A stretch of 64,000 nucleotides of DNA from an uncultured Chthonomonas sp. (lineage in GTDB: Bacteria > Armatimonadota > Chthonomonadetes > Chthonomonadales > CAJBBX01): contig CAISJD010000022.1 in the NCBI GenBank assembly GCA_903885605.1, forward strand, positions 6,437 to 70,436. Reading direction: 5' to 3'. Positions 1-64,000 of this stretch are shown here, one piece after another (position 1 is the first letter of the stretch; the number at the start of each line of letters is the position of its first letter). The notes beneath the pieces were generated by a model. It ran no database searches and was not told the origin of the DNA. It saw only the letters and a program-made list of their open reading frames with translations. The translations under genes were made by a program, and so were the position numbers.

Positions 1-657
1 CTGCGGACGACGATGGGCGCGCATCGGGCGGCGTACGGCGCGTCCGCCATGCCGCTCACGTTTGTCTACGGCGCCCAATCGACGAACAAGTTCGGAGCCG
101 AGGCCGAGCTGCCCACAGCCGGCCTGCGGGGCGCCACGCTTGCCGACCTGAAGGCCGTCAGCACCCGCGCCGACATCACGGACTACGTCATGACCGCTTA
201 CCGTCTGGGCGCGTCCGGGGCGTCGTTCTTCGTCTACGACGGCTACTACGACTGGACCTACTACACGCTGGTGGATGAGCGGGGCCGATCGGTGGAGGGC
301 AAGATGGAGGGCCTGCGCGACGCCGCGGACCGCATCGCCGCCGACCGGGGCCGCCCCACGCTGGAACTCCAGGTGGCATCGAGCAGTCCCGCCCTGGACA
401 TCGCGGTGGAGACACGCCCCGGCGCCGATCCGGTGCGCCGGACGAGCGTGCAGATCAGCTACGATGGGGGCTACACCTGGTCCAGCGTGCCCGGCTTCGG
501 AGCGAAGGGCGGCAAGATGCACTTCGTGGTGCCCCACGGCCCCATCCAGCGGGGCTACTGGAGCATGGTCCGCGCACGCTGCTTTGACGGCACCCGGACC
601 TCGCTCTGGTCGGTCTGGAACGTCTACCCGGCGAGCGCTCCGAGGCTGTCGGAGTAG
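1..657 (+). CDS. hypothetical protein, C-terminal part (5' end lies off the left edge)
   Basis: Frame is open from base 1 through the listed ATG at 13 to TAG 655-657. Codons are GC3-rich. No motif I recognise. Confidence 0.4.
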   Translation: MRTTMGAHRAAYGASAMPLTFVYGAQSTNKFGAEAELPTAGLRGATLADLKAVSTRADITDYVMTAYRLGASGASFFVYDGYYDWTYYTLVDERGRSVEGKMEGLRDAADRIAADRGRPTLELQVASSSPALDIAVETRPGADPVRRTSVQISYDGGYTWSSVPGFGAKGGKMHFVVPHGPIQRGYWSMVRARCFDGTRTSLWSVWNVYPASAPRLSE

Positions 658-704
658 CCGATTGGGCTGCAGCGTTCGAGGGAGGCGCCTGCGGGGCGGA
701 GCGG

Positions 705-2000
705 CTACAGGAACCAGCGCACGCGGAGATCGGCCCGGAGGTCGTTGGCCTTGGCCCCGAAGTCGCTCGATCGAGCGCCCGACAGGATCGAGAGCTGACC
801 GCGAAGCTCAAGCCTGCCTTCGGGCTTGTAGGTGGCTTCTTGCGTGAGGGTGAAGGTTCGGTCGTCGAGGTTCATCGTCAGCATCACGGCGGGCGTGAGT
901 TGGGTAACCCCGAAGGCGTCGGGCCGACTGGCCCGGACATAGAGATACGAGCGTCCTGCGTTGGCACGGCCGTAGGCGCCCTCGGCCAGGTCCAGGGCCC
1001 GGTCCATGGCCGTCCTGTCACCGGTCGCCTCGAAGGTCGCCCGCGAGGCGGAGGTGAAATCAAAGAAGTCGCGCATCTCTGCGGGCGAATAGCCCGCATT
1101 GTTGCGGTAGTACTCGGCGATGACGGTGATCTCCTGGGGAGTGATGAAGCGTACGCCCATGAGGTAGGCGTCGGTCGAGCCCCCAGCGGTGCGCACACTT
1201 CCGGCTGCGTCCACAATCGGGCGCGAAGCGCGTGTGTCGCGGCCCCACTCACCGTGGACTTCGAGGCTCGGCGTCAGGTTTCGCGAGAAGTCTGCGCCAT
1301 AGCGGTCTCCTCGGCCTCCGCCGGAGATGGCGATGAGGTCCAGGTCGGTGTCATGGACCAGCGAGTAGAGCTTGAGGCCGTAGAGGGGCCTTCCCGCCGA
1401 GCCAAGTCGATCGTTGATGCCGCTGAACACGGGCGCCACAAGGGGCGACACCGTCAACGCCTTGACGGCTCCGCCGGCGGCGGAGGTGTACTCGGCCCCA
1501 ACGAACGTGATGCCCTCGAGGGCGAGCTCCGGGTCTTCGGGGTCCTTGGCCCGATCCAGGAAGGCCGCCGGGTTCCAAGCATAGCCTTTGCCCCACCGAA
1601 GCGACTTCTTGCCCATGTCGAGTGTGAGCTTCTGGGTGGGCCGGACCGATGCGTAGGCCTCGTAGAACCGGGTGTCGGTTGACCAGCCCCGGTACTCATG
1701 GCGCAGGTTCGAGTTGGTGCGCGAAAAGAGCGTGGTTCCACCTGCCTGGTGCTTCACGTCAAGCTGAAGCGCGGAGTCCCACTGGAGGAGCGGCGACGCC
1801 GGGTTGTGCCCGAATGTGCGTAGCCAGTAGTAAGGTGCGTTGCGGTCAGGCGCGTAGATGCCGGGGCGGACCTCAAGGTAGCCGCCGATCGTCGTGGGCT
1901 CCTTGCGAATCTCTGAGAGATCGAAGGTGGCCTCCTCCTGAGCGCCTACGAAGGATGGGCTCAGGAGGAGTACGGCGGCAAGGCTGAGGAGCCGTCTCAC
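705..2000 (-). CDS. putative outer-membrane beta-barrel protein of the ABC/LolA-like cassette
   Basis: Signal peptide MRRLLSLAAVLLLSPSFVGAQEE. Gly/aromatic-rich alternating sequence. C-terminus is ...RADLRVRWFL. GTG start overlaps the stop of the upstream gene (GTGA at 1997-2000). Confidence 0.5.
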   Translation of the reverse strand: MRRLLSLAAVLLLSPSFVGAQEEATFDLSEIRKEPTTIGGYLEVRPGIYAPDRNAPYYWLRTFGHNPASPLLQWDSALQLDVKHQAGGTTLFSRTNSNLRHEYRGWSTDTRFYEAYASVRPTQKLTLDMGKKSLRWGKGYAWNPAAFLDRAKDPEDPELALEGITFVGAEYTSAAGGAVKALTVSPLVAPVFSGINDRLGSAGRPLYGLKLYSLVHDTDLDLIAISGGGRGDRYGADFSRNLTPSLEVHGEWGRDTRASRPIVDAAGSVRTAGGSTDAYLMGVRFITPQEITVIAEYYRNNAGYSPAEMRDFFDFTSASRATFEATGDRTAMDRALDLAEGAYGRANAGRSYLYVRASRPDAFGVTQLTPAVMLTMNLDDRTFTLTQEATYKPEGRLELRGQLSILSGARSSDFGAKANDLRADLRVRWFL

Positions 2001-2725
2001 TGGAGTGTGTCTAACTTCGGCATGTAGGCGAGCGTGAAGACCTCATCCTTCAGGGCGCGGGCCTTGACGTTTGCGAAGATCATCGTCGATCGGTAGCCCT
2101 TCTGCAGCGGGCTGTCGGTCTCGACCGTTGCCGGCCGGGTGATCCCGCCGAAGTCCTTGATGTCCTTGAATCGCAACGTTTTGACCAGGATGCCCGCCGC
2201 CGTCACGCACTCGATCTTTGTGGGCTGCGGAGACTTCTTCGTCACCCACATGCGCAGCCGGTCATAGGCCACGGTCCGGTTCTTGGCCTTGAGGTGGAGC
2301 AGATTCTCAGCGCCTGCATCCTCAACCCGTTCGACGGAGTACTCGGCGCTGTAGTCCACGCTGAGGATGTCGGCGTTGTTGAAGACGCCCCCAACCACGG
2401 ATTGAAGGCTCGTGATGCGCACGGGCTTGCCCACGTTCGGGATGTAGAGCCACATGTTGTCGCCCAGGCGCAGGGTGGTCCTGCCCTTCTCGGTGGCTGG
2501 AGAGAGGAACAGCATGGCCACCTTGTCACGGTCCTTTTTGACTGTAAACATCACAAACTCACGACGCTTGCCATTCGGCTCTATATTGATGATCTTTCGG
2601 TAAGCTTCATAGGTCGGCGGGTTCAGGTTACGGTCCACCTGCTTCAACAGCGCTTCGCCGTCGATCGCGTAGGCCGATAGCGGCACTGCCGCCAGCGCCA
2701 GGACACACAGCCATGGTCTACTCAC
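1997..2725 (-). CDS. outer-membrane lipoprotein-sorting (LolA-like fold) protein
   Basis: Signal peptide (V)SRPWLCVLALAAVPLSAYA. About 240 aa. Sequence style (LLKQVDRNLNPPTYEAYRKIINIEPNGKRREFVMFTVKKDRDKVAMLFLSP) is typical of LolA-like proteins encoded next to FtsX/ABC pairs. GTG start with AGGGGGG RBS. Confidence 0.6.
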   Translation of the reverse strand: MSRPWLCVLALAAVPLSAYAIDGEALLKQVDRNLNPPTYEAYRKIINIEPNGKRREFVMFTVKKDRDKVAMLFLSPATEKGRTTLRLGDNMWLYIPNVGKPVRITSLQSVVGGVFNNADILSVDYSAEYSVERVEDAGAENLLHLKAKNRTVAYDRLRMWVTKKSPQPTKIECVTAAGILVKTLRFKDIKDFGGITRPATVETDSPLQKGYRSTMIFANVKARALKDEVFTLAYMPKLDTLQ

Positions 2726-2773
2726 TTCGCCCCCCTGTTCCCGTGCTACGTCGCGGCGCTGCCGGCACCGCTT

Positions 2774-4012
2774 TCAGTTGTGCCTGAGCGCTTCAATCGG
2801 TTCCAGCCTCGACGCCTTGATGGCAGGTTGCAGGCTCGCGATGGCCGAGATGGCGACTACGATCACAGCAAGCGCCAGCACTTGCCCGATGCCGACGCTG
2901 GGCGCCAGTACGAGGCCGCGCTGCTGGCCGAAGTCGAAGGTGAGCTTGGCGATGCGGAGCGCACCGATCAAGCCCAGCCCAACGACAGTGCCCAGAAGCG
3001 TGCCCAGGGCGCCGAGGATCAGCCCTTCGAGAAGGAACATCGAGCGGATGGTGGCGGGCAAGGTGCCGATCGCCGCCATGGTTCCGATCTCCCGGACACG
3101 CTCGTACACGGCCATGATCATGACGTTCATGACGCTCACGAGCACGATGCTGACGAGGATAAGCCGGATAAAGATGGTCAGGATATCAATCATATTGGCC
3201 ACATTCGAGAACGGTGCGAGGCTTTCCCACGTGTGGACCTCGAAGGAGGGCTTCCCTTGCTTATTGCGCATGCCCCCCAGGCTCGTGGACAGGGCCGCAT
3301 AGGTGGCCTTCAGGCTGCCGAAGTCCTTGAGCCTCACCGCGATCTCGCTCACCTCCGGCTGGTCGAGCCGCAGGATTTCGGCAGCGTCGGACTGATGCAC
3401 ATAGGCGTCTCGGCCACCGGGGCCCGACACGCTGGCCAGGATACCGCCCACCTGCACCTGCTTGCCGTTCACAGACCCCTCGGCGTTGGTGGCGAGGAGA
3501 ACCACGGTGTCGCCGGGCTTGACCTGCATGCCGCGAGCCAGCAGCTCCGGCACAAGCATGATGCCGGGGCGGATTTCCGGTTTGCCCTGAACGACCCGAC
3601 CTTTGAGCATGGGCGCCGTGGCGAACTCGCGGTCGGGGTCCACGCCGTTGACGCGCACACTGGTGCTCTCGGTGAAGGTGCTGAAGACGCCCCCGAACTT
3701 GATCCTCGGCGAGAAGGCCTCGACAGCGTCGGACTTGCCCAGTTCGGCCTCAATCTTCTGGATCGCCTGCGGCTTCAGGTTCATGGCCAGCGGCAGCGTC
3801 TCGATCGAGGCGACGTATCCTTTGCGATGTATCTGCAGATGACCCAGCATGGAATCGGTGATCTGCCCGATCATCATGGCCTTGAAGGAGCCGGCCGCTG
3901 CCTCAAACACGAGCACGAAGAGCACGCCGATGGCGACCAGCGAGCCGGTAAGGAGCGTTCGCCGGCGGTAGCGTGATAGGTTGCGCAGGGCAATGATGAG
4001 GAGCTGTTTCAT
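2774..4012 (-). CDS. ABC transporter permease, FtsX/MacB-type
   Basis: N-terminal TM ([17 protein letters not shown]), large periplasmic loop and a C-terminal 3-TM FtsX-like block ([32 protein letters not shown]). ATGA overlap with the ATPase gene at 4009-4012. Confidence 0.8.
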
Positions 4013-4713
4013 GACGCCGCCCCCGCGCGCCTGTCTTCCACCGAGATCAACCGACCATCCTCCAGAGTGTACAAGACCTCAACCTGGTCGACCACCTTGG
4101 TGTCATGGGTGGAAAAGACGAATGAGGTGCCGAACTCGTCCTTCATGCGGCGCATGGTTTCGATCACCGCGAAAGCGGACGCATGGTCCAGGTTAGCGGT
4201 AGGCTCATCGGCCAACACCAGCTTGGGGCTGGTGACGAGGGCGCGGGCTACGGCTACACGCTGCTTCTGCCCACCCGAGAGCTGGTCGGGGAACTTGTCG
4301 CGCTGGTCTGCCACGCCGACCGCTTCCAGCAGCGCTGCCACGCGGCGCTTGCGCTCGTGCTCGGGCACGTGCTGCACCAAAAGAAGGGGGTACTCGACGT
4401 TCTCGCCGGCGGTGAGGGCCGGAATCAGGTTGAAATCCTGGAACACGAAGCCCAGGTGTCTGCCTCGGAACGCCGCCGCCGCCGGCCCTCTCAACTGCGA
4501 GACATCGGTCCCGGCGACGGCAAGGCGTCCGGAGGTGGGTTTGTCCAGGCAGCCAACCAGGTTGAGCAGCGTGGACTTGCCGCTGCCGGAGGGGCCGATG
4601 AAGGCGCTGAACGTGCCGGGCTCCACGACAAACCCCACGTCCGTGAGAGCTTGAAGCGTCATCTCGCCGGTCATGTACTGCTTGGACACGCCATCCGCAA
4701 CGATCAGGCTCAT
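4009..4713 (-). CDS. ABC transporter ATP-binding protein (LolD/MacB-like)
   Basis: Walker [13 protein letters not shown], signature [15 protein letters not shown] and Walker [21 protein letters not shown] 5 nt upstream of the ATG. Confidence 0.9.
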
Positions 4714-4745
4714 GAACTACCTCCAGCTCAGCCGTCCGGCCATCG

Positions 4746-4760
4746 ATGCCGATTCGGCAT
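4746..4760 (-). promoter_or_regulatory. 15-bp perfect palindrome ATGCCGATTCGGCAT nested in a 7-bp outer inverted repeat, in the leader of the ABC operon
   Basis: Read directly. The inner palindrome is 4746-4760 and the outer arms are ccgtccg (4732-4738) and cggacgg (4762-4768). It lies 33-55 nt upstream of the ATPase ATG (4713). Confidence 0.3.
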
Positions 4761-4946
4761 ACGGACGGTCTTACGCCCACCCGCTTTGTCGGGTTCCGTA
4801 TGCAGGACGCCGCCGACGGGGTCCGGTTCCCCGGCCCCATCCGCATTTGCGATCGGTCCTGGCGGCCCTGGCGCACGGCCCCGCCCAGCCCGGTGGAGGG
4901 AGGCCGTCGCCGGCGGCACCGGGCGTCGGCGGGGCGTCATCCCGGT

Positions 4947-5531
4947 CTACCGCACCAGGTCGCAGGCGTCGGCGGGCATCCAGTGGGCCTCCTGGCCTTC
5001 CCACTTCACATTGCAGCCGATAGGGTTCGTGAGCGGACTGGTTACCGGGCGGCCTGCCAGCAGGTCCTCGATCGCGGTCTCCAGGTCGTTCACCGTGGCC
5101 TTCTCGGCCTCTCGGGGGTTGTCCAGGGCGCGGCCGGTGTAGGCGAGCTTGCGCTCCTTGTCGAAGACGTAGAAGTGCGGGGTGCGGAGGGCGCCGTAGG
5201 CCAGGGCGGTGCGCTGGCTCTCATCGCGCAGGTAGACCCACGGGAAGCGCTGTTCCTCCATGCGCTCAATCATCTTGAGGAACGAGTCGCCGGCATAGGT
5301 GAGGACCGTGTTGGCGTTGACGCCCACGAAGCGTACGCCGCGGTCGGCGAACTTCAGGGAGGTCGCGCGGGTCGCCTCGTCGGAGCCCAGCACGTAGGGG
5401 CAGTGGTTGCAGGTAAAGAAGATCACCAGGATGGGTGCGTCGTCGAAGTCGGCCAGCGTATAGCAGCGGCCGTCCGTGGCCGGGAGCGCGAAGTCGGGCG
5501 CGTGGGCGCCGAGCGGCAATGTGAAGCTCAT
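4947..5531 (-). CDS. thioredoxin-fold (TlpA/redoxin-like) protein
   Basis: [11 protein letters not shown]...[14 protein letters not shown] places a CxxC (CNHC) motif in the canonical redoxin position. About 194 aa. Confidence 0.75.
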
Positions 5532-5674
5532 GCGATCTCCTCCCGTGCCCAGGTCCCTGGGCGCGTCTCAGCTTACAGGATACCGGTCCCGGAGCGGCCG
5601 GGCCGGCGCTGGTTGCGGGTAGGCTCTTTCGGGCAGTTTGAGCCCTGCACAGCTAGATACGGAGTTCCCCCATC

Positions 5675-7645
5675 GTGAAATGCACCATCGTCGCCGCGCT
5701 TCTGGCGCTGCTCGCCGCCTCTGCCGCACTGGCCGGCGAAACCACCTGCCGCGAGGTCCGCGCGGTGAAGCTCTCAGCCCCGCCTGTGATCGACGGAAAG
5801 CTCGACGACGCCGTCTGGAAAGAAGCCGCCGCGTGCACGGGCTTCCTGGACGAGATGTGGTCCACACCGGTGGCTGAACAGACCATTGTACGCGTGGGCT
5901 ACGACTACAAGTGCATCTACGTTTCGTTTCGCTGCCTCGACACGCAGCCGAAGGCCATCGTCGCCCGAGAGACCAAGCGCGGCGCCGACTTTTTCCAGGA
6001 GGACCGCGTCCGGCTGCGCCTCAACCCTTTCAACAGCAAACGCGAGGAAGACGAGAGCGAACTCCACCTGAACCCGCTGGGCACCCAGGCGTCCGAGCTG
6101 GCCGGCGGCCGCGCAAACAAGCAGGAGTGGGAAGGCGCCTGGAAGGCCGCGGCGCAGATCGTGGAGGATGGCTGGGTGGCCGAGATGGCCGTGCCCTGGA
6201 GCGTCTTCGTGCGCCCGCCGGGCACCGGCAAGCCGGCTACGCTCGGCATTAACTTCGACCGCTACCAGGCCCGCACCCGGGTGAAGTCCTACTGGAGCAA
6301 CCTGGGTCAGCAGGAGCGCCGCGAGTTCGGCGGGCAGTGGTTGGATGTCGTCATGCCGCAGGCCGACGAGGTCGACCGGCTCTCCGTGCTGGGCTACCTC
6401 TTCGGCGGGGCAGACGGCGGGAACGTCACCGGGCGGGCGGGGCTGGATGCGCGCTACCAGTTCACGCCCTCGCTGACGGGCCAGGCCACGTTGAACCCGG
6501 ATTTCTCCAACGTGGAGGGCGCCGTCACCAGCGTCGATTTCTCTTACGCCGAGCGGCTGCCCGATGAGCGGAGGCCCTTCTTCCTGGAGGGCGCCGAGTA
6601 CTTTTCCTCGCCCCTCTACCATGTGCGCCCCTTCGCCAGCGTGCGGCTGGGCGACATGGACCTGGGCGCCAAGTTCTACGGCCGGGTTCGGCAGGGCACC
6701 GACGTGGGCCTGCTGGCGGGCCGCGACGCCTACGGCCGCTCCGACGCCGTGCTCAACTTCGCGCACCAGTTTTCGCCCTACGACAGCGTGGCCTTCCAGG
6801 GCGTCAGCCGAACCGGGCAGGGCATCAGCAACCAGGTGGGCGTGGCCAAGGCCAAGTTGCGCCGGGGCGACTGGAACCTGAACGCCGCCTACGGCAAGTC
6901 GGCCGACGCCACCGGACCGGGCGAGACCACCGACATCTCGGCCTGGTGGAGCGCCAAAGCCTGGTACGTCAGCGCCAACTATGAGCAGGTGAGCCGCAAT
7001 ATGCGCGCCCGCGACGGCTACGTCATGTTCCTGGACCAGAAGGGCTGGACCGCTGAGGGAGGCTACTACTCCAACTGGCGCACGGGCCCCTTCCGTTCTG
7101 GGAGCTGGTGGTGGAGCGCCAACAAGTATGAGCACCTCGACGGTAGCCCGTTCCGCGACGGTATCGGCACCGGTATCACGCTGGATACGGCCAACCAGTG
7201 GATGGTCGACCTGGACCTGAACACGGGAACGTTCGAGGACGACCGCGACCATGTGGTGCGCCTGGGCGCCCGCTACCCCTCGCAGGATAAGTTCCGGAAC
7301 GCCGGCATCTCCGTGGCTACGGGCAAGCGGCGCGGGAGCAACTACAGCGCCCTGAGCCCCGGCGTGACCTGGCGCTTCTTCAACCGGCTCTCGGTGGGCG
7401 CCTCGGCCGAGGTGATCAGCGCAGGCGCCGCCTACCGGCAGGACATCGTCACCCTCTCGTACGACGTGGCCCGCGACCAGGCCGTCGGCGGTCGCCTGGT
7501 GCGCCGCGACGGCAAGGCCAACGGCTACCTTAGCTACCGGAAATCGGGCTACGGCGGTACGGAGACCTTCGTCATCCTGGGCGACCCCAACTCCGAAGCC
7601 TACGCCGATCGCCTGGTGGTGAAGGTAGTGATGCCGCTGAAGTAG
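5675..7645 (+). CDS. secreted CBM9/DOMON-like domain protein with a C-terminal beta-rich (DUF5916-like) domain
   Basis: Signal peptide (V)KCTIVAALLALLAASAALA. KLSAPPVIDGKLDDAVWKEAA is the typical start of the CBM9-like module. The long Gly/aromatic beta-rich remainder follows. GTG start preceded by GGAG. Confidence 0.55.
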   Translation: MKCTIVAALLALLAASAALAGETTCREVRAVKLSAPPVIDGKLDDAVWKEAAACTGFLDEMWSTPVAEQTIVRVGYDYKCIYVSFRCLDTQPKAIVARETKRGADFFQEDRVRLRLNPFNSKREEDESELHLNPLGTQASELAGGRANKQEWEGAWKAAAQIVEDGWVAEMAVPWSVFVRPPGTGKPATLGINFDRYQARTRVKSYWSNLGQQERREFGGQWLDVVMPQADEVDRLSVLGYLFGGADGGNVTGRAGLDARYQFTPSLTGQATLNPDFSNVEGAVTSVDFSYAERLPDERRPFFLEGAEYFSSPLYHVRPFASVRLGDMDLGAKFYGRVRQGTDVGLLAGRDAYGRSDAVLNFAHQFSPYDSVAFQGVSRTGQGISNQVGVAKAKLRRGDWNLNAAYGKSADATGPGETTDISAWWSAKAWYVSANYEQVSRNMRARDGYVMFLDQKGWTAEGGYYSNWRTGPFRSGSWWWSANKYEHLDGSPFRDGIGTGITLDTANQWMVDLDLNTGTFEDDRDHVVRLGARYPSQDKFRNAGISVATGKRRGSNYSALSPGVTWRFFNRLSVGASAEVISAGAAYRQDIVTLSYDVARDQAVGGRLVRRDGKANGYLSYRKSGYGGTETFVILGDPNSEAYADRLVVKVVMPLK

Positions 7646-7677
7646 CATGGGAGCGGCGGCGTCCGGTTGGCAACGGG

Positions 7678-7721
7678 GTCAACAACGTCAAAGGCCTTGT
7701 GACCCTATTCACGTTGTTGAC
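7678..7721. terminator. intergenic inverted repeat between convergent genes (possible bidirectional terminator)
   Basis: The 11-bp arms are gtcaacaacgt (7678-7688) and acgttgttgac (7711-7721), with an inner AAGGCCTT palindrome. There is no clear U-tract, so this is tentative. Confidence 0.3.
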
Positions 7722-7753
7722 GCTGATGTCAGCGGGGCGCGGCGTCGCTCAGG

Positions 7754-10153
7754 TTACGGCTCCATACTGCCGCTGTGATCTCCTCCTCGCAGGTTCAGGG
7801 TGGCGAAACGGCCTCGGCGCGTTGGAGCGCGGCGCGGCTTGCCGTCGAGGGTCAGCGCCGCGCCCTCGGCCGGCATGGGCAGGGCGAGCTCGGCGGTGAC
7901 GCCTTCCGGCACGCTGACCTTGAACCGTAGCCCACCGGAGAGGGTCCGCTCCCATGCGACCGACACGGGGCCGTGGCGCGTGCAGACGACGCCGCTCGCC
8001 TCGCGCAGGTCGGCCAGCCGGGGCTCGATCAGCAGGCGCTTGCGGCTGAGCGGGCCCACGCGACGGACGCCCAGCACGCGAGCGCTGAGGAACGCCGCCG
8101 GGATGGGGCCGAAGTCGTGGCAGTAGTAGCTCTCATCGCCGAACTGCTCGCCCAGCGTGCCGGGCATGGACCTGCCGACCATGCCGGCCCAGCGCCGCCG
8201 CATGGTCTGCAGCGCCTCCAGGTCGGCCGCATCGGTATCCATCTCGTACATGACCTCGAACGCGAAGAGGTACGAGACGGGGCTGAGGAACTCGTTGTGG
8301 CGCTCCATCAGGGTTCGCCGCACCATGGCCAGCCGGTCCGGCGGAACGAGCCCCTTGACGAGGGCCATGACGGTCGCCTGCGGCGTGGGCGGGAAGGCCG
8401 GGATTGACTGGTCGATGGCGGCGAAGTAGCGGTCGAAGCTCGCGTCGGGCCAGCGCGTGAGGAGCCTCTTCTCGCCCTCCTTGAGCCCCGCCAGGTAAGC
8501 GCCCTTCTCGGCGTCCCAGAGATGCCGGTTGAACGCCGCCGCCAGGTCGCGCGCCGCCCTGCCCCACCGGGCCGCCTGTGAGCGCCTGCCGGTGGAGGCG
8601 GCAAGGCTCGCGGCGTCGCGCAGCATGGAGTAGACCATGGCGTTGAGCGTGGCGCCCTCGCATTCGTGGAACGCGATGGGGTTGTCGAAGTGGAGGTAGA
8701 ACTCCCGCGCCCGCACCAGGCCCCGTTCCGTGCGCCGCGCCAGGAACCAGGCCACCAGCCGCTCCGTCACGGGCCAGAGGCGGTCCACCAGCGCGCGGTC
8801 GCCCGTGCCCTCGTAGACCAGGCGCAGAAGGTTAACCCAGCAGCAGGAGCTGTCCTCGATGAAGTTGTGGATGCCCCGCTCCATGTCGCGCGGACCCAGG
8901 TTCCAGTCGGTGGGGTGCCAGGCGCGGAGGAGGTTGTCGCCCTCCTGGCTGAGCGACATTCGCGACAACTGGTTCGCGAGCAGGCGCATGTCGCTGGAGA
9001 GCGGCCGCCCGGTACCGTCATCCGCGGCGAAGGCGACCTCCGTCACCGGGTAGTCGATGTGCCCCGTGACCCACTCGCCGCCCTCGGAGCCGTCGATGTA
9101 GCCGTCCACGGCGTTGACCTCGGCGGTGCGCACGGCCATCCCCCAGAGGCGGTTGAGGAACTCGTCACTGCTGTGGAACGAGCCGACCCGCTGGAAGGGG
9201 TACCGGCGCTCCACGGCGCCCAGGCCGCACAGCGTGACGCGGCCTCGCAGCACGCGGAAGGTGACCAGGCGGCAGGTGGTCTCGTCGGTGGTGCGGTAGG
9301 TTCGGCGCCCCGGCCGGTCGGCCGCCACGTAGCGGCTGCTGCCCATGAAGGCGGCGTCGCGGCCGGAGGTGCACTGGCGCGGAAGCATCTCGACCTCGGC
9401 CTCGCCGTGTGGCTCGAAGGCGGCCTCCAGCGAGGCGCGGCACATCTTGCCCAGGTCGAGGGTGACGGCCTCGTCGGGGCCCAGCTCCAGCGGCAGGGCC
9501 GCGTCGGTGGGCCGGTCGAGCGCCTCAGTGGCGTCCTTGCGGACGATGGCCACCAGGCGTCCGCCCTCGATGCGGTCCTGCGTAAGCAGCGGAATCGCCC
9601 GTGCCCGGAAGGCGCCCCAACGGTCGCCCGGCACGGCTACGGCGTTGGGCCAGGCCGTATCATCGAAGCCCGGGGCGGTCCAGTCGCCCGCTTCGCGCCG
9701 CTCGTCCACGCGGTCGGCCAGGCCGCTGATCAGCACCTCCGGCGGTCCGAAGCGCGTGGCTGCGCTGGTGCGCCATGTGGCGTCGGTGAGGTGCCGCTCG
9801 GTGCGGCCGCCGGTGCGCGCCTCCAGCAGGCAGCCGAGGCCCGGCTGGTGTCGGATGAAGCGGTAGTTGGAGAGGCGGCCGTAGACCAGCACCGCCAGCG
9901 TGTTCGGGCCGGCGGCCAGGTGCGGCCCAACCTGCAGCGTGTCGACCTCTGGGCGCTTGGGGTCGAACCGGTTGGGCCCGCCCGCCACCATGACGCCGTT
10001 GATCCAGAGCGTGTAGCGTGCGTCGGCGAAGACCTGCAGCGTCGCGGTGTCGGGCTTGCCCTGGAGGTGGACCACCTTGCGGAAGGCGACGGCGGTGGGC
10101 GTGGCGGTGTCGGCCGCGTCCCAGATCATGGCTTGCTGAAGGGCTGCGAACAT
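7754..10153 (-). CDS. cytoplasmic GH78-like (alpha-L-rhamnosidase-related, six-hairpin) protein
   Basis: N-terminal block LQVFADARYTLWINGVMVAGGPNRFDP resembles the rhamnosidase N-domain, followed by an (alpha/alpha)6-like region. No signal peptide. I place the start at ATG 10153 (MFAALQQ), which avoids overlap with the upstream gene stop at 10158-10160. Confidence 0.5.
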   Translation of the reverse strand: MFAALQQAMIWDAADTATPTAVAFRKVVHLQGKPDTATLQVFADARYTLWINGVMVAGGPNRFDPKRPEVDTLQVGPHLAAGPNTLAVLVYGRLSNYRFIRHQPGLGCLLEARTGGRTERHLTDATWRTSAATRFGPPEVLISGLADRVDERREAGDWTAPGFDDTAWPNAVAVPGDRWGAFRARAIPLLTQDRIEGGRLVAIVRKDATEALDRPTDAALPLELGPDEAVTLDLGKMCRASLEAAFEPHGEAEVEMLPRQCTSGRDAAFMGSSRYVAADRPGRRTYRTTDETTCRLVTFRVLRGRVTLCGLGAVERRYPFQRVGSFHSSDEFLNRLWGMAVRTAEVNAVDGYIDGSEGGEWVTGHIDYPVTEVAFAADDGTGRPLSSDMRLLANQLSRMSLSQEGDNLLRAWHPTDWNLGPRDMERGIHNFIEDSSCCWVNLLRLVYEGTGDRALVDRLWPVTERLVAWFLARRTERGLVRAREFYLHFDNPIAFHECEGATLNAMVYSMLRDAASLAASTGRRSQAARWGRAARDLAAAFNRHLWDAEKGAYLAGLKEGEKRLLTRWPDASFDRYFAAIDQSIPAFPPTPQATVMALVKGLVPPDRLAMVRRTLMERHNEFLSPVSYLFAFEVMYEMDTDAADLEALQTMRRRWAGMVGRSMPGTLGEQFGDESYYCHDFGPIPAAFLSARVLGVRRVGPLSRKRLLIEPRLADLREASGVVCTRHGPVSVAWERTLSGGLRFKVSVPEGVTAELALPMPAEGAALTLDGKPRRAPTRRGRFATLNLRGGDHSGSMEP

Positions 10154-10157
10154 GCCG

Positions 10158-11786
10158 CTACTCCTCGTCTCCCGGCTTGCGGCGCTCCAGGAAGCGCTGC
10201 CAGGCATCCATGCGGACCCAGAGCTGGGCGAAGACGCCGGGCCGCACCTTGTAGAAGCCGGTCATCAGGTGGTCCTTCAGCTTCTCGGTGAGGGCCTCGT
10301 CGTGGTCGCTGTGCGAGATCACCACCGGCGCGTCGGGGTTCGCAGGCACGGCGGCATAGTAGCCGACGCTGGCGGCGCCGCGCAGGTACCAGGGCAGGGG
10401 CCAGTAGTAGTTATCGGTCCAGATCACCTTCACGACCATGGCCCGGCCCGCGGCGTTGGCGTCGGCGATCTTCAGCACGCGACGCTGAAGGCGCAGGATG
10501 TCGCCCTCGGTATGTGCATAGACGTAGGGTGAGCGGGGATCGGCCGCCAGCGCGGTGGTCGCTTGCACAGCCTGAGCCGTCAGGTTCGCTCCGGCCGCGA
10601 GCAGCAGCAGGAGCGGAGCCACGCGGGCGCCGCCGGGCAGTCGGTCCCAGAGGGCCGCGAAGGCCGCGCCGGCGGGCACGCAGAGCAGAGCCACCAACGA
10701 GATGACGCACCAGGGCGTCTTGTAGGGGATCACGGAGTAGGCCGCCAGCATGAGCAGCGCCTGCAGGCCCGTCAGCCGCGTCAGCGAGGCCCGGTCTGCG
10801 GCCTGCGGAGTGGCGGGACGCGCGAGGAAGGCCCAGAGCAGGCCCAGCAGCGCCGTCCCCGCGATGGCCGCCTCGCTGAAGGCCGGTCCCCCCGGCTTGC
10901 GCGTCCAGAAGAGGAGGCCGATGTAGGTCCACCAGGGATGGATGTGCTCCGTGGCGCCTCCCGCGCGCTGCAGCCACGGGAGGTAGGTGCGGACGATGTC
11001 GACCGCCGCCTGCGGGTTGCGGAAGCCGCAGCTCAGGAGCCCCACAGCTGTGAGGAGCCCCAGCAGTAGCGCGGCGAGCCAGAGCCGCCACGACGCCGCG
11101 GGCCAGGGCGACGGAGGGCCGTCGCGCCGGACGCGCCGATAGCCGGCTTCCAGCGCCGGCGCGGCGAAGGCGGCGACCACCGCCACCACGGCGGTCTCCT
11201 TGGAGGCCTGCATGAGCCCCGCGCAGACCGCCGCGGCCATGAGCCAGCCCGATCTGCGCGTCCGAAGCCAGCGCCAGCCGCATCCCACGGCAGCCACGGT
11301 AAAGAGCGCCAGGAAGGTCTCCTGGATGTAGTACCGGCTGTAGTAGACCATCGAGGGGGAGGCCGCCGCCAGCAGCGCCGCCGCCACGATGCCCGGACGC
11401 CCAAGGCCCGGCGCGAAGAGCGCGTAGAGCAGCACCAGCAGCGCCCCCGCCAACGCAACGGGGAGCCGGAAGTCGCGCTCCTGAGTGGCCGCGAAGTCGG
11501 CTCGGTGCGCGGCCAAGACCGACGGGAGCGTGGCGTAGTAGAGGGTCGGGCCGTGGAACTCGTTTGGGTCGTAGGTGTAGCGGCCTGTGGTCCACAGCTC
11601 GGCGAACTTTGCGGTATGGACCGACTCGTCGGCATGCATGGGCCGCACACCCAGGTTAGGGAGCCGCAACGCCAACGCCAACCCCAGCGCAAGGGCGAGG
11701 ACCGCCGCCAGTCCAACCGCCGCCAGAGCTCTACTTGCCAAGCGCACTCCCCCTTTTTTCGGTGACACCCTCGGGAGTCTACCCAT
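10158..11786 (-). CDS. polytopic GT-C-type glycosyltransferase-like membrane protein (ArnT/PMT, TIGR03663-like)
   Basis: More than 10 predicted TM helices. The N-terminal loop PMHADESVHTAKFAELWTTGRYTYDPNEFHGPTLYY matches my memory of the TIGR03663 family. Confidence 0.55.
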   Translation of the reverse strand: MGRLPRVSPKKGGVRLASRALAAVGLAAVLALALGLALALRLPNLGVRPMHADESVHTAKFAELWTTGRYTYDPNEFHGPTLYYATLPSVLAAHRADFAATQERDFRLPVALAGALLVLLYALFAPGLGRPGIVAAALLAAASPSMVYYSRYYIQETFLALFTVAAVGCGWRWLRTRRSGWLMAAAVCAGLMQASKETAVVAVVAAFAAPALEAGYRRVRRDGPPSPWPAASWRLWLAALLLGLLTAVGLLSCGFRNPQAAVDIVRTYLPWLQRAGGATEHIHPWWTYIGLLFWTRKPGGPAFSEAAIAGTALLGLLWAFLARPATPQAADRASLTRLTGLQALLMLAAYSVIPYKTPWCVISLVALLCVPAGAAFAALWDRLPGGARVAPLLLLLAAGANLTAQAVQATTALAADPRSPYVYAHTEGDILRLQRRVLKIADANAAGRAMVVKVIWTDNYYWPLPWYLRGAASVGYYAAVPANPDAPVVISHSDHDEALTEKLKDHLMTGFYKVRPGVFAQLWVRMDAWQRFLERRKPGDEE

Positions 11787-11856
11787 GCGGTGCGCCGTAA
11801 GGGTATGTTAGGGTTCGGTCATCATTGGGGCGACGCTGCCCGCCAAGGAGAGCCGC

Positions 11857-12705
11857 ATGAACCTGCCCGATGCCGTGGGCCACCTCGGGGCCGCCCTCCC
11901 GCTCCTCTGCGCGACGCTGGCGCTGGCCTGTTGCGCCGCCGCGGCGCCCTCGCCCGAACCGCTCACGCTTCCTCTCTGGCCCCAAAGCGCTCCCGGCGCA
12001 CAGGGCAGCGCGGAGGCTGATCGACCCGAGATCACCGTGCATCCGGCTCCCAAGGGAAAGGCGACCGGCGCCGCAGTCATCGTCTGCCCCGGCGGCGGCT
12101 ACCACGCGTTGATGATGAGCTATGAGGGCCACGACATCGCGGCCTGGCTCAACGCCCATGGCGTGGCCGGCATCGTGCTGAAGTACCGCATCCAGCCTTA
12201 CCCGGCGCCGGTCTCCATCGCTGACGGCCGCCGCGCCGTTCGGTTGGTCCGCTTCCATGCAAAGGAATGGGGCCTCGACCCCAAGCGGATCGGCATGATG
12301 GGCTTCTCCGCCGGAGGGCATCTGGCCTCCAACGTCGGCACCAGCTTCGACAAGGGCGATGCTCGCGCGGCCGACCCGGTTGAGCGATTCAGTTGTCGGC
12401 CCGACTTCCTCGCGCTGGTCTACCCGGCAACGGACTATGCGGGGATGCCCCGCACGGAGGGCAACGTGACCGCGCAGACGCCGCCCTCCTTCCTGACGCA
12501 CTCGGCTCAGGACCAGACCGTTCCGGTGGAGCAGAGCCGCCGCTTCTATGCCGCGCTGCTGCGGCACAAGGTGCCGGCCGAGTACCTGGAGCTGCCCACG
12601 GGCGCCCACGGGCTCGGCTGCGGCAAGGGGCCGGAGTGGGAGGCATGGCAGAGGGCCTGTATCAAGTGGCTGGCCGGCCGGAAGGTAGCCGATACGAGCA
12701 AGTAG
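11857..12705 (+). CDS. secreted alpha/beta-hydrolase esterase
   Basis: AAGGAG RBS and a signal or lipoprotein-like N-terminus. Oxyanion-type VCPGGGYHAL and nucleophile elbow GFSAGGHL. Confidence 0.75.
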   Translation: MNLPDAVGHLGAALPLLCATLALACCAAAAPSPEPLTLPLWPQSAPGAQGSAEADRPEITVHPAPKGKATGAAVIVCPGGGYHALMMSYEGHDIAAWLNAHGVAGIVLKYRIQPYPAPVSIADGRRAVRLVRFHAKEWGLDPKRIGMMGFSAGGHLASNVGTSFDKGDARAADPVERFSCRPDFLALVYPATDYAGMPRTEGNVTAQTPPSFLTHSAQDQTVPVEQSRRFYAALLRHKVPAEYLELPTGAHGLGCGKGPEWEAWQRACIKWLAGRKVADTSK

Positions 12706-12727
12706 GCCGCCGGTACGCACTGGAGCG

Positions 12728-13630
12728 TTGATCGTGGACCAGACCAAACCGATGTACGAGCCGCTGGTGATGGACCCGGAGATGCGGGCGCAGGTGCTTG
12801 AGATCGCGCAGGTATACGCGACCAGCCGCCGCCTGATCGCCGCGGTAGATGCTCTGCTGGAGGATAGGCCCGACCACGCCTATGGTCCGCTGATCCATAT
12901 CCTGCGCGGGCCCAAGGTGCGGCCCATGTGGGACCTCCGCCTGGCGGCCATGTGCCTGCCCTACGCCGTCGGAACGCGGGAGCAGGCCCAGGAGGCCGGC
13001 CGCGCCCTGGTGGACGCCACTTGGCGGCGCCTCCGCAGGCCCACGGTCGTCGTTCCGCCTGCCGTCTATGCCGCAACGCTGCTGGGCCTCTTCATCCGCT
13101 TCCTCTTCAAGATGGGACGTGAGATGAAGGTGGCCGAGCTGCCTTTCTACGTCGCCATCGCGGCGTTTCCGCTGGCGTGGTATGTGATCGCCTGGCTACT
13201 CCCCGTCAACAGGAAAGAGCTTAAGCTGGCATGCCTGGGCGCGCTGACCGACCTTGAGGCGCCCGAGGGGCTGGCCATCGCCGTGCAGAGCCTGGGCCGG
13301 AGTTCGTCGCGCAGGTCTCGCAAGGCGGCCCACGCCCTGGTGCGGGCGGTTGCCGCCGGCGCGAGGCCCGAGGACTACGAACGCGTCGGCCCGCACGTCA
13401 TGGCGCACGTTGCCAGCCGGGCGGCCGATAAGCGCGACTGGGACCTGGTGCAGGTGGTGCAGGCCATGGGGCGCGGCGAGTCGATCCCCGCGATGGAGCG
13501 GCTGCTGGGGAAGACGGAGCCGGGACGACGACGGCAGAAGGCCCAGGCCGCGCTGGATGCGGCAACCGCGAGGGCCAATGCGGCGGGGTCAGCGCACGGG
13601 GAGCAGGTCGAGCAGCCTCCCGCCTCGTAG
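12728..13630 (+). CDS. hypothetical membrane protein
   Basis: Two central hydrophobic helices (VYAATLLGLFIRFLF and FYVAIAAFPLAWYVIAWLL) flanked by helical repeat-like regions. The start is uncertain: TTG 12728 or ATG 12752. The 3' end overlaps the convergent gene by 42 nt. Confidence 0.4.
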   Translation: MIVDQTKPMYEPLVMDPEMRAQVLEIAQVYATSRRLIAAVDALLEDRPDHAYGPLIHILRGPKVRPMWDLRLAAMCLPYAVGTREQAQEAGRALVDATWRRLRRPTVVVPPAVYAATLLGLFIRFLFKMGREMKVAELPFYVAIAAFPLAWYVIAWLLPVNRKELKLACLGALTDLEAPEGLAIAVQSLGRSSSRRSRKAAHALVRAVAAGARPEDYERVGPHVMAHVASRAADKRDWDLVQVVQAMGRGESIPAMERLLGKTEPGRRRQKAQAALDAATARANAAGSAHGEQVEQPPAS

Positions 13631-16600
13631 AAGCAGCACGGCGCGGGCCAGGCCGTTCGCGGAGAACTCCGTGACGATGGACGGCCGCGTCAGGTCCGCG
13701 CCGGCCAACTCCTCGCCGTCGGCGCCGGACAGCACCAGGCGGTCGCCCCTGAGCGCGCCGCGAGCGGTCACCCGCAACCGTTCGCCGTGCCGGATCGCCG
13801 AGAGCATCCGAGGCAGCCGCGCCAGGCAGGCCAAGCCGTCGCGGGTCAGTGCTGCCCGGATCGCGCCGGAGCTGTCCACGGCGGCCTCGTCCTGGCCGAG
13901 CAGGTCCACCACGTGCTCGCCGGGCCCCGGCTTCAGCCGGAGCACAGGCCCGGCGAAGGTATGCCCCGTGGCGTTGTAGACGTGGTAGAGCGTCTTGGCG
14001 CCCGCCGTGAACCGGTTCACATAGACGCCGCGGCTCGGCGCCGGGATCAGCGCCCGGCAGTCGCGCGAGTTCAGCGCGTCCTCGTTGCGGCGGAGCAGCA
14101 GGACCTGTCGCCGGTCCCACGCTGTAGCAAACGAGGCCACGCCGTTCCAGAGCTTCTTCGCCATGGAGGCGGGGCGGCCCGTGTAGTCCAACTCGTAGGC
14201 CTTGCACTCGGGGAAGTAGAACCGCTGCAGGTTGCACTCCAGCCGGCGCAGGGGCGTCGACTGCACCGTCAGGTCGTAGGTGATGCAGCCGTCGATGCTC
14301 CGCATCAGGTAGTCGTAGCCGGGGTGCTCGGTAGTCAGGACGAGGCCCGACCGGATGCGGTCCATGCGGCGGCGAACCTCGGCGGTCGTCTCGGCTACGG
14401 CCTTGTTCCACTGCGAGACGCCCGGTTCGGCCCAGGTGTGCCGGTGCGCCGGACTGAAGCAGGCCCAGCCCATGTGCCCGTACTCGTCCAGCCTGATGCC
14501 GTCGGCGCCGGTCTCGCGGAGCACCCGCTCCATGGTGTCTGCCACCCAGCGGCGCACCTCGGGCAGGTAGTGGCAGGGGTTCAGCACATCGTAGACATGG
14601 GTCACCTTACCGTCGACGCCCACCACGCCCCACCGGTCGCCCAGCCGCCGACCCAGGGGGCAGGACCCGTCGAAGCGGAACGGGTCGGTGTAGAGGGTCA
14701 CCAGGGCGCCGGCCCGCTGCCATCGGCTCACCGCCTGCCGGAATGCCGGAAGGCCGCCGAAGCGGTCGTTGTAGGCTGCATAGTCTCCGGGCTGGTTGTT
14801 CCACATGCGGGCGCCGGTCACGGGGTCCTGCACGATGTAGGGCTCGCAGGCGCGAACCTGCTCGGGCGTCAGCTTCGAGGCCAGGTTGTCGATGGGTGCG
14901 CCGAACGGCCCGGTCGGCGACCAGTCCCACCAGGACATCAGCTCCAGGCAGTCGGTCATGCTCCGGCCCACGCCGGGGAGCGGCGGATCGACAAGGTCGT
15001 TGCGGTAGCCGCCGTCCTTGAAGAGCAGGTCGGTGGACCAGCCTCGGGGCGTCATGGTCTGGACCGAGCGCAGCCGCGAGGCCATGGGCCGGAAGCGCCA
15101 GACCCGGTGCGCCCAGGCGGCATAGGCCTCCATGGCCTCGTGCCAGTCGCCGGCGTGCGCGGCAAGCACCGCCGCTGAAATGGGGAACTCGCTGCCCGGC
15201 GCGCGGGTCCGTTGCGCGTACTCCACGGCCATGCCGATGCCCGGCGTGGCGGAGAGCGGGTTGGAGCCCTTGAACGCGTCGCGGGTGAGGGTTGCCACTC
15301 GATCGCAAGTCACCTCTGGCCGGCCGGGAACGGCCTTCCGCAGGGCCAGCGTCTTGTGCATGCCCTGCGTGTCATCGACGCGCAGGTAGAGGCCGCCGCC
15401 GCGTGCGGGACTGTGGAGGTCCATGACCTGGTAGAGGGCCTGGTGGTCGCCGTAGACCGCACGGATCAGCGCGGGCGTGCCGCCCATGATGCCCCCGCCC
15501 AGCGGGTAGAAGTAGCGGTCATCGCGCGCGTTGGGCGACGCGGCCAGCCCCTCCAGGTGCGGGAAGACGACCGAGGCGGACACGGACGCCCGGCCCGCCG
15601 GCCGCAGCCGCAGGCCCAATCGCAGGCCCTCGGCCTCCATGCGCAACGCAAGCGTGGCCCGCAACGGCGGCTCGGTGAGCGCCAATTCGGCCCGGACTCC
15701 TGCGCCGTATGGGCTAATCGAAAGCAAGCGAAAGTCGCGGCTCCCGGAGTACCGTCGCCCGGCGACCGCTACGGTGAAGAGTGGCGGCGCCCCTGCGCGG
15801 AGCATCTCGCAGCCGGTGATCCGGTTGCGCAGCGAGACGAGGCGCAGCCGACCGCCGGTCGCATGGAACCGCGCCTCGAGGTCCGTCCCGCGGAGCGTGG
15901 CGCCCGAGCGTCTCACGTCGGCCGACGGAGCCATTGGTGCGGGCCTGGCATACGGAGCAGCGATGGGCGGGACCAGGTCGATGGGAGGCGCCGGCGGGCG
16001 CAGGGCGCGACAAGCGCGCAATGCTACCGAGCGTATGCCCGATGATCCCATCCCGCGCAACAGCACGCCGCCCGGGCGTAGCGTCCTGCCCGCCGGCAGC
16101 GACAGCCGTCCGCTGCGCGAGGGCTCGCCGGTAGGGTCGCCCTGGCCGTCCAGCCATAGCATCTCGACGCTCTCAGAGCCGTCGAGTAAGACCTCCAGCG
16201 GTTCACGCATGTCCAGCGCCGCCGGGTCCCACTCCAGCCGCACGGAACCGTCGGCGGGGACGCCCACCGTCGGTCCCGCGTAGGCGATGATACCGGCAGA
16301 ATCCTCCAGCGCGGGCGTCGCCAAGGGCCGCCATATGGCAGCCACGGTCGTGCTGTCGGTCACCAGGTACGCCCGCACCATGTACTCGCCCGAGCCGCCG
16401 GGCACGGTGAGCGCGTCGGTGCGCCAGGTGGCGCCGTCGAAGGCCACGGCGCTGTTGCCGCGGTGGGCCGTCAGGTCGATGCAGAGGTATAGGTAGTCGT
16501 CGTACGCGCCGGCGCCCGGCGCCTTGCGGATAAGTATCTCATTGGGGCCGCGGCGCAACTCAGAGGGTGGGATGTCGTGGTCGAACCACTCCGGCGCCTG

Positions 16601-17008
16601 CGGGGCCCCTTCAGCGAAGGGTGTGGGGCCTCCGCCGGTGGGATACGTGTGGACATGCCCGTTGACGACGAGTTGGTAGGCCTCGTCCAAGCCGTCGGAC
16701 GCGCCTCCGGCGACGCGGGAGTAGTCGCGCACCATGAACAGGGCCGAGATGCGGACCGCCCGGACGCGAGCCCAGAGCGCCTCGGGCACGGCGGAGAGGT
16801 CCAGCGTCTTGCGGGCCGTGTAGGCGGACTCGACCTGGTGCGTGATGTCTTTGCTGCAGTCGGCCGCCCAGTTGCCGTTGTCGTCGCGCACCACGGTGAC
16901 GCCGCGGCCCACGGACTCGACGAGCGACGGCCCCGCCTGCGCTCCCGATGGGCTCCACGCGGCGCAGGCCAGGGCGACGGCACATATCAGGAGCCGCCGG
17001 GCAGCCAT
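13589..17008 (-). CDS. large secreted protein (1139 aa) with a C-terminal glycoside-hydrolase-like domain of an uncharacterised family
   Basis: Signal peptide MAARRLLICAVALACAAWSPSGAQA. The C-terminal region (GIRLDEYGHMGWACFSPAHRH ... LTTEHPGYD ... GVYVNRFTAGAKTLYHVYNATG) is paralogous to the partial gene at 63249-64000. Confidence 0.6.
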   Translation of the reverse strand: MAARRLLICAVALACAAWSPSGAQAGPSLVESVGRGVTVVRDDNGNWAADCSKDITHQVESAYTARKTLDLSAVPEALWARVRAVRISALFMVRDYSRVAGGASDGLDEAYQLVVNGHVHTYPTGGGPTPFAEGAPQAPEWFDHDIPPSELRRGPNEILIRKAPGAGAYDDYLYLCIDLTAHRGNSAVAFDGATWRTDALTVPGGSGEYMVRAYLVTDSTTVAAIWRPLATPALEDSAGIIAYAGPTVGVPADGSVRLEWDPAALDMREPLEVLLDGSESVEMLWLDGQGDPTGEPSRSGRLSLPAGRTLRPGGVLLRGMGSSGIRSVALRACRALRPPAPPIDLVPPIAAPYARPAPMAPSADVRRSGATLRGTDLEARFHATGGRLRLVSLRNRITGCEMLRAGAPPLFTVAVAGRRYSGSRDFRLLSISPYGAGVRAELALTEPPLRATLALRMEAEGLRLGLRLRPAGRASVSASVVFPHLEGLAASPNARDDRYFYPLGGGIMGGTPALIRAVYGDHQALYQVMDLHSPARGGGLYLRVDDTQGMHKTLALRKAVPGRPEVTCDRVATLTRDAFKGSNPLSATPGIGMAVEYAQRTRAPGSEFPISAAVLAAHAGDWHEAMEAYAAWAHRVWRFRPMASRLRSVQTMTPRGWSTDLLFKDGGYRNDLVDPPLPGVGRSMTDCLELMSWWDWSPTGPFGAPIDNLASKLTPEQVRACEPYIVQDPVTGARMWNNQPGDYAAYNDRFGGLPAFRQAVSRWQRAGALVTLYTDPFRFDGSCPLGRRLGDRWGVVGVDGKVTHVYDVLNPCHYLPEVRRWVADTMERVLRETGADGIRLDEYGHMGWACFSPAHRHTWAEPGVSQWNKAVAETTAEVRRRMDRIRSGLVLTTEHPGYDYLMRSIDGCITYDLTVQSTPLRRLECNLQRFYFPECKAYELDYTGRPASMAKKLWNGVASFATAWDRRQVLLLRRNEDALNSRDCRALIPAPSRGVYVNRFTAGAKTLYHVYNATGHTFAGPVLRLKPGPGEHVVDLLGQDEAAVDSSGAIRAALTRDGLACLARLPRMLSAIRHGERLRVTARGALRGDRLVLSGADGEELAGADLTRPSIVTEFSANGLARAVLLLRGGRLLDLLPVR

Positions 17009-17012
17009 GGCG

Positions 17013-18041
17013 CTACTCTCCCAGTCGGATGAGCGCCTTTACGTGCTTGCGCTCCTCCAGGTCGGCGAACGCATGAGCGATGTCGGCCAGCGCGTACGGG
17101 TGCGCCAGGTTCAGCCAGACCGAGGCGTCCAGGTCGCCGGACCGCATCAGGTCGATGACACGGTGGTGCGTCTCTGCCTCTTCGTAGCCGCCCTGGTAGA
17201 AGGTGAACGTGCCCCGCGCGCGCGTCGGATTGAGCAGGCACTTACCGAAGTCATCGACGCCGTAGATGGTGACCATCCCCCCGTCGGCGACGTGCGGCAG
17301 GTAGGCGTTCGCCACGCCGGACTTCCCCACGGCGTCGATGACGAAGTCGAACCCGCCGGGCCGGGCCTGGCGGAGCCGGTCGTGCGTATCCGGCGCGGAA
17401 TAGGCTAGCGCCAGATCGGCTCCGGTTGCCCGGCAGGTTATCACCCGACCGGCGCTGCCCACCATGGCCACGGTCTCCGCGCCCATGTGCCGGGCATGCG
17501 CCGCGAAGGCCAGGCCGTTGCCCCCGGATCCGATGACCAGCGCCGACGCTCCGTGGCCCAGGCCCATGCGGGTGATGGTGCTCAACGTCTCGCGCCACGT
17601 GACCACCATGGTTGCCGACGCTGGATCGATGTCCGGCGGGATCACCTGGTTGATGGAGTGGCCGCGCCACTGGGCCTCGGGGAGGCCGTCGTCGCGCATG
17701 GCCATCCAGTCACGGGCGATGCCCAGTTCGCTGAAGCCGCCCCAGTTCACGTCGAAGGAGCCGTCGACCGGCGCGGGCAGGCCCACGCGGGAGACCAGGT
17801 CGCCGACACGCAGGTGGCGCACCTTGGCGCCCACCTGGCCCACGCGTCCCACGCTCTCGTGCCCGATCACGGTCGGGTAGCGAACGGGCCACGGGAAGCG
17901 GCCATGGATCAGGTGGCCGTCGGTTCCCGTGCAGGTGGCGCCCCAGAGCATCTCGCAGAGCGCATCGTAGGGGCCGAGCGTGGGCGCCGGCGTCTCGCGC
18001 ACGTCAATCAGGCCCGGCTCCATGACAAAGGCTGCCTTCAC
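17013..18041 (-). CDS. zinc-type alcohol dehydrogenase (MDR family)
   Basis: GHESVGRV zinc-ligand motif and Rossmann motif VIGSGGNGLAFAA. The preferred start is GTG 18041 (VKAAFV), 6 nt downstream of AGGAGG. Confidence 0.8.
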   Translation of the reverse strand: MKAAFVMEPGLIDVRETPAPTLGPYDALCEMLWGATCTGTDGHLIHGRFPWPVRYPTVIGHESVGRVGQVGAKVRHLRVGDLVSRVGLPAPVDGSFDVNWGGFSELGIARDWMAMRDDGLPEAQWRGHSINQVIPPDIDPASATMVVTWRETLSTITRMGLGHGASALVIGSGGNGLAFAAHARHMGAETVAMVGSAGRVITCRATGADLALAYSAPDTHDRLRQARPGGFDFVIDAVGKSGVANAYLPHVADGGMVTIYGVDDFGKCLLNPTRARGTFTFYQGGYEEAETHHRVIDLMRSGDLDASVWLNLAHPYALADIAHAFADLEERKHVKALIRLGE

Positions 18042-18112
18042 GCTTCCCCTCCTGCGCATGAGCGGGACCATGGCCCCGGCGGTTCTCCCGTTCCCTACAG
18101 GATAGCCGACCT

Positions 18113-20023
18113 GTGCGGCCTATGCGAGGGGCGGCGGCCGACGCTGCACGGGAAGGTAGAATGCGGACGCATGCCCCGGCCACTCACTACCTGTTGTTCC
18201 GGGCTCACCCATGCTGCTGCAACGTGGGTTGTGCAGGCCCGTTGTCGGCGGAGGAGCCATTGAAGCCCGAACGCTACCATGCCTGCTCGCTCTGGGCGCG
18301 TATCTCGTTGCCGTCGCGCTCCGGGTCCGACCATGAGCAGATTCCTACCTGCCCGGACGGTCTGCACGCGGTAGCCGACATCGCCACCGACCGATGGCGA
18401 GTGGTCGTCCGTGGCTCCGGGCTCTCCACCGCCCGTTGCGAACGGACCGGAGTGCAGGTGATCGTGGCGGGACGCCACCGAAACCGCCATGCCGGTGACC
18501 TGGCCGCCTGGCTACTGGCCTCCTACCAGGCCGACGCCCGGGGCTTCGCGAGCGACCTCAATGGTTCGTTCCTCGCGCTGATCCTCGATCCGGGCCTGCC
18601 GCATCTCCTCGCCGTGACCGATCCCCTCGGATCGCGCCGCCTCTTCCACCGGCTGGTCGGCGGCGCGACGATCCTCGGCACATCGCTGCGTTTCATGGAG
18701 ACTACGACGGCGCCACTCGACGAGGCGGCGATCGGCTCCTATCTGGCCACCGGCTCGTTCATGGCCGGCCGGACGCCCCATATCGGCATCACGGCCATGC
18801 CGCGGGCGTCGGTGTTCGAGGTCTCGCCGGCGGGTCTCTCGGCTCGGGAGTACTGGCGGTTCCCACCGACTGGGCCGCAGATCACGGAGCCGGCCGAGGC
18901 AGAGGAGCGGATCGAGCAGATCGTCGTGCGGTCGGTGTCGGACGCGCTTGCCGGCGGCCTGCGTCCCGCCGTATCGCTGAGCGGCGGCCTGGACAGCACC
19001 TGCCTGCTCGGCGTCCTGCGGAACCGCCTCGGGGTCGGCCCGGACCTGTTCACCTACTGCCACGGCGAACCCGCAGAGGACGATGATGCCGCCGCTTCCA
19101 CACGAACGGCGCGGACGATCGGCCTCCCGCACCGGACGGTGGCGGCCTACGACGGAAACCTGATCCAGCATATCGAGCGGAACGCCGCGTGGGGCGAGGG
19201 GTGGGCTTGCCACTGCTCCGAGATAGATGCCTGGTGGACGCTTGCGGCGGAGTGGGCGGAGCAACCCGCGCACATTGTCTTCACCGGCGATCAGTCCTTC
19301 ATAAACTGGTGGCGACCCCTGAACCGGCGCGAGGACCTGCTGCTGGACGCCTCGCTGGCCGATTTCGGCGCGCTGCATTGGGCCGCGGGCTTGTTCGGGG
19401 GCGACCTGCACCGAAGGCTTCGCGGTGGCTGTGCGGCCATCTTCTCCGAACTGCTGGCCGGGCTCGACGGCTTCGACACGCTGATGGAAGCGGGCGAATA
19501 CCTCTACCTCGACCAACGGATGCCCAACACCTACATGGCGTGGCGAGACCGGTTCGTACGACGGGCCGCGGAGAGCTGCGCGCCGCTCGTGGATCGGGAG
19601 CTCTACGAGGTCACCTCACGGCTGGCGCCCGAGCTGAAGATGGGTCGGCGGGTGTTTGCCTCCGTTGCCGCGCGGTTCTGGCCGGAAGGGATGCCTGAGA
19701 GGGCGGCGGGCGGCGCCTATGCGCCCGACTGGCACACCGAAGTCGTGCAGAACGCCGAGGGCCTGACCGCGTGGGTCTCGGCGACGCCCAGCCGGCTCGA
19801 CGAGGTGATCCCGCGGCGCGTCGCCCTGGGGCTCGTGCGCTACATCCAATCGAACGGCAAGCCCAGGACCGACGCCGAAGGGTGGATACCGCGCATCGCC
19901 AGGGGCTCGCATGAGTGGGGCACGCGCCTCCGCGGACTGGGCCCATTCCACAGGCAGTTGGTCTACCCGCACACGCTCCTGCTCCGCCTACTGACGCTCC
20001 GTGCCGCGCTCCGAGCAGACTAG
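18113..20023 (+). CDS. asparagine synthetase B-family (PP-loop amidotransferase-like) protein
   Basis: PP-loop SLSGGLDSTCLLG. The upstream Ntn-like region (VIVAGRHRNRHAGDLA...LNGSFLALILDP) lacks an N-terminal Met-Cys. The true start is uncertain and may lie anywhere in 18113 to about 18440. Confidence 0.65.
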   Translation: MRPMRGAAADAAREGRMRTHAPATHYLLFRAHPCCCNVGCAGPLSAEEPLKPERYHACSLWARISLPSRSGSDHEQIPTCPDGLHAVADIATDRWRVVVRGSGLSTARCERTGVQVIVAGRHRNRHAGDLAAWLLASYQADARGFASDLNGSFLALILDPGLPHLLAVTDPLGSRRLFHRLVGGATILGTSLRFMETTTAPLDEAAIGSYLATGSFMAGRTPHIGITAMPRASVFEVSPAGLSAREYWRFPPTGPQITEPAEAEERIEQIVVRSVSDALAGGLRPAVSLSGGLDSTCLLGVLRNRLGVGPDLFTYCHGEPAEDDDAAASTRTARTIGLPHRTVAAYDGNLIQHIERNAAWGEGWACHCSEIDAWWTLAAEWAEQPAHIVFTGDQSFINWWRPLNRREDLLLDASLADFGALHWAAGLFGGDLHRRLRGGCAAIFSELLAGLDGFDTLMEAGEYLYLDQRMPNTYMAWRDRFVRRAAESCAPLVDRELYEVTSRLAPELKMGRRVFASVAARFWPEGMPERAAGGAYAPDWHTEVVQNAEGLTAWVSATPSRLDEVIPRRVALGLVRYIQSNGKPRTDAEGWIPRIARGSHEWGTRLRGLGPFHRQLVYPHTLLLRLLTLRAALRAD

Positions 20024-21456
20024 GCGGGCTCCCCTGCCAGATGACGCTGTGCGGCCGCTACGATCCGCGCGATCTCGCGTTCCACATCGTCGGGCAGCGG
20101 AACCGGCACGTGGGCCGCCAGCACCTCTTCCCGGCGCATGCGGCACCGCTGCTCCAGCGTGGTGGCGCCGAACAGCAACCACTGGTCGTAGAAGTAGCGA
20201 TCCAGCAGGTCAGGGAACCAGAGCTCCTTGCGGAAGCGACGAGCGGTGTGAATCTGGTCCAGGAAGCGGCCGCCGGGGCCGACCTCCTCGATCACCTCGA
20301 GGCCGAACGCCGCGTCGCTGAAGTCGATCTCGCGCAGCGTGCTCTCCACGTAGCGGACGATCTCGGCCTGCAGCACCAGCATGTCCAGCGATGCGGCCTG
20401 GTCTACGCCGCTGATGCCGAGGTGCCCGAAGATATCCGCCCCGGCGGCGGCGCCCATGGCCAGCGTCACGCCCGCCTCAAGTCCCGCCTGTGCGTCGGCG
20501 ACCTTCGAGTCGGTGAGGCCCACATTGATGTAGACGGGCAGGCCCCAACCCTTGCCGATCTGCGTCAGCGCCACTCCGAAGAGGGCCTGCTCGGGCCCGC
20601 TGAAGATGAGCTGCGTCGTCCGCATGTCGAACGCGTGGCAGATGCCGCCGTAGACCACGGGGACGCCCGGCGAGATGAGCTGGACCACGCAGATGCCGGC
20701 CAGGATCTCGGCGTTCTCCTGCGCCAGCGTCCCGGCCACGGTGCCCGGCGCCGAGAGGCCCATCTGAGCCATGGGGCCGACGGGCACCGGGAGGCCCAGC
20801 TTGCCGGTCTCGAAGAGCAGGTCCACGCCGTTGTGCGGGAAGCGGAGCGGGCTGATGGGCTCAAGGAAGGGGTAGGCCAGGGGCCTGGCTCGGGCCTCCT
20901 CCTCGGAGCCGCGCACGGCCACCATGATCTCGTTGACATAGCGCGCCGACGCCCGGTCGTGGTACCAGAACGTGATCGGCTTTGCCGTGTTTCGGAGCAG
21001 CTCGGCCACCACGGCCACGCAACGGGCGGCAGGCGGCAACTCCTGCGGGTCGGCCATGGCGCCCACGACGTTGATCGGCGCCAGCGCATCGCCCAGCCGG
21101 GCTGCCGCCGTCACATCCTCCAGGCGGCAATAGCGGCGCGGCGTGCCCAGTTCGTCCACCCAGAGCGCCTCGCCGGCGATGGAGTTGTAGTTGCGGCATC
21201 CCTGGCCGAAGCGAGCCGTGCGGCTCTCGTCGCGACCGGTGAGGGTGAACTCCTTGCCCGCCTGCGCGACGCATCGGTGCACCAGGTCGGCGGGGATGCG
21301 CACGCGCTGGGCCTCGTGGTCCACCGTCGCGCCGGCCTCCTCGAACAGGCGAAGCGCCTCGGCATGGGGCAGGTGGACGCCCACGCGCTGGAGGATTGTC
21401 AGCGAGGCCTCGTTGACCCTGACGATCTGGGCATCGGTGAGGACGGATGTGATCAC
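20020..21456 (-). CDS. MttB-superfamily methyltransferase (non-pyrrolysine type)
   Basis: N-terminus LTDAQIVRVNEASLTILQRVGVHLPHAEALRLFEEAGATVD is typical of the MttB family. There is no in-frame TAG. The preferred start is GTG 21456, 7 nt after GGAGG. Confidence 0.75.
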   Translation of the reverse strand: MITSVLTDAQIVRVNEASLTILQRVGVHLPHAEALRLFEEAGATVDHEAQRVRIPADLVHRCVAQAGKEFTLTGRDESRTARFGQGCRNYNSIAGEALWVDELGTPRRYCRLEDVTAAARLGDALAPINVVGAMADPQELPPAARCVAVVAELLRNTAKPITFWYHDRASARYVNEIMVAVRGSEEEARARPLAYPFLEPISPLRFPHNGVDLLFETGKLGLPVPVGPMAQMGLSAPGTVAGTLAQENAEILAGICVVQLISPGVPVVYGGICHAFDMRTTQLIFSGPEQALFGVALTQIGKGWGLPVYINVGLTDSKVADAQAGLEAGVTLAMGAAAGADIFGHLGISGVDQAASLDMLVLQAEIVRYVESTLREIDFSDAAFGLEVIEEVGPGGRFLDQIHTARRFRKELWFPDLLDRYFYDQWLLFGATTLEQRCRMRREEVLAAHVPVPLPDDVEREIARIVAAAQRHLAGEPA

Positions 21457-21768
21457 GCGGGAGCCTCCGGGCGGCACGCATCGGGAAGCGCCGCGCGTCT
21501 CATGCCTGCGCCGGCCATGCCGCTGTCGAGCACCTCGTCCGGCTCATCGTCGTAGCCCGCGGCGCGCGCCTGCAGCGCAGGCCCATCGACGGTCATCGGT
21601 TGCGCAGTCACCATGCGTCGGTACCCCTCGTGCGGCACACGCCGCACAATGTGCAGACCGGCGGCGTCAGGAGTGCATTGTGCCACAAACAGCGGGACGG
21701 AGGGGCCGGCTCGCGCCATGGATCAGCCATACCCAGCCACGGGGCCATGGGCGCCGCGAGCCTGGGGC

Positions 21769-22176
21769 TCAGCCGCTGAGGCGGTGCAGGACCACACCGA
21801 CCACTTCCGAGTAGCGATCAAAGTCGACATCGGTAGTAAAGACGGCGAGGTTGCGCCGCAGGGCGGCGGCGCAGATCAGGAAGTCCGTACCTGAGCCCTG
21901 TATGCCTTCCGAGCGGCACCGATTCGAGCACCGCGCCGCTTCGACGTAGTCGTCTGTGTCCAGCGGAGTGTCGGGGAAGGCGGCCAAGTGCGCGCGCAGA
22001 CGCTCAAACTGGTGCTGGTCGCGGATGCCCGACAGGATCTCCTGCCTGATGGGCCCGATGACATGCACCCGCCGCTCCCGGATCAACTCCCTCAGAGCCG
22101 CCACCTCCGGCGCCTGCTCATTGTCGCCGCGTCGCAGGGCGAGTGACCAAACGCAGGTGTCGACGATCACACTCAT
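21769..22176 (-). CDS. vapC: PIN-domain toxin VapC
   Basis: MSVIVDTCVWS carries the first PIN acidic residue, and ...LAVFTTDVDF carries a distal Asp. 135 aa. ATGA overlap with the upstream antitoxin gene (22173-22176). Confidence 0.85.
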   Translation of the reverse strand: MSVIVDTCVWSLALRRGDNEQAPEVAALRELIRERRVHVIGPIRQEILSGIRDQHQFERLRAHLAAFPDTPLDTDDYVEAARCSNRCRSEGIQGSGTDFLICAAALRRNLAVFTTDVDFDRYSEVVGVVLHRLSG

Positions 22177-22373
22177 TTGCGACTGCGCTCAGCCTTGTAG
22201 TCGTACTCGGGGTCGAGATCGACCTGGCCGAAGAGATCGGTGATCCGATCCTGTTGTAGCGACACAACGTAGGACCGCAGGGCCTGGTTGACGGTCTCCC
22301 GCTTCGTCCGGTGCTTCCCCAGGCTCATCGCCTGCAGGATGAGGTTGTCGTCCAGCATGAGGTTCGTGGCCAC
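22173..22373 (-). CDS. vapB: VapB-type antitoxin
   Basis: (V)ATNLMLDDNLILQAMSLGKHRTKRETVNQALRSYV matches the MxTNLxIDDxL antitoxin N-terminus. The start is GTG 22373, 6 nt after GGAGG. Confidence 0.7.
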   Translation of the reverse strand: MATNLMLDDNLILQAMSLGKHRTKRETVNQALRSYVVSLQQDRITDLFGQVDLDPEYDYKAERSRK

Positions 22374-22461
22374 GGCTCGCCTCCATACCACACATGCTAC
22401 CGCAAATCAATGTGTGCAAGACCACGTACTGCAGCTCGGAGCGGCTACCGGGCCGTCCGTC

Positions 22462-25122
22462 TCACCTCGCCACCTTCGTCAGCCACGCCTCGCTGCAGAG
22501 CGTGCCCCAGCCGCCGCTGTTGCGCCACTGCTCCACGCTTACGCGGTCGCCGGCGGCCACGTCGTCGGCCTTGCGGAAGCTGATGGTCAGCGCGCCGTCG
22601 GCGGTGGCCTCGGCAGGGATGTCGAAGGTGAAGAAGTCGCTCATCTTCTCGGGCAGCTCGAGGTCGACCGCCAGGGGTAGGCCGTCGGCATAGATGCTCT
22701 GGGACCTCTGGTTCATGCGCTGGGCGTAGCGCGGCTGGAACCAGGGACGCACGAGCGTGACGCGCATCCGGTAGCGCGCGGCCGGGTCAAGCCCCTCGTA
22801 ACGCAACTCCAGGCCCCTGGCCTCGTCCTGGGTGCCGCACATCGTCCGCTGGCTCAGGCGGTTGCCCTCGGAGAGCATCTCGGCCACATAGGGCTGGCCG
22901 TGGTCGTAGGGGGCGCCGTTCACGAGGTGCGGGGTGCTCTCGTAGCTGCCCAGGTTGTCGTAGAAGCCGCCGGGGCCGGCGTCCTCGTAGTCGGCGATCT
23001 GGGCCAGCAGCTCACGCTTGGCCTCGCCCAGGGCGCTGAGGGCGCGCTCCAGCTGCCGCTTCAGCCAGCCCAGGCCCACGAAGTCGTGGTCCAGCGACCG
23101 GAGCCCCTCGGATCGCACGCCGTAGAGGGCATTGCTCTCCTCTCCCAGCCGCAGGGCCTCCAGGCGGAGGGCGACCATGGCGGCGGTCTCACGCCGGGCG
23201 GCCAGACGCGACAGGCAGGCGCGGATGGCCTTGTCCGGATCGCCGCCATGAAGCGCCTGGGCGCAGGTCCGCTCGATGCCGGCCTGCAGCGCCATCTGCT
23301 GGGCCACGGCGAGCTGGGTGCGGCGGTCGATGGCAGCCTTCTGGGCGTACTCGCGCCAGAGCCAGCTCCTCGCACGGAGGAAGCCCGGCATGGCCCGCCC
23401 GGCGGCCTGGACCGCCGACCGGTAGCGCAGCAGCGACGCCTTGCGCGGCAGCGGCGTGGCCGAGTCCCACTGCAGGTACTCCTCCAGCGCGAAGAGGGCC
23501 CGGGCCATATGGGGCGCGGCCTCGGGACCGAACCAGGCGCGCGCGTACTCATCCACCACTTGCTCCACCGTGGCCTGTGGGTTCCAGAGGAGCCTCTGCC
23601 AGATCCACTGGTTCGCGTGGTCGTGCGTGCCGCTGGAGTGGGTGCAGTCACCGATCGAGTAGCGCATCGTCTCCCCGAAGGCCCTGTGGACCCAGCGCGG
23701 CCAGGCGAAGAAGGTGAGGCGGTCGTAGACCTGCGTCAGGTAGGGGTCGGGCATTCGCTCGTAGACGCCGTGGCCCCAGTGCGGCGGCTGGTTGCCCTCC
23801 TTGTCGGGCCGGGGGTAGGCCTGCGCGTAGCCGTTCTGCGAGTAGCGCCAGTGGGTCAGCTCGGTGTAGAGGGCCAGGTCCTGCTGGGGAGGCAGCTCGT
23901 GCAGGATCTCCTGCAGGTAGCGCCCCGGCGGCGCGAAGCCGGGGTAGCGGAAGAGGTCCATCCGGTGGTTCTGGCGGTGGCCCGGCTGCCACGACATGGC
24001 GTCGGAGCCGGGACCGCAGACGAAGGCGCGGAGCCAGTCGCCGGGGTTCTCCCTCAGGTAGCGGAAGATGGCCAGGTCGTCCTCGTTGCTGAACTTCTGG
24101 TTCGTCACCATCACCTGGGCGTCGGGGTGGTAGCGGTGGACGATGGCGGCGAAGTCGCGGCAGAGCCGGATGAAGGCGAGGCCGTAGGGCTTGCAGCGGT
24201 CGCACTCGCATCCGCCGCCGTCGCCTCCGGCGAAGCTGACATAGTCGAAGTGCGGCGCCTTGCGGAAGGTCGCCTCCATGGCCCGGAGCATGGCTTCGCG
24301 CGCCTCGGGGACGGACGGGCAGAGGTAGCCCTCGCGGCCGATGGACTCGGCTGCGCGCCACTCCGGCGGCCCGGAGCCGGCGTTGGCCGAGAGGTGGACG
24401 ATGGTCTTGAGGCCGAGCCCCTTGATGGTCCGATAGGTGGGGTCGTCCTCGGCGCTGGTTATGGGCACCTGCAGCGTGTTGGCGCCGGCCAGCGCGAAGT
24501 CGGCGATCTTGTGCTCTGTCTCGGCTTGCGTCCACGGGCGCACGCCGGCCTTCTGCAGGGCCACGCCGCTCTGGCCGAACTGCGTGCCGCGCAGCTCGAA
24601 CGCGGGCGCCGTGCGGAGGCTCAGGTGCACCGGGAAGCGGACGCCCGTGGCAGTGAAGTGCGCCCGCCGCAGGATCTCGCCGGCGGCGTAGACCGCGCCC
24701 CGCTCGTCCGCCGCGGCGGCCAGCAGGCCCGGTCCGCCGCCCACCTGCGCTGTCCGCAGCAGGAAGCCCTCGGGGCCGGGCGCCAGGCCGGTGAGGGGGG
24801 CGAGACCCATCTCGGCCATGAGGCGCCGCACACCGCTGTGGTTGGCCGGGATGCCCAGGAGGATGGTGAGCTCTCCGGGCGCTGGCGCAGGCGCGTCGGC
24901 CTCGGCGGCCACGCATACCGGCAGGCCCGCAGGCTCCGCCAGCCGCTGGGCCAGCAGCGCGGCGGCGTTGCGCTCGACCACGCAAGCGGCGGAGCCGGTG
25001 AGGATGCGCACCGCGCGGAACTCAACGCCCTGGCCGCCCGACGCATTCAGCGCCGCCAACACCCCCGCCGCCCACAGCGCACCCAGAGCCATGCCGTCGC
25101 CCTCCCCATCGCCCACTGTCAT
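22462..25122 (-). CDS. putative glycoside hydrolase-like protein (DUF4838-like architecture)
   Basis: N-terminal hydrophobic segment MALGALWAAGVLAAL. The central region has YLCPSVPEAREAM and GGDGGGCECDRCKPYG (a CxCxxC motif as I recall for DUF4838-type proteins). ATGA overlap with the upstream stop at 25119-25122. Confidence 0.45.
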   Translation of the reverse strand: MTVGDGEGDGMALGALWAAGVLAALNASGGQGVEFRAVRILTGSAACVVERNAAALLAQRLAEPAGLPVCVAAEADAPAPAPGELTILLGIPANHSGVRRLMAEMGLAPLTGLAPGPEGFLLRTAQVGGGPGLLAAAADERGAVYAAGEILRRAHFTATGVRFPVHLSLRTAPAFELRGTQFGQSGVALQKAGVRPWTQAETEHKIADFALAGANTLQVPITSAEDDPTYRTIKGLGLKTIVHLSANAGSGPPEWRAAESIGREGYLCPSVPEAREAMLRAMEATFRKAPHFDYVSFAGGDGGGCECDRCKPYGLAFIRLCRDFAAIVHRYHPDAQVMVTNQKFSNEDDLAIFRYLRENPGDWLRAFVCGPGSDAMSWQPGHRQNHRMDLFRYPGFAPPGRYLQEILHELPPQQDLALYTELTHWRYSQNGYAQAYPRPDKEGNQPPHWGHGVYERMPDPYLTQVYDRLTFFAWPRWVHRAFGETMRYSIGDCTHSSGTHDHANQWIWQRLLWNPQATVEQVVDEYARAWFGPEAAPHMARALFALEEYLQWDSATPLPRKASLLRYRSAVQAAGRAMPGFLRARSWLWREYAQKAAIDRRTQLAVAQQMALQAGIERTCAQALHGGDPDKAIRACLSRLAARRETAAMVALRLEALRLGEESNALYGVRSEGLRSLDHDFVGLGWLKRQLERALSALGEAKRELLAQIADYEDAGPGGFYDNLGSYESTPHLVNGAPYDHGQPYVAEMLSEGNRLSQRTMCGTQDEARGLELRYEGLDPAARYRMRVTLVRPWFQPRYAQRMNQRSQSIYADGLPLAVDLELPEKMSDFFTFDIPAEATADGALTISFRKADDVAAGDRVSVEQWRNSGGWGTLCSEAWLTKVAR

Positions 25123-26282
25123 CGGGCCTTCATCAGGTCCACCCATTCGCGCTTCCACGTGCCGTCCATGCGGCGCAGGCCGCTCGCCGAGGCGGGCGTG
25201 TCCTGGTAGGCCCAGATCCACCAGCCCGCCATGCCGTGTTCGCGCACCTTGCCCAGGTGCCACTTCAGCGCGTCGGCTCCGGTGCGTCCGCCGGGGCGTA
25301 GGATCGTGCCGGTCAGCTCGTTCTCGTGCCCGCCGGCCTTCAGGTCCGTGCTGATGAGCCGCCGGGCGCTCCCCTTGCCCAGGATGCGAACGATCTCGCG
25401 GAGGTAGTGGAAGCCGTCCGGCGCCGGGTCACAGTAGGGGTAGCTGCTCATGACCCAGAGGTCAGGCGGGAGCTTCAGATCGTCCACCAGCCAGCGCTTC
25501 AGGTTCGTGAAGCCGCCCAGCCGTTCGGCGGGTGTCCGCTTCTCCCAGTAGCCGCCCTCGGCGAGGATTGGCAGGAGGATCGGCGCGGCCTTGGGCCTCC
25601 TGCCGGCGGCGCGGAAGGCGGGCCAGACGCGCTTGACGAACCGTTCGGTCCACTCCAGGATGGCCGGGCGGCCCTCGTCGCTCCACAGCACGGGCTCGGC
25701 GGCGCCCCAGTGGTAGTTGCCCATCATGCACCAGAAGGCAATGGCCTCGGGGTGACGGGCGCGCGCCTCCACGGCGGTGATTACCTGCGCGTACCATTCG
25801 GCGGCCTCGTCCCAAGGCGTTTCGTCGGCGGTGGGCCACCAGGGGCTGCCGGGCTTGCCGATGTGTTCCGACGAGTCGATGCTGCATGGAATCCAGCGGT
25901 TGTCCACGGCGTCCAGTTCCACGGAGAGGCCCGCGTCGTGGCAATCGTCTACAAAGAGCGCCACGTTGTCCAGGAAGCCGAGGTTGGCCCACTCCTCCAG
26001 CCGCTGCCCCACGCGGTTGCCCCGGGCGGGCGTGCGCAGCGAGTTGGGGATCATGACAAAGACATCCACCAGGTTGGCGCCTGTCTCGGTGCGTAGCTCG
26101 CGCAGAGCCTTGCGGACCGCCGTCCGCTGTCCCGCATAGTGGAGTAGCCAGGGGAAGCTGGGGTCCGCCTGGACCTGCGGGTTGAAGTGGACGCCGCGCC
26201 ACCTCGACCCTCCTGGAGCCGCACGGCAGGGCGCCGCCGCGAGGACGCAGAGCAGCGCGGCCAGCGCCGCAACAGGCCTCAT
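25119..26282 (-). CDS. secreted TIM-barrel glycoside-hydrolase-like protein (GH5-like)
   Basis: Signal peptide MRPVAALAALLCVLAAAPCRA. Sequence style resembles cellulase-family barrels (NLVDVFVMIPN, WCMMGNYHWG), but the family assignment is weak. ATGA overlap with the upstream gene at 26279-26282. Confidence 0.4.
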   Translation of the reverse strand: MRPVAALAALLCVLAAAPCRAAPGGSRWRGVHFNPQVQADPSFPWLLHYAGQRTAVRKALRELRTETGANLVDVFVMIPNSLRTPARGNRVGQRLEEWANLGFLDNVALFVDDCHDAGLSVELDAVDNRWIPCSIDSSEHIGKPGSPWWPTADETPWDEAAEWYAQVITAVEARARHPEAIAFWCMMGNYHWGAAEPVLWSDEGRPAILEWTERFVKRVWPAFRAAGRRPKAAPILLPILAEGGYWEKRTPAERLGGFTNLKRWLVDDLKLPPDLWVMSSYPYCDPAPDGFHYLREIVRILGKGSARRLISTDLKAGGHENELTGTILRPGGRTGADALKWHLGKVREHGMAGWWIWAYQDTPASASGLRRMDGTWKREWVDLMKAR

Positions 26283-26992
26283 GTCGGCATGGCCCGCACG
26301 GCGGCCTCGGCGCGGTCACGCGGCCAGCCGAACCAGCGTTCGTAGATGCGCTGCCTCTGTGGCGCGCCGCACTGCGCCAGGCGCCGGGCCACGGTGACGG
26401 CGGCATCGTCCGGCCGTAGGCGGGCGGCCAGGGCCAGCGTGTCGGGTAGCCACTCCTCGACGAGGCCCCAGATGTAGCCGTAGGTGCCGCGGGACCGGCC
26501 GGTGATGCCCACCTTGCAGATCTGGAAGAGCGCCGAGAGCGCCTGCAGCCCCGCCTCGAACGCCGCCTTGTCCGATGCGCCTCCCAGTCCGGCCTCGCGG
26601 CGCAGGTCGCGCACGGCGAGCGTGCGGCAGCGGCACAGCGCCTCGTAGACGGCCAGAGCGGCGGAACTGATGCGCCCCTGCTCGCGCAGCGTGTGCGGGT
26701 CCACGTCGCCCTGGGCGGCGATGAGCGCCGGCAGCATCTCCATGGAGACAAAGGTAGGGCGGCCGCCCAGCAGCTTGCCGTAGTAGAGCCGCCGGGCGAT
26801 GTGGAGGTCGTCCTTCCAGAACCATGTGTCCCAGATCGCGTCGGGCCGGGCCAGCTCCATCCGGTCGGCCAGGTTGGGCAGGTCCGCCGCCGGATCGGGC
26901 CGCCATAGGCAGACGCCGACCTGATCGAGGAAGGCGACGAACTCCTCCTCGGTCCGCACGGGATAGGGCTGCGTCTCGGTCCAGTGAGCCAT
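26279..26992 (-). CDS. hypothetical cytoplasmic protein (possibly winged-helix-like)
   Basis: Clean 237-aa ORF and first gene of a three-gene ATGA-coupled set. I cannot place it in any family. Confidence 0.5.
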   Translation of the reverse strand: MAHWTETQPYPVRTEEEFVAFLDQVGVCLWRPDPAADLPNLADRMELARPDAIWDTWFWKDDLHIARRLYYGKLLGGRPTFVSMEMLPALIAAQGDVDPHTLREQGRISSAALAVYEALCRCRTLAVRDLRREAGLGGASDKAAFEAGLQALSALFQICKVGITGRSRGTYGYIWGLVEEWLPDTLALAARLRPDDAAVTVARRLAQCGAPQRQRIYERWFGWPRDRAEAAVRAMPT

Positions 26993-27171
26993 GCAGCATG
27001 ATGCGCCGCCAGAGCGGGCGTTGTCAACCGGACCCGCTCCTGCCGCTTCGAGCGGCGTCCGTGTGGGTCGGTGGAAGGCCCGCGCCCGGACCCACCTCGA
27101 CCAGCGGCGGGACGGCGGCGCACATCATCGTGCCGGTGTCGCGCATGCCGGCGGCTGGGGTAGGCTGACGT

Positions 27172-29673
27172 ATGTTCGCGACCATCGCCATCACGCTTGC
27201 CATCTTCCTGGGGGGCCTCTGGGCGCTCTTCCATCCCCGCACGCTCTGGTCTGTGCGGGGTGTACTGGGCCGCTGGTCCTTCGTCCTGACGCTCGGGCTC
27301 ATCCTGCCTCTGGCTGTCGTACTGCCCGACCTCCTCGCCATGATGTCCGGCCCGGTGGCTGACGGGCTCCTCTTCCTGGCCACCCTCTTCCTGACCCCGT
27401 TCCTCTTCGGTCTCCTGCTGACGGTCGGCGCCTGCGCTGCCGGCCTGGGCGGGCTGGTTGGAGGCAAGGGCTCTACGGCGACCCGCTCCGCCTCCTCATC
27501 CGCTGGAGCGCTCTGGCCCGTACTGGCCCTGCTCGCGTCCTGCGACCTCCTCGTCTCGACGCATGGCGGAACGATGCCTCGCGAGTGGCTCTATGGCTTC
27601 GCCCCGGTCATCGTCGCGCTGGCCGGGCGCCTGCAGAGGACCGAGGCCGGCTCCCTGCTCCATCCCCTGGGCCGGATCGCCGCAGGGCTTGGGCGACGCC
27701 TCGTGTTCACCCGGAAGCGTGACGGCCGGCCTCGGCGCACCGACTTGCGCGGCGCGGCCCTGGGTGGCCTCGTCGGCGCAATCTGCTGCTGGCTGGGAGC
27801 CCTGGGCATGTTCGCGCCGCTGCAGCGGATCGCCACGGCCGCAGGCGCAGCTGCCGGCCCCATGGTCCAGGTGGCCTCGGAACGCCCGCAGCATAGCGCG
27901 CGCGGACGCATCCTCCTTATGCACGCCGATGCGCAGGTGCTGAAGCACGCCTTCGCCGGCGGCTCGGTCAGCGCGACCCAGGCGGACATGGTGGCCGAGC
28001 TCACGCGGCTGGGCGTGGCCGCGATCGTCCTGCCGCTACCCGATGTGGCGCCACCAGCGGAGGTGGCAGTCACCGGCCTCCTGGGCCGCGCCGACCGGCC
28101 ATCCACCCTGGAGGCCGATGCCGCCGCCAACCGCCGGGATGCCCCGCGGCTGGCTTCCGCCATGCGGCGATCGGGGCGCGTGGTGCTGACGGTGCCGCCG
28201 CCGACGTTGCTAGACCCAGGGACCAACGTGGGGATCACCCTCGGCGACGCCCATGCGTCGCTGGCGGATAAGAAGGACGCAGCTGCGCGGCGGGCGGGGC
28301 TGGCGCTCGCCTCCGCAGCGGCGGCGGTTGGCGTGGAACGTACGCACCTCTGGTCTCCCGCCCGGCTCGACGCGCCGGCGCCCTCCTCCCTCGGCCGCCG
28401 CTATGTGCCCGTTCCGGCGCAGGTCGCCCTGGCCCTTGCGCGGGCCACCGGAGCGAATCCGCGCATCCCGCGTGAGGCCGCCCTCCCTGGCATGGCCTCG
28501 GCGGCCGGGCAGGCCGGCTTCGCGGAGATGGACTACTCCGACGTCGCCGGCCCGCAGGCCGTCCACTTCGCGCCGTCCCCTGCCGCAGGCGACTCCCCTT
28601 CGGTACGCCGGTGGCGCTCGGCAGCTGACTTCGTGCGCGGCAAGGTGGTGATCCTCGATAGCTTCCGGCCGCGGATCGTGAACACGCCGCTAGGCCCCAT
28701 GTCCCTCCAGGAGGCCGTGGCCAACGAGGCCGTCGCACTGGCGTCGGGCGCCGTCTCAAAGCAGCTGCCCTGGTGGGCGGCCTGGCTACTGGTGGTCCTG
28801 CCCGCGGCGTTCGTGGGGCACCTCGGGCTGAGGCGCGGGCCTGCCGAGGCGGGATGGGCGGCAGGCGGACTGGTCGCTTCGCTGATCCTTGCCGGCCTGG
28901 CCGTGACATTGTTCAGCCGCATGGTGGCCGATCCTGTCACCCCTGTCATGGCCACCGTCGTCTCGCTACTTGTGGCAACACGCTTCTCGTTCGGCGAGGA
29001 AAGGAAGCGCCGCGACCGAAACCGCCAGCTACTCGAGCGTTTCGTCTCCGCCGAGCTGGTCGGCCAGTACATCGACGACCCCGAGCAGGCGCTGGGCCTC
29101 CGCGGGCAGCGTGGCTTCGTCGCGGTGCTCTTCGCCGATGCGCGCAACTTCTCCGGCTACGCCGAGCGCCACTCGCCCGAGGCGGTAGTCGCCACGGTGA
29201 ACCGGTACATGTCGGTCATGACCGAACGGCTCCACGGCCACGGCGGCATCCTGGACAAGTTCACGGGTGACGGCCTGATGGCGCTGTTCCGCTCCACCGG
29301 CGACCCAAAGGCGGCCACGGCCGCCTGTATCCGTGCCGCGCTGGCCATGAGCGACGCGGCGGTGCAGCTGTCCCACCGCCTTCAGGAGGAGGGGCAGACG
29401 CCGCTGCAATTCGGCTTCGGCGTCCACTGCGGCGACGCCGTGGTGGGGCTGGTGGGTGACCCCGAGCGGCAGGTGAACTACACGGCGCTGGGCCTGACGG
29501 TGGTGGTGAGCGCCCGCCTGCAGGGCCTGGCCTCCGGCGGCGAGGTCGTGGTAAGCGAGGACGCCAGGATGCTGACGGCCGACCTCTTCACCTTCGCGCC
29601 GCGCGAGCCGGTGGAGGTGAAGGGCCTGACCGGCGCCATGCAGACCTACGTGGCCGCCGCCGGGAGAGGGTGA
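27172..29673 (+). CDS. membrane-bound class III adenylate/guanylate cyclase with a CHASE2-like sensor region
   Basis: N-terminal TM cluster, a long extracytoplasmic region, then three TMs (LPWWAAWLLVVLPAAF, LVASLILAGLAVTLF and VMATVVSLLVATRF). The cyclase core reads VAVLFADARNFSGY...FTGDGLMALF...GVHCGDAVVGLVG. Confidence 0.8.
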   Translation: MFATIAITLAIFLGGLWALFHPRTLWSVRGVLGRWSFVLTLGLILPLAVVLPDLLAMMSGPVADGLLFLATLFLTPFLFGLLLTVGACAAGLGGLVGGKGSTATRSASSSAGALWPVLALLASCDLLVSTHGGTMPREWLYGFAPVIVALAGRLQRTEAGSLLHPLGRIAAGLGRRLVFTRKRDGRPRRTDLRGAALGGLVGAICCWLGALGMFAPLQRIATAAGAAAGPMVQVASERPQHSARGRILLMHADAQVLKHAFAGGSVSATQADMVAELTRLGVAAIVLPLPDVAPPAEVAVTGLLGRADRPSTLEADAAANRRDAPRLASAMRRSGRVVLTVPPPTLLDPGTNVGITLGDAHASLADKKDAAARRAGLALASAAAAVGVERTHLWSPARLDAPAPSSLGRRYVPVPAQVALALARATGANPRIPREAALPGMASAAGQAGFAEMDYSDVAGPQAVHFAPSPAAGDSPSVRRWRSAADFVRGKVVILDSFRPRIVNTPLGPMSLQEAVANEAVALASGAVSKQLPWWAAWLLVVLPAAFVGHLGLRRGPAEAGWAAGGLVASLILAGLAVTLFSRMVADPVTPVMATVVSLLVATRFSFGEERKRRDRNRQLLERFVSAELVGQYIDDPEQALGLRGQRGFVAVLFADARNFSGYAERHSPEAVVATVNRYMSVMTERLHGHGGILDKFTGDGLMALFRSTGDPKAATAACIRAALAMSDAAVQLSHRLQEEGQTPLQFGFGVHCGDAVVGLVGDPERQVNYTALGLTVVVSARLQGLASGGEVVVSEDARMLTADLFTFAPREPVEVKGLTGAMQTYVAAAGRG

Positions 29674-29819
29674 CCGGCTCCCATCCTCGCCTCGCGCCGC
29701 AGCGGGCGTGAAGGCCTTTGCTCCGCATCGCCCGGCTCGGGCAGGTATCCGGCTTGCGTCGGGCGAACCTAACGACAGCAACTTGCGCCGGATTGTCCGG
29801 CCCCCCGGAGGCTCACCCC

Positions 29820-32771
29820 ATGCAGTTCCTACGCTTCGCTGCTGCGGCGGCGGCCCTGGCCGCTGCGGCTTCGGCCACGGCAGGCACACGGCCCGCCGCC
29901 CTGCGCTGCGAGTACCTTGCCGACCCGCTCGCCATCGACCGGCCTGCGCCGCGCCTCGGCTGGCAGGTGGCCACCGACGCACCTTCCCTTCGTGGCCAGG
30001 CGCAGTCGGCCTACCGACTGCTGGTGGCCTCCTCGGCGGCGCGCCTGGCCGCCGGGCAGGGCGACCTGTGGGATACCGGTAAGGTCGACTCCGCGAGCAG
30101 CATCCAAATCCCCTACGGGGGCAAGCCCCTGTCCTCCTACGCCTCCTGCTGGTGGAAGGTGCGGATATGGGACGGCTCCGGCGCGCCCGGCGTCTGGAGC
30201 GCCCCCGCGCGCTGGTCCATGGGCATCCTGAAGCGCTCAGACTGGAAGGCCCAGTGGATCGGCTGCGACATCGACCGCAAGCGCGTCGAGAACCCGACCT
30301 ACCTGCCCGCGCCGCTCTTCCGCAAGGAGTTCACCCCAGCCGGGCGCATCAAGCGCGCGGTGATCTACGTCACGGCGGCGGGCCTCTACGAACTGATGCT
30401 GAACGGCAAGCGCGTGGGCGACGAGCAGCTGCGGCCGGGCTGGACCGAGTTCCAGAAGCGGGTCTACTACCAGGCGTATGACGTGACCTCCATGGTCCGA
30501 CCCGGCAAGCCCAACTGCCTGGGAGCCATGGTGGGCGACGGCTGGTACGGCCTGCACCACGGCGGACGTGGGCGATTGCGCCTGCTGGCCCAGCTCCGCA
30601 TGGAGTACGCCGACGGCACCACCGGCATGGTGGGCACCGACAACAGCTGGCGCACCAGCCAGGACGGCCCCATCCGTATGGCCGACATCTACAACGGCGA
30701 GGACTACGACGCACGCATGGAGATCGCCGGATGGGCGACGCCCGGATACGATGCCTCGCGATGGGTCCCGGTGGTCGGCGGCGCGCAGGCCCCCAGCGGC
30801 CGTTGGGATGACGTGACCGACAAGCTGCGCGAGCGGGTGCAGAACGGCGCGCTGAGCATGGGCGTCAACACTGACGCCCTGGGCGACCCGATCTACGGCG
30901 TGGTGAAGCAGCTCAAGGTGACCACCCGCCGCGGAACCCGCACCCGCACCGTCACGCTGGCTGAAGGACAGCAACTGAGCCTCAGCCCCATTGAGCCAAG
31001 CGCCATCGTTAAGGCCGAGTGGGGCGCCGAGACGCTCACATCCGACGTGTCTGCGGCCACGCTGCAGTCGCACCCCGGCTCGCCCGTGCGGCAGACCGGC
31101 ACGCTCAAGCCCGTCTCCATCAAGGAGCCCGCTCCGGGTGTCTATATCTACAACCTGGCACAGAACATGGTGGGCTGGGTCCGCCTCAAGGTAAAGGGCC
31201 CCGCCGGGACCAAGGTGACGCTCCGCTTCGCCGAGATGCTCAACCCCGACGGCACGCTCTACACCACCAACCTGCGCGGCGCCAAGTGCACCGACCACTA
31301 CACGCTGAAGGGCGGCGGAACCGAGATCTGGGAGCCCCGCTTCACCTTCCATGGCTTCCAGTACGTCGAGGTGACCGGCTATCCCGGCAAGCCGACGCTG
31401 GACGCGATCACCGGCATTGTGCTGAACTCCGACGCGCCCATGGTGGGCTCCTTCAGCACGCCCAACGCGCGGGTCAACCGGCTCTACAAGAACATCGTCT
31501 GGGGCCAGATGGGCAACTACCTGGAGGTCCCCACCGACTGCCCGCAGCGCGACGAGCGGATGGGCTGGAGCGGCGACGCCCAGGCCTTTATCGGCACGGG
31601 CCTCTACAACATGGACGCGGCGCCCTTCTTCACCGCCTGGCTCAACACGTTCAACGATAGCCAGAGCGCCGAGGGCGCCTACCCCGACGTCTCGCCCAAG
31701 GGCTGGGGCGTCTCGCCGGCGTGGGGCGACGCGGGCATCATCTGCCCCTGGACACTCTGGCGCACCTATGGCGACACGCAGGTCATCAAGGACCACTGGC
31801 CCGGCATGAAGCGCTGGATCGACTTCCTGAAAACCCGTAGCACGGGTCTCGTTCGCCCGGCCGAGGGCTACGGCGACTGGCTGAACGTGCAGGACGAGAT
31901 GCCCAAGGAGGTGATCTCCACGGGCTACTTCGCCTACGTCACCTCGCTTATGGCCGAGATGGCCGACGCCGTCGGCAAGAAGTCCGAGGCCGCCGAGTAC
32001 CGGGGCCTCTTCGCGCAGATCAAGGCTGCATACAACACCGCCTTCGTCAGCGCCGAAGGCCGCATCCGCGGCGACAACCAGTCGGGCTACCTGCAGGCGC
32101 TGGCGTTCGACCTCCTGCCCACCGAGAAGCGCAAGGTGGCCGCCGACCGGCTGGTGGAGCTGATCGCCAAGCGCGATGACCACTTCTCGGTAGGCTTCCT
32201 GGGCGTCAACATCGTGCTGCCGATCCTCACCGATATGGGCCATGAAGATCTGGCGTGGAAGCTCTTCCTCACCACCAGCTACCCCTCATTCCTCTATCCG
32301 GTGACGCAGGGCGCCACGACCATCTGGGAGCGCTGGGACGGCTGGCGGCACGACAAGGGCTTCCAAAACCCGGGCATGAACTCGTTCAACCACTACGCCT
32401 ACGGCTCCTGCGGGCGCTGGATGTTCAGCTACGCGGCGGGCATCGAGAGTGTGGAGCCCGGCTTCGGCAAGCTGCTGATCCGGCCGCATCCCAGCCGCGC
32501 CATCGGCTCGGTCAGCGCATCATACAACTCGCCGCGCGGGCCGGTGAAGTCAAGCTGGCGCATCAGCGGCGACAAGCTGAGCCTCAGCGTCACGCTGCCG
32601 CCCAACACCAGCGCGACGGTGCTGCTGCCCACAGTGGATACCGCCTCGATCCGCGAGGGAGGCAGAACACTCCAGGCGGCGGGCTTGAAGTCGCTGGGCC
32701 GGCAGGCGGGCTGCGTGGCCGTGTCGGTAGGATCCGGCACGTACCGGTTCACCTGCACCTACGGGAAGTAG
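29820..32771 (+). CDS. alpha-L-rhamnosidase (GH78)
   Basis: GGAG RBS and signal peptide MQFLRFAAAAAALAAAASA. LRCEYLADPLAIDRPAPRLGWQ is the canonical GH78 start. The catalytic region reads VPTDCPQRDERMGWSGDAQ, plus NSFNHYAYGS. Confidence 0.85.
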   Translation: MQFLRFAAAAAALAAAASATAGTRPAALRCEYLADPLAIDRPAPRLGWQVATDAPSLRGQAQSAYRLLVASSAARLAAGQGDLWDTGKVDSASSIQIPYGGKPLSSYASCWWKVRIWDGSGAPGVWSAPARWSMGILKRSDWKAQWIGCDIDRKRVENPTYLPAPLFRKEFTPAGRIKRAVIYVTAAGLYELMLNGKRVGDEQLRPGWTEFQKRVYYQAYDVTSMVRPGKPNCLGAMVGDGWYGLHHGGRGRLRLLAQLRMEYADGTTGMVGTDNSWRTSQDGPIRMADIYNGEDYDARMEIAGWATPGYDASRWVPVVGGAQAPSGRWDDVTDKLRERVQNGALSMGVNTDALGDPIYGVVKQLKVTTRRGTRTRTVTLAEGQQLSLSPIEPSAIVKAEWGAETLTSDVSAATLQSHPGSPVRQTGTLKPVSIKEPAPGVYIYNLAQNMVGWVRLKVKGPAGTKVTLRFAEMLNPDGTLYTTNLRGAKCTDHYTLKGGGTEIWEPRFTFHGFQYVEVTGYPGKPTLDAITGIVLNSDAPMVGSFSTPNARVNRLYKNIVWGQMGNYLEVPTDCPQRDERMGWSGDAQAFIGTGLYNMDAAPFFTAWLNTFNDSQSAEGAYPDVSPKGWGVSPAWGDAGIICPWTLWRTYGDTQVIKDHWPGMKRWIDFLKTRSTGLVRPAEGYGDWLNVQDEMPKEVISTGYFAYVTSLMAEMADAVGKKSEAAEYRGLFAQIKAAYNTAFVSAEGRIRGDNQSGYLQALAFDLLPTEKRKVAADRLVELIAKRDDHFSVGFLGVNIVLPILTDMGHEDLAWKLFLTTSYPSFLYPVTQGATTIWERWDGWRHDKGFQNPGMNSFNHYAYGSCGRWMFSYAAGIESVEPGFGKLLIRPHPSRAIGSVSASYNSPRGPVKSSWRISGDKLSLSVTLPPNTSATVLLPTVDTASIREGGRTLQAAGLKSLGRQAGCVAVSVGSGTYRFTCTYGK

Positions 32772-32925
32772 GACCGCCGACAGGGCTCGCCAGTGACGGA
32801 CGCCGCCGACAGCGGCCCTCCATGCGCGGGTCCGCGGCAGTCGTGAGAGCGCCGGCGCTCTCGGTACGGCCCGCGCCACCAAGGCGCGGGCCACTGAACC
32901 GCCGGCACGGCCGTGGCTGTGCGCA

Positions 32926-32953
32926 GGATACAGCTCCCCCTCCGGCGAACGTG
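32926..32953 (+). promoter_or_regulatory. promoter-like motif GGATAC-N16-AACGTG
   Basis: Lies in the 218-nt gap after the GH78 stop. It shares the 15-mer cctccggcgaacgtg with 40945-40959. An in-frame TTG (32960) lies 6 nt downstream. Confidence 0.3.
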
Positions 32954-32989
32954 ACGGTGTTGAAGATCGTCGAGGGGAGTTGGTCCGCC

Positions 32990-35900
32990 ATGCGTTGGGT
33001 ACTCATACTGCTGACCCTGGGTTGCTTCTCCTCCGTGCCGGCTTGGGCCGCTGACGGCCCGGCCCGGCCCGGCGCCTATGCCGTGCTGGACAGCTTCGAG
33101 GACAACTCCGGCGGCTGGGGAGCGGAACTGGGGCCCGATCCCGCGGTGCGCCGCAGCCGATCCGTCGCGTTCGACGGCCGCTGGTCGCTGGAGGTGACGC
33201 TCCGTAGCCAGCGCGTCGATATGGTGCGCGCCACCTGGGGCATGGATGTTTCCAACCTCCGGTTCAGCCCGGAGACGCGCCTGCGGTTCCGCATCCTGGG
33301 CAGCAAGTCGGGCGGCCCGGCGCACGGCGGCCTCATCCTCCGGGAGAGCGGCGGCGCCACCGACGGCGGCGACTCGCAGTGGATGGCTCCCATCCCCGGC
33401 AGCGTCTACCAGGGGCGCGGCTGGAGCCTCGTGGAGCTGCCGCCCCTGCGCGAGTGGACCCAGCCCGACTGGTCCGTGGACGCCGACGGCAAGCTCGACA
33501 CGGCCCGCATCGGCCGCATGGTCTTCGTCGCCCAGCACGAGAGCCGCGGCACGGCCACGCCCTTCACCTTCCACATGGACGCGCTTGAGGCGACCGATGT
33601 GGCGGCGCGCATCGGCACGCCGACCCTTGCCGGGGTGGAGACCTCGCCGGGCCCTGTCCGCCCGCCCCTGCGCGGATTCGTGGGCCGCCGCCGCGCGCAC
33701 CCGGCGCAGGTCACGTTCGACAACCTCTCGGGCTGGACCGCCACCGCGTTCGGCGAGATGGCCGTGCGGTTCGTCCGCTCGCCCGAGGAGCCGCTCTTCG
33801 GTAAGCCAACGGGCAAGCTGACCTACTCATCCAGCGACGGCACGGGCCGGATCGCGCTCACCCCTCCGCGGCCCATCGCGCTGCCTGCCCGGTGGAACGC
33901 CGTGCAGGCATGGATCTTCGGCAACAACTGGGACTGGATGCCCGACCCCACCACGCCGCAAGTCGAGATCGTACTGCTGGTTCGCGACCGGACGGGCGAG
34001 ACGCACCGCCTGCCCACGGGCCGCGTCAACTGGAAGTTCTGGGGCCTGCTTCACCGAACCGTTCCCCTGACCCCCGAGGCGGACCCAGGGCGCTCCTTCC
34101 AGGGCGGCGACCGCAACGGCCGGATCGACGGCCCCGCGGCGTTCGTGGGCCTCGAGATTCGGAACTGCGGCAACAAGGCCCCGCGCACGCTCTACCTCGA
34201 CTCGGTCGCCTTCTACACCGAGGCGCTGCCCCGAGTCGCCTTCGCGCCGCAGCCGCCCCTGCCGTTCCCCACGCGGCGCGACACCATCGTGCCACCGCCC
34301 CTGAGCCCCGTGTGGTTGTACGTTCGCCGCATCGACCGCTCCTTCGTCTTCGCCTCCTCCAGCGCACAGGGCGAGGTCGGCTACATCTACACGCCGCGCA
34401 CGGGCACGCTGGACGACCTGGAAGTGCGGTGTGGCCGGGCTCGCTTCCGGCCGGCGGCGGGTTGCGGGCCCATTTGGCTGGTAGCCGGCCAGGCGATCGA
34501 GCCCGACCGCCGCGACGTGCGCCGAACGCTCCTCTCGGCCGTCCTGGCGGGCGACACGTTGCGCACACGCTGGCGCTGGTCGCTCGGGGCCCGCTCGGTT
34601 GAGGTCGCGCTTTCGCTGCGAGCCGTGGGGCGTTCGCTGGTGCATAGCTGGTCCTGCTCGCGCCCGGAGATGGCCGGCCTGCGCCTGGGGCGCGCATCGG
34701 GGCTTGCCGCGGGCCGCTACATCCCGATCCCCTTCTACTCGCTCATGGGCGCGGGCGGCGCGGGCGCCGTGGCCGACAGCGGCGCCTTCGCCACCCACCT
34801 GCCGGACTGGTACGCCACCAACGCCTCTTGGTTCGAGGGGCGCGCCCTGCTGGAGACGCCGGCGGAGGTGGCCTACGCGGGATCGGTGACCTACCGCCCG
34901 CTCACCGACGGCACGCGCGTCCCGCTCAACGAGCGCTGCGTGCTCACCGTGTCGCCCCGGTTCGAGGAGGTGCTGCCCTGCATCCCGAACCCGCCGAGCC
35001 CCATGACCGCGCTGTTGCGTTCGCACATGTACACGCATCTGGGCGGCACCGCGCCGAACCGGTTCGAGGCCTGGCTGGCCCGTTTCCGCGAGTACAAGGC
35101 GTATGGCATCGACAACCTGATCGTCACGCAGCACGAGGACTCCTGGACCGAGGGCGCCGACGTGGGCCAGGGACCGCAGGAGTACACCATGACCGCCGAT
35201 GGCCCGCCCGACGCCGGCGGCGATGCGGGCATCCGGCGCTACTACGACGCCATGCGAGCCCTGGGATACCGGGTCGGCCCGTACAACAACTACTGCGACT
35301 ACTCGCCGCTGGGCCAGTCGTGGGATGAGGCCTACGTCACGCGGACGCCCGAGAACGAGTGGCAGCGCGCATGGCCGCCTACCTTCAGCATCAAGCCGAG
35401 CAAGGCGGTGGAGATGTCCGCGCTCTACGGCCCCCGGCAGGTGGCCAAGTTCGGCGTGAACGCCACCTACTGCGACGTGCATACGGCGGTGGCGCCCTGG
35501 GTCTATGTGGACTACCAGGCGGGACTGCCCGGCGCGGGCAAGCTCCGCACCACCTTCGAGGCCTATGGGCGGATCCTGGCCATGCAGCGCCGGACCTACG
35601 GCACGCCCTGCTTCTCCGAGGGAAGCCACCACGCGTTCTACGCGGGGCTCATCGACGGCAGCTACGGCCAGATGGGCCTGCCCGACCCGCCGCGGCAGCC
35701 GCTCCTGCTCGAGTTCGACCTGCTGCGGCTCCACCCGCAAGGGGCGGACCTCTCCATGCTCCCCGGCGAGGCCTGGGCTACGGGCCTCTATCACACCATG
35801 GCCACCACCATCGCGTACGGCCATGCGGGCTACTTCCCGGTGTCCGACCCCGCCTCCTCCCTGCGCTACTACCACCTGATGGGCGCCCTGCAGAGGCGGT

Positions 35901-36466
35901 ACATCCAGGAACCCGTGGCCGAGATCGCCTACTGGGACGGCGCACGGTTCCAGCAAGTATCGGAGGCGCTCATCACGGGCGCGAATCGGCGGGGCACGGT
36001 GCGGATCCGCTACCGCAACGGGCTCACCGTCTGGGTGAACCGCTCCGAGGCCGAGACATGGGAGGTCCCCGCGGGACAAGGCATCGTGCTGACGCCCTCC
36101 TCCTGGGCGGCCACGGGTCCCGACGGCTTCCTGACCTACTGCACCGAGGCGGGAGGCCGGCGCATCGGCTTCGTGCGCGACGGCGCCCTCCGGTTCGCCG
36201 ACGGCGGCGGCAAGGAGCAGGACTTCGGCGCGCTGGCGACCGCGGGCATGGTGGTCGTGCGCGGGGCTCCAGGCGCCGCCGAGGTGATCTTCGGCACGCC
36301 GGACACGCTGCGTGCAGACGCCGCGCTACTGGGCCGCGACGCGTCGTTCACCGTCCATGACGCATCGGGCGCGCAGATCGGGCGGGCGGCCGTCGCCTCG
36401 GAGCCGGATGGCATGGTGACGCTTCGGCCAATGCCCGGAGGCATCCGGTACCGGGCCGCGCCTTGA
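32990..36466 (+). CDS. large secreted hypothetical protein (about 1158 aa), possible glycoside-hydrolase-like C-terminal half
   Basis: GAGGGGAG RBS and signal peptide MRWVLILLTLGCFSSVPAWA. An alternative in-frame TTG start at 32960 is possible. I recognise no family. Confidence 0.6.
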   Translation: MRWVLILLTLGCFSSVPAWAADGPARPGAYAVLDSFEDNSGGWGAELGPDPAVRRSRSVAFDGRWSLEVTLRSQRVDMVRATWGMDVSNLRFSPETRLRFRILGSKSGGPAHGGLILRESGGATDGGDSQWMAPIPGSVYQGRGWSLVELPPLREWTQPDWSVDADGKLDTARIGRMVFVAQHESRGTATPFTFHMDALEATDVAARIGTPTLAGVETSPGPVRPPLRGFVGRRRAHPAQVTFDNLSGWTATAFGEMAVRFVRSPEEPLFGKPTGKLTYSSSDGTGRIALTPPRPIALPARWNAVQAWIFGNNWDWMPDPTTPQVEIVLLVRDRTGETHRLPTGRVNWKFWGLLHRTVPLTPEADPGRSFQGGDRNGRIDGPAAFVGLEIRNCGNKAPRTLYLDSVAFYTEALPRVAFAPQPPLPFPTRRDTIVPPPLSPVWLYVRRIDRSFVFASSSAQGEVGYIYTPRTGTLDDLEVRCGRARFRPAAGCGPIWLVAGQAIEPDRRDVRRTLLSAVLAGDTLRTRWRWSLGARSVEVALSLRAVGRSLVHSWSCSRPEMAGLRLGRASGLAAGRYIPIPFYSLMGAGGAGAVADSGAFATHLPDWYATNASWFEGRALLETPAEVAYAGSVTYRPLTDGTRVPLNERCVLTVSPRFEEVLPCIPNPPSPMTALLRSHMYTHLGGTAPNRFEAWLARFREYKAYGIDNLIVTQHEDSWTEGADVGQGPQEYTMTADGPPDAGGDAGIRRYYDAMRALGYRVGPYNNYCDYSPLGQSWDEAYVTRTPENEWQRAWPPTFSIKPSKAVEMSALYGPRQVAKFGVNATYCDVHTAVAPWVYVDYQAGLPGAGKLRTTFEAYGRILAMQRRTYGTPCFSEGSHHAFYAGLIDGSYGQMGLPDPPRQPLLLEFDLLRLHPQGADLSMLPGEAWATGLYHTMATTIAYGHAGYFPVSDPASSLRYYHLMGALQRRYIQEPVAEIAYWDGARFQQVSEALITGANRRGTVRIRYRNGLTVWVNRSEAETWEVPAGQGIVLTPSSWAATGPDGFLTYCTEAGGRRIGFVRDGALRFADGGGKEQDFGALATAGMVVVRGAPGAAEVIFGTPDTLRADAALLGRDASFTVHDASGAQIGRAAVASEPDGMVTLRPMPGGIRYRAAP

Positions 36467-36561
36467 TCGTTTGCGCCGGCGCCCGGTGGGGTGGCGATCG
36501 GCGTCCCATCGCGTCTGATGCGCTCGGACCGGTCGAACCTGACATCAAAGGAGTTGCCGCA

Positions 36562-39015
36562 GTGGCCTTCGCCGGCACCATCAACCTAGTCCGCCGATCA
36601 CGCTTTCGCATCCTGGCTGCCGTGCTTGCGTCCGCAGCCGCGCCTCTCTGGGCGGAGCCGTCGAAGCCGGTCGACGCTCCATCGATGCTCGCGCCCTGGC
36701 GAGCGGGGCTTGTATACGGCGAACGCAGCCGCACCGGTCCGCTGTTCATCAGCGTGGCGCGTGACGTCGGCGGGCCGTTCCCGTCAGTAGAGGGGCACTG
36801 GAGCCGCGACTGGGTGGGCGGCCGAAGGACCATCGAGACAAAGGGCGGCAGGACCATCGAACGCTGGCTCGGATATCGCCTCCCGGGCGACGGCGTGAAG
36901 GGCGACTTCGACGTCGAGGTCGAGTACACCGTGCGCAGGGGGCAGTGCGACGTGCGGACCTTCCTCACGAACCGGCTCAGCCTCGGCGTCTTCGACCTGC
37001 GCCATGTCTTCCGCGTATGCCCGGAGGCTGCGCCCACGCCGGGCCGAACCTATGTGCTCTTCGGCCTCGATGAGTGGGTCCGCGATCCCGTCGCGCTGCT
37101 TACGACCGACCGGGTTCAGCGCCTGCTGCCGACGTCCTCTACGGCGTATGTGGACGAAGGCGCAGGCCATGGGCTCTACCGCAACCGGTGCAGCCCACGG
37201 CCGATGATCTCGCTGCACTCCGAGCGGTTCGGCCTGATGGTCCACGACCTCGATCATGACAATGCAGCGCCCGGCTCCCTCCTGATCGGCTCCAACGACG
37301 GTGCGCTGGAGTTCGGATGGACCTACCGTGCGCCGGGCGAACACAAGCCGGCGAACGGGCGCAGGGGGGAGCGGACGCAGGTTGGCCCTGCCGTTCGGTT
37401 CGTCGCGTTGCCGACGAGGGCGGATCCGGAGAACGGCTGGTGGGATACGCTTCGGGCCTACAAAGCCCATGCAGCACGCGCGGGCCTTCTGCCGCGCTTG
37501 CAGATGAAGGACAGGAACGTCCCAGCAGGATGGGCTCGTGACAGCCTATCGCTTGTCGTCAACGTGGGCATGCCGGTGGCCGGCGACCCGCAGCGCCGCA
37601 TCGACCCGGGGCCGGCTGTCGAGACGATCCGGAAGATGGCGCGATTCTACCGGGCGAGCGGGCAGCGACGGTTCACCCCCATGCTTTGGGGCTGGTCCGC
37701 CGTCGGCCCTTACCGAGCCCCAGCCGGGTTCGACGCCCTCCTGGCCGGGCTCAAGGAGCTTGAGCGCGAACTGGACGTGGAGATTCGCCCGGCGGTCTAC
37801 CTGCACGGATGCATGCTCAGCAAGGCCGCCATCGGCACGCCCCTGGAGGCATGCCTGATGCGGGACCTGCGCGGCAAGCCGTTCACCTGGGGTGGCGATC
37901 TGTACAACGCCCACGCCGACCATCCTCTCTTCGTAGCGGAGATTGAGCGCACTGTGCGCGACATGGTGCGGCGCGGCGTTCGTGGCTTCTACTTCGATGC
38001 GCCGTTCGGCGAGGAGACACCGGACTACGGGCGCGATGGCGCGGATCGCGAGCACCATGTGGCCATACGCCGGATGCTGCAACGCGTAGCGCGGACCGTA
38101 AGCAGACTGGGTGGGGGCGTGATCAGCCACGAGGCGCAACGGCTCGGCCTTCCGGGGATGAAGGGCGCTGCGGGTCCGACGGTCTCCGGTGCGTACACCG
38201 TACCTTTCACCGAGGCGCTCTACCACGAGCTTGAGATACCGATCTTCTTCGGCGACCTGGCGGGGGTTCCGTACTCCCTCGCGGCTGCCGACGCACGCAT
38301 CACCGGCTCTGGCACCTACCAGTCGGACGATGACATTGTGCGGCTCGCCATAGAGGGGGCCGTCACCGGTCGCGCCGCCGTCATGTGCTTCGGCCTTGAT
38401 CGCCCGTACCACGAGATGGGCGACTCAGCCGGCTGGGCGGAGCGTGCCATGCACCGTATGGCCGCAGTGGCGATGTCGAACGGCCTGCGAGCGCGCCGCG
38501 AGCACCGCGAGCTCCGGACCGGCCGGATGCTGCCCTGCCCATCGCACGAGGCGACGGTGAACTCCGCCTATCTGCGGCCCTGGGTCTACGTTCAGAAGCC
38601 CGAGGGTGCTGCAGTGGAGATACAGAAGGACGCCATCGAAGTGCGTAGCGCTCGTGTTCCCGTGGCGTTCTATCAGGACACCGAGAGCCGCGGGCGCTAC
38701 CTGCTGGTGGTGGGCAACCCGACGCAACGCCCGATCACGATGCGCTTCACGCTGACGAGGCACGACCTGCCGGGCTGGGCAGGCAGCATGGACCGCATGC
38801 GGATCGAGAACGCCGACATCCTATCGCGCACAGGCTTGAGTGTCGAGATGTCGGTCCAGGTGCCGCCGAGTGACCTCGCGTGCGTAACGGTACGGGTCAG
38901 CGGGGAGTCGGGGACGGCGGGAGGCGGATGGGCCGGCGGCGCCGGGTACAACCGCATGGGCAATGTGCGATCGGACGCGGCGCTTAAGGAAGTGCCGAGG
39001 AGGAGTGGGCAGTGA
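36562..39015 (+). CDS. secreted hypothetical protein (about 818 aa)
   Basis: The start is GTG 36562, 8 nt after AAGGAG. The signal-like N-terminus is RSRFRILAAVLASAAAPLWA. No family recognised. It is in the same operon as its neighbours, with a GTGA overlap at the 3' end. Confidence 0.55.
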   Translation: MAFAGTINLVRRSRFRILAAVLASAAAPLWAEPSKPVDAPSMLAPWRAGLVYGERSRTGPLFISVARDVGGPFPSVEGHWSRDWVGGRRTIETKGGRTIERWLGYRLPGDGVKGDFDVEVEYTVRRGQCDVRTFLTNRLSLGVFDLRHVFRVCPEAAPTPGRTYVLFGLDEWVRDPVALLTTDRVQRLLPTSSTAYVDEGAGHGLYRNRCSPRPMISLHSERFGLMVHDLDHDNAAPGSLLIGSNDGALEFGWTYRAPGEHKPANGRRGERTQVGPAVRFVALPTRADPENGWWDTLRAYKAHAARAGLLPRLQMKDRNVPAGWARDSLSLVVNVGMPVAGDPQRRIDPGPAVETIRKMARFYRASGQRRFTPMLWGWSAVGPYRAPAGFDALLAGLKELERELDVEIRPAVYLHGCMLSKAAIGTPLEACLMRDLRGKPFTWGGDLYNAHADHPLFVAEIERTVRDMVRRGVRGFYFDAPFGEETPDYGRDGADREHHVAIRRMLQRVARTVSRLGGGVISHEAQRLGLPGMKGAAGPTVSGAYTVPFTEALYHELEIPIFFGDLAGVPYSLAAADARITGSGTYQSDDDIVRLAIEGAVTGRAAVMCFGLDRPYHEMGDSAGWAERAMHRMAAVAMSNGLRARREHRELRTGRMLPCPSHEATVNSAYLRPWVYVQKPEGAAVEIQKDAIEVRSARVPVAFYQDTESRGRYLLVVGNPTQRPITMRFTLTRHDLPGWAGSMDRMRIENADILSRTGLSVEMSVQVPPSDLACVTVRVSGESGTAGGGWAGGAGYNRMGNVRSDAALKEVPRRSGQ

Positions 39016-40850
39016 GGGGAATGCTCTTGCCGCTGATGGTTGCAGCTCTTGTGGCAGCGCGGGCGGGGCACGCCCAGCAGTCGAGGTTGTTTCCGGTTCG
39101 CAGCTTCGGCGCCGTGGCCAACTCCGGGCAGGATGCCACGGACGCGATCCGTCGAGCCATCAGCGCAGCCTCGGCGGCAGGTTCGCGCTCCGAAGTAGTC
39201 CTCGAAGCCGGGGAGTACCGTGTGGGGGCCGCCGCGCCGGCTGGCTACTGCTTCCCGGTCCAGGGAGCCCGCGAACTCACGGTCCGCGGCGCGGGTAAGC
39301 GAACCAGGATCGTCATCACGAGGCCGGACGTCGGGGCCTTCCTCTTCGGCGCATGCACGCACGTGCGGATCGCCGACCTCACGATTGACTACGACCCGGT
39401 CCCCTTCTGCCAGGGAACGGTGACCAGGGTCGATGTGGACGGAGGCTGGTTTGACCTCGAGGTCGATGCCGACAGCCCGACCCCGGATGCCCCGAACTTC
39501 ACGGGAGCCGCAGAACCCTACGGTAAGTGGGGCATGATCATCGACCGCGCCACGCGGCGCATCCGCGCGGGCACGCCAGACCACTACATGACCCCGAAGT
39601 GGGAGCGCCGGGGCGGTCGGACCTGGCGTTTCTTCACCACTGAGGAGCACTACCGACTGGGCCTGCGCAGCATGCGCGCCGGGGACGCCTATGTGCATCT
39701 CGCCCGCGGCTACGGCGGCGCGATCCTGGCTCAGGCGTGCGACGGCGTCCAGATCGAGCGGGTCACGATCCACGCCTCGCCCGGGCTTGTCGTCGGGCTC
39801 GTGGGCAACAAGGGCGAGATCGCCGTGCGGCGGCTCGAGGCGCGTTTCCTGCCGAAGTCGACCCGCCTCCTGACGGCCAACGCAGACGGCGTCCACTGCC
39901 AACAGAACCGCTCGGGGCCTGTCATCGAAGACTGCTACTTCGAGGGCATGGCAGACGACGGCGTGAACATCTACGCTCCGCCCAACGTGGTGCGCGAGGT
40001 CCGTGGCCCTACCGAATGGCTCGTCACGGCCGGCTGCCTCGTCTTGCCGGGCGAACGGCTACAGGTCCTGGACCCGAAGACAGGCGCCCTGCTGGGGCAG
40101 GTTAAGGTCACCGACGTCGCCGTCGAGGGCCGGGCGTTCCGGCTTACGGTGGACCAAGCCGTCGCCGGCGTCCGTGCAGGCGATGACCACCGGACGGCCT
40201 GCACGCTCTACAACAGGGACGCCTGCGGCGCGGGCTTCGTCATCCGGCGCAACACGATGAACGGCAACCGGCGCTACGGGTGCCTGCTGCGTGCCGGCGG
40301 CGGCGTGGTCGAGGACAACACCTTCGTCAACACGACCGGGGCCGGCGTCGTGGTTTCCAACGAGCCCGACTGGCCCGAGGGGCCGGTCCCGTGGGGCATC
40401 ACGATCCGCCGCAACCGGTTCATCGGGGGAGGCACCTGCTTGGGCTACGCCGACTCACCGACCGGTGCGGCGCTATCGGTGCGCAGTGTGCGTCTGGGCC
40501 ATGCCACGGCCATGGAGCCCGCCGTCAGCGGCATGATCGTGGAGGCGAACCTGTTCAAGGAGCGCGCCGGAACTGCGATCTACCTGGGCGCCTGCCGCGG
40601 AGCAGACGTGCGCGGCAACCGCATCACTGCCTCGGCATCGACCGGGCTGCTTCGCTCTGGCGCCTCGATCGAGGTCGACGGTTGCGCGGGCGTAACGATC
40701 ACGGGCAACGCCGTGACGGATACCCGCAAGGGCACGCTCGCCGGCCTAGCTATCGCAAAGGGAACGGCCTCCGGCGAGGCAGGGGTGCGTGCGATGGGCA
40801 ACCGATGGGGACTGCGCCGCGGAGCGCCCGATATTGCCGACAGGCGCTAG
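39012..40850 (+). CDS. secreted right-handed parallel beta-helix protein (pectate-lyase-3/GH28-like fold)
   Basis: Signal peptide (V)RGMLLPLMVAALVAARAGHA. FPVRSFGAVANSGQDATDAIRRAI is the typical N-terminal strand of this fold. Repeated NxxGxGV/I coil motifs follow (e.g. VNTTGAGVVVSN). AGGAG RBS. Confidence 0.7.
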   Translation: MRGMLLPLMVAALVAARAGHAQQSRLFPVRSFGAVANSGQDATDAIRRAISAASAAGSRSEVVLEAGEYRVGAAAPAGYCFPVQGARELTVRGAGKRTRIVITRPDVGAFLFGACTHVRIADLTIDYDPVPFCQGTVTRVDVDGGWFDLEVDADSPTPDAPNFTGAAEPYGKWGMIIDRATRRIRAGTPDHYMTPKWERRGGRTWRFFTTEEHYRLGLRSMRAGDAYVHLARGYGGAILAQACDGVQIERVTIHASPGLVVGLVGNKGEIAVRRLEARFLPKSTRLLTANADGVHCQQNRSGPVIEDCYFEGMADDGVNIYAPPNVVREVRGPTEWLVTAGCLVLPGERLQVLDPKTGALLGQVKVTDVAVEGRAFRLTVDQAVAGVRAGDDHRTACTLYNRDACGAGFVIRRNTMNGNRRYGCLLRAGGGVVEDNTFVNTTGAGVVVSNEPDWPEGPVPWGITIRRNRFIGGGTCLGYADSPTGAALSVRSVRLGHATAMEPAVSGMIVEANLFKERAGTAIYLGACRGADVRGNRITASASTGLLRSGASIEVDGCAGVTITGNAVTDTRKGTLAGLAIAKGTASGEAGVRAMGNRWGLRRGAPDIADRR

Positions 40851-40931
40851 CCTGCTCCCAAAGCGCGGCGGGGCCCGGCCGCAGCGGATGCGACTGCAAG
40901 CCTCCCGCCCGCTTGCTGCACAAGGCGCGGA

Positions 40932-40959
40932 GGAAACGCAGCCACCTCCGGCGAACGTG
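40932..40959 (+). promoter_or_regulatory. promoter-like motif GGAAAC-N16-AACGTG, 5 nt upstream of the EEP gene ATG
   Basis: Intergenic position. No Shine-Dalgarno lies between the motif and ATG 40965. Same architecture as 32926-32953 and 59277-59304. Confidence 0.3.
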
Positions 40960-40964
40960 CCGCC

Positions 40965-41918
40965 ATGGAACCTGCAAACGCCGCCTCAACGCCCTTCCGC
41001 GTCGTCACCTTCAACCTGCGCAACGGCCGCGCCGATGACGGCCCGGACTCGTGGAGCTTCCGCAGCGCCTGGGTTCCCGCCTGGGTCGCTGGACTGGGAG
41101 CCGACATCATCGGCCTACAGGAGGCGTTCCACGACCAGGCCGAGGCCGTACACGCGGCGCTACGAGGCTTCGTCCGCGCAGGAGTGGGGCGCGATGACGG
41201 GCTCCAGGCCGGCGAGTACTGCCCGCTCTACATCCGCTCAGTGCGCTTCGAGGCGTTGGAGGAGGGCACGTTCTGGTTCTCAGAAGCGCCCGGTACGCCC
41301 GGTTCCATGGCCTGGGGCGCCTCGCACCCGCGCATCTGCACCTGGGTGCGACTGCGCGACAAGGCCACCGGAGGGACGATGTGGGTCGGCAACCTGCACC
41401 TCGACCATGCTTCGCAGGAGGCCCGCCTCCGTAGCGCCGACCAACTGGCGGCCCGCGTGGTGGACTGGTCCCCCGAACCCGCCATCATCATGGGCGACTT
41501 CAACGTGGGCGAGGGCGACCCGGTCCTGGCGCGGCTGCTGCAGCCGGGCCTCCTCACCGATACCTTTCGGGGCATCCATCCGGACGCGGCAGACGCCTGC
41601 ACGTACCACGGCTTCCGGGGCGGCGAGGCAGGCGACAAGATCGACTACATCCTCGCAACGCCCGGCGTCCGCACGCACGGAGCTGCCATCATCCGCACGA
41701 CGCATCAGGGCCGCTATCCTTCGGACCACTACCCCGTGGCGGCCACGCTGACGACACAGGGGGAGAGGCATGGCTCAACGGCCTTGGAATGGGCTGTCGT
41801 CCCAGGGGAACCGAGACGCCGCGCCTCATCACCCCCACCCGCCGCCCCAGCAGGTACCATGCCTCTACATCCGCGATCGCTGGTCCGGACCGATGGCGAA
41901 GGGGAGTGCCTGCCATGA
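40965..41918 (+). CDS. endonuclease/exonuclease/phosphatase (EEP) family protein
   Basis: FRVVTFNLRNG at the N-terminus and ...YPSDHYPVAATL near the domain end. About 55 extra codons run through direct repeat L to the TGA of ctgccATGA. Confidence 0.8.
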   Translation: MEPANAASTPFRVVTFNLRNGRADDGPDSWSFRSAWVPAWVAGLGADIIGLQEAFHDQAEAVHAALRGFVRAGVGRDDGLQAGEYCPLYIRSVRFEALEEGTFWFSEAPGTPGSMAWGASHPRICTWVRLRDKATGGTMWVGNLHLDHASQEARLRSADQLAARVVDWSPEPAIIMGDFNVGEGDPVLARLLQPGLLTDTFRGIHPDAADACTYHGFRGGEAGDKIDYILATPGVRTHGAAIIRTTHQGRYPSDHYPVAATLTTQGERHGSTALEWAVVPGEPRRRASSPPPAAPAGTMPLHPRSLVRTDGEGECLP

Positions 41919-41939
41919 ATCGTCGCGAGTTCATCGGAA
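41822..41939 (+). repeat. direct repeat L (118 bp), left boundary of the 5.3-kb insertion
   Basis: Base-by-base comparison with 47273-47390 gives 113/118 identical in the same orientation. Confidence 0.9.
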
Positions 41940-42004
41940 TCCCGATGGCGGGCATAGAGGGCGGCTCTGGTCTGGTAGTTCTGGGCAGCAGGTCGGCTGG
42001 GTAG
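41915..42004 (+). pseudogene. orphaned 5' fragment of the NIPSNAP gene (first 9 codons, then unrelated sequence)
   Basis: MNRREFIG matches the start of the intact gene at 47366. The sequence diverges after ttcatcggaa and stops after 29 codons. Confidence 0.6.
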
Positions 42005-42230
42005 AGCCTTCTCCAAGGTTTGCGGGCATGACACACCCGAGCCTGCCGGCGGACGGACACGCCCGGCGGAGCTTCTGCGATGGCGGTTGCTGGCGGCCTT
42101 CGGGCTCGATCCCGGGCACAGCCACTGGATCAGGTCGTCGGCTCCCGCCTGGTCGGACGGCGCCGCCCCCACCGAGGCATCCCGTGGCAGGAGCCCGAGC
42201 GGGGGCGGCTCTCAACATGAAGACGATGAC

Positions 42231-42533
42231 CTAGAACGCCACGAAGACGTCAGTGCCGATGACCACCTGATCGCCAGAGAATCCGCCAACAGGGTCTGTC
42301 GCCGGGCGTGCGATCGCCACCTCCAGAACCGCCAGAGCAACGCCCACAACCCGCAGCGTAGGACCCCTCCCGGCCGGTCGCCAGTACCGTTCAAGCCACA
42401 CCGTGACGGTACCACACATGTGGGGCGGGAAGGGTCGGGTTCGGATGGGCTCGTTAGCCTGAATGCCGCTGAAGGTTTGAGCCCAAGTGGCCCGCGCGGC
42501 GGAACCCAGCTCGCGGCTGATTGAGTAGCACAT
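42231..42533 (-). CDS. hypothetical 100-aa ORF divergent from the kinase gene (possibly a gene remnant)
   Basis: Moderately GC3-rich with a beta-strand-like C-terminus ...GDQVVIGTDVFVAF. No RBS seen and no family recognised. Confidence 0.2.
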   Translation of the reverse strand: MCYSISRELGSAARATWAQTFSGIQANEPIRTRPFPPHMCGTVTVWLERYWRPAGRGPTLRVVGVALAVLEVAIARPATDPVGGFSGDQVVIGTDVFVAF

Positions 42534-42601
42534 CAGCCAGCTTCAGATCCAAGGGTATCCTAACAGCGAACTGCGCCTACACCAACGAGGGTAGCTGTCC
42601 A

Positions 42602-43996
42602 ATGCCGACTGCTGTGCTGAAATCGCCTCCCGCCGGAATGCCGACCAGTATCGTCCTCACCGACCGAACGCGCGTCGGAGGCGAAGGTACGGTCCACTTC
42701 AGTACTGACGGCAAGTATGCGATAAAGGTCTACCACGGGACCCCGGTCGAGCGAGAGAAGCTGCTCGGCTACGTGATGACCATCTTCCGGACGATACCCC
42801 GCGACCAAGAGCGTTACATACTGCCTCCCCTGGCTCTGGTCCAGTCGCTCAACGGGAAGCCGTGCGTCGGATTCGTAATGCGACGGGTCGAGGACAGGTA
42901 CCGCGAACTGGTGGATTTCGTACTCCACCCGGCAGCGGCGGCGGCGCAGTTCAAGCAGGGACGCACGTGGGCCGACTATCTGAAACTCGCCCGCAGCATC
43001 AGTAGCGCCCTGGTCGTCCTGCACGGCAAGGGCTGTGCGCATAGTGACATACACTTCAGTAACTTCCTGGCCGACCTCCGCGATGGCTCGGCAGTTATGC
43101 TGGAGGTCGATGGTGTCGTCGTGCCTGGGTTTCTGCCGGCCCAGGTCGCCGGGATGGCGGGTTTCATGGCGCCGGAGATCGTGCACCGGAAGGCGCGGCC
43201 CGACGAGCGCACGGACCGCCACAGCCTGGCGGTCTTGGTCCTCCATACACTGCTGTTCCGCAACGCCATGCAGCCGCTCATCGACTATGCAACAGACCCC
43301 GAGACGAGCGAGCAACTGGGCTGGGGAGAGATGGCGCTCTTTAGCGAACACCCAGCCGACCGACGCCATCGGCCAAAGGCGCTCGGCGTGCCTCTCTTCT
43401 CGCGCGGCTGCCTTAGCTACACCATGCTGACCGAGGAACTCCGCCGTCTCACGGATCAGGCATTCATGGCAGGCCTGCGAGTGCCAGACGACCGGCCGAC
43501 CTCACGTGACTGGGAGCGAGCGCTCGCTTGCGCTATCGACGAGCTGTGGCCCTGCACCCGGTGTCGGCAGTGGTTCCCGTATCCACACTGGTTGGTCCCT
43601 GCGGAGCGCCGCACCTGTCCCTTCTGTGGTATGCGGATCAGCCCCCCGGCTCCCGTCGTCCTGCGTCTCTTAGAGGAGCGCGGCAAGACCGGCTTCTACA
43701 CCACCCATCGGCGGGTGGTCTTGGGCTCTGGCTTCCGGCTGTATGCGGACGTCGTCGATCCATCCAGGGTGCCGCCGCCTTCCCGGCAGCAGGAAGGGCA
43801 TGTAGCTCATGTCGAATGGGATCGTGTCCGGTGCACATGGCGGCTGGTGAACGACAACGCCGGTGTGATCACGAGTTCAGTGGACGGCGCCCGACAGGAG
43901 GCCCGCAGGGGTTCCAGCATCGTTGTGGAGCAGGGCGCCCAGATCCATTTCGGCCCTGGCGCTAGGATGGCCTTAGTGGTGCAGGCAGGAGCGTAG
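42602..43996 (+). CDS. Ser/Thr protein kinase-like protein with a C-terminal zinc ribbon and FHA-like domain (TerY-P/YegI-type)
   Basis: Beta3 Lys context GKYAIKVY, catalytic loop HSDIHFSNFL (HxDxxxxN) and activation-segment end GFMAPE. The Zn ribbon is CTRC...CPFC. The C-terminal 110 aa follow an FHA-like pattern (HVAHVEWD..WRLVNDNAGVITSSVDG...IVVEQGAQIHFG). I place the start at ATG 42602. Confidence 0.75.
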   Translation: MPTAVLKSPPAGMPTSIVLTDRTRVGGEGTVHFSTDGKYAIKVYHGTPVEREKLLGYVMTIFRTIPRDQERYILPPLALVQSLNGKPCVGFVMRRVEDRYRELVDFVLHPAAAAAQFKQGRTWADYLKLARSISSALVVLHGKGCAHSDIHFSNFLADLRDGSAVMLEVDGVVVPGFLPAQVAGMAGFMAPEIVHRKARPDERTDRHSLAVLVLHTLLFRNAMQPLIDYATDPETSEQLGWGEMALFSEHPADRRHRPKALGVPLFSRGCLSYTMLTEELRRLTDQAFMAGLRVPDDRPTSRDWERALACAIDELWPCTRCRQWFPYPHWLVPAERRTCPFCGMRISPPAPVVLRLLEERGKTGFYTTHRRVVLGSGFRLYADVVDPSRVPPPSRQQEGHVAHVEWDRVRCTWRLVNDNAGVITSSVDGARQEARRGSSIVVEQGAQIHFGPGARMALVVQAGA

Positions 43997-44107
43997 CGGA
44001 ATCTCCGAGCAGGGCTTCCGGTTTGTGCGGTGTTCCGAGAGTACGTAGGCAGACCAGTCCGGTTGCGGCGCACCCCATGCGCCCTTCGCACGAAAGGAGC
44101 TGACCAG

Positions 44108-44800
44108 ATGACTGATTTCGATATGAACGTCACGATGGGTGAGGGTGTACGGCGGCTGCCGGTGTACCTCTTGCTCGACTGCTCCGGGAGCATGGGTGGC
44201 GCGCCGATTGAATCGGTGAAGCGCGGTGTCGAGTTGTTCATCAGCGAGGTTGCCGGGGATACGTACGCCAGGCAGACGGTGCATGTCGGTGTGATCACCT
44301 TTGCCAGCGAGGCAGCTCTCGTGACCAAGGGCCTCGTGCCCTTCGACGCCTTCACGATGCCGACCCTGAGTGCGAGCGGCACGACGGCTCTGGGTGGCGC
44401 GCTACGGTTGCTGCGGCAGTCGCTTGACTCGGACCTGAGGAAGTCGGTGCCCGGCGGCGAGAAGGGCGACTGGAAGCCACTGGTGTTCGTTCTGACCGAC
44501 GGGGCGCCGACCGATGCATGGCAGGAGCCGCGTCAGGACCTCCTCAGTCGCCAGAGCGGTAAGGTGATCAACATGATCACGGTCGGATGCGGCACCGGCA
44601 TCAATGAGGAGCAGATCAAGGCGATCGCCATCGGTCCGACCTTTCGCATGGATGCAACGGAAAGCTCATTTAAGACATTCTTCCAGTGGGTTTCGCAGAG
44701 CGTTAAGGCCGTAAGCAAGGCCGTCAGCCAGCCCGATGCCGGGCAGGCGCCGAGTGCCATGCCACAGCCCGACCCTGCGGTGATCCAGTACGTTCCATGA
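44108..44800 (+). CDS. von Willebrand factor A domain protein, TerY-like
   Basis: AAAGGAG RBS. The MIDAS motif sits in LPVYLLLDCSGSMGG, with SASGTTALGGAL and VFVLTDGAPTD further on. Confidence 0.85.
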   Translation: MTDFDMNVTMGEGVRRLPVYLLLDCSGSMGGAPIESVKRGVELFISEVAGDTYARQTVHVGVITFASEAALVTKGLVPFDAFTMPTLSASGTTALGGALRLLRQSLDSDLRKSVPGGEKGDWKPLVFVLTDGAPTDAWQEPRQDLLSRQSGKVINMITVGCGTGINEEQIKAIAIGPTFRMDATESSFKTFFQWVSQSVKAVSKAVSQPDAGQAPSAMPQPDPAVIQYVP

Positions 44801-45918
44801 AACCGGTACGGGGGAGCAGCCCGGCAGAGACGGGTATGGCACTCGGGGATCGTCCGCTCTCGATGGCGGGTGATACACATCCGGACTGGTTGGCCGCGCA
44901 TGGTCAGGTGGGTGCGTGGTCCATCGTGGCCGCTTCGGCGGTGGGCCAAATGCACCTCCGCGACCAGACCCCGCGAGACGATGCGTTCTCCGTTCGGGCC
45001 ATAGGACCCTGGCTGGCTGTGGCCGTGGCCGACGGTGCGGGTTCTATGCGTCGCTCCCGCTACGGGGCGGCCTTCGCTGTAGACACGCTTACCGAGCGGC
45101 TCCTCTGTGCCGTCTACGATGCGGCTCCGGCCGACGATCCCGGCCCTACCGGGCCCGGCCCTGACGGCCCTACGCCGCCTTCAGGTCCAGGGCTCCTGAG
45201 CCGGCTCGTGCAGTCACTGCCTGCACGAACGAAGGTCATTGACGGGCCCTCGGTTGTCGGGTTCGACGAGGTGGCCCTGCGGGAACCACGCGTCGAGGCG
45301 AGCGCCTGCTGGGCGTCCGTGGCGTGGCGCAGGCCCGACGCACCGGCACAACCTGCGGCGCTCGACATGGTAGCGCCGTCGCTCTCCGCGGCGGTCCGCT
45401 CGGCGTTTGGTAGCACGCGGGCTGAGTTGGAAGGCTATGTCTCGCGGCTCGGTGTCCCCTTGCGCGACATCCACTGCACGCTGATGTGCGTCCTGCTTGA
45501 CACTCGCACAGGCGCGTTCGCCGCCGGGCACATTGGCGACGGCCTGATCGCGGCGCTCCATCCGGGTTTCGGTGCGAGACCGGCGGTGGAGCCGCCGAGC
45601 ACCGGCAACGTGGGCGAAACCTACCTGATCACTCAGGATGGATGGGAACGGTACCTGGCGGTCACAGAGTCATCGCCCGCCGAGGCCGAAGGCATTTCGA
45701 CCCTGTATCTGATGTCGGACGGCGTGGCCGACGACTGTAGCCACCCGCCGCCGCCGGGCGTGTTCGATCGCTGGGCCCGCGATATCGATCGCGAGGTCCG
45801 CTCCTCCGCCGGCGCAGGCACGTCGGCAGTCAGGCTCGTGCGGTGGCTGGCCAACTACGAGCTCCCGGGCAGTTGGGATGATCGGACGCTGGTCGTGTTG
45901 GCGAAGGTCGGCGAGTAG
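44797..45918 (+). CDS. PP2C-family protein phosphatase (PP2C_2-like)
   Basis: ATGA overlap with the vWA gene. Motifs SAVGQMHLRDQTPRDDAF, LAVAVADGAGS, HIGDGLI and LMSDGVADD, with a Pro/Gly-rich insert. Confidence 0.8.
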   Translation: MKPVRGSSPAETGMALGDRPLSMAGDTHPDWLAAHGQVGAWSIVAASAVGQMHLRDQTPRDDAFSVRAIGPWLAVAVADGAGSMRRSRYGAAFAVDTLTERLLCAVYDAAPADDPGPTGPGPDGPTPPSGPGLLSRLVQSLPARTKVIDGPSVVGFDEVALREPRVEASACWASVAWRRPDAPAQPAALDMVAPSLSAAVRSAFGSTRAELEGYVSRLGVPLRDIHCTLMCVLLDTRTGAFAAGHIGDGLIAALHPGFGARPAVEPPSTGNVGETYLITQDGWERYLAVTESSPAEAEGISTLYLMSDGVADDCSHPPPPGVFDRWARDIDREVRSSAGAGTSAVRLVRWLANYELPGSWDDRTLVVLAKVGE

Positions 45919-45923
45919 GCCTG

Positions 45924-46727
45924 ATGGCAGAGGAGCGGTCCTGTTTCGTGGCGCCGGACCAAGCGGGCCTCCTCCTCAGCGAGCTGGCACAGGCGGTCGC
46001 CGATGGCAGGCGTCTCGGTTCCAGCGAGATCTCGCAGATCGTCTCGCGGCACCTCGCCGGTTCCTCGGATGACGCCCTGCCCCGAGTCGGCGAGTGGTAC
46101 CGGGTTCTTGTCGATGCTCCGCGCCGCAGGGGGCACGACGCTGAGTACGCAGTCGTGACGCGCCTGATGGGTCTCGGCGTGCCGGAAGCGCCGGCGTTAC
46201 TCGCTGTCAGTGTGGCCCGATCTGCCTCGATCCCCAACGCGAGTGGCGAGTCTGGTGTATCTTTGGGAGCCGCTTCGACGAGCACGCGTCGTGCCGGCGA
46301 TGGGGTGCGTTGGTCGGGGTCTGCGTACAGGTCCCGCGCGCCGAGCGCCAGTGGGGTCAGCCCTGCTTCCGCTCCTCCTTCTCCTGTGGTCGGGCGGACG
46401 GCGTCCCCTCAGCAGGGCTCGTCAGTTCGGGGCGGGCAACTTACGCGGCCTGGCAAGATTCCTCTGGCCCGACCCAACAGGCGTCAATCACGAGCAGCTT
46501 TGCTATGGCCAGTGCATATCTATGCCTTGTATATCCGGAAGTCATGGTCAATCATGCTGAGTGTGCCACTGCTGAGTCCTCAAACTTCAGGCGACATTAC
46601 CAGCACATCTGATGCTATTAGATATGGTGCCATGTTAATAGTCACTGGCGCTGTAATGTGGCATCCTTTACGGTTGACATGTATAATGCTATATACTATC
46701 TACACATTCATCAGAGGAATTATATAA
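45924..46727 (+). CDS. hypothetical protein; only the first ~95 codons look confidently coding
   Basis: Starts 5 nt after the PP2C stop. GC3 is high up to about 46200. A Ser/Pro/Gly-rich low-complexity stretch follows, then a hydrophobic tail encoded in the AT-rich segment. The true 3' end is unclear. Confidence 0.35.
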   Translation: MAEERSCFVAPDQAGLLLSELAQAVADGRRLGSSEISQIVSRHLAGSSDDALPRVGEWYRVLVDAPRRRGHDAEYAVVTRLMGLGVPEAPALLAVSVARSASIPNASGESGVSLGAASTSTRRAGDGVRWSGSAYRSRAPSASGVSPASAPPSPVVGRTASPQQGSSVRGGQLTRPGKIPLARPNRRQSRAALLWPVHIYALYIRKSWSIMLSVPLLSPQTSGDITSTSDAIRYGAMLIVTGAVMWHPLRLTCIMLYTIYTFIRGII

Positions 46728-46728
46728 T
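46701..46728 (+). promoter_or_regulatory. sigma70-like promoter candidate (TACACA-N16-TATAAT) in the AT-rich cassette
   Basis: TATAAT is at 46723-46728 and the -35-like TACACA at 46701-46706. The GCACAT...ATGTGC inverted repeat around palindrome TGCGCGCA (46735-46758) lies just downstream. Confidence 0.3.
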
Positions 46729-46785
46729 GTGCACGCACATGCACTGCGCGCAATGTGCTATAGAGAATCGGGTGATAGTGCTCCC

Positions 46786-47106
46786 ATGATAACATTAATC
46801 ATGTTAGGCATTGCATTGATCGTTCTGGTATTTATGGTGGGGGCGGCATTGGTGGCAGGCTTGGGGTACGCCGCCATGGCTCTGCTGGGGATAGCATGGT
46901 CCTTCAGTGATAATATTCCCAGGATCATAACAATTATTATATTGTACGGTGCCCCGATTGGTGCCGTAGTGGCTGTAATCTATTACTATTTTGGTTGGTT
47001 GCCAGCCCAAACTCGAATGCTCGCATGTGCAGCAATAGCGGTTGCTCACGTTGTTGGCATCATCTGGACCCTTCGGCGACCCGTGCCGGCCAAGCCAACG
47101 AGGTAA
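46786..47106 (+). CDS. small multi-pass membrane protein (about 106 aa, 3-4 TM helices)
   Basis: The translation is strongly hydrophobic and periodic: ITLIMLGIALIVLVFMVGAALVAGLGYAAMALLGIAW, RIITIIILYGAPIGAVVAVIYYYFGW and MLACAAIAVAHVVGIIWTL, with a basic tail RRPVPAKPTR. The start is ATG 46786 (or GTG 46729). It is encoded in DNA of about 46% GC. Confidence 0.45.
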   Translation: MITLIMLGIALIVLVFMVGAALVAGLGYAAMALLGIAWSFSDNIPRIITIIILYGAPIGAVVAVIYYYFGWLPAQTRMLACAAIAVAHVVGIIWTLRRPVPAKPTR

Positions 47107-47272
47107 GTTATCTTCAGGCCTGTTCGCAGTATGGCGGATTGGCGGTTCGGCGTGCGCCAACTGGTGCTGCGCCCCGCGTCACATCGGCGGCGCCGGCTCC
47201 TTCGGTCTTCTCGCGGATTGGGCGGCTGGAGATCGGCATTCTTCTAGCCCATCGCCTGTTCGCTTCTCCCGC

Positions 47273-47390
47273 CGCCTCATCACCCCCACCTGCCGCCCCA
47301 GCAGGTACCATGCCTCTACATCCGCGGCCGTTGGTCCGGGCCGATGGCGAAGGGGAGTGCCTGCCATGAATCGTCGCGAGTTCATCGGAA
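47273..47390 (+). repeat. direct repeat R (118 bp), right boundary of the insertion
   Basis: 113/118 identical to 41822-41939. It contains the ATG and first 9 codons of the intact NIPSNAP gene. Confidence 0.9.
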
Positions 47391-48154
47391 GCTCGGCTGT
47401 GGCCGTGGGAGCCGCGGGGGCGTTGACGCTGGAGCCTGAGGCCGAGGCGGCCGCCGTGATCCGGGAGGTCTACGAACTGCGGCACTACAGGCTGAAGCCG
47501 GATGCCGCGCCGGACGGCCTGCTGGACTACTTCGCCAAGGCGCTCATTCCCGCCGCAAGGCGGCAGGGCCTCGGTCCGGTGGGCGTCTTCACGGAGCAGA
47601 AGCCCTCGGCCGAACCCACGGTGACGCTGCTGCTGGCCTTCCCGGCCATCGCTGCATTCTGGGCGTTCGCCGACAAGCTGGCGGCGGACAAGGAGTACCA
47701 GAGCGCCGGCGCGGCGTATGTCGGCGCGTCGCCCCAGTCGCCCGCCTACGCCCGCATCGAGAGCTCGCTGCTGGCCGCCTTCGCCGGCATGCCCCGCGTC
47801 GAGGCGCCTGATACGGCCAAGGAGCGCCAGTTCGAGCTGCGGACCTACGAGAGCCACAGCGAGGCCGCCCACGCACGCAAGGTGGGAATGTTCAACGACG
47901 GCGAGATCGCCATCTTCCGCCGCTGCGGCCTGGCGCCCGTCTTCTTCGGCAGCACGCTCATCGGCACGCGCCGGCCGAACCTGACCTACATGCTCACCTA
48001 TCCCGGCCCCGCCGAGCGCGCCGCCGCATGGGGCAAGTTCATCAACGATCCCGAGTGGAAGACGCTGAGCAAGACCCCGGGCCTCACGGACCCCGAGGTG
48101 GTCTCGAAGATCACCAGCGTCACGCTGATCCCGGCCGCCTGCTCGCAGATCTAG
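47366..48154 (+). CDS. NIPSNAP family protein with a TAT-type signal
   Basis: MNRREFIGSSAVAVGAAGAL is twin-Arg-like. Two NIPSNAP-type repeats (VYELRHYRLKPDA and FELRTYESHS). Confidence 0.8.
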   Translation: MNRREFIGSSAVAVGAAGALTLEPEAEAAAVIREVYELRHYRLKPDAAPDGLLDYFAKALIPAARRQGLGPVGVFTEQKPSAEPTVTLLLAFPAIAAFWAFADKLAADKEYQSAGAAYVGASPQSPAYARIESSLLAAFAGMPRVEAPDTAKERQFELRTYESHSEAAHARKVGMFNDGEIAIFRRCGLAPVFFGSTLIGTRRPNLTYMLTYPGPAERAAAWGKFINDPEWKTLSKTPGLTDPEVVSKITSVTLIPAACSQI

Positions 48155-48177
48155 CGGGCGCGGCCGGGTCCGGCGCC

Positions 48178-49059
48178 ATGCACCCACTCGCACGCCTATC
48201 GCCCTTCATACGCCTGGCGCACCACTTTCCCGCCGGTCCGGACTGGCGTATCCAGCCGCGCGTGATCTTTGACCACCTGCTCCTCTACACGCGCGACGGC
48301 CACGGCAGGCTGACGGTCGGCGAGGAGGTACACCGCATCGGTCCGCGGACCCTCTTCGTCGTGCCGCCGGGCGTGCTGCACGAGACGACGCACGACCCCG
48401 GCTCGCCGAACCTGATGTACAACCTCCACTTCGACTTCATCGAAGAGCCGGACAGCGCCTCCGTGCCCGTGAACCTCGCCACGCCCGAGGAGACGCTGGC
48501 CCGGACCGAGTGGCTACGGGCGCCCTTCGCCGGGGATGACCGCCTGCGGCTCCCCACCCGCATCGAGGGCTTCGCTCCGGCCCTCTACGAGACGCTCTTC
48601 TTCACCATCCTCGGATGTGCCCGGAGCCGGGCGCCCGCCGACCTGCTGCAGGCCAAGGGCGCCATGCTGCAGCTACTGGCGCACCTGTACCAGGCGCACT
48701 CCTATGCGGGCCACCGGGGCACCGCGTCGGCCGCATCGCTCCAGCGGCTCGACCAGATGCCGGCCCACATCGAGGAGCGCCTGGCCGACGAGCTCTCCGT
48801 GGGTGCGCTGGCCGCCCTATGCAACATGAGCGAGACGCACTTCCGGCGCTCGTTCCGCGCCCGGTTCGGCCGCTCGCCGGCCGACTACGTCGTGCAGTGC
48901 CGCCTGGCCCGCGCCCGCCACCTGCTCATCTACGAGAACCTGCCGATCTGCCGCATCGCTGAGATGACCGGCTACCAGAGCGTCCACTACTTCACCCGCG
49001 CGTTTGCGGCGGCATTCGGCGAACCTCCGGCGGCCTATCGCGCGCGTCGGTCCGCGTGA
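48178..49059 (+). CDS. AraC family transcriptional regulator (cupin plus HTH)
   Basis: N-terminal cupin-like region (VIFDHLLLYTRDGHGRLTV...FVVPPGVLHE). The C-terminal AraC HTH pair reads ALCNMSETHFRRSFRARFGRSPADY...IAEMTGYQSVHYFTRAF. Confidence 0.85.
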   Translation: MHPLARLSPFIRLAHHFPAGPDWRIQPRVIFDHLLLYTRDGHGRLTVGEEVHRIGPRTLFVVPPGVLHETTHDPGSPNLMYNLHFDFIEEPDSASVPVNLATPEETLARTEWLRAPFAGDDRLRLPTRIEGFAPALYETLFFTILGCARSRAPADLLQAKGAMLQLLAHLYQAHSYAGHRGTASAASLQRLDQMPAHIEERLADELSVGALAALCNMSETHFRRSFRARFGRSPADYVVQCRLARARHLLIYENLPICRIAEMTGYQSVHYFTRAFAAAFGEPPAAYRARRSA

Positions 49060-49083
49060 TGCCCCTCCGGCGGTTGGCCGAAA

Positions 49084-49116
49084 TGTGCAAACGCCTGGTC
49101 ACCTGATGCAAAGACC
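49084..49116 (+). promoter_or_regulatory. direct repeats TGTGCAAACGCC / GATGCAAAGACC with 21-bp phasing (candidate AraC-type binding site)
   Basis: The TGCAAA cores are at 49086-49091 and 49107-49112, between the AraC gene and the ThuA-like operon. A -10-like CAGAAT lies at 49134-49139. Confidence 0.3.
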
Positions 49117-49176
49117 GGACCCACTGTCGCCGCCAGAATAGGGGCACGTGGGCTACCCCCGCCGTCAGGAGAGATC

Positions 49177-49824
49177 ATGACCAGTGCCGCCGACCGTGCG
49201 CCGCTCCAGGTTGCCGTGGTGACAGGTAACCATCCGTTCGACGTGCCCGGCTTCCACCGCCTCTTCGGCGAGATGCCCGGCATCGACGCCTATGTGCAGG
49301 ACCTCGAGAACTGGGTGCACGACTGGGGCCAGGTGCGCCGCAGCTACGACGCCGTCGTCTTCTACCACTTCCACCAGGAGACGCCGCAGGGCGCCTTCGC
49401 CGAGGCCGTCGAGGAGCTCGGCGCGTCCGGCATGGGCGTCGTCGTGCTGCACCACGCCCTGCTGGCGTGGCCGCAGTGGCCCGAGTGGTCGGCGCTCTGC
49501 GGCATCGAGGACCGCTGCTTCGGCTACCACATGGGCCAGCAGGTCCGGGTCGAGGTCGCTGACCCGGACCACGCCGTCACCCAGGGCCTGACGGCGTGGG
49601 AGATGGGCGACGAGACCTACACCATGGCGGACGCCGGTGAGGGCAACCGGGTGCTGCTCACCATCGAACACCCGCTCAGCATGCGCACGGCGGCCTGGAC
49701 CCGAACGCACAAGGAGGCGCGCGTCTTCTGCCTCCAGTCCGGGCACGACCAGGCGGCGTGGGGAGCGCCCGGATTCAAGACGGTGCTGCACCGGGGCATC
49801 CTCTGGGCGGCGGGCCGGATTTGA
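49177..49824 (+). CDS. ThuA-domain protein
   Basis: About 215 aa with ThuA-like layout: VAVVTGNHPFD, YDAVVFYHFH, GMGVVVLHHAL, WPEWSALCG. Confidence 0.65.
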   Translation: MTSAADRAPLQVAVVTGNHPFDVPGFHRLFGEMPGIDAYVQDLENWVHDWGQVRRSYDAVVFYHFHQETPQGAFAEAVEELGASGMGVVVLHHALLAWPQWPEWSALCGIEDRCFGYHMGQQVRVEVADPDHAVTQGLTAWEMGDETYTMADAGEGNRVLLTIEHPLSMRTAAWTRTHKEARVFCLQSGHDQAAWGAPGFKTVLHRGILWAAGRI

Positions 49825-49855
49825 CGGTGGGCTTCAAATCGATCGGAGGATAACC

Positions 49856-50803
49856 ATGCGAGCGCTTGTAACGCGGATGCGGCCGGACGGGCGGCGGGAG
49901 AAGCTCCTTGTCCACGACTGGCCGGATGCGCCGCATCCTGCGGGCAACCAGGTGCGGACCCGGACCCTGTACAGCGGCATCACCAACGGCACCGAGCGCA
50001 ACGACCTGCTGGGCGGCAACTATGCCACGCCCGACGACCGCCTGCCCGCCGGCTGGGGATACCAGAACGTCGGCGAGGTCATCGAGTGCGGCCCTGACTG
50101 CAGGCGCCTGGCGGTCGGCGACGTCATCTACTCCAGCGCCGGGCACGACGAGTTCACGACCGTGGCCGAGGACTGGCTCCTCGTGAAGCTGCCGCCCGAG
50201 ATCGACCGCAGGGAGGCGGCGCTCTTCGGCATGGCGAGCGTGGCCATGCACACCTGCCGCAACGCCGACCTGCGCATGGGCGAGCGGGCGCTCGTGGTGG
50301 GCGCCGGCTTCATCGGCCAGGTGGCCGCGCAGATCGCCGCCGCCATGGGCGCCAGGGTCGGTATCTGCGACATCGACGAGCAGCGGCTCGACAAGGCGCG
50401 GGAGATCGGCGCCGCCGACTGCGCCTTCAACAGCGGCGGCGACGGCTGGGCCGCCAACGTGCCGTCCGCCTCCTTCGACGCGGTGATCGACCTCGCCGGC
50501 GTGCCCGGCATGGAGGATCGGCTCATCGAGGCGGCCGCCATGCGCGGTCGGGTGTTGCTCATCGCCGGACGCCACAAGGTCGAGTACACCTTCAACACCG
50601 GCCAGGGCCGCGAGATCGTCATCAAGCAGAACAGCCACTTCGACAACGGTGACCTGGCCATGCTCTGCGGGCTCGTCGCCAGGGGCGCCGTGCGGATCCA
50701 GCCCCTGCTCCAGCGCGTGGCGCCTGTGGCTGAAGCTGCCGGCATCTACGACACGTTGCGCGACGACCCGAACCAGCTCGGCGGGACGGTGTTTGAGTGG
50801 TAA
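49856..50803 (+). CDS. zinc-binding dehydrogenase (MDR family)
   Basis: GGAGGA RBS. Rossmann motif VVGAGFIGQVAAQIAAAMGA. MDR-like N-terminal domain. Confidence 0.7.
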   Translation: MRALVTRMRPDGRREKLLVHDWPDAPHPAGNQVRTRTLYSGITNGTERNDLLGGNYATPDDRLPAGWGYQNVGEVIECGPDCRRLAVGDVIYSSAGHDEFTTVAEDWLLVKLPPEIDRREAALFGMASVAMHTCRNADLRMGERALVVGAGFIGQVAAQIAAAMGARVGICDIDEQRLDKAREIGAADCAFNSGGDGWAANVPSASFDAVIDLAGVPGMEDRLIEAAAMRGRVLLIAGRHKVEYTFNTGQGREIVIKQNSHFDNGDLAMLCGLVARGAVRIQPLLQRVAPVAEAAGIYDTLRDDPNQLGGTVFEW

Positions 50804-50842
50804 GGACTTCGCCCTGACGAGTGACGCCGCCGCCTGCGTCGA

Positions 50843-50896
50843 TTGACACGGACGCCGGTGTGTCGTAAACTGCAAACGGTTACTGTAACCGTTTGC
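50843..50896 (+). promoter_or_regulatory. promoter (TTGACA-N17-TAAACT) followed by a 25-bp perfect palindromic LacI-type operator
   Basis: TTGACA is at 50843-50848 and TAAACT at 50866-50871. The palindrome GCAAACGGTTACTGTAACCGTTTGC is at 50872-50896, 27 nt upstream of the LacI-family gene ATG. Confidence 0.5.
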
Positions 50897-50922
50897 GCCC
50901 ACTGTGGCCGGAGAAGGAGCCC

Positions 50923-51927
50923 ATGGCGACCCTGGCGGATGTGGCTAACAAGGCCGGCGTCTCGAAGGCGACCGCTTCGCGGGTGCTGAACGGCAAGACC
51001 ACGGTTCCCGTCGCGCCTGCCACCGCTGCCCGCATCCAGGCCGCGGCTGCCGAGGTCGGCTACAGCCCCAACCCGGTCGCCAGCGCCCTCGTGACAGGGC
51101 GCAGCAACGTCGTGGCGCTCCTGCTGCCCTACCTGGATAGGCCCTACTACTCGTCCGCCATCGGCTGTCTGGAGGCCCTGACCCAGCAGGCCGGCTACGA
51201 CCTGATCGTAATGTGCAGCTCGCGGTGTGGGGTTGCGGATATCGCGGACTGCCGATGGCCTGTGGACGGGCTGGTCGTGCTCGACTCGTATGACGTGCTG
51301 CTCCGGCTGCTCCAGCGCACGGACGACCGCGTGCGCCCCGTCGTCGCGCTTGGAGGTCTGCTGCCCGAGGGGGTCGACGCCGTGCGGCTGGAGATGGGCG
51401 CCGCCGCGGAGCAGGCCATCCGGCACCTCATCGGCCAGGGCTGCCGGAAGCTCGCCTATGCCACATCTCCGGCGACACCGGTCGCGACGTCGGAGCGGTG
51501 GAAGGCGTTCCTGCGTGTGACGGCGGAAGCAGGCATTGAGCCGGTCTCCATCCCGATCCCCGGCGAGTCGCGGCCCTCGGCGAGGGACGCCGTCGCCGCA
51601 TACTGCCGCGACCACCCCGACCTCGATGGCCTGTTCTGCCACAACGACGACATCGCCTGCGGCGCCATACGAGCGCTGCTGGACGCGGAGCTTCGGGTGC
51701 CTGATGACGTTGCCGTGGTGGGGTGCGACGGAACGGTGACGGCTGAGTTCGCCGAGCCGCCCATCAGCACCATCGCTCTTCCCATCGCTGATATGTGCGC
51801 CGAAGCCTGGACCATGCTGTTGCGCCGGATGGAGAACCCGGACCTGCCGATCTGCTCGACAACCTTCTCGGGACGGTTCGTACAGCGTCGATCATCATGC
51901 CGTGACCGGGCGCGCACAGGGCGATAG
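50923..51927 (+). CDS. LacI family transcriptional regulator
   Basis: [36 protein letters not shown], followed by a periplasmic-binding-protein-like fold. Confidence 0.9.
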
Positions 51928-51986
51928 GCCCCGCCGCCCACTGCCGGCGACACCGGCCGACCTTCGGGTCAAGGAGGGTTCATCCT

Positions 51987-52778
51987 GTGAAACGACGTGC
52001 ATTCACACTGATCGAGCTGCTGGTAGTCATCGCTATCATCGCGATACTGGCGGCGATCCTGTTCCCGGTCTTCGCGCAGGCCCGCGCCAAGGCGAGGCAG
52101 GTGACCTGCCTTTCAAACGTGAAGCAGCTCGGCCTGGCCATCCTCTCCTACGCGCAGGACTATGACGAGACGCTGCCTCCCTCCGGCTATTCGGCGGCGC
52201 CGCTGGCCGGGAATGTCGGCTGGATGTACATGGTCGATCCCTACGTCAAGGCCAATGTGCCCAACACGAACTCCAACCTCGGCGCTGCGAAGCTCAGCAT
52301 CTTCGTCTGCCCGGACTACAGCTCCACCCCGGGTGCCGCAACGGTGAACAGCCCCACGCGGAGCTATGTGGCCAACCGGATGGTGTTTGGTGGCTTCGAT
52401 CGCAACCTTCCGTCGAACTACTGGGAGGCCCCCAAAGGCCTGGCCGCCATGCAGGCCGTGTCGCAGGTCGTGATGCTGGGTGAGGCCGTCGGCGGATGCG
52501 TCTGGGCCCAGGGCGTTGATGACCTGGCCATACTCGGCGGGCAGCATGCCACCTTCCAACTCTGCAACAAGTACTACATCCTGGGCCGCGGACGCCACAG
52601 CCAGGGTTCCGATTACCTGCTCGCCGACGGCCACGCCAAGCGGTTCAGCGCCCCCGACCCGAACTACGTCCAGACCGGCGCCAATCCGTGGGACATGACG
52701 CCCTACGTCAGCTCCTCGACCGTGGTCTTCCAGCGCAGCCTGCACCCGAATGCGGCCGCGTGGTTCTGGGAGGACTAA
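51987..52778 (+). CDS. DUF1559 / prepilin-type N-terminal cleavage-methylation domain protein
   Basis: (V)[32 protein letters not shown] is a type IV pilin-like leader. The C-terminal H-x9-DG motif is [24 protein letters not shown]. Confidence 0.85.
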
Positions 52779-52845
52779 CCAGAGCGTTGCTCCGGGCGCC
52801 GGCCTGCGTCGGCGCCCGACGCCCTCAGGCAATGCGAGGTGCCCT

Positions 52846-54213
52846 ATGGATGGACTGTCTCGGCGCGCCTTCCTGGCGCAGTTCGGAGCGGCCACGGCCG
52901 CGGCGGCCGGCACGCTGGCCACCGCCGATGCGGCCTCGGCGCCGCGTAGGCCGCCCAACGTCATCCTGATCATCGGCGATGACCTGGGCTACGGCGACGT
53001 GGGCTGCTTCGGGCAGAAGGTGATCCGGACGCCCCACATCGACAGGCTGGCCCGCGAGGGGACCCGGTTCACGCACTGCTACTCGGGCAGCACGGTCTGC
53101 GCGCCGTCGCGGAGTTGCCTCATCACGGGGCAGCACACCGGGCACACGCGGGTGCGCGGCAACAACTATATCCCCTTGAGGCCGGAGGACCCTTCTATCG
53201 GATCCCTCTTCCGGAAGGCCGGGTGCCGCACCGCTGTCATCGGCAAGTGGGGCCTGGGCGAGCCCGGAACCACGGGGGTGCCCTCCAGGCAGGGCTTCGA
53301 TGAGTTCTACGGCTACCTGAACCAGGTCCACGCCCACGACAGCTATCCGACGATGCTCTACCGAGGCGACCGCGAGGAGCATATCCCGCAGAACGACGCA
53401 GGCAAGCGGGGCGCCTACTCCAACGACCTCTTCCTGCGCGAGTCGCTGGGCTTCATCGAGCGCAACCGCGCGCGGCCCTTCTTCCTCATGTTCTGCCACA
53501 CGATCCCGCACGCGTTCCCCGCCAGGAAGAGCATCGAGGTTCCGGAGATCGAGCCGGAGTACCGGGACAAGCCCTGGCCGGAGATTGAGAAGCGCTATGC
53601 GTCGGCCATCACGCGGCACGACCGACACGTCGGCCGCCTCATGGCCAGGCTGAAGGAACTGGGGATCGACGACGACACCCTCGTCATCTTCACCAGCGAC
53701 AACGGGCCACAGAACGTGACCCCGCACGATCCGGAGTTCTTCAAGAGCCGCGGCGGACTGCGAGGCATCAAGCGCGACCTGTACGAGGGCGGCATCCGTG
53801 TGCCGACTATCGTCCGCTGGCCGGGCAAGGTGAAGGCCGGGATCACAAGCGCAGCGCCCTGGGCGTTCTGGGACATCCTGCCGTCCTCGGCGGAGCTTCT
53901 CGGTCGGCCTGCTCCGCACGGCATGGACGGCATCTCCGTGCTGCCAGTCTGGCTCGGGCGGTCCGCCCGGCCCCATCCGGCCTTCTACTGGGAGTTCCAT
54001 GAGCGGGGCTTCGAGCAGGCGGTCCGCATGGGCCACTGGAAGGCCGTTCGCCACAGTCTGCGGGGCCCGCTGGAACTCTACGACCTCCGCTCGGACCCGC
54101 AGGAATCCGCGGATGTGGCGGCCAAACATAGGGACGTTGCCGCGCAGATTGAGACGTACCTTTCGGCGGCGCGCACCGAATCCGCCGACTTCCCGATACG
54201 CGAGAAGCCATGA
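52846..54213 (+). CDS. arylsulfatase-family sulfatase (TAT signal)
   Basis: MDGLSRRAFLAQFGAATAAAAG signal, PNVILIIGDDLGYGD, and formylglycine motif CAPSR within STVCAPSRSCLITG. Confidence 0.9.
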   Translation: MDGLSRRAFLAQFGAATAAAAGTLATADAASAPRRPPNVILIIGDDLGYGDVGCFGQKVIRTPHIDRLAREGTRFTHCYSGSTVCAPSRSCLITGQHTGHTRVRGNNYIPLRPEDPSIGSLFRKAGCRTAVIGKWGLGEPGTTGVPSRQGFDEFYGYLNQVHAHDSYPTMLYRGDREEHIPQNDAGKRGAYSNDLFLRESLGFIERNRARPFFLMFCHTIPHAFPARKSIEVPEIEPEYRDKPWPEIEKRYASAITRHDRHVGRLMARLKELGIDDDTLVIFTSDNGPQNVTPHDPEFFKSRGGLRGIKRDLYEGGIRVPTIVRWPGKVKAGITSAAPWAFWDILPSSAELLGRPAPHGMDGISVLPVWLGRSARPHPAFYWEFHERGFEQAVRMGHWKAVRHSLRGPLELYDLRSDPQESADVAAKHRDVAAQIETYLSAARTESADFPIREKP

Positions 54214-55571
54214 ACCGTAGAGACCTGCTGATGGGAGCCGCGGCCACTGCGGCCGGGCTGGGTTCCCACACGCCGCCGCGCCGCCCCAACTTCCTCTGGC
54301 TGGTGGCCGAGGACATCGGTCCCACCTGCCTGGGCTGCACCGGCCAACCGGCGGCGCTGACGCCCAACCTCGACCGCCTGGCCGGCCGGGGCATGCGCTA
54401 CGATCGGTTCTACACCACCGCACCGGTCTGCTCCGCCTCGCGTTCGGCCTTCATGACAGGGATGTACCAGACCACCCTCGGCGCGCACCACCACCGGTCG
54501 CACCGCGGTAAGCCCTTCCCGCTGCCCGACGGCGTGCGCCTGCTCACCGGCCGGCTGCGCGACGCAGGCTACTCGTGCGGCAACCTGGTGACGCTGCCTG
54601 ACGCCTGCGGATTCCGAGGTACAGGCAAGACCGATTGGAACTTCGAGCCCGGCGAGCGCCCCTTCGACTTCAGCGACTGGTCCGAGATGCGCGACGACGG
54701 ACCCTTCCTCGCCCAGCTGAACCTCTGGGAGACGCACCGCAAGTTCGCGGCGCCGAAGCGCATCGACCGCGCCGCCGTCGAGATACCGCCCACCTACCCG
54801 GAGCACCCCGTGGTTCGCGAGGACTACGCGCAGTACCTCGACTCGGCGGCGGAGCTGGACCGCAAGGTGGGCCTCGTGTTGGCGCAGCTTGAGGCCGACG
54901 GTCTGGCGGACAGCACCGTCGTGCTCTTCATGGGCGACAACGGCGAGGCGCATATCCGAGGCAAGCAGTTCTGCTACGAGGAGGGGCTGCGGGCGCCCTT
55001 CATCGTCCTTTGGCCAAGGGGCATTCCCGCGCCCAGGGGCTATCGGCCCGGAGCCGTGGAGCGGAGGCTGCTGGAGGCCATCGACGTGGCGCCCACGCTC
55101 ATCAGCCTCGCCGGTGCGGCAGTGCCGCCGAAGATGCAGGGGCGCCCGTTCCTCGGTCCCAACGCGGCCCCGCCCAAGCGCTACGCCTTCGGCGCCCGCG
55201 ACCGGTGCGACGAGACCCTCATGCGGTTGCGCACGGTCCGCGACGACCGGTACCGCTACATCCGCAACTTCATGCCCGAGAAGCCCTTCCTATCGCCCAA
55301 CGCCTACAAGGCCGCCGAGTACCCGCTCTGGACGCTGCTGCCGAAGCTCCACGAGGAAGGCCGCTTGACCCCTGCCCAGGCCGCCCTCTGCGCGCCAACC
55401 ATGCCGCCAGAGGAGCTCTACGACCTGCGCACGGACCCCCATGAGATCCGCAACCTGGCCGCCGATCCGCGCCACGCGGCCAAGCTGCGGCAACTCCGCG
55501 CGGTGCTGGAGGAGTGGATACGCACAACCGACGATCAGGGCAGGTTCCCGGAGACGCCGGAGCCCATGTAG
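54210..55571 (+). CDS. sulfatase family protein (TAT signal)
   Basis: ATGA overlap with the previous gene. MNRRDLLMGAAATAAGLG signal, PNFLWLVAED, and motif CSASR within APVCSASRSAFMTG. Confidence 0.85.
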   Translation: MNRRDLLMGAAATAAGLGSHTPPRRPNFLWLVAEDIGPTCLGCTGQPAALTPNLDRLAGRGMRYDRFYTTAPVCSASRSAFMTGMYQTTLGAHHHRSHRGKPFPLPDGVRLLTGRLRDAGYSCGNLVTLPDACGFRGTGKTDWNFEPGERPFDFSDWSEMRDDGPFLAQLNLWETHRKFAAPKRIDRAAVEIPPTYPEHPVVREDYAQYLDSAAELDRKVGLVLAQLEADGLADSTVVLFMGDNGEAHIRGKQFCYEEGLRAPFIVLWPRGIPAPRGYRPGAVERRLLEAIDVAPTLISLAGAAVPPKMQGRPFLGPNAAPPKRYAFGARDRCDETLMRLRTVRDDRYRYIRNFMPEKPFLSPNAYKAAEYPLWTLLPKLHEEGRLTPAQAALCAPTMPPEELYDLRTDPHEIRNLAADPRHAAKLRQLRAVLEEWIRTTDDQGRFPETPEPM

Positions 55572-55600
55572 GCGAGCCAGGCGGCGCTGGCGCGCCCTGA

Positions 55601-56062
55601 CTACGCGTTCATCTGCCATATCCTGAAGTTCAGCGCTCCCGCGAAGGTGATCCAGGCCAGGTAAGGGACCAGCAGCGCCCCGGCCGCCGGGCTCACGCGC
55701 CAGAATGCCGCCAACGTGCAGATCAGGACCAGCCAGAGCGCCGTGATATCGACGAACGCCGCCCCCGGCCTGTGCGCGCCGAAGAACAGCGGCGTCCAGA
55801 GCGCGTTCAGGAGCAACTGGCACCCAAACAGCGCCAGTGGAACCCTCTGCGCCGTGAAGCCGCCCTCCCGCCACACGAGCCACGCAGCAACGCCCATCGA
55901 CGCGTAGAGCATGGTCCAGACCGGCGCGAACACCCATCCCGGCGGGTTCCAGGGCGGCTTTCGCAGCTCCTGGAACCAGGCATCCGGCATGAACCGCGCA
56001 CCGAACGCGGCAGCCGCGAACGGGATCACCAGCCAGAACGCCAGGCCTGCTGCCGTCATCAT
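55601..56062 (-). CDS. tspO: TspO/MBR tryptophan-rich sensory protein
   Basis: LRKPPWNPPGWVFAPVWTMLYASMGVAAWLVW plus 5 TM helices. I place the start at MMTAAG (56062). Confidence 0.85.
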   Translation of the reverse strand: MMTAAGLAFWLVIPFAAAAFGARFMPDAWFQELRKPPWNPPGWVFAPVWTMLYASMGVAAWLVWREGGFTAQRVPLALFGCQLLLNALWTPLFFGAHRPGAAFVDITALWLVLICTLAAFWRVSPAAGALLVPYLAWITFAGALNFRIWQMNA

Positions 56063-56128
56063 CGATGATTTGCCCACTGCGGACCTCCTGAGCGCAAGGA
56101 TCGTGCTTCTCAATCCGGATGGACGTGG

Positions 56129-57799
56129 CTACCTCACCCGGTTTCCCGCGCTCGTCACGTCGCTACACTGCTCCAGCTTCACCGGCTCTGCACCTTTCGG
56201 CCCGACGGGCTTGGTCACGCGGTTGCCCTGCACGATGAGGCGCTGCGTGCTGGTGACGCGGATGGCGGGCATGGGACTGTCGGCGATGCTGTTGCCCTTG
56301 ATGACGACATCGCGGTGCGCGCCGGCGGGCGCTGTCCTGCCGGCGCCGCCCTGCGCCTCCACCACGATAGCGGCGCCCCCGCAGTCGGTGATCGTGTTGC
56401 CGGCGATCCGCACGCCGCAGGAGCTACCCGCTTCCAGCCACCAGTACTCCGGCGAGACGAGGATCGCCGCCATCCAGCCGCCCGTGATCCGGTTGCCGAT
56501 CACCTGGCCGTCGCTCGCTTTGATCAGGATGCCCCGCGAGCGGTTGAAGCCGAAGTCGCAGCCCGACACAAGGAAGCCGTTGCCGATGCGCTTGGCGCAC
56601 GCCATGACGGATCCCATGGGCATCTCGACGGCCCTGTCGAGCGTGACGACCACCGCATCGGTTAGGCGCCGGGATCGGATGTCATCGTTCATCGCCTGCC
56701 GCATCAGGAAGGCCCGCTCCTCGGCGGAGATGCCTGCCGCCGGTGCACAGGCGGTCACCGTCGCGTCGGGCAGGCGCACGCCCTCATAGGTCACCAGCTC
56801 CACAGGCTCGCCCACTCGCGGCGCGGCGCCGTTGAGCAGGACCCGGAGCTTCGCGCCGGAGCAGGCCGTGACCATGCTGTACGATCCGTGGATGTTCACG
56901 GCATCGTCGCCCATGAACCGAGCGGAGCAGCCGATGATGCTCGGCCCCTTCGTGGAGCCGATGCTGTGGAAGGCGTCGGCGTTCAGCGACCGGATTCGCG
57001 GATCGGCGCGCTTGACCAGGTCCTGCGCAGGCGGACGCCGGTCGATGCGGCACTCACGATACGTGTTTCCGTCGCCTTCCAACTCCAGGACCCCGAAGCA
57101 GTTGGACGCCCAGACCGTGACGCGTGTCAGCTCCACTGCGGTACACCGCTCCACCGTCACGGCGTGGGGGATCGAGCCGCCCGGTGCGTGCTCGGAGGCA
57201 ATCACGACGATATCACCCACCTTCTCCGGGTCGGTCGGCGCTCCGCTTCCCTTGGTGACGCGGATGTGGCCTGGGTCGATGACCTCGACGGCGCTGGGGT
57301 AGTAGGTGAGCCGCATCTCGGCGTCGCACCGCAGGAGGCGCATGTCGGGCCGGTAGATCTCATACTTGAAGTTGCGAACCGACGCCGCGTCCGGGAATCC
57401 GTCGAACAGCGCGATGGTGTGCTCCGACCTGTCCGGCGAGATCGCGGTGATGCGGCCCTGGGTGTACGGGAGCGGATCATAGTCGATCGTCAGGCCCTGA
57501 AGCTTGACGCGGGCGCAGTCAACCACCTGCAGCGCCGCCGTGGTCTCGGTGCAGATCATCTCGACGCCGTCGGCAATGATGGTGACGTCCTTCAGGCCTG
57601 CCAGCCGCAGGTGGACCCTGTCGTGCGGTGTCGCCCGGTACCGGCCCGGCGGCACGGTGATCCGCCTCCTGCCGGCTTTCAGCCCTTTGTCGATGAAGGC
57701 CTGCAGGTCGAAGGGCTTGCCGACCTGGGCCTCCGCCGCCGACCCGACGGCGCCGAAGGAGAGCAGCGCGACTGCCAGTCCGAATAAGCGCATGTTCAT
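56129..57799 (-). CDS. secreted right-handed beta-helix protein
   Basis: Signal peptide MNMRLFGLAVALLSFGAVGSAAEA. Beta-helix coil repeats (GNTITDCGGAAIVVEA, IKGNSIADSPMPAIRV). ATGA overlap with the upstream gene (57796-57799). Confidence 0.65.
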   Translation of the reverse strand: MNMRLFGLAVALLSFGAVGSAAEAQVGKPFDLQAFIDKGLKAGRRRITVPPGRYRATPHDRVHLRLAGLKDVTIIADGVEMICTETTAALQVVDCARVKLQGLTIDYDPLPYTQGRITAISPDRSEHTIALFDGFPDAASVRNFKYEIYRPDMRLLRCDAEMRLTYYPSAVEVIDPGHIRVTKGSGAPTDPEKVGDIVVIASEHAPGGSIPHAVTVERCTAVELTRVTVWASNCFGVLELEGDGNTYRECRIDRRPPAQDLVKRADPRIRSLNADAFHSIGSTKGPSIIGCSARFMGDDAVNIHGSYSMVTACSGAKLRVLLNGAAPRVGEPVELVTYEGVRLPDATVTACAPAAGISAEERAFLMRQAMNDDIRSRRLTDAVVVTLDRAVEMPMGSVMACAKRIGNGFLVSGCDFGFNRSRGILIKASDGQVIGNRITGGWMAAILVSPEYWWLEAGSSCGVRIAGNTITDCGGAAIVVEAQGGAGRTAPAGAHRDVVIKGNSIADSPMPAIRVTSTQRLIVQGNRVTKPVGPKGAEPVKLEQCSDVTSAGNRVR

Positions 57800-59178
57800 T
57801 TGCCCTTCGGGCGCTTGCCGGAGCGTGGCTTGGCGGGCGACGCCGCCTTCGGCGCGGCGGGGAGGGTCTCGATCAGGTTGCCCGATACGACCTTGCGGCA
57901 CTTGGGACCGGCGTTGTCGCGGATCGGCGGTGTGCCGGAGAGCGTGTTCGACGTGACGAGGTAGGACTCCACGCCGGGCTCCACGAGGATCGCCGGCCAC
58001 CCTTCGGCTCCGCGCAGCAGGCACCCGCGGATGTTCGCCCGGGTGGCGCCCCGCAGCAGTCGGATCGCCGGCGCGCCGCCCACCACGTGGCAGTCCGAGA
58101 TCGTCAGGTTGTTCCGCAGGTCGGGCTGCCAGATGTCGTGCTTGATGCCGTACTCGATGCCGCGGAAGGGCTCGCCGAACCCGCGCACCGTGATGCCGCT
58201 GATGTAGGCGTTGTAGCCCAGGCAGTCAGCCGCCACGCGCACGCCCACGCCGCCCTTGGTCACCAGGATGTTCGTGGACGAGAGCGCGATGCTGCAATGC
58301 CCCTCGAACACGAAGCCCTCCTGGACCGCCTCGACCCAGCAGTTGCTGATGTGGTAGCCCAGCGAGATGGTCCACTTCTTCTGGCCGTCGGCCCGGTCCT
58401 CGAACGGGAGCTGCCGCAGGAAGGCCTTGCCGCCGATCATGAAGCAGTTCGTCATGATGACGCCGTCCTGCCGGCCGAACTCGAAACCGACCCGGTTGGC
58501 GTTAAAGTACTCCGGCTCGGTCCCTGCCGGCGCCACACGCGAGACGAACCAGTGGATGTCTTCGAACCGGCTGACGTCCGCGCCGCCCGACAGGTGGAAG
58601 CCCATGTGGTGCACGAAGCCGGTAATGTCGCGGAAGAGGCTCTGGCCCGTGTTCGAGCCGCCCGGCGCGCTGGAGATGCCCATCCACGCGCCGTCGAAGA
58701 CGATGCTCTCGATCCCCACGTTGCTCCCGAGCAGCTCGATGGCGGCCGGGTAGCGCTCGGGCTTCCGCGTGTTCAGGTTGTCCGGGTAGAGGATGGCCAG
58801 CCCCTTCAGGCCGCAGTAGCTGCTGAGCCGGAACGCCGGCCCGGACTTGTGGCGCACCAGGACCTTGGTGACGCTGCCCTCCCAGGCGGCCCCTTCGCCC
58901 TGGATGCGCACGAAGTTGGGCAACTCCACGGTCCCGGTCAGCACGTAGCTCCCCGCAGGCACATTCACGAGGCCGCCCGCCGCGGGCAGCGCCGCCACAG
59001 CCTGCCTGAAGGCCGCGGTATCGTCGCCCGCACCGTCGCCCCCGGCGCCGAAGGCGGCGACCGATACGCTTCGCGCGGGTTCCAGGAGCTGCGCGGCGGC
59101 GTGGCGGTTCGGCCAGGCGGACAGGATCGCCGCCACGGCAAGCGCGGTCATCAAGGAGATGGATCGAGTGCGGCGCAT
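57796..59178 (-). CDS. secreted beta-helix protein (pectate-lyase-3-like N-terminus)
   Basis: GGAGGA RBS and signal peptide MRRTRSISLMTALAVAAILSA. VSVAAFGAGGDGAGDDTAAFRQAV...VNVPAGSYVL is typical of the fold. Confidence 0.65.
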   Translation of the reverse strand: MRRTRSISLMTALAVAAILSAWPNRHAAAQLLEPARSVSVAAFGAGGDGAGDDTAAFRQAVAALPAAGGLVNVPAGSYVLTGTVELPNFVRIQGEGAAWEGSVTKVLVRHKSGPAFRLSSYCGLKGLAILYPDNLNTRKPERYPAAIELLGSNVGIESIVFDGAWMGISSAPGGSNTGQSLFRDITGFVHHMGFHLSGGADVSRFEDIHWFVSRVAPAGTEPEYFNANRVGFEFGRQDGVIMTNCFMIGGKAFLRQLPFEDRADGQKKWTISLGYHISNCWVEAVQEGFVFEGHCSIALSSTNILVTKGGVGVRVAADCLGYNAYISGITVRGFGEPFRGIEYGIKHDIWQPDLRNNLTISDCHVVGGAPAIRLLRGATRANIRGCLLRGAEGWPAILVEPGVESYLVTSNTLSGTPPIRDNAGPKCRKVVSGNLIETLPAAPKAASPAKPRSGKRPKGK

Positions 59179-59276
59179 GGTTGGGCCTCCTCCGGTCGCC
59201 GGGTCCGACACCACAGCGCCGCATGAACCATAGCATAAGCTGCGGTGGGCGCGCCCAGCGACACCGCGCCCACGCA

Positions 59277-59304
59277 GGAACCGGCCGCCTCGGCGGGGAA
59301 CTTG
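59277..59304 (+). promoter_or_regulatory. promoter-like motif GGAACC-N16-AACTTG, 5 nt upstream of ATG 59310
   Basis: Divergent intergenic region with no Shine-Dalgarno before the ATG. Same geometry as 40932-40959. Confidence 0.3.
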
Positions 59305-59309
59305 CGGGC

Positions 59310-61967
59310 ATGAACACTCGCATCCTCGCGGCGCTGGCCGCCTTGCCGCTCTGCCTGCCCGCCCTGGCCCAGCAGGCCGCGGCGCCCGCTCCGGCCGCCA
59401 TCCGCGCCTACCCGATCCATGCCGACGGCGGCCTGGTCTACACGCCGCTCTCCGACGAGGCACGCCGCACCGGGGCCCTGGCCCGCTACGATTGGGCTCC
59501 CCGGCGCACGGTGGTCGCGAAGCTGGGCGGATGCACGCTTACGGCGGCTGTGCCCGTAGCCGCCCGGCCCTACGACGTGGTCCCCATCCCCTACACGCTG
59601 AGCTGGCAGGGCGAGCCCGCCTTCCCGCTGGCCGCCGAGGCCGTGGCGTTCGAGGATGAAGCCCGACGCAAGGGGCGCGACCTCTTCGACCTGGCCCTGC
59701 CGGGGCGGCTGGACCTGAAGGTGAAGTACCTGGGCTCCATCACCGGCCACATGAAGCCCGGTGGACGCCACAACCTGAAGGCCGACAACAGCGACAAGCC
59801 CGGCGTCTACCCGCCCTTCACGCGCAGTCCCATGGTCCGGTCCGGCGTGGTGGAGGCGGGCGACATCCTCTGGTTCCGATTCCGGGTGACGAACACCGGC
59901 GACACGATCCTCGATCCTGAGGGCTTCGGCGGCTGGGGCCTCTACCCCGAGCTTCAGCGACGCAAGGGCGATAAGTACGAGTATTACAGTCACCACTATA
60001 ACCTTTACATCCGCGACAAGCAGGCGCTTTACCCTGGGGAGAGCCGCGACTTCTGGGTGAACTTCACGTCGGACCGGACCACGGACTCCTACCGGATCGA
60101 GCCCGGCGACTACCGCATCGACTTCCGCTCCTACTTCCGCTTCTACCGCGACTGGAACGACTGGGTAAACATGTGGGAGGGGGCATGGATGACCCTCGCC
60201 CAGATGCCCATCACCGTGGCCGACCAGCCCCGCCAGGCGCCCGTGGAGCCGCTGAAGGTGACCATGACCGACGCCGGCGTGCCGAACAAGCTCACCCGGT
60301 ACATCCACACCTTCCAGGAGTTCATGACCACCTTCGACGCGTGGCAGAAGCCGCCCGCTTCGGGCAGGCGCTCGGTGCAGGGCACTCTCTACCTGCAGGT
60401 CGCGCCCTGGACCCGCCACGTGGTGCTGAAGCTCGTGGCGGCCGGCCCGGTTCGCTGCAAGACGGTGGCCGTGCCGATCCTCCTCGCGGGTGGCCTGCCG
60501 ACGCTGAAGCCCAACCTCCACGCCGCCAACTGCATGGTGGAGAAGGGCCGCCGCGTGCCTGCGGTCTACTCGCAGCTGATGTCCGACATGCGCGCCAACA
60601 TCCAGACGAGCCCCACGCCGGAGACGCAGATCATCGCGGACATCCGGCGCATGAAGGAGTGCGGCATCAACGTCTGCGCCACCACGGCCATGCCCTGGCT
60701 CTACGCCGATGCGGGAAGCCCGCGTGAAAACCACCCCGGCGACGCCATGAAGTACTCGCTGGACGTGGCCCGCCGCGAAGGCATGAAGCTGGAGGCCTGG
60801 GGTAGCTACCCCTATGACCGCAGCACCGTGGCCGACATCTACAACTGGGTCACCGGCTCGTCGCTGAAGATGAACACCTACATGACAAACGGCTACCCGG
60901 CCGTGAGCCATGCCGAGCCGGCCATCGCACGCGCCAACGCCGCCATCTGGCTCTACCAGTTCCGGCGCTGGGGCGACGGCTACGCGCAGTTCGAGAACGG
61001 CGCCATCCCCTTCGGCACTGAGGATACGCGGGGCTGGATGCGGCAGGACGTGCACACCCGCTTCCCCCTCGGCGACCTGACCAAGGGCGCATTCCGCACC
61101 TGGCTCCGGGATCGGTACCGGACCGTGGAGCGCATGAACACGGCGTGGGGCTCACGCTTCGAGGACTTCGACAGCGTGGACCCCGAGGCCGGCGCGGCAG
61201 TGAACATGTTCGGCCACCGCTTCGAGTATCTGAACGCGGCCAACCTGTTCCATGACTGGAGCCCGGCCATGGCCGACTACGACGCCTTCCGCACCTGGAT
61301 GCGCTGCAAGAACTACGCCGAGTCGCGCGACATCATCCGCAAGGTGGTCCCGCAGGCCGCCATGTTCCTCCGCACGGAGGGCGCCAACGCGATCGTAGAG
61401 GGGCTGAGCCCGGCCGATCCGAACCCGCACTACCGACACGCCTACTACAGCCAGCGCCGCGTGGCAGCTGAGGCCGAAATGATCCGGAAGTCCGGCGCCT
61501 TCGCCTACCACTCCGACTACATCACGCTCCCCTACACGCCGTCCGAAGTTCGCAAGCTCACCGCCATGGGCGTGAAGCAGGGCATCGTGCCGGCCTGGCT
61601 ACCGCAGTTCGACAATATGCGCGACATCGCCGTCAACGAGAAGTACGGCACCGACTACACGGTTAACTTCAACGCCGACCGCCCCGTGAAGGGAGCCATG
61701 ATGCACGTGCTGACGGCGGTCTACCCCTGGTTCCAGGCTGTCTCCGAGGCCGGAGGCATTCCCGGCATCCTCTGGGACGACCTCCAGTGCGACGGCTTCG
61801 CCACCGAAACCCAGCAGCGCGAACTCCTCCTCTTCAAGGCCGCTATGGCCCGCTACCTGTCCTCGCCCGCAGGCCGCAAGGCTGCGGCCACGGGAGTGCG
61901 GAAGCCCGACCGATCATGGCTGAAGCAGGTGACGCCGAAGGCCTGCTACACGCTGCCCAGGGGCTGA
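59310..61967 (+). CDS. large secreted protein, GH42-like (beta-galactosidase-like) TIM-barrel candidate
   Basis: Signal peptide MNTRILAALAALPLCLPALAQQ. AFRTWLRDRYRTVERMNTAWGSRFEDFDSVDP resembles the GH42 hallmark region. The assignment is tentative. Confidence 0.5.
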   Translation: MNTRILAALAALPLCLPALAQQAAAPAPAAIRAYPIHADGGLVYTPLSDEARRTGALARYDWAPRRTVVAKLGGCTLTAAVPVAARPYDVVPIPYTLSWQGEPAFPLAAEAVAFEDEARRKGRDLFDLALPGRLDLKVKYLGSITGHMKPGGRHNLKADNSDKPGVYPPFTRSPMVRSGVVEAGDILWFRFRVTNTGDTILDPEGFGGWGLYPELQRRKGDKYEYYSHHYNLYIRDKQALYPGESRDFWVNFTSDRTTDSYRIEPGDYRIDFRSYFRFYRDWNDWVNMWEGAWMTLAQMPITVADQPRQAPVEPLKVTMTDAGVPNKLTRYIHTFQEFMTTFDAWQKPPASGRRSVQGTLYLQVAPWTRHVVLKLVAAGPVRCKTVAVPILLAGGLPTLKPNLHAANCMVEKGRRVPAVYSQLMSDMRANIQTSPTPETQIIADIRRMKECGINVCATTAMPWLYADAGSPRENHPGDAMKYSLDVARREGMKLEAWGSYPYDRSTVADIYNWVTGSSLKMNTYMTNGYPAVSHAEPAIARANAAIWLYQFRRWGDGYAQFENGAIPFGTEDTRGWMRQDVHTRFPLGDLTKGAFRTWLRDRYRTVERMNTAWGSRFEDFDSVDPEAGAAVNMFGHRFEYLNAANLFHDWSPAMADYDAFRTWMRCKNYAESRDIIRKVVPQAAMFLRTEGANAIVEGLSPADPNPHYRHAYYSQRRVAAEAEMIRKSGAFAYHSDYITLPYTPSEVRKLTAMGVKQGIVPAWLPQFDNMRDIAVNEKYGTDYTVNFNADRPVKGAMMHVLTAVYPWFQAVSEAGGIPGILWDDLQCDGFATETQQRELLLFKAAMARYLSSPAGRKAAATGVRKPDRSWLKQVTPKACYTLPRG

Positions 61968-62239
61968 CGCACGGAGGAGAAGACGACGGGCGAAGCGTTC
62001 GCGTAGCGGTTCGTCCATCTCGTTCGGTCGAACCCGCGCGGACGGAGGGATCGCCACCACCTCCCTCCCGGCCGCACGGCGGTCGCTGTGCGCGGCTCGA
62101 AGCTGTGCCGAGGTGAGGAGCATTCGGGCCACGTCGTTCATGCCCTCACCGACCCCTCTCCCAGCGCACCACGCCATAGCGGCCCCGGGCTCGGTGGCGC
62201 TGGAAGAGGGCGAACGGCAAGCGTCAAGCCTCCTCGGCG

Positions 62240-63079
62240 CTACGCCGCCTCGACGACCGCCTTCGTCTTGCTCAAGCCCTTGCTGGCTGCCTCCAGGGGT
62301 TCCATGCGCCAGTAGGCCTCGCTGAAGAGCTCCACGGAGAGGGGGCCCTGGAAGCCGATCTCGCCGAGTATGCGCATCACCTTCGCCATGGGCGCCACGC
62401 CGTCGCCGGGCCAGACGCGGTCTCCGTCGCCGATCTTTGCCCGGGGCGGGTCGGCGGGGTAGTCGTTCATGTGGAAGACGCCCAGCGCACCGCCATTGAT
62501 CGTCCGGAGGCCGTCGAAGGGCGAGCCGCCCTTGTAGAGGTGGTAGACGTCAGCCAGGATGCAGGCCTTTGGGTGGCCGGACATGGAGGCGGCGTAGGCG
62601 GCCTCGCCCAGCTTGCCCAGCGTCTTGGAGAAGCCCCAGACCTCGACCTGCGGCGTCACACCGGCGGCATCGCCGATCTCCAGGATAGCGCGGTAGCGCT
62701 CGGCGACGGCGTCCAGGCTCATGCCCGCCACATCCACGGCGCCCATGGCCGGCGCGGCGATGCGGGTGCCGCCGATCTTAGCGATGAGGTCCATGTCGCG
62801 CTTCATCTGCTCCAGGCCTGCCTTGCGCCTGGCCGGGTCGTCCACCACCCACTCGGCGAACCCGATGGCGCTCTCCACGGTGAGGCCCAGGTCGACGATG
62901 CGCGCGGCGATCTCGGGCAAGCGGCCACCGGCCTTCTGGAAGCGCTCCACCTCCTCAACCCAGGGCTCGATGGCCTGGTAGCCCGCGCGGGCGGCCACTT
63001 CCACGATCTCGGGCAGGTCGAGTTTCTGCCCCCGAATGGTGCTCGTGTTCAGGCAGTAACGGAACGTGCCGGCCTCCAT
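62240..63079 (-). CDS. sugar phosphate isomerase/epimerase (xylose-isomerase-like TIM barrel)
   Basis: GGGAGG RBS. MEAGTFRYCLNTSTIRGQKLDLPEIVEVAARAGYQAIEPW, plus VFHMNDYPA. Confidence 0.8.
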   Translation of the reverse strand: MEAGTFRYCLNTSTIRGQKLDLPEIVEVAARAGYQAIEPWVEEVERFQKAGGRLPEIAARIVDLGLTVESAIGFAEWVVDDPARRKAGLEQMKRDMDLIAKIGGTRIAAPAMGAVDVAGMSLDAVAERYRAILEIGDAAGVTPQVEVWGFSKTLGKLGEAAYAASMSGHPKACILADVYHLYKGGSPFDGLRTINGGALGVFHMNDYPADPPRAKIGDGDRVWPGDGVAPMAKVMRILGEIGFQGPLSVELFSEAYWRMEPLEAASKGLSKTKAVVEAA

Positions 63080-63248
63080 GGCTACATCCTCCCGGGCAAA
63101 CGGTCTACGGGACGCCGCATGGGGCGCCCCGCGCGTTATGCTACAGCTTACCGGGCTTTGGCCGGGTTCTCCATGCCCCCCTCTGTCGCTCACGAAGTGA
63201 GTGACTTGGCCTTCCCGCCTGCGTGATGGAGGCCGTCAGCGTCATCGC

Positions 63249-64000
63249 CTACCTCACGCGCACGCACCCTACGTCGTAGGGGCCGACCTCGCCGGTGATT
63301 ACGGCTATTCCGCCTTGCCTCCGCGCCTGCGCCGGGACGCCGCGCCAGAGGTCGTCGATGCGGGCGGCGGGGGAGGCCGGCAGGGCGAGCAGCTCCCCGC
63401 GCAGCGTGGCCGGCGTGGCGTTGTAGAACGTGTAGATCGTCTCGCCGCCGAGGCGGAAGCGGTTGGCGTAGAGGCCCGGGCGTAGCGTGGGGACCAGCGG
63501 GTCGGCCCGGCCGAGGCCGAAGGTGCGGCTGTGGCCGTGCAGGATAGCGTAGCATCGGCGAATGGCGGCCCGCGTTTCCGGCGCGAACCACTCCGCGGCG
63601 GGGCCTTCCAGCCAGAGCGCCTCGCCGTTGAAGAAGGCCTGCTTGACGCCCGTGGCCCAGGAAGCGGTGGGTTGGTCGCAGTAGAGGATCTCGATGGTCT
63701 TGAAGCCGGGCAGGCAGAAGCGCGCGGCGTTCAGCGGGACACGGGTCACGGTGCCGTAGGCCTGGTTCATGGCGTAGGTGAAGGAGCCGTCCTGCATCTC
63801 CGAGTTCACATCGACGGGCGTCTCCTCGGAGTAGATGGCGACCCCCGGACCCACCGCCCGGCGGATGCGGGCCAGCATGCCGCTCTCGGCGGTCACCGAG
63901 TAGCTGGGCACGGCGTGGCCGTGGTTGGGCGCCCAGCAGTCCTTGCCCACGTCGCCGAAGCCGAACTCATCGACGTACATGCCGTTCGGGCCCAGGTTCG
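63249..64000 (-). CDS. partial gene (N-terminus off the right edge), paralogue of the C-terminal domain of the 13589-17008 protein
   Basis: The frame stays open upstream of the listed ATG to base 64000. Aligned blocks (this gene vs the 13589-17008 protein): GMYVDEFGFG..CWAPNHGH vs GIRLDEYGHMGWACFSPAHRH; IYSEETPVD vs LTTEHPGYD; GLYANRFRLGGETIYTFYNAT vs GVYVNRFTAGAKTLYHVYNAT. Confidence 0.6.
   Translation of the reverse strand, partial: NLGPNGMYVDEFGFGDVGKDCWAPNHGHAVPSYSVTAESGMLARIRRAVGPGVAIYSEETPVDVNSEMQDGSFTYAMNQAYGTVTRVPLNAARFCLPGFKTIEILYCDQPTASWATGVKQAFFNGEALWLEGPAAEWFAPETRAAIRRCYAILHGHSRTFGLGRADPLVPTLRPGLYANRFRLGGETIYTFYNATPATLRGELLALPASPAARIDDLWRGVPAQARRQGGIAVITGEVGPYDVGCVRVR

Follow-up and report, generated by a model that had tools for sequence, protein, structure and literature searches.

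How did a block of 5.3 kb come to lie between two genes that adjoin each other in sister strains, and why is it bracketed by two copies of the start of the downstream gene? The window, by which is meant the whole stretch of 64 kb that was analysed, comes from an uncultured freshwater member of the Armatimonadota that is Chthonomonas-like. Within it an endonuclease/exonuclease/phosphatase (EEP) family gene and a NIPSNAP-family gene are held apart by the block (Table 1), and pairwise alignment and a repeat finder both give the direct repeats at its ends as 113/118 identical, which is far beyond chance and is the match, with its 5 mismatches, that the original prediction had read directly. The match can be extended to 123 nt at 94%, with only 3 of 5 bases agreeing beyond the 118 bp, and the sequence flanking the two copies is unrelated on both sides; the similarity does not run well past 118 bp. 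A BLAST search of the 64-kb window found these two copies only, the next best match being 16 nt.

Table 1. Features of the EEP-NIPSNAP locus, in window coordinates
Feature	Position	Strand	Description
EEP family gene	40965..41918	+	317 aa; Pfam PF03372 E 1e-19, aa 14-255
Left repeat copy	41822..41939	+	94 bp NIPSNAP leader (read as EEP tail and TGA), ATG and 8 further NIPSNAP codons
Dead-end ORF	41915..42004	+	29 codons and stop, MNRREFIGIPMAGIEGGSGLVVLGSRSAG; opened by the orphaned NIPSNAP ATG of the left copy (sequence reading, six-frame translation)
Inserted segment	41940..47272		5333 bp; absent from sister-strain contigs
Left end of insert	41940..42245		No coding signal
Relic 5' end of gene for secreted Big_3_5-type protein	42246..42443	-	Upstream region, signal peptide, ~60 codons
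Ser/Thr protein kinase	42602..43996	+	464 aa; alternative start TTG at 42521; C-terminal CxxC...CxxC zinc ribbon and beta-rich C-terminal domain
VWA-domain protein	44108..44800	+	230 aa; alternative start GTG at 44030; Pfam VWA E 8e-15
PP2C-type phosphatase	44797..45918	+	373 aa; Pfam PP2C_2 E 1.5e-26; start overlaps VWA stop (ATGA)
Orphan ORF	45924..46727	+	267 aa, possibly not a real gene; 3' third enters low-GC stretch; GC3 0.62
Low-GC stretch	46350..47106	+	GC as low as 43%, against 69% for the window; promoter-like hexamers (promoter scan)
Small multi-pass membrane ORF in low-GC stretch	46729 or 46786 to 47106	+	From translation
Right repeat copy	47273..47390	+	Functional NIPSNAP leader, RBS (GAAGGGGAG), ATG, first codons
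NIPSNAP-family gene, intact	47366..48154	+	262 aa, twin-arginine-like N-terminus; Pfam PF07978 E 1.6e-19

The surroundings of the two copies are as first proposed. The left copy is contiguous with EEP, whose TGA overlaps the ATG at 41915, and ends in the 29-codon dead-end ORF, and the right copy is preceded by unrelated sequence and is contiguous with an intact NIPSNAP gene, which its own ATG (47366) opens. This arrangement is not an assembly artefact, because each junction is bridged by independent assemblies from other samples, the left (EEP-repeat-insert) by contigs L002, L003 and L004 at 100% identity and the right (insert-repeat-NIPSNAP) by contig L001 at 99.9%; the bridging assemblies include k=141 MEGAHIT-style contigs, that is, a k longer than the repeat.

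The prediction that an empty site should exist in relatives, and would fall if none of them had one, is borne out by five independent metagenome contigs (L050, L051, L053, L054 and L056) from sister strains of ~98% nucleotide identity. On these NIPSNAP comes straight after an EEP gene that is 98% identical and encodes the same 317 aa, the two genes overlap by 4 bp (ATGA), and the 118 bp occur once; the left copy thus adjoins EEP in filled and empty alleles alike, and homology between the two alleles breaks exactly at 41937/47273 of the window. Such real empty-site alleles support the proposed 5333-bp insertion in which a second copy restores the 5' end of NIPSNAP. On the sister-strain comparison the 5.3-kb block is a clear and fairly ordinary strain-level gene gain, and it is most likely that the gain was made by the host's own recombination.

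The nature of the repeat can be seen from the loci of related species (L005 and L006), in which there is no EEP gene, the neighbour 5' of NIPSNAP being a divergent RCC1/Big_3_5 gene, and in which ~105-120 bp 5' of the NIPSNAP ATG are conserved. As this stretch is conserved in relatives without an EEP gene upstream, the repeat is best described as the conserved NIPSNAP leader together with the first nine codons. NIPSNAP heads a conserved NIPSNAP-AraC-ThuA-ADH block, which is syntenic with both loci from 47261 onward, and the homology of the right copy to the outgroup species reaches ~12 bp further left than the repeat, to that same position. The alignments of EEP homologues span no more than ~80% of the query, and the homologues all end ~10 aa past an SDHYPV motif, with the conserved domain ending near aa 262-272 and the last ~45 aa forming a lineage-specific tail into the NIPSNAP leader. 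The ~31 codons that had been assigned to the end of EEP within the repeat are therefore in the EEP reading frame but are not conserved EEP sequence, since the homologues end earlier. Similarly, the ATGA overlap of the empty allele, which had been taken for a translationally coupled junction, is real, but as the leader is kept in species without EEP the coupling seems to be a by-product of the read-through of EEP into the leader and not an old coupled operon junction.

The cargo of the insert is a signalling trio of the TerY-P type, with all three components present. The TerY-P triad is defined by a VWA protein like TerY together with a PP2C phosphatase and a Ser/Thr kinase that ends in a zinc ribbon (Anantharaman et al. 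2012, in the account given by PMC10542128), and an analogous trio is found in the E. coli yegL-pphC-yegI locus (bioRxiv 10.1101/819920). The insert likewise has the three proteins in one co-directional cluster, with a conserved zinc ribbon after the kinase domain, whereas its gene order is kinase-VWA-PP2C. The kinase matches Pfam Pkinase at E 1e-6, which is below the gathering score; its AF2 model has a pLDDT of 93 and gives kinase-fold PDB matches at E~1e-9 with Foldseek, and amongst 40 homologues K42, D149, N154, D170 and Cys 321, 339 and 342 are invariant, with Cys 318 nearly so (at least 90%). The VWA protein has the DxSxS MIDAS motif, which reads DCSGS. The nearest kinase homologue outside the host strain is 64% identical, and homologous triads in other genomes lie in unrelated contexts with no integrase beside them. 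The VWA and PP2C proteins match no PADLOC model, the kinase matches weakly to other families (PD-T4-6, MkoA and mad6), and no Ter, restriction or CoCoNuT genes are linked to the triad. A TerY-P anti-phage system of the Gao et al. 2020 type, for which PADLOC has a model, is not supported by these HMM results.

The insert has a GC content of 63.8% against 68.8% for the window, and a GC3 of 0.77-0.79, falling to 0.53-0.62 at the right end, against 0.90-0.93 for the NIPSNAP operon. Towards this right end the orphan ORF has no Pfam, NCBIfam, PHROG or PADLOC match and matched only itself among 1.84 billion representatives, and family searches with the membrane ORF gave no match. At the left end the first ~300 bp gave nothing in a six-frame Pfam scan, nor in blastn and tblastx searches against all fetched loci. 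They are followed by the relic, the orthologue of which (L006:930-3221(-), with the Big_3_5 assignment taken from Pfam on the L006 protein) lies 6.7 kb upstream of NIPSNAP in the related species in the same orientation. The two are 84% identical over 144 nt by blastn and 57% identical over aa 1-60 by tblastn (E 6e-16), the nucleotide identity being at the level of the adjacent core-block orthologues (84.4%). A relic of a gene that neighbours NIPSNAP in L006 would be hard to explain if the DNA had come from a random source.

Pfam found no integrase, transposase or excisionase in the ORFs of the insert, six-frame scans of the unassigned 41880-42620 and 45900-47332 held none either, and neither ORFs nor six-frame scans gave a conjugation, replication or phage gene or remnant, so that the earlier impression of an insert without integrase, transposase or excisionase holds, the search with the orphan ORF included. 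There are no terminal inverted repeats (the two ends of the insert give an inverted match of 10 nt at best), no phage similarity and a single plasmid similarity, a 143-nt match in the VWA gene. Recombinase domains are also absent from the large ORFs of the preceding 28 kb and from the downstream genes. With no recombinase encoded the insert is not a self-mobile element, and it looks like a piece of chromosome.

The differences between the two copies offer some guide to the route by which the insert arrived, with the arguments drawn from few characters: a single informative site, a flank of 12 bp and a fragment of 144 nt. At position 56 of the repeat the outgroup C, part of a C-G hairpin pair, survives in the right copy, and a derived T stands in both the left copy and the empty allele, so that the right copy was not simply copied from the resident leader. 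The flank to the left of the right copy (47261-47272) matches the outgroup leader at 9/12 positions, that of the left copy at 1/12. A derived A117 is present in both window copies and absent from the empty allele (G117) and the outgroups, and T27 is the empty allele's own state. In an attL/attR pair the mismatches would partition on either side of one crossover point (attL = B-P', attR = P-B'). The left copy differs from the empty allele at 27, 55, 68 and 117 and the right copy at 19, 27, 56, 59 and 117, which, at few sites and with exceptions, is compatible with a crossover near 60-116. All five mismatches between the copies lie within positions 19-68, with 69-118 identical; this distribution would be expected of a crossover in the right-hand third of the repeat. 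Chance alone, however, would place all five in the first 68 of 118 with a probability of ~0.06, which weakens the argument, and the pattern is compatible also with an attP x attB exchange or with drift after duplication.

Two mechanisms had been put forward in the original prediction, a site-specific element with attL/attR ends and homology-mediated capture, and the evidence leans towards the latter and away from the former. We give about an even chance to a recombinase-independent, homology-anchored capture, in which DNA of a related haplotype was integrated through homology-facilitated illegitimate recombination or through a single crossover of the Campbell type. The donor would have been a related haplotype with the segment already immediately upstream of NIPSNAP, and its DNA would have entered a cell with the 'empty' EEP-NIPSNAP arrangement. 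At its right end the donor DNA may then have paired with the leader and 5' end of the resident NIPSNAP gene, with host homologous recombination resolving the pairing through a crossover that probably fell inside repeat positions 69-118, and its left end would have been joined illegitimately at 41939/41940, 27 bp into the resident NIPSNAP copy; joints of this kind typically fall at a microhomology with the donor. Since the shared homology already begins to the left of this joint, the outcome would be a duplication of the shared 118 bp and not a replacement. The right copy does mix outgroup-type states (C56 and the 12-bp extended flank) with the recipient-type A117. The ~300 bp (41940-42245) between the illegitimate joint and the relic would mean that the donor region had already been rearranged, and no donor haplotype, with the triad directly upstream of NIPSNAP and without EEP, was found among the homologous loci compared. 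The same product could alternatively be reached by a circularised fragment with one Campbell-type crossover in the 118 bp, or by a replication template switch. In each case NIPSNAP would still be expressed from its own leader in the right copy, with the left copy reduced to the 29-codon stub, and the repeats would now permit RecA-mediated loss and re-gain through a circle.

Capture by either route has been described for naturally transformable bacteria, whereas the host here is an uncultured member of the Armatimonadota. For Vibrio cholerae it has been proposed that T6SS effector-immunity cassettes are displaced by homology-facilitated illegitimate recombination with a conserved upstream region as anchor (PMC5361080). 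The likeness lies in a single conserved anchor common to donor and recipient (the leader and 5' end of NIPSNAP in this case), with non-homologous cargo beside it, in the lack of a dedicated recombinase, and in resident sequence that is displaced yet retained, here the orphaned NIPSNAP start; the product in this locus differs in keeping the full 118-bp duplication of the anchor.

A site-specific origin would make the insert a remnant or non-autonomous integrative element, placed by a tyrosine or serine recombinase at an attB in the NIPSNAP leader, the attP having carried a copy of the 118-bp target and the integrase being deleted or supplied in trans, and we consider this possible but rather unlikely. 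Islands and prophages insert into the 3' ends of tRNA genes or into some coding genes and bring a replacement end, and in the same way the interrupted gene is restored here by an element-side copy of its terminus, with an exact empty site and attL/attR-like direct repeats whose 5/118 mismatches are expected if attP and attB differ; gene-end elements, however, encode an integrase next to one att site and the insert has none. Cis-mobilisable elements (CIMEs), known from the Streptococcus thermophilus ICE/CIME literature, are att-flanked islets without an integrase of their own, and the insert shares their direct repeats at the ends, empty site in relatives, accessory cargo and lack of recombination and transfer genes. 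CIMEs nevertheless derive from identifiable ICEs and carry ICE att cores, whereas for the insert no parent element or integrase family can be identified and the repeat is simply the leader of the target gene. At the left end, 41940-42520 consists of scrambled, non-coding sequence that includes a truncated gene, and internal deletions there could have removed an integrase, as a composition below that of the host would also allow for an element; yet not even a remnant of a mobility gene was detected, phage and plasmid similarity is confined to the VWA match, and two features are not expected of foreign DNA, the positional orthologue of the relative's NIPSNAP neighbour in the interior and the right flank that continues an outgroup-type leader past the repeat. 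Nor do the homologous triads elsewhere lie beside integrases, or the 14 contigs that carry the kinase show any circular, excised or alternative junction.

It is unlikely that the polarity is reversed, such that the filled state is the older in the species and the empty allele arose through RecA-mediated deletion. Recombination between the 118-bp direct repeats would give exactly the single-copy allele observed, the relic points to a positionally ancestral origin for part of the interior, and the two alleles always came from separate strains, ~2% divergent, and from separate series of samples. A second NIPSNAP start and leader after EEP would still have to originate by insertion or duplication into the EEP-leader junction, however, and the empty allele, with T56 like the left copy, G117 like the outgroups where the window copies have A, and its own T27, is not an obvious recombinant; the atypical composition of the insert also counts against reversal. 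Transposition that left a target-site duplication of unusual length, or an artefact of assembly in the form of a loop through the repeat or a mis-joined circular molecule, is scarcely credible and largely refuted. A direct target duplication does flank the insert and contigs of other assemblies often break within it, but a transposon or insertion sequence was rejected for want of a transposase and terminal inverted repeats and for a duplication of 118 bp, which far exceeds known staggered-cut duplications; copies that differ at 5 sites, the right one with outgroup-type states, were not made from one template at insertion, and the bridged junctions tell against an artefact.

A bolder extension of the homology-anchored capture, and a very unlikely one, is that the portable NIPSNAP leader (-94 to +27) makes the insert a recombinase-free 'homology-armed' cassette, which loops out and is re-inserted by host RecA. 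The upstream edge of the leader has three different contents in three lineages. If true, the cassette could enter any strain that has the leader and, with no mobility gene of its own, spread within a lake population a module of TerY-P type that is possibly anti-phage, and the upstream edge of the leader would be a dedicated and recurrently used insertion slot in this clade of Armatimonadota.

It is apparent that the two 118-bp direct repeats which bracket the 5333-bp insert are real, as the original prediction had it: they are identical at 113 of 118 positions in a gapless pairwise alignment, a BLAST search of the whole window with the repeat returns these two copies only, and both are flanked by unrelated sequence. 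A repeat finder extends the pair to 123 nt at 94% and gives it as by far the longest repeat in the 38-51 kb region. The left junction (EEP gene, repeat, insert) is found at 100% identity in three contigs from other samples and assemblers (L002, L003, L004) and the right junction (insert, repeat, NIPSNAP gene) at 99.9% in another such contig (L001), which rules out an assembly artefact.

Coordinates of the repeat copies, the insert and the genes at the junctions and within the insert
Feature	Position in window	Strand	Remarks
EEP ORF	40965-41918	+	TGA stop overlaps the ATG at 41915, read from sequence
Left repeat copy	41822-41939		118 bp
Dead-end ORF, 29 codons	41915-42004	+	Opened by the left-copy ATG
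Insert	41940-47272		5333 bp
Relic of a secreted-protein gene	Left end of insert, after ~300 bases	-	Upstream region, signal peptide and first ~60 codons
Ser/Thr kinase, 464 aa	42602-43996	+	
VWA protein	44108-44800	+	
PP2C phosphatase	44797-45918	+	Start overlaps the VWA stop
Right repeat copy	47273-47390		118 bp
NIPSNAP gene, intact, 262 aa	ATG at 47366	+	Opened by the right-copy ATG; Pfam assignment

The exact EEP protein is found only on contigs that carry the insert, and seven contigs of other runs encode EEP proteins of a cluster 98% identical to it (P0001). The EEP gene leads directly into NIPSNAP, with a 4-bp overlap, on five of them (L050, L051, L053, L054 and L056), and L052 and L055 break off at the repeat or inside it. 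The filled allele comes from ENA assemblies ERZ1426640/665/820/840, the BUCK21-1 SAMEA68728xx set and ERR4194153, the empty one from runs SRR21424284/88/92/93, SRR12261226 and SRR35365870 and from JGI 3300044991. The breakpoints in L053 fall at the repeat, with window 40115-41937 matching L053 1-1823 at 98.2% and window 47273-50332 matching L053 1708-4767 at 98.1% by BLAST, the overlap of the two matches being one repeat copy. L053 therefore has the empty site that had been predicted for relatives, with a single repeat copy between EEP and NIPSNAP, and the reading of the locus as an insertion is essentially right; empty alleles exist in five sister-strain contigs and the similarity of the copies does not run well beyond 118 bp. 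No empty site was found in the nearest GTDB species (L005 and L006), which have no EEP upstream of NIPSNAP; these had first suggested that the prediction was wrong, until the 98% EEP cluster led to closer strains.

These species-level relatives are two Armatimonadota MAGs, both about 85% identical to the window at the nucleotide level, one from Lac Pavin (L005) and the other an 'uncultured Chthonomonas sp.' (L006). Their synteny with the window begins at 47261, some 105 bp before the NIPSNAP ATG, and extends over at least 9 kb in the downstream direction, and upstream of NIPSNAP both have divergently transcribed RCC1/Big_3_5 surface-protein genes. The NIPSNAP leader of about 105-120 bp (window 47261-47390, L005 9879-10027, L006 9880-10027) is thus kept beside differing upstream neighbours, with a stretch of about 100 bp within the repeat conserved in the three lineages, blocks such as AGCAGGTACCATGCCTC fully invariant among them, and predicted hairpins in which a few changes are compensatory, among them a C-G / U-G / U-A series. 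Close orthologues of the EEP gene are confined to this species, the next homologue being 58% identical, and a scan of JGI metagenomes gives distant homologues only, at 43% identity or less. All EEP homologues end about 10 residues past the SDHYPV motif, whereas the window EEP runs about 45 residues further, a C-terminal extension (codons ~272-317, window 41780-41918) that is absent from all the others and arises where the ORF reads on into the conserved leader. Since the leader is conserved in three lineages, EEP homologues end early and EEP is without a close orthologue, the repeat is the NIPSNAP leader together with nine codons. What had been described as the last 31 EEP codons and an ATGA-coupled junction are by-products of EEP having been placed earlier against the NIPSNAP leader in this lineage; the ATGA overlap itself is confirmed, but as the EEP tail is read-through into the leader and is found in no EEP homologue, the overlap is probably incidental. 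Strains differ more in the region of the EEP tail than anywhere else, at 9 of the 64 bp of 41735-41798.

The conserved leader may be a structured 5' leader, or else a region bound by a regulator, the latter being considered because an AraC-family regulator is encoded just downstream of NIPSNAP; no Rfam match with E < 0.3 to a known RNA element was found in the repeat or the insert. Upstream of the leader lies a variable slot, whose content differs in each of the three lineages (the window, L005 and L006). Relative to L006, L005 has its own 4.6-kb insertion (5302-9878), which ends at the same upstream edge of the leader, has a lower GC content of 55-65% and encodes a large secreted-looking protein without a Pfam domain. 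This insertion is real but has no flanking direct repeats, and was rejected as a second repeat-flanked case. Fourteen contigs of the L006 species all show the L006-type arrangement, and one of them comes from an assembly (ERZ1426771) in the same ENA number range as several assemblies with the filled allele. Left of the junction, the GC3 of 36463-41918 (an 850-aa ORF, a beta-helix protein and EEP) is 0.81-0.85, and that of the NIPSNAP-AraC-ThuA block (47366-49824) is 0.90-0.93. Given this lower GC3, and as the sister species lack close orthologues of EEP, all of the left block may be an older acquisition, itself placed against the NIPSNAP leader.

The cargo of the insert is a cluster of kinase, VWA and PP2C genes that matches the definition of the TerY-P triad (PMC10542128) and resembles yegL-pphC-yegI of E. 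coli, although in PADLOC the VWA and PP2C proteins match no model and the matches of the kinase are weak and to other families. The kinase is a member of a tight, well-defined family of about 465 aa that is patchy across several phyla and goes under the JGI name 'DNA-binding helix-hairpin-helix protein with protein kinase domain'; the best non-self match is 64% identical, and the homologues (P0122-P0234) are scattered over Armatimonadota, Atribacterota, Streptomyces and others. Modelled with AlphaFold on the basis of 40 homologues (pLDDT 93), the kinase has a protein-kinase fold, with a confidently modelled beta-rich C-terminal domain after a zinc ribbon; across the 40 the catalytic residues and three of the zinc-ribbon cysteines are invariant, the fourth nearly so. 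The order kinase-VWA-PP2C is also found in one Chthonomonadales MAG. Other triad homologues lie in unrelated contexts, none adjoining an integrase, and on one contig (L058) an IS200-type Y1 transposase gene lies about 1.3 kb upstream of the kinase homologue.

The remainder of the insert is less readily assigned. A 267-aa ORF called by gene finders at 45924-46727 has no homologue but itself among 1.84 billion cluster representatives and a GC3 of 0.62 compared with 0.77-0.93 in its neighbours; it is therefore probably not a conserved gene, may be no real gene at all, and was rejected as a hidden novel recombinase. Across 46350-47106 the GC content falls sharply to 43%, against 69% for the genome, in a stretch that contains promoter-like (sigma-70-like) hexamers at 46658-46728 as well as a small ORF for a multi-pass membrane protein without homologues in the family libraries. 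Contigs of other assemblies tend to break at 46186-46922. The last 33 nt of L003 (6521-6553) diverge fully from the window past 46185, in a contig otherwise 100% identical to it, and match nothing else among the fetched sequences; a second contig of near-equal length and gene layout is listed for another sample. The divergent end of L003 is either chimeric or a hint of an alternative haplotype in the right third of the insert.

That the insert has no integrase, transposase or excisionase holds for all its ORFs when searched with Pfam, NCBIfam, PHROGs and PADLOC, and six-frame Pfam scans of its unassigned ends found no recombinase. The search for recombinase domains was equally negative for the large ORFs in the 28 kb that precede the insert and for the genes downstream. 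In blastn searches in 'distant' mode the insert has no similarity to phages and a single 143-nt match to plasmids, within the VWA gene, and a phage or plasmid origin was rejected. A tRNA target was likewise rejected, the only ARAGORN call being a 91-nt tRNA-Ser (GGA) at 45557-45647, which lies inside the PP2C ORF, has no Rfam support and is probably a false positive.

Clues to the origin of the insert come from its ends. The left end has about 300 unassignable bases followed by the relic, the remainder of whose gene is missing from the insert; the relic is 84% identical to L006 3102-3245, with neighbouring core genes at 84.4%, and its L006 orthologue has the same orientation and is 6.7 kb upstream of NIPSNAP. 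At the right copy, 9 of the 12 bases on its left flank continue the outgroup leader, compared with 1 of 12 at the left copy. Repeat position 56 is C in the outgroup, forming a C-G pair in a predicted hairpin, and this C is kept in the right copy, so the right copy was not simply copied from the resident leader; the empty allele and the left copy share a T, giving U-G and then U-A after a change at position 68. All five mismatches between the copies lie at repeat positions 19-68, with positions 69-118 identical, and a derived A117 is present in both window copies and absent from the empty allele and the outgroups. Read together, the relic, the right flank, C56 and the distribution of mismatches point away from a foreign, self-contained element and towards DNA from a related haplotype in which the segment already lay upstream of NIPSNAP. 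The incoming right end would have recombined homologously with the resident leader and the 5' end of NIPSNAP, with a crossover in the right third of the repeat, and the left end would have been attached by an illegitimate joint at a point 27 bp into the resident copy of NIPSNAP, thereby duplicating the shared 118 bp. Such an event would be homology-facilitated illegitimate recombination, with a Campbell-type single crossover of a circularised fragment as a topologically equivalent alternative, and the turnover of cassettes next to conserved anchors has a precedent in concept (PMC5361080).

We infer the steps of this homology-anchored capture by host recombination from few informative characters and give it about an even chance; it would explain all four observations at once, leaving the 300 bp or so of the left end unexplained. 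The donor haplotype was not found among kinase homologues, kinase-bearing contigs, members of the NIPSNAP 90% cluster or contexts in L006-like species. The first 120 bp downstream of the right copy have 6 differences where about 2.2 are expected; a donor tract was not accepted on this raised divergence, the region left of the left copy being equally variable and equally unconstrained. Of the two mechanisms in the original prediction, homology-mediated capture is favoured, and the integrase-driven attL/attR element less so. A decayed or trans-mobilised site-specific element of the CIME type fits the repeats, the empty site and the restoration of the downstream gene, yet it has no supporting gene or remnant and does not predict the L006-type relic, the outgroup-like right flank or C56, making it rather unlikely. 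Less probable still is the reverse polarity, with the filled state ancestral and the empty allele produced by deletion between the repeats; such a deletion is mechanistically easy, but an earlier event that generated the duplication is still required and the empty allele is not readily seen as a mosaic of the left and right copies in the window. Transposition that duplicated a 118-bp target is effectively excluded by the absence of a transposase and of terminal inverted repeats, as is mis-assembly by the independent contigs that bridge both junctions.

The locus is an islet, specific to the strain and flanked by repeats, with a TerY-P-type signalling triad as its cargo, and is neither a new mechanism nor a new kind of element. 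It provides a natural example, recovered in its filled and its empty allele alike, of the gain of an accessory signalling or defence-type cassette without an integrase, the sole trace of entry being a duplicated stretch of the target gene's leader, in a poorly studied uncultured phylum, the Armatimonadota, from stratified freshwater lakes. This integrase-free gain is a caution for island finders that demand a recombinase. It also cautions annotators, since rearrangement gave rise, as by-products, to both the 45-aa EEP tail and the 'translationally coupled' junction of EEP and NIPSNAP. The value of the islet lies mainly in being a well-documented integrase-free gain and a possible example of a variable slot beside a conserved leader.

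What the first reader, a model, noticed from the sequence alone, without database searches (positions are those of the whole stretch)
42602..45918. Kinase / vWA / PP2C triad of the TerY-P (yegI-yegK-yegL) type as cargo of the insertion
Three co-oriented, tightly packed genes (the last two ATGA-coupled) encode:
- a Hanks-fold kinase (AIKVY, HSDIHFSN, GFMAPE)
- a TerY-like vWA protein with an intact MIDAS motif (DCSGS)
- a PP2C_2-type phosphatase (ADGAGS, GDG, SDGVADD)

This matches the 'TerY-phosphorylation triad' described by comparative genomics. As I recall, a TerY-P system was reported to give anti-phage protection in a large 2020 defence-system screen, and E. coli yegI/yegK/yegL is the chromosomal counterpart.

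The kinase here carries a CxxC...CxxC zinc ribbon followed by an FHA-like module. That would allow phospho-Thr feedback within the system. Its location inside a repeat-bounded insertion fits a mobile defence or stress island.
Basis: partly seen in the sequence, partly recalled or inferred. Interest (0 to 1): 0.75.

Follow-up and report, generated by a model that had tools for sequence, protein, structure and literature searches.

The report
TerY-P kinase/vWA/phosphatase triad, inserted
This is a genuine but ordinary member of the known TerY-P signalling triad (kinase, metal-binding vWA protein, PP2C phosphatase). It lies in a 5.4-kb repeat-bounded insertion in a probable Armatimonadota genome, and an anti-phage role is plausible but unproven.

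Summary
Three co-oriented genes encode a catalytically complete Hanks-type kinase (42602-43996), a TerY-like vWA protein with an intact MIDAS site (44108-44800) and a PP2C_2 phosphatase (44797-45918, ATGA overlap).

All three match the canonical TerY-P triad of enterobacterial ter plasmids:
- vWA: 45% identity, E 6e-25
- kinase: E 6e-43
- PP2C: E 4e-8

They also match E. coli YegI/PphC/YegL.

The kinase's invariant CxxC...CxxC Zn ribbon is real. The C-terminal ~115 residues model with high confidence as a beta-sandwich whose 50 best PDB matches are all FHA domains. No FHA sequence profile matches it, and the same C-terminus is present in the canonical plasmid kinase, so it is not a special feature of this copy.

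Relatives usually carry a fourth gene: a ~200-aa uncharacterised N-terminal module fused to beta-helix, FGE-sulfatase, WD40 or SH3 domains. Here only its first ~105 residues survive, followed by AT-rich orphan DNA.

The block is bounded by 118-nt direct repeats (5 mismatches) that duplicate the 5' end of a NIPSNAP gene, and its GC3 is lower than the flanks. It carries no integrase, no empty site was found, and the neighbours are metabolic genes.

Verdict: new member of a known kind, low-to-moderate interest.

The parts
41822..41939 (+). Left copy of the 118-nt direct repeat. It holds the region upstream of NIPSNAP plus its ATG (41915) and first 8 codons, then runs into unrelated sequence.
   Evidence: the repeat finder family D1. 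Pairwise alignment shows 5 mismatches, all in the first 68 nt, with the last 50 nt identical.
41945..42601 (.). 657-bp spacer with no recognisable gene at the left end of the insertion.
   Evidence: No coding-type GC periodicity. No Pfam hit for its ORFs. No similarity to any fetched locus.
42602..43996 (+). TerY-P-type Ser/Thr kinase, 464 aa. Kinase domain about residues 1-313, Zn ribbon C318-C342 (43553-43627), FHA-like beta-sandwich about residues 350-462 (43649-43987).
   Evidence: Pkinase 1.3e-6. AF2 pLDDT 95.4. Foldseek matches kinases. Catalytic and Cys residues are invariant or nearly so. E 6e-43 to the ter-plasmid TerY-P kinase, including the C-terminus. E 4e-14 to YegI. C-terminal model pLDDT 95.2, with the top 50 PDB hits all FHA.
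44108..44800 (+). TerY-like vWA protein, 230 aa, with MIDAS residues DxSxS (DCSGS), T (SGTTALG) and D (LTDGAPTD). It has no TerY_C domain.
   Evidence: VWA 8.3e-15 and VWA_2 3.3e-8. 45% identity, E 6e-25, to VWA genes next to TerD on ter plasmids. E 1e-21 to YegL. SD-like GAAAGGAG lies upstream.
44797..45918 (+). PP2C_2-type phosphatase, 373 aa, with a Pro/Gly-rich insert at about residues 108-135. D79 aligns with the catalytic D46 of PphC.
   Evidence: PP2C_2 1.5e-26 in two stretches. E 1e-7 to PphC. E 4e-8 to the ter-plasmid PP2C. ATGA overlap with the vWA gene. PphC D46N is inactive (bioRxiv 10.1101/303594).
45924..46253 (+). Remnant of the fourth gene. Only the helical first half (~105 aa) of the conserved ~200-aa N-terminal module survives. 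The mechanical ORF runs on to 46727.
   Evidence: hhalign probability 94.7%, E 5.8e-8, residues 17-126 against the module profile A8. GC3 falls from 0.77 to 0.64 and then 0.41 after codon 110. tblastn finds no Ig-like or beta-helix remnant.
46479..47106 (+). AT-rich orphan segment (GC 0.43-0.50). It contains sigma-70-like promoter matches and a 106-aa hydrophobic ORF (46786-47106).
   Evidence: Composition. Promoter scan finds 4 sites against 1.2 expected, all in 46658-46943. The ORF's only database hit is itself.
47273..47390 (+). Right copy of the direct repeat. It continues into the intact NIPSNAP gene (47366-48154).
   Evidence: NIPSNAP 4.6e-19.

Best explanation
What it is. The locus is a bona fide TerY-P (TerY-phosphorylation) triad. 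It is a three-protein reversible phospho-switch acquired horizontally by a high-GC, probably Armatimonadota, genome.

Shown:
- The kinase has a complete catalytic apparatus, followed by a four-Cys Zn ribbon and a C-terminal beta-sandwich with an FHA-like fold.
- The vWA protein has a complete MIDAS site.
- The PP2C keeps the Asp that is essential in its E. coli homologue PphC.
- All three are homologous to the ter-plasmid TerY-P triad and to YegI/PphC/YegL.

Inferred mechanism, by analogy with YegI/PphC biochemistry:
1. The kinase autophosphorylates and phosphorylates partners.
2. The PP2C resets it.
3. The TerY vWA protein, the most conserved component, uses its metal site to bind a ligand or partner and gates the switch.
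4. The Zn-ribbon/FHA-like tail docks the kinase onto a partner, possibly a phospho-protein or nucleic acid.
5. In most relatives a fourth protein probably supplies the sensor or effector. It consists of a conserved 200-aa adaptor module plus a variable beta-helix, FGE-sulfatase, WD40 or SH3 domain.

State of this copy. The fourth gene is truncated, so the locus is at best a bare triad.

Output. The most likely output is a stress or phage-triggered response, but no evidence here ties this copy to defence.
For: Domains and motifs:
- Domain hits.
- Invariant K42/D149/N154/E192 and Cys residues in 99 homologues.
- AF2 and Foldseek give a kinase fold.

Homology to the canonical triad on Klebsiella pC39-334kb, which is arranged VWA-TerD-VWA-VWA/TerY_C-PP2C-kinase:
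- vWA: 45% identity, E 6e-25
- kinase: E 6e-43 over residues 125-459
- PP2C: E 4e-8

Homology to E. coli YegI, YegL and PphC.

Biochemical precedent. YegI autophosphorylates and PphC dephosphorylates it; PphC D46N is inactive (bioRxiv 10.1101/303594 and 10.1101/819920).

Co-occurrence. vWA and PP2C lie adjacent to the kinase in most of the 27 closest loci. A fourth gene is present in 21 of 31 loci.

FHA-like fold.

The TerY-P concept, including a Zn-ribbon-fused kinase, is described in PMC11090510.

Foreign origin. Direct repeats. GC3 is 0.77-0.79 against 0.81-0.93 in the flanks. Distribution is patchy across Armatimonadota, Atribacterota, Chloroflexota, Streptomyces, Bacillota, Planctomycetota and a Methanocellaceae MAG.
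Against: - No functional data exist for this clade.
- Pkinase scores below Pfam's gathering threshold.
- The PADLOC library gives no TerY-P call. It also fails on the canonical plasmid triad and on YegL/PphC, so it is uninformative.
- The experimentally defensive TerY-P has a different kinase C-terminus, an OB fold (PMC11090510).
- The fourth gene is truncated here, and several relatives are decayed (L008, L013, L087), so this copy may not be fully functional.
- Gene order here is K-V-P rather than the usual V-P-K. The same order occurs in a Chthonomonadales MAG.
Confidence: 0.72

Rival explanations
1. The triad is a stand-alone anti-phage defence system of the Gao et al. 2020 TerY-P type, carried on a mobile defence island.
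For: - TerY-P was reported protective against T7-like phages (PMC7699616; PMC11090510).
- The block is repeat-bounded and compositionally deviant.
- Distribution is patchy across phyla.
- Relatives show frequent decay or loss.
- The fourth gene evolves fast and has swappable sensor-like domains, as expected for conflict systems.
- The kinase gives weak hits to the defence kinases PD-T4-6, MkoA and MAD6.
Against: - The validated systems have an OB fold instead of a Zn ribbon at the kinase C-terminus (PMC11090510).
- No defence genes, integrase or transposase lie in or next to the insertion; the neighbours are glycoside-hydrolase, sugar-metabolism and regulator genes.
- In Caldatribacteriaceae the module is vertically inherited in conserved synteny.
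- The PD-T4-6 and MkoA hits cover only the generic catalytic core, at E 1e-3 to 1e-5.
Confidence: 0.3
2. It is a housekeeping or regulatory Ser/Thr signalling module, for example for metal, envelope or stress sensing as proposed for Ter-linked TerY-P, and has no role in conflict.
For: - Upstream synteny of 10 genes is conserved in at least 8 Caldatribacteriaceae species, with the vWA protein 80-93% identical, as conserved as or more conserved than the housekeeping neighbours.
- The neighbours in every context examined are metabolic.
- The original TerY-P proposal was a metal-sensing phospho-switch (quoted in PMC11090510).
- E. coli yegIKL is chromosomal, with no transcription detected under the conditions tried and no known phage phenotype (bioRxiv 10.1101/303594).
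Against: - Distribution is patchy, with different insertion contexts in each Armatimonadota genome.
- The block is a repeat-bounded insertion with lower GC3.
- Decayed copies are common.
- The fourth-gene C-terminal domains are variable.
Confidence: 0.35
3. The locus is a decaying, non-functional remnant of a four-gene system.
For: - The fourth gene is truncated after ~105 aa and followed by AT-rich orphan DNA.
- 657 bp of featureless DNA lies at the left end.
- Relatives include a truncated kinase without partners (L008), a frameshifted kinase (L013) and a copy with no vWA gene (L087).
Against: - All three triad ORFs are intact with every catalytic, MIDAS and Zn residue.
- Their GC3 of 0.77-0.79 is coding-like.
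- The kinase protein is identical on 14 contigs from several samples.
- Stand-alone triads without a fourth gene are the canonical form.
Confidence: 0.15

Closest known systems
TerY-P triad of the ter (tellurite-resistance) clusters on enterobacterial plasmids, e.g. Klebsiella pneumoniae pC39-334kb (NZ_CP061701.1)
   Same: - The same three protein families are present.
- vWA is 45% identical.
- The kinase is 33% identical (E 6e-43) across the catalytic core, the Zn ribbon and the C-terminal beta-sandwich.
- The PP2C_2 phosphatase matches at E 4e-8.
- The genes are co-directional and adjacent.
   Different: - The order here is kinase-vWA-PP2C rather than vWA-PP2C-kinase.
- There is no TerD/TerX, no second or third vWA gene and no TerY_C domain.
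- The PP2C is shorter (373 vs 587 aa).
- The host is a high-GC, probably Armatimonadota, genome rather than a plasmid.
E. coli YegL / PphC (YegK) / YegI
   Same: All three proteins are homologous (E 1e-21, 1e-7 and 4e-14). The YegI alignment includes the C...CPxC Zn-ribbon region. Kinase and phosphatase activities, and PphC acting on YegI, are shown biochemically.
   Different: [quoted passage not shown] Identities are low (24-32%).
TerY-P anti-phage system of Gao et al. 2020 (Science 369:1077)
   Same: It has the same vWA, PP2C and kinase composition (PMC7699616).
   Different: According to PMC11090510, its kinase carries a C-terminal OB fold instead of a Zn ribbon. I could not read the primary paper or its sequences, so no direct comparison was made.
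TerY-P modules embedded in Type II/III-A CoCoNuT (McrBC-related) systems
   Same: The kinase is fused to a C-terminal Zn ribbon (PMC11090510).
   Different: No McrB/McrC, CnuH/CnuE or any restriction component lies near the window triad.

Membership tests
TerY-P triad | TerY-like vWA protein with an intact MIDAS site | tested here: met
   VWA 8.3e-15. DCSGS, T and D motifs are present in the sequence. 45% identity to VWA genes flanking TerD on ter plasmids.
TerY-P triad | PP2C-like phosphatase encoded adjacent to the vWA gene | tested here: met
   PP2C_2 1.5e-26. ATGA overlap with the vWA gene. E 4e-8 to the ter-plasmid PP2C. D79 aligns with PphC D46.
TerY-P triad | Ser/Thr kinase with a C-terminal Zn ribbon in the same operon | tested here: met
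   E 6e-43 to the ter-plasmid TerY-P kinase. Three of the four Cys are invariant and the fourth is conserved in at least 90%. The fold is a kinase fold.
TerY-P triad | Canonical gene order vWA-PP2C-kinase | tested here: not met
   The order here is kinase-vWA-PP2C, also seen in Chthonomonadales locus L086. Most relatives are V-P-K or V-P-g4-K. Order is not usually treated as defining.
Gao 2020 TerY-P defence system | Kinase C-terminal OB fold, as described in PMC11090510 | tested here: not met
   The C-terminus is a Zn ribbon plus an FHA-like beta-sandwich.
Gao 2020 TerY-P defence system | Protection against phage | not testable with these tools
   This needs plaque assays.
Gao 2020 TerY-P defence system | Match to curated defence-system HMMs | tested here: inconclusive
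   PADLOC-DB v2 gives no vWA or PP2C hit. It also gives none for YegL/PphC or for the canonical plasmid triad. DefenseFinder is not available.
FHA domain | 11-stranded beta-sandwich FHA fold | tested here: met
   The C-terminal AF2 model has pLDDT 95.2. The 50 best Foldseek PDB hits are all FHA domains, with probability 0.91-1.0. The scores are weak, however: E 4e-3 to 7e-2 and target-normalised TM-score mostly 0.32-0.63.
FHA domain | Match to FHA sequence profiles | tested here: not met
   None of 99 family members hits Pfam FHA at E<=1. A profile of the domain finds no FHA chain in the PDB.
FHA domain | Conserved pThr-binding residues (G-R, S-x-x-H, N) | tested here: inconclusive
   In the corresponding loops the family has G-x-G-F-(K/R), P-P-x-S-R and V-N-D. 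The register comes from my reading of strand order, not from a residue-level structural alignment. The Atribacterota subclade lacks the PPxSR loop.
Integrative mobile element / genomic island | Flanking direct repeats at a gene end | tested here: met
   118-nt repeats, 95.8% identical, 5451 bp apart, covering the 5' end of NIPSNAP.
Integrative mobile element / genomic island | Integrase, transposase or other mobility gene | tested here: not met
   No such domain was found in any ORF of 41945-47272.
Integrative mobile element / genomic island | Empty site in related genomes | tested here: inconclusive
   All contigs carrying the identical NIPSNAP or kinase are filled sites or break at the repeat. 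The nearest other NIPSNAP homologues are at most 61% identical and show no synteny.
Integrative mobile element / genomic island | Composition deviating from the host | tested here: met
   GC3 is 0.77-0.79 for the triad genes and 0.41-0.53 for the AT-rich part, against 0.81-0.93 in the flanks.

The most novel reading that the evidence does not exclude
In this kinase clade, TerY-P may really be a four-component system. An uncharacterised ~200-aa module (helical plus Ig-like, no Pfam family) is conserved from Armatimonadota to Streptomyces, Chloroflexota, Bacillota and a Methanocellaceae MAG. It would tether interchangeable sensor or effector domains (beta-helix, FGE-sulfatase, WD40, SH3, CHAT protease) to the triad. 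The kinase's previously unannotated FHA-like C-terminal domain would be the phospho-dependent docking site for it. The window copy would then be a natural 'sensor-less' truncation.
Probability: 0.3. Interest if true: 0.5.

Novelty: new member of a known kind. Interest (0 to 1): 0.3.

Why it matters
As a TerY-P triad it adds little. The family is known from comparative genomics (Anantharaman et al. 2012), from E. coli biochemistry, and from defence screens.

Two by-products are modestly useful:
1. The C-terminal domain shared by canonical TerY-P kinases, which Pfam leaves unannotated, models confidently as an FHA-like beta-sandwich. This suggests a testable phospho-dependent docking step.
2. 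This clade's triads usually travel with a fourth gene that has a conserved adaptor module and swappable repeat domains. That is the architecture expected of a sensor in a conflict system.

Intact four-gene relatives (e.g. Streptomyces L011, Caldatribacterium L089) would be better experimental subjects than this truncated copy.

Tried and rejected
- PADLOC HMMs on all five ORFs gave only generic kinase-core hits. The library also misses YegL/PphC and the canonical plasmid triad, so the negative result is uninformative.
- NCBIfam gave nothing specific.
- Pfam FHA across 99 family members gave no hit. A profile of the C-terminal domain against PDB sequences found only a designed Ig protein at E 0.007.
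- Search for an empty insertion site failed. The exact-protein look-up of NIPSNAP returned only filled or broken contigs. The metagenome scan with NIPSNAP returned homologues at most 61% identical, with no EEP/AraC synteny.
- I tested whether the window order K-V-P-g4' arose from a V-P-g4-K circle or tandem broken inside g4. No g4 C-terminal remnant exists in 41945-42601, so this is not supported.
- The left spacer and the AT-rich right part have no Pfam, Rfam or nucleotide similarity. orf5 has no homologue other than itself.
- A search with the orf4 N-terminal profile found only 9 mostly fragmentary proteins.
- The upstream beta-helix gene (39012-40850) was considered as the missing fourth component and rejected. 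It lies outside the repeats, does not cluster with the g4 family, and by my reading has a hydrophobic N-terminal leader that looks like a secretion signal.
- The ARAGORN tRNA-Ser at 45557-45647 lies inside the PP2C CDS and is treated as a false positive.
- Anantharaman 2012 and Gao 2020 are not held in the paper library.


Full report
**Observation**

The window is high-GC (0.688 overall). At the reported place there are three co-oriented ORFs.
- The kinase runs from ATG 42602 to the stop at 43996 (464 aa).
- The vWA gene most plausibly starts at ATG 44108, 8 nt after a GAAAGGAG Shine-Dalgarno-like sequence, and ends at 44800.
- The PP2C gene is 44797-45918 and overlaps the vWA stop in an ATGA.
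- A 111-bp spacer separates the kinase and vWA genes.
- A fourth ORF starts 5 bp after the PP2C stop.

Pfam gives VWA 8.3e-15, VWA_2 3.3e-8 and PP2C_2 1.5e-26. Pkinase scores 1.3e-6 (28.4 bits), which is below the 31.7-bit gathering score.

The kinase call is secured by other evidence. An AlphaFold2 model built on 99 homologues has mean pLDDT 95.4 and pTM 0.94. Foldseek aligns about 300 columns of it to eukaryotic-type kinases at E ~1e-9. K42, D149, N154 and E192 are invariant, and H147 and D170-G171 nearly so, across the family.

**Identity**

The vWA protein is 45% identical (E 6e-25) to VWA genes on more than 2,000 enterobacterial plasmids. On Klebsiella pC39-334kb these genes lie in the classical arrangement VWA - TerD family - VWA - VWA/TerY_C - PP2C - kinase. 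This is the canonical TerY-P triad of the ter cluster.
- The window kinase aligns to that plasmid kinase at E 6e-43, with 33% identity over residues 125-459.
- The window PP2C aligns to the plasmid PP2C at E 4e-8.
- All three window proteins also match E. coli YegI (4e-14), YegL (1e-21) and PphC (1e-7).
- PP2C D79 aligns with PphC D46, whose D46N mutant is inactive.
- JGI names many kinase homologues 'DNA-binding helix-hairpin-helix protein with protein kinase domain'. To my recollection this is the COG4248 name that covers YegI.

The TerY-P / yegIKL assignment is therefore supported by direct comparison, not only by recall.

**The kinase C-terminus**

In the four-Cys motif, C321, C339 and C342 are invariant and C318 is conserved in at least 90% of 99 sequences. 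YegI and the plasmid kinase share this motif.

A separate AF2 model of residues 310-464 has pLDDT 95.2. Its 50 best PDB matches by Foldseek are all FHA domains (KIF1A, MEK1, Rv1747, PNKP, GarA, MDC1 and others). Probabilities are 0.91-1.0, but E-values are weak (4e-3 to 7e-2) and target-normalised TM-scores are mostly 0.32-0.63.

No FHA sequence signal exists. None of the 99 members hits Pfam FHA at E<=1, and a profile of the domain finds no FHA chain in the PDB.

In the loops that would form the phosphothreonine pocket, most members carry G-x-G-F-(K/R), P-P-x-S-R and V-N-D. That register is my inference from strand order, and the Atribacterota subclade lacks the PPxSR loop.

The plasmid TerY-P kinase aligns through this whole domain, and Pfam leaves it unannotated there as well. 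The 'Zn ribbon + FHA-like module' is therefore a general property of this kind of TerY-P kinase, not a peculiarity of this copy. A phmmer scan of 1.84 billion representatives with the C-terminal 151 residues found only 31 clusters. Nearly all were the C-termini of ~460-aa proteins or fragments of them.

**Relatives and the fourth gene**

The kinase family has 114 hits and occurs patchily in Armatimonadota, 'bacterium HR10', Streptomyces, Chloroflexota, Atribacterota, Bacillota, Planctomycetota and a Methanocellaceae MAG. The identical protein is on 14 metagenomic contigs, all with the same context as the window.

In the 27 closest genomic loci the vWA and PP2C genes almost always lie next to the kinase, usually in the order vWA-PP2C-kinase. 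A Chthonomonadales MAG has the window's order, kinase-vWA-PP2C.

Clustering all flanking ORFs showed a fourth gene family in 21 of 31 loci. Its C-terminal parts vary:
- mostly right-handed beta-helix (PF13229/NosD)
- FGE-sulfatase (L006)
- WD40-like repeats (L087)
- SH3 (L026)
- one copy follows a CHAT protease domain (L026)

What unites them, except in Atribacterota, is a ~200-aa N-terminal module: a helical half plus an Ig-like half. It is 27-38% identical across phyla and has no Pfam family.

The window's orf4 matches only the helical half (hhalign probability 94.7%, E 5.8e-8, residues 17-126). After codon ~110, GC3 drops from 0.77 to 0.64 and then to 0.41, and no Ig-like or beta-helix remnant is detectable. 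The fourth gene is therefore truncated here.

It is followed by an AT-rich orphan segment (46479-47106). This segment carries sigma-70-like promoter matches and a 106-aa hydrophobic ORF whose only database match is itself.

**Is it an insertion, and is it a defence island?**

A 118-nt direct repeat (41822-41939 and 47273-47390) brackets 5,451 bp. It consists of the region upstream of the NIPSNAP gene plus its first 8 codons. The left copy runs into unrelated sequence, and the right copy continues into the intact gene.

The copies differ at 5 positions, all in the first 68 nt, and the last 50 nt are identical. This is not a fresh target-site duplication. It fits either an att-type recombination or a homology-facilitated import from a related donor in which the block already lay beside NIPSNAP. 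I cannot distinguish between these.

Triad GC3 (0.77-0.79) is below that of the flanks (0.81-0.93), which supports foreign origin.

Against the 'mobile defence island' reading:
- No ORF inside has an integrase or transposase domain.
- No empty site was found.
- The flanking genes are rhamnosidase, beta-helix, EEP, NIPSNAP, AraC, ThuA, dehydrogenase, LacI and sulfatase genes.
- Contexts in relatives are equally metabolic.
- In Caldatribacteriaceae the tetrad sits after the same ten upstream genes in at least 8 species. Identities fall in the order vWA 80-93%, kinase 67-79%, PP2C 45-64%, fourth gene 38-59%. That indicates vertical inheritance there, although the downstream side is variable.

On the other side, decayed copies are common, as is typical of accessory genes. 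L008 has a truncated kinase alone, L013 a split kinase, and L087 no vWA gene.

**Mechanism**

Shown: three intact genes with complete catalytic, MIDAS and Zn residues, homologous to a triad whose E. coli kinase autophosphorylates and whose phosphatase dephosphorylates that kinase.

Inferred:
1. The kinase and PP2C form a reversible switch.
2. The vWA protein, the most constrained component, gates the switch through its metal site.
3. The Zn ribbon and FHA-like sandwich dock the kinase on a partner.
4. In intact relatives the fourth protein supplies a variable sensor or effector.

Whether the output is anti-phage, as reported for TerY-P by Gao et al. 2020 (PMC7699616), is open. According to PMC11090510, the validated modules have an OB fold where this kinase has a Zn ribbon. 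I could not read the primary paper.

**Verdict**

The TerY-P/yegIKL interpretation is correct. The special significance given to the Zn-ribbon/FHA tail, and the 'mobile defence island' framing, are only partly supported.

This is a new member of a known kind, with a truncated accessory gene. Interest is 0.3. The most novel reading not excluded is the four-component system with a new adaptor module and an FHA-like docking domain.

Noticed in passing
L006:6362-6970, L009:7926-8546, L087:8255-8890, L011:7375-8040, L015:10179-10742, L023:4316-4915, L012:11334-12050, L026:11424-12020 and 5736-6299: A conserved ~200-aa module (helical plus Ig-like, no Pfam family) heads the fourth gene next to TerY-P triads in six phyla. 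It is fused to beta-helix, FGE-sulfatase, WD40 or SH3 domains, or follows a CHAT protease domain.
   Followed up: partly
L014, L016, L019-L022, L024, L025, L089 (Caldatribacteriaceae): The tetrad sits after the same ten upstream genes in at least 8 species. Identities fall in the order vWA 80-93%, kinase 67-79%, PP2C 45-64%, fourth gene 38-59%. Downstream context is not conserved.
   Followed up: yes
L117:11870-13369 (Klebsiella pC39-334kb TerY-P kinase): The canonical ter-plasmid TerY-P kinase shares the Zn ribbon and the FHA-like C-terminal domain with the window kinase. Pfam annotates only part of its kinase core and nothing in the C-terminus.
   Followed up: partly
window 45557-45647: ARAGORN calls a tRNA-Ser (anticodon GGA) inside the PP2C coding sequence. 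This is almost certainly a false positive in GC-rich coding DNA.
   Followed up: no
window 46479-47106: An AT-rich segment (GC 0.43-0.50 in a 0.69 genome) carries all four sigma-70-like promoter matches of the region and an orphan 106-aa hydrophobic ORF (46786-47106) with no homologue. Its origin is unknown.
   Followed up: partly
L002/L003/L004 vs window 44797-45918: On some contigs carrying the identical kinase and the same gene layout, the gene callers annotate the PP2C as a 183-aa product from an internal start instead of the 373-aa ORF. That call loses the N-terminal ADGAGS metal-binding motif.
   Followed up: no
L006:8041-9664: Two extra ORFs lie between the fourth gene and the kinase in one Armatimonadota relative. 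One looks by eye like an IS200/RayT-type transposase. This would be a secondary insertion splitting the operon.
   Followed up: no
L008, L013, L087: Decayed copies occur in relatives. HR10 (L008) has a truncated kinase with no vWA or PP2C within 10 kb. A Roseilinea genome (L013) has the kinase split into two ORFs. L087 has no vWA gene and its WD40-type fourth gene is split.
   Followed up: partly
phage record MT835511.1, 32659-33597: An unannotated human-gut phage contig encodes a distant relative of the kinase (23% identity over 72% of the query, E 4e-14). It is the only phage hit.
   Followed up: no
window 39012-40850: A 612-aa beta-helix protein (PF13229) lies two genes upstream of the insertion. 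By eye it has a hydrophobic N-terminal leader suggesting secretion. It does not cluster with the fourth-gene family and is probably an unrelated polysaccharide-active enzyme.
   Followed up: partly

Follow-up and report, generated by a model that had tools for sequence, protein, structure and literature searches.

Within the 64-kb window, by which we mean the whole stretch of DNA that was analysed, an island carries the genes of a Ser/Thr kinase, a TerY-like vWA protein and a PP2C-family phosphatase, followed by two further open reading frames, ORF4 and ORF5, all on the + strand. The island is bounded by direct repeats of 123 nt each (41822-41944 and 47273-47395, both annotated without strand), which repeat search and pairwise alignment show to be 94% identical. 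The left copy duplicates the 5' leader and the first eight codons (MNRREFIG) of a NIPSNAP gene, while the right copy leads into the intact NIPSNAP gene at 47366-48154. ORF4 and ORF5 are both flanked by these repeats, in agreement with the initial annotation, which placed them in a repeat-bounded insert. The same sequence, with one SNP, is found in at least nine contigs from independent assemblies, which excludes an assembly chimera. The known copies are near-identical, belong to one population and differ by that one SNP, and they give no measure of selection on the ORF4 tail or on ORF5.

The kinase (42602-43996, + strand; the longest ORF starts at 42521) matches Pfam Pkinase with E 1.3e-6 and 28.4 bits, under the cut-off of 31.7, and its translation, with motifs read by eye, contains the HSD catalytic loop, a C-terminal zinc ribbon of the CxxC...CxxC type (CTRC-x17-CPFC) and a further C-terminal region. 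The stand-alone vWA protein (44108-44800, + strand; longest ORF from 44030; Pfam VWA, E 8.3e-15) has the MIDAS motif DCSGS as well as GTT and TDG, again as read in the translation. The phosphatase (44797-45918, + strand; Pfam PP2C_2, E 1.5e-26, 93.7 bits) has 137 homologues, the best of which are 43–52% identical. All three features that define a TerY-P triad are present, namely a stand-alone MIDAS vWA, an adjacent PP2C and a kinase–zinc ribbon protein. Identity to four closer related loci is 58% for the kinase, 64–69% for vWA and 44–49% for PP2C, and to the Oscillatoria locus (L015) it is 43%, 47% and 30%, respectively. The catalytic and MIDAS motifs are kept in all three proteins, so the module as a whole is not decaying. 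GC3 is 0.77-0.79 in the triad genes and 0.81-0.93 in the flanking host genes. The TerY-P models of PADLOC-DB v2 match neither vWA nor PP2C at E <= 0.1, and the kinase is hit in PADLOC by generic kinase models only, for example PD-T4-6, MkoA and mad6.

The initial annotation regarded such triads as canonically made of three genes, which is correct as the literature definition (PMC11090510) but does not hold for the subfamily to which this locus belongs, where the number is regularly four. Of 19 related loci, 17 have a fourth gene beside those for vWA, PP2C and kinase, and the remaining two are contigs of at most 2.7 kb. It is present in all seven loci chosen solely by PP2C similarity, and scans based on its N-terminal domain (N-domain) brought in 12 further loci, ten of them with triad genes in the retrieved flanks and the other two on contigs of at most 2.7 kb. 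In L004, L008, L024 and L026 the fourth gene directly adjoins PP2C or overlaps with it, and the order kinase-vWA-PP2C-fourth gene is common to the last three of these and is also the layout in the window. The triad subfamily is widespread, with members in Armatimonadota, Oscillatoria, Anaerolineae MAGs and many metagenomes.

The family of fourth proteins, which we define from about 20 genes in the 19 loci, has a common layout: a helical N-domain of ~100 aa, a short Pro/Ala linker, a beta domain of ~85 aa with the motif FGELxPG...GGPG...FG...W, and a variable, ligand-binding C-terminus, which can be FGE-sulfatase, WD40, Sel1/TPR, beta-helix or another module. The C-terminus is demonstrably a swappable cassette. 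Wherever there is enough sequence the beta domain follows the N-domain (71–147 bits with its HMM), the exceptions being ORF4, copies with frameshifts in L017 and, in L023, a stub of 60 aa. None of the 18 fourth proteins of the relatives contains a transmembrane-grade segment, for which we used the usual threshold of 1.6 for the 19-residue Kyte-Doolittle mean (KD19), and these proteins are soluble. No match to the N-domain exists in Pfam at E <= 0.01, not even with the EAD models, and the family with its two conserved domains was found neither in the literature searched nor among Pfam models. The N-domain and the beta domain probably dock the protein onto the phosphorylation switch, with the variable end providing target recognition; the variability of this end and the three paralogous copies of the gene in some loci are consistent with such a role.

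ORF4 (45924-46727, + strand, 267 aa) begins, as originally noted, 5 nt past the PP2C stop (TAG GCCTG ATG), and the GC3 of its N-terminal ~95 residues, initially called host-like, is 0.79 (residues 1-95), in the range of the triad genes. Its residues 1-99 (45924-46220, + strand) correspond to a diverged N-domain of the fourth protein. With hhalign, residues 11-99 align to a 10-sequence N-domain profile with a probability of 91.7% and E 7.6e-7, in register and N-terminus to N-terminus. When the window is cut into 1128 six-frame pieces and searched with the N-domain HMM, ORF4 ranks first (hmmsearch, E 8.5e-4), with a score of 15.7 bits that is weak compared to 68–164 bits in intact members, and blastp/tblastn link it to L025 and L018 with E 4.7e-6 to 4.4e-5. 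It retains 15 of the 23 family columns conserved at 90% or more. Identity to four of five relatives is 26–31% (the fifth value, 43%, is a short local match); the N-domain of L015, a locus with more distant triad proteins, is still 54–60% identical to most other relatives and 41% to L008. The divergence in ORF4 would fit relaxed constraint or a changed role. The GC content by codon position (0.78/0.51/0.79) is of the coding type, and a single-sequence AlphaFold2 model has five helices with block-mean pLDDT of 68-86 over residues 11-90. These comparisons at the sequence level identify ORF4 as the fourth gene of the module, with the N-domain as its sole surviving part, far more diverged than its three neighbours, and they support its assignment to the triad. 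Neither ORF had been recognised initially; this now applies to ORF5 alone, as ORF4 has conserved homologues beside the triads of the 17 loci and ORF5 has none.

Direct homology searches with ORF4 returned self matches only, and an exhaustive phmmer search with residues 1-110 failed to bring up the family, yielding, apart from ORF4 itself, two repeat proteins matched by chance, one with SH3b repeats and one resembling a tape-measure protein, which we rejected as relatives. ORF4 has no match in Pfam, NCBIfam, PADLOC or PHROGs, a sequence search of the PDB was without significant result for ORF4, for ORF5 and for the profile of the fourth-protein family, and Foldseek with the single-sequence ORF4 model (mean pLDDT 55) found no match in the PDB at E <= 0.001. 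A frameshift was suspected since the GC maximum changes codon phase at ~46200, but we rejected it: the other frames contain stops or give implausible translations, and a composition rich in Ser/Pro/Gly/Ala/Arg, by lifting GC at the second codon position, accounts for the phase change.

Where its relatives have the short linker and the beta domain, ORF4 has a low-complexity stretch over residues ~100-175 (46221-46450, + strand). The Ser/Pro/Gly-rich linker reported here is real, with S, P, G, A and R making up 72% of residues 96-190; GC by codon position is 0.64/0.79/0.65 and pLDDT is below 50. The beta-domain HMM, which scores all intact members, is silent in ORF4 and in all frames over 46200-47300. 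No C-terminal binding module was detected either, as a Pfam domain in ORF4 or as a tblastn remnant downstream. From about codon 96, native fourth-gene sequence is gone. A MAFFT alignment hinted at a leftover of this domain in the tail, which we rejected, as neither hhalign nor the beta-domain HMM supported it. The remaining tail (residues ~176-267, 46451-46727, + strand) was described as hydrophobic, which is right as to composition (49% hydrophobic residues over 191-267) but does not by itself make it a membrane anchor; its maximal KD19 of 1.51 is below the threshold and no higher than in the soluble relatives. No homologue of the tail turned up among 5.8 billion proteins or in collections of metagenomic, viral, plasmid and phage sequences. 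Its second codon positions are T-rich and A-poor, and the frame stays open over 46450-46724 in 0.7% of composition-matched shuffles (p about 0.007).

The tail and ORF5 are contained in an AT-rich patch at 46400-47100 (without strand), defined from composition profiles with GC of about 0.43-0.55. With ~650 bp it has the lowest GC of the entire window, where the mean is 0.688 with an sd of 0.039, and GC3 drops to 0.43 in the ORF4 tail and 0.54 in ORF5 compared to 0.77-0.93 elsewhere. The ORF4 frame passes from the low-complexity stretch into the patch through an in-frame junction. The patch has no match in plasmid and phage DNA, no second copy within the window and no RNA match in Rfam. We also considered a MITE or an IS, neither of which is evident, as there are no terminal inverted repeats. 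Probably the patch entered at a later time, from a source with low GC. The drop in GC to 0.43-0.52 over ~46400-47000 had been overlooked in the initial annotation.

ORF5 (46786-47106, + strand, 106 aa) is, as proposed, a small protein with 3-4 predicted transmembrane helices, from both hydropathy (GRAVY 1.41, maximal KD19 2.98) and single-sequence AlphaFold2, which places helices at 2-38, 44-68 and 74-97 with a mean pLDDT of 72.5. The frame is open in 0.2–0.6% of composition-matched shuffles (p 0.002-0.006), and its second codon positions are 44% T and 9% A. A Shine-Dalgarno-like GGTGAT lies 9 nt before the ATG, with the identical hexamer 13 nt before the PP2C start, and an alternative GTG start is found at 46729, 1 nt past the ORF4 stop. 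Promoter-like TATAAT boxes precede ORF5 at 46682-46687 and 46723-46728, but every promoter match falls in AT-rich DNA, in which hexamers of this kind are to be expected. In most assemblies the gene callers did not annotate ORF5. Searched against 5.8 billion proteins it finds only itself; no relative appears in metagenome, viral, plasmid and phage collections, and no family in Pfam, NCBIfam, PADLOC and PHROG. A small multi-pass membrane ORF is absent from all 19 related loci. ORF5 is an orphan and shows no sign of belonging to the kinase/vWA/phosphatase system.

What are ORF4 and ORF5 then? We favour, with moderate confidence, the reading of ORF4 as a truncated fourth gene, in which foreign DNA has taken over the 3' part, with the tail and ORF5 as passengers. 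The kinase/vWA/PP2C subfamily normally has a fourth protein, of which ORF4 retains the N-domain only, the native 3' part being gone from about codon 96. In this scenario the AT-rich patch would have been brought in later from a low-GC source. The hydrophobic tail and ORF5 would then most likely be passengers of this replacement, outside the mechanism of the triad, and the triad itself has probably lost its specificity component here. The earlier proposal of a membrane effector controlled by kinase, phosphatase and vWA is not borne out: the fourth proteins of the relatives are soluble, ORF4 has lost the rest of its gene and ORF5 has neither homologues nor co-occurrence with triads, so what is left for this idea is position and orientation. 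Several observations do speak against this reading. Both hydrophobic frames are longer than expected by chance, their second codon positions resemble those of real membrane proteins, the reading frame is kept across the junction, ORF5 is preceded by the Shine-Dalgarno-like hexamer or else the GTG immediately after the ORF4 stop, the triad motifs are kept, and the N-domain frame is intact with triad-like GC3.

Several of these observations bear on a rewired membrane output, a refined form of the earlier proposal, in which the C-terminal module would have been swapped for the hydrophobic tail, with ORF5 as its membrane partner; we consider this unlikely, as we do its mechanistic extension, that the N-domain may still dock on the kinase/vWA/PP2C switch and control a membrane-damaging or membrane-anchored effector. 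Consistent with both are the open frames with their membrane-type codon periodicity, the in-frame fusion of close-spaced and co-oriented ORFs, the 15 conserved columns kept in the N-domain, the swappable nature of the family's C-terminus and the apparently intact triad enzymes. However, no family member has a transmembrane-grade segment, ORF4 lacks the beta domain found in every intact relative, its tail peaks below the KD19 threshold, ORF5 is found in no related locus and in no database searched, GC3 of 0.43-0.54 indicates no adaptation to the host, and the N-domain is unusually diverged. Its most specific form takes the fourth protein as a docking domain joined to an exchangeable cassette for output or recognition, and the window as a case of recent cassette exchange. 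A soluble binding domain would have given way to the hydrophobic tail and a 4-TM ORF5, and this lineage alone would have gained a membrane effector under the control of phosphorylation; this appears doubtful to us.

It is less probable again that ORF4 functions as a small regulator consisting of the N-domain and a disordered tail, for instance as a decoy or by competing for the docking site, and that ORF5 is unrelated and separately expressed. The predicted five-helix fold, the triad-like GC3 and the tight coupling to the PP2C gene would suit such a regulator, as the TATAAT boxes would suit separate expression of ORF5. However, the related loci contain no intact stand-alone N-domain protein, their short forms being frameshifted or stubs, the divergence of the N-domain suggests lost constraint rather than a conserved docking surface, and the promoter hexamers are those expected of AT-rich DNA. 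Finally, it is very improbable that ORF4 resembles the family by chance and that both ORFs are spurious frames in non-coding island DNA: the low HMM score, the failure of phmmer to recover the family and the omission of ORF5 by most gene callers would fit, but the profile-profile match in N-terminal register, the location directly after the PP2C gene as in the relatives, the gene-like GC by codon position and the improbability of the open frames all argue otherwise.

On the truncated-gene reading, ORF4 of the window is, taken alone, probably a gene end that has decayed or been rearranged, and not a new effector. Its significance comes from the family. The conserved domain pair, variable binding end and multiple copies of the fourth protein are the signature of a specificity component, which makes it a testable candidate in the search for the signal or target of the kinase/phosphatase/vWA switch, and the window copy, as a natural truncation beside an intact triad, offers a useful 'sensor-less' comparison. 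To our knowledge, TerY-P-type modules have been defined as three genes without an assigned sensor or effector.

How does the locus compare with known systems? ORF5 resembles the small membrane effectors of Abi systems in being small, with 3-4 predicted transmembrane helices, and in lying beside a putative signalling module, but it differs in having no family match, no conservation with the module and a foreign composition. The multi-pass character of such effectors is seen in ORF5 and not in the ORF4 tail (maximum 1.51), and co-occurrence is not seen. The TerY-P triad (Anantharaman, Iyer, Aravind 2012, as summarised in PMC11090510 and PMC4978471) is a three-gene unit that sits beside varied partner modules, the partners described in the sources read being DNA-processing, restriction (CoCoNuT) or WXG100/FtsK modules. 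Our locus likewise combines a TerY-like vWA, a PP2C and a kinase–zinc ribbon protein in one co-oriented cluster, but its partner is one protein family and its gene order is kinase-vWA-PP2C. The validated anti-phage TerY-P systems, according to PMC11090510, have a kinase with an OB fold (Gao et al. 2020); the three enzyme or domain types are the same here, with a zinc ribbon where the OB fold stands. The vWA and PP2C of the window are unmatched by the PADLOC TerY-P models, and any defence role of the subfamily is putative.

In Deinococcus radiodurans the DRA0331-DRA0334 operon encodes a vWA protein, an STPK, an FHA protein and a KI-FHA-PP2C protein (bioRxiv 10.64898/2026.01.23.701218). It is similarly a four-gene vWA/kinase/PP2C set, where the extra protein is a docking and regulatory partner of kinase and phosphatase; that protein is FHA, which Pfam does not detect in ORF4 or its relatives. 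Actinobacterial GAP1-N2 GTPase systems have been reported with adjunct clusters of a kinase–zinc ribbon–beta-rich domain protein, a PP2C and a stand-alone vWA, in work that also describes FGS (FGE-sulfatase) 'neutralising' effectors and effector-associated domains (Kaur, Burroughs, Iyer, Aravind 2020; PMC7159879). Unlike those systems, the window and the related loci inspected contain neither a GTPase nor a MoxR or STAND NTPase. The kinase architecture and the gene trio are nevertheless identical, and the fourth proteins share with those systems the variable C-terminal FGS, WD40, TPR and beta-helix modules, combined with a small helical N-domain that may serve as an adaptor.

The kinase (42602-43996), vWA (44108-44800) and PP2C (44797-45918) genes of the TerY-P-type triad lie within a 5.3-kb island (41945-47272) between two 123-nt direct repeats (41822-41944 and 47273-47395, 94% identical to each other), which also holds two further forward-strand frames, ORF4 (45924-46727, 267 aa) and the small ORF5 (46786-47106, 106 aa; a GTG at 46729, one base past the ORF4 stop, is an alternative start). 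ORF listing and direct reading confirmed this layout after the PP2C gene as initially annotated. The repeated unit corresponds to the leader and eight initial codons of the NIPSNAP gene downstream, and at the left island end its duplication leaves a truncated pseudo-start (MNRREFIG...). The island contains no integrase or transposase, and the genes neighbouring it are metabolic, not defence. Ahead of the kinase gene, the ~580 nt that follow the left repeat (41945-42520) hold no convincing gene and no Pfam match; they weakly resemble the gene that sits before the kinase in loci from Armatimonadota (tblastn E 0.16) and, at 42271-42459, the beta-domain HMM described below (E 0.13), and these matches may be relics of a former gene order. 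Most public assemblies give the PP2C gene a length of 183 aa, others 373 aa; the long form aligns to homologues across 95-99% of its length and carries a Pro/Gly-rich insert at about residues 110-135.

The initial annotation recognised neither ORF, which no longer holds for ORF4: it is homologous, by sequence and by position, to a conserved fourth component of the module. With the PP2C protein as query we took seven homologue contigs on similarity and contig size alone, and all seven show a vWA-PP2C pair followed by one to three genes with a common ~100-aa N-terminal sequence (N-domain). Three of these related loci (L008, L024, L026) have the kinase gene upstream, as in the window, and in the others it sits a few genes farther down. 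The PP2C and fourth genes are directly adjacent or overlapping in L004, L008, L024 and L026 and no more than about 300 nt apart in L006 and L025. ORF4 aligns in register with this domain (for example LMGLGVPEAPALLAVS in ORF4 versus LMLRGVPEAPARLAVE in the relatives) and keeps 15 of the 23 family columns with at least 90% conservation. Profile-profile comparison matched its residues 11-99 to the N-domain (91.7% probability, E 7.6e-7), the N-domain HMM ranked it top among 1128 six-frame pieces of the window (E 8.5e-4), and blastp/tblastn gave 4.7e-6 and 4.4e-5 against L025 and L018. When the family alignment was run against collections of genomes and metagenomes, it added 12 loci, found on an Anaerolineae chromosome, in two genomes of Oscillatoria, in MAGs of Armatimonadota and in metagenomes. 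In the fetched flanks, ten of these have homologues of the window vWA, PP2C and/or kinase; neither of the remaining two contigs is longer than 2.7 kb.

Wherever a family gene has sufficient sequence, a short Pro/Ala linker joins its N-domain to a ~85-aa beta domain (motif FGELxPG...GGPG...FG...W; 71-147 bits against its own HMM), and a variable C-terminus comes after that: FGE-sulfatase in L003, L006 (two copies), L021 and L022, right-handed beta-helix in L011, L015 and L026, Sel1/TPR in L009, WD40 in L020 and unassigned domains elsewhere. Pfam models gave no match to the N-domain or beta domain at the thresholds used. ORF4 lacks both downstream parts, which every intact relative has; neither the beta domain nor a C-terminal domain was found in any frame across 46200-47300. 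The only other exceptions to this architecture are clearly damaged: a 60-aa stub (L023) and three copies with frameshifts (L017). The surviving N-domain of ORF4 is also unusually diverged, with identities of 26-31% to four of the five relatives compared (the 43% to L003 stems from a short local match), while the window triad is 58% (kinase), 64-69% (vWA) and 44-49% (PP2C) identical to four closer relatives. For the Oscillatoria locus L015 the triad values drop to 43%, 47% and 30%, yet its N-domain remains 54-60% identical to most other relatives (41% to L008). L017 (CP059258.1, Anaerolineae SSC4; 8001-12800 and 3096-4295), where the three frameshifted fourth-gene copies and a PP2C gene broken across several frames lie next to intact-looking kinase and vWA genes, provides an independent case of this module in decay. 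In L006 (8404-13119) and L007 the PP2C and kinase genes flank a tandem array of three intact fourth-gene paralogues. Two of these carry FGE-sulfatase and the third has another C-terminus, a pattern that suggests diversification of the variable component.

The three-part make-up ascribed to ORF4 is borne out by composition. Residues 1-95 have a GC3 of 0.79, like the triad (0.77-0.79) and near host genes (0.81-0.93); residues 96-190 (GC3 0.62) are 72% Ser/Pro/Gly/Ala/Arg, a make-up that drives up GC at the second codon position. A frameshift at the GC phase change near 46200 was rejected, as amino-acid composition accounts for the shift and the other frames are implausible. The replaced region is compositionally foreign: residues 191-267 (GC3 0.42, 49% hydrophobic) and ORF5 (GC3 0.54) fall within a patch of 43-52% GC (about 46400-47000), the lowest in the window (mean 0.688, sd 0.039), and nothing in its GC3 points to adaptation to this genome. 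Plasmid and phage collections hold no DNA similar to the patch, and it has no Rfam match, no terminal inverted repeats and no second copy within the window. Exact ORF4 is present on at least nine contigs from independent assemblies, evidently of one population, so the transition into AT-rich DNA is genuine; the single SNP among public copies of the region (46488 T/G, S189A in the low-complexity stretch) leaves these contigs too alike for any selection test. The ORF4-tail and ORF5 frames speak against mere junk: they are improbably long for their composition (open in 0.7% of shuffles for the ORF4 tail and 0.2-0.6% for ORF5), their second codon positions are T-rich and A-poor as in membrane proteins, and an SD-like GGTGAT lies 9 nt upstream of the ORF5 ATG; therefore, the patch encodes, or recently encoded, hydrophobic protein. 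Promoter-like boxes upstream of ORF5 all sit in AT-rich DNA and carry little weight.

ORF5 itself remains an orphan. Against 5.8 billion proteins ORF4 and ORF5 each match only themselves, exhaustive phmmer with ORF4 residues 1-110 returned chance repeat proteins only, Pfam, NCBIfam, PADLOC and PHROG have no family for either, and the ORF4 tail and ORF5 have no relatives in metagenome or viral contigs. As to the proposed membrane-effector add-on, ORF5 is indeed strongly hydrophobic (GRAVY 1.41, maximum 19-residue Kyte-Doolittle mean 2.98; three long helices in a single-sequence AlphaFold2 model, pLDDT 72.5), but it is not conserved with the module, as none of the related loci carries a small multi-pass ORF close to it. 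None of 18 family members has a transmembrane-grade segment (top mean 1.49 or less), and the ORF4 tail peaks at 1.51, under the usual threshold of 1.6. In the main rival reading, the replacement would have produced a functional variant directed at the membrane and partnered by ORF5. This would fit the intact triad enzymes, the in-frame ORF4 fusion and the coding-like periodicity of the patch frames; we consider it rather unlikely. We lean towards a reading in which the fourth protein gives the module its specificity, with a docking N-domain and beta domain that carry an exchangeable binding domain, and in which the window copy would have been truncated when foreign DNA replaced its 3' part. 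What the window carries is probably a degraded instance.

Among papers covered by full-text search, none linked vWA, PP2C and kinase with FGE-sulfatase, or TerY and PP2C with sulfatase; the original 2012 TerY-P paper may already have noted the association. The triad (vWA, PP2C and kinase with zinc ribbon) fits the published TerY-P definition (PMC11090510, PMC4978471), but is unmatched by the PADLOC models of experimentally validated TerY-P systems: PADLOC v2 gave no match at E <= 0.1 to the vWA and PP2C (44108-45918), and triads of this subfamily would therefore be missed by that defence-system annotation. A specificity role for the fourth protein would agree with how FGS, WD40 and TPR modules of related conflict systems are interpreted (PMC7159879), and also with the idea that TerY-P acts as a phosphorylation switch (PMC11090510).
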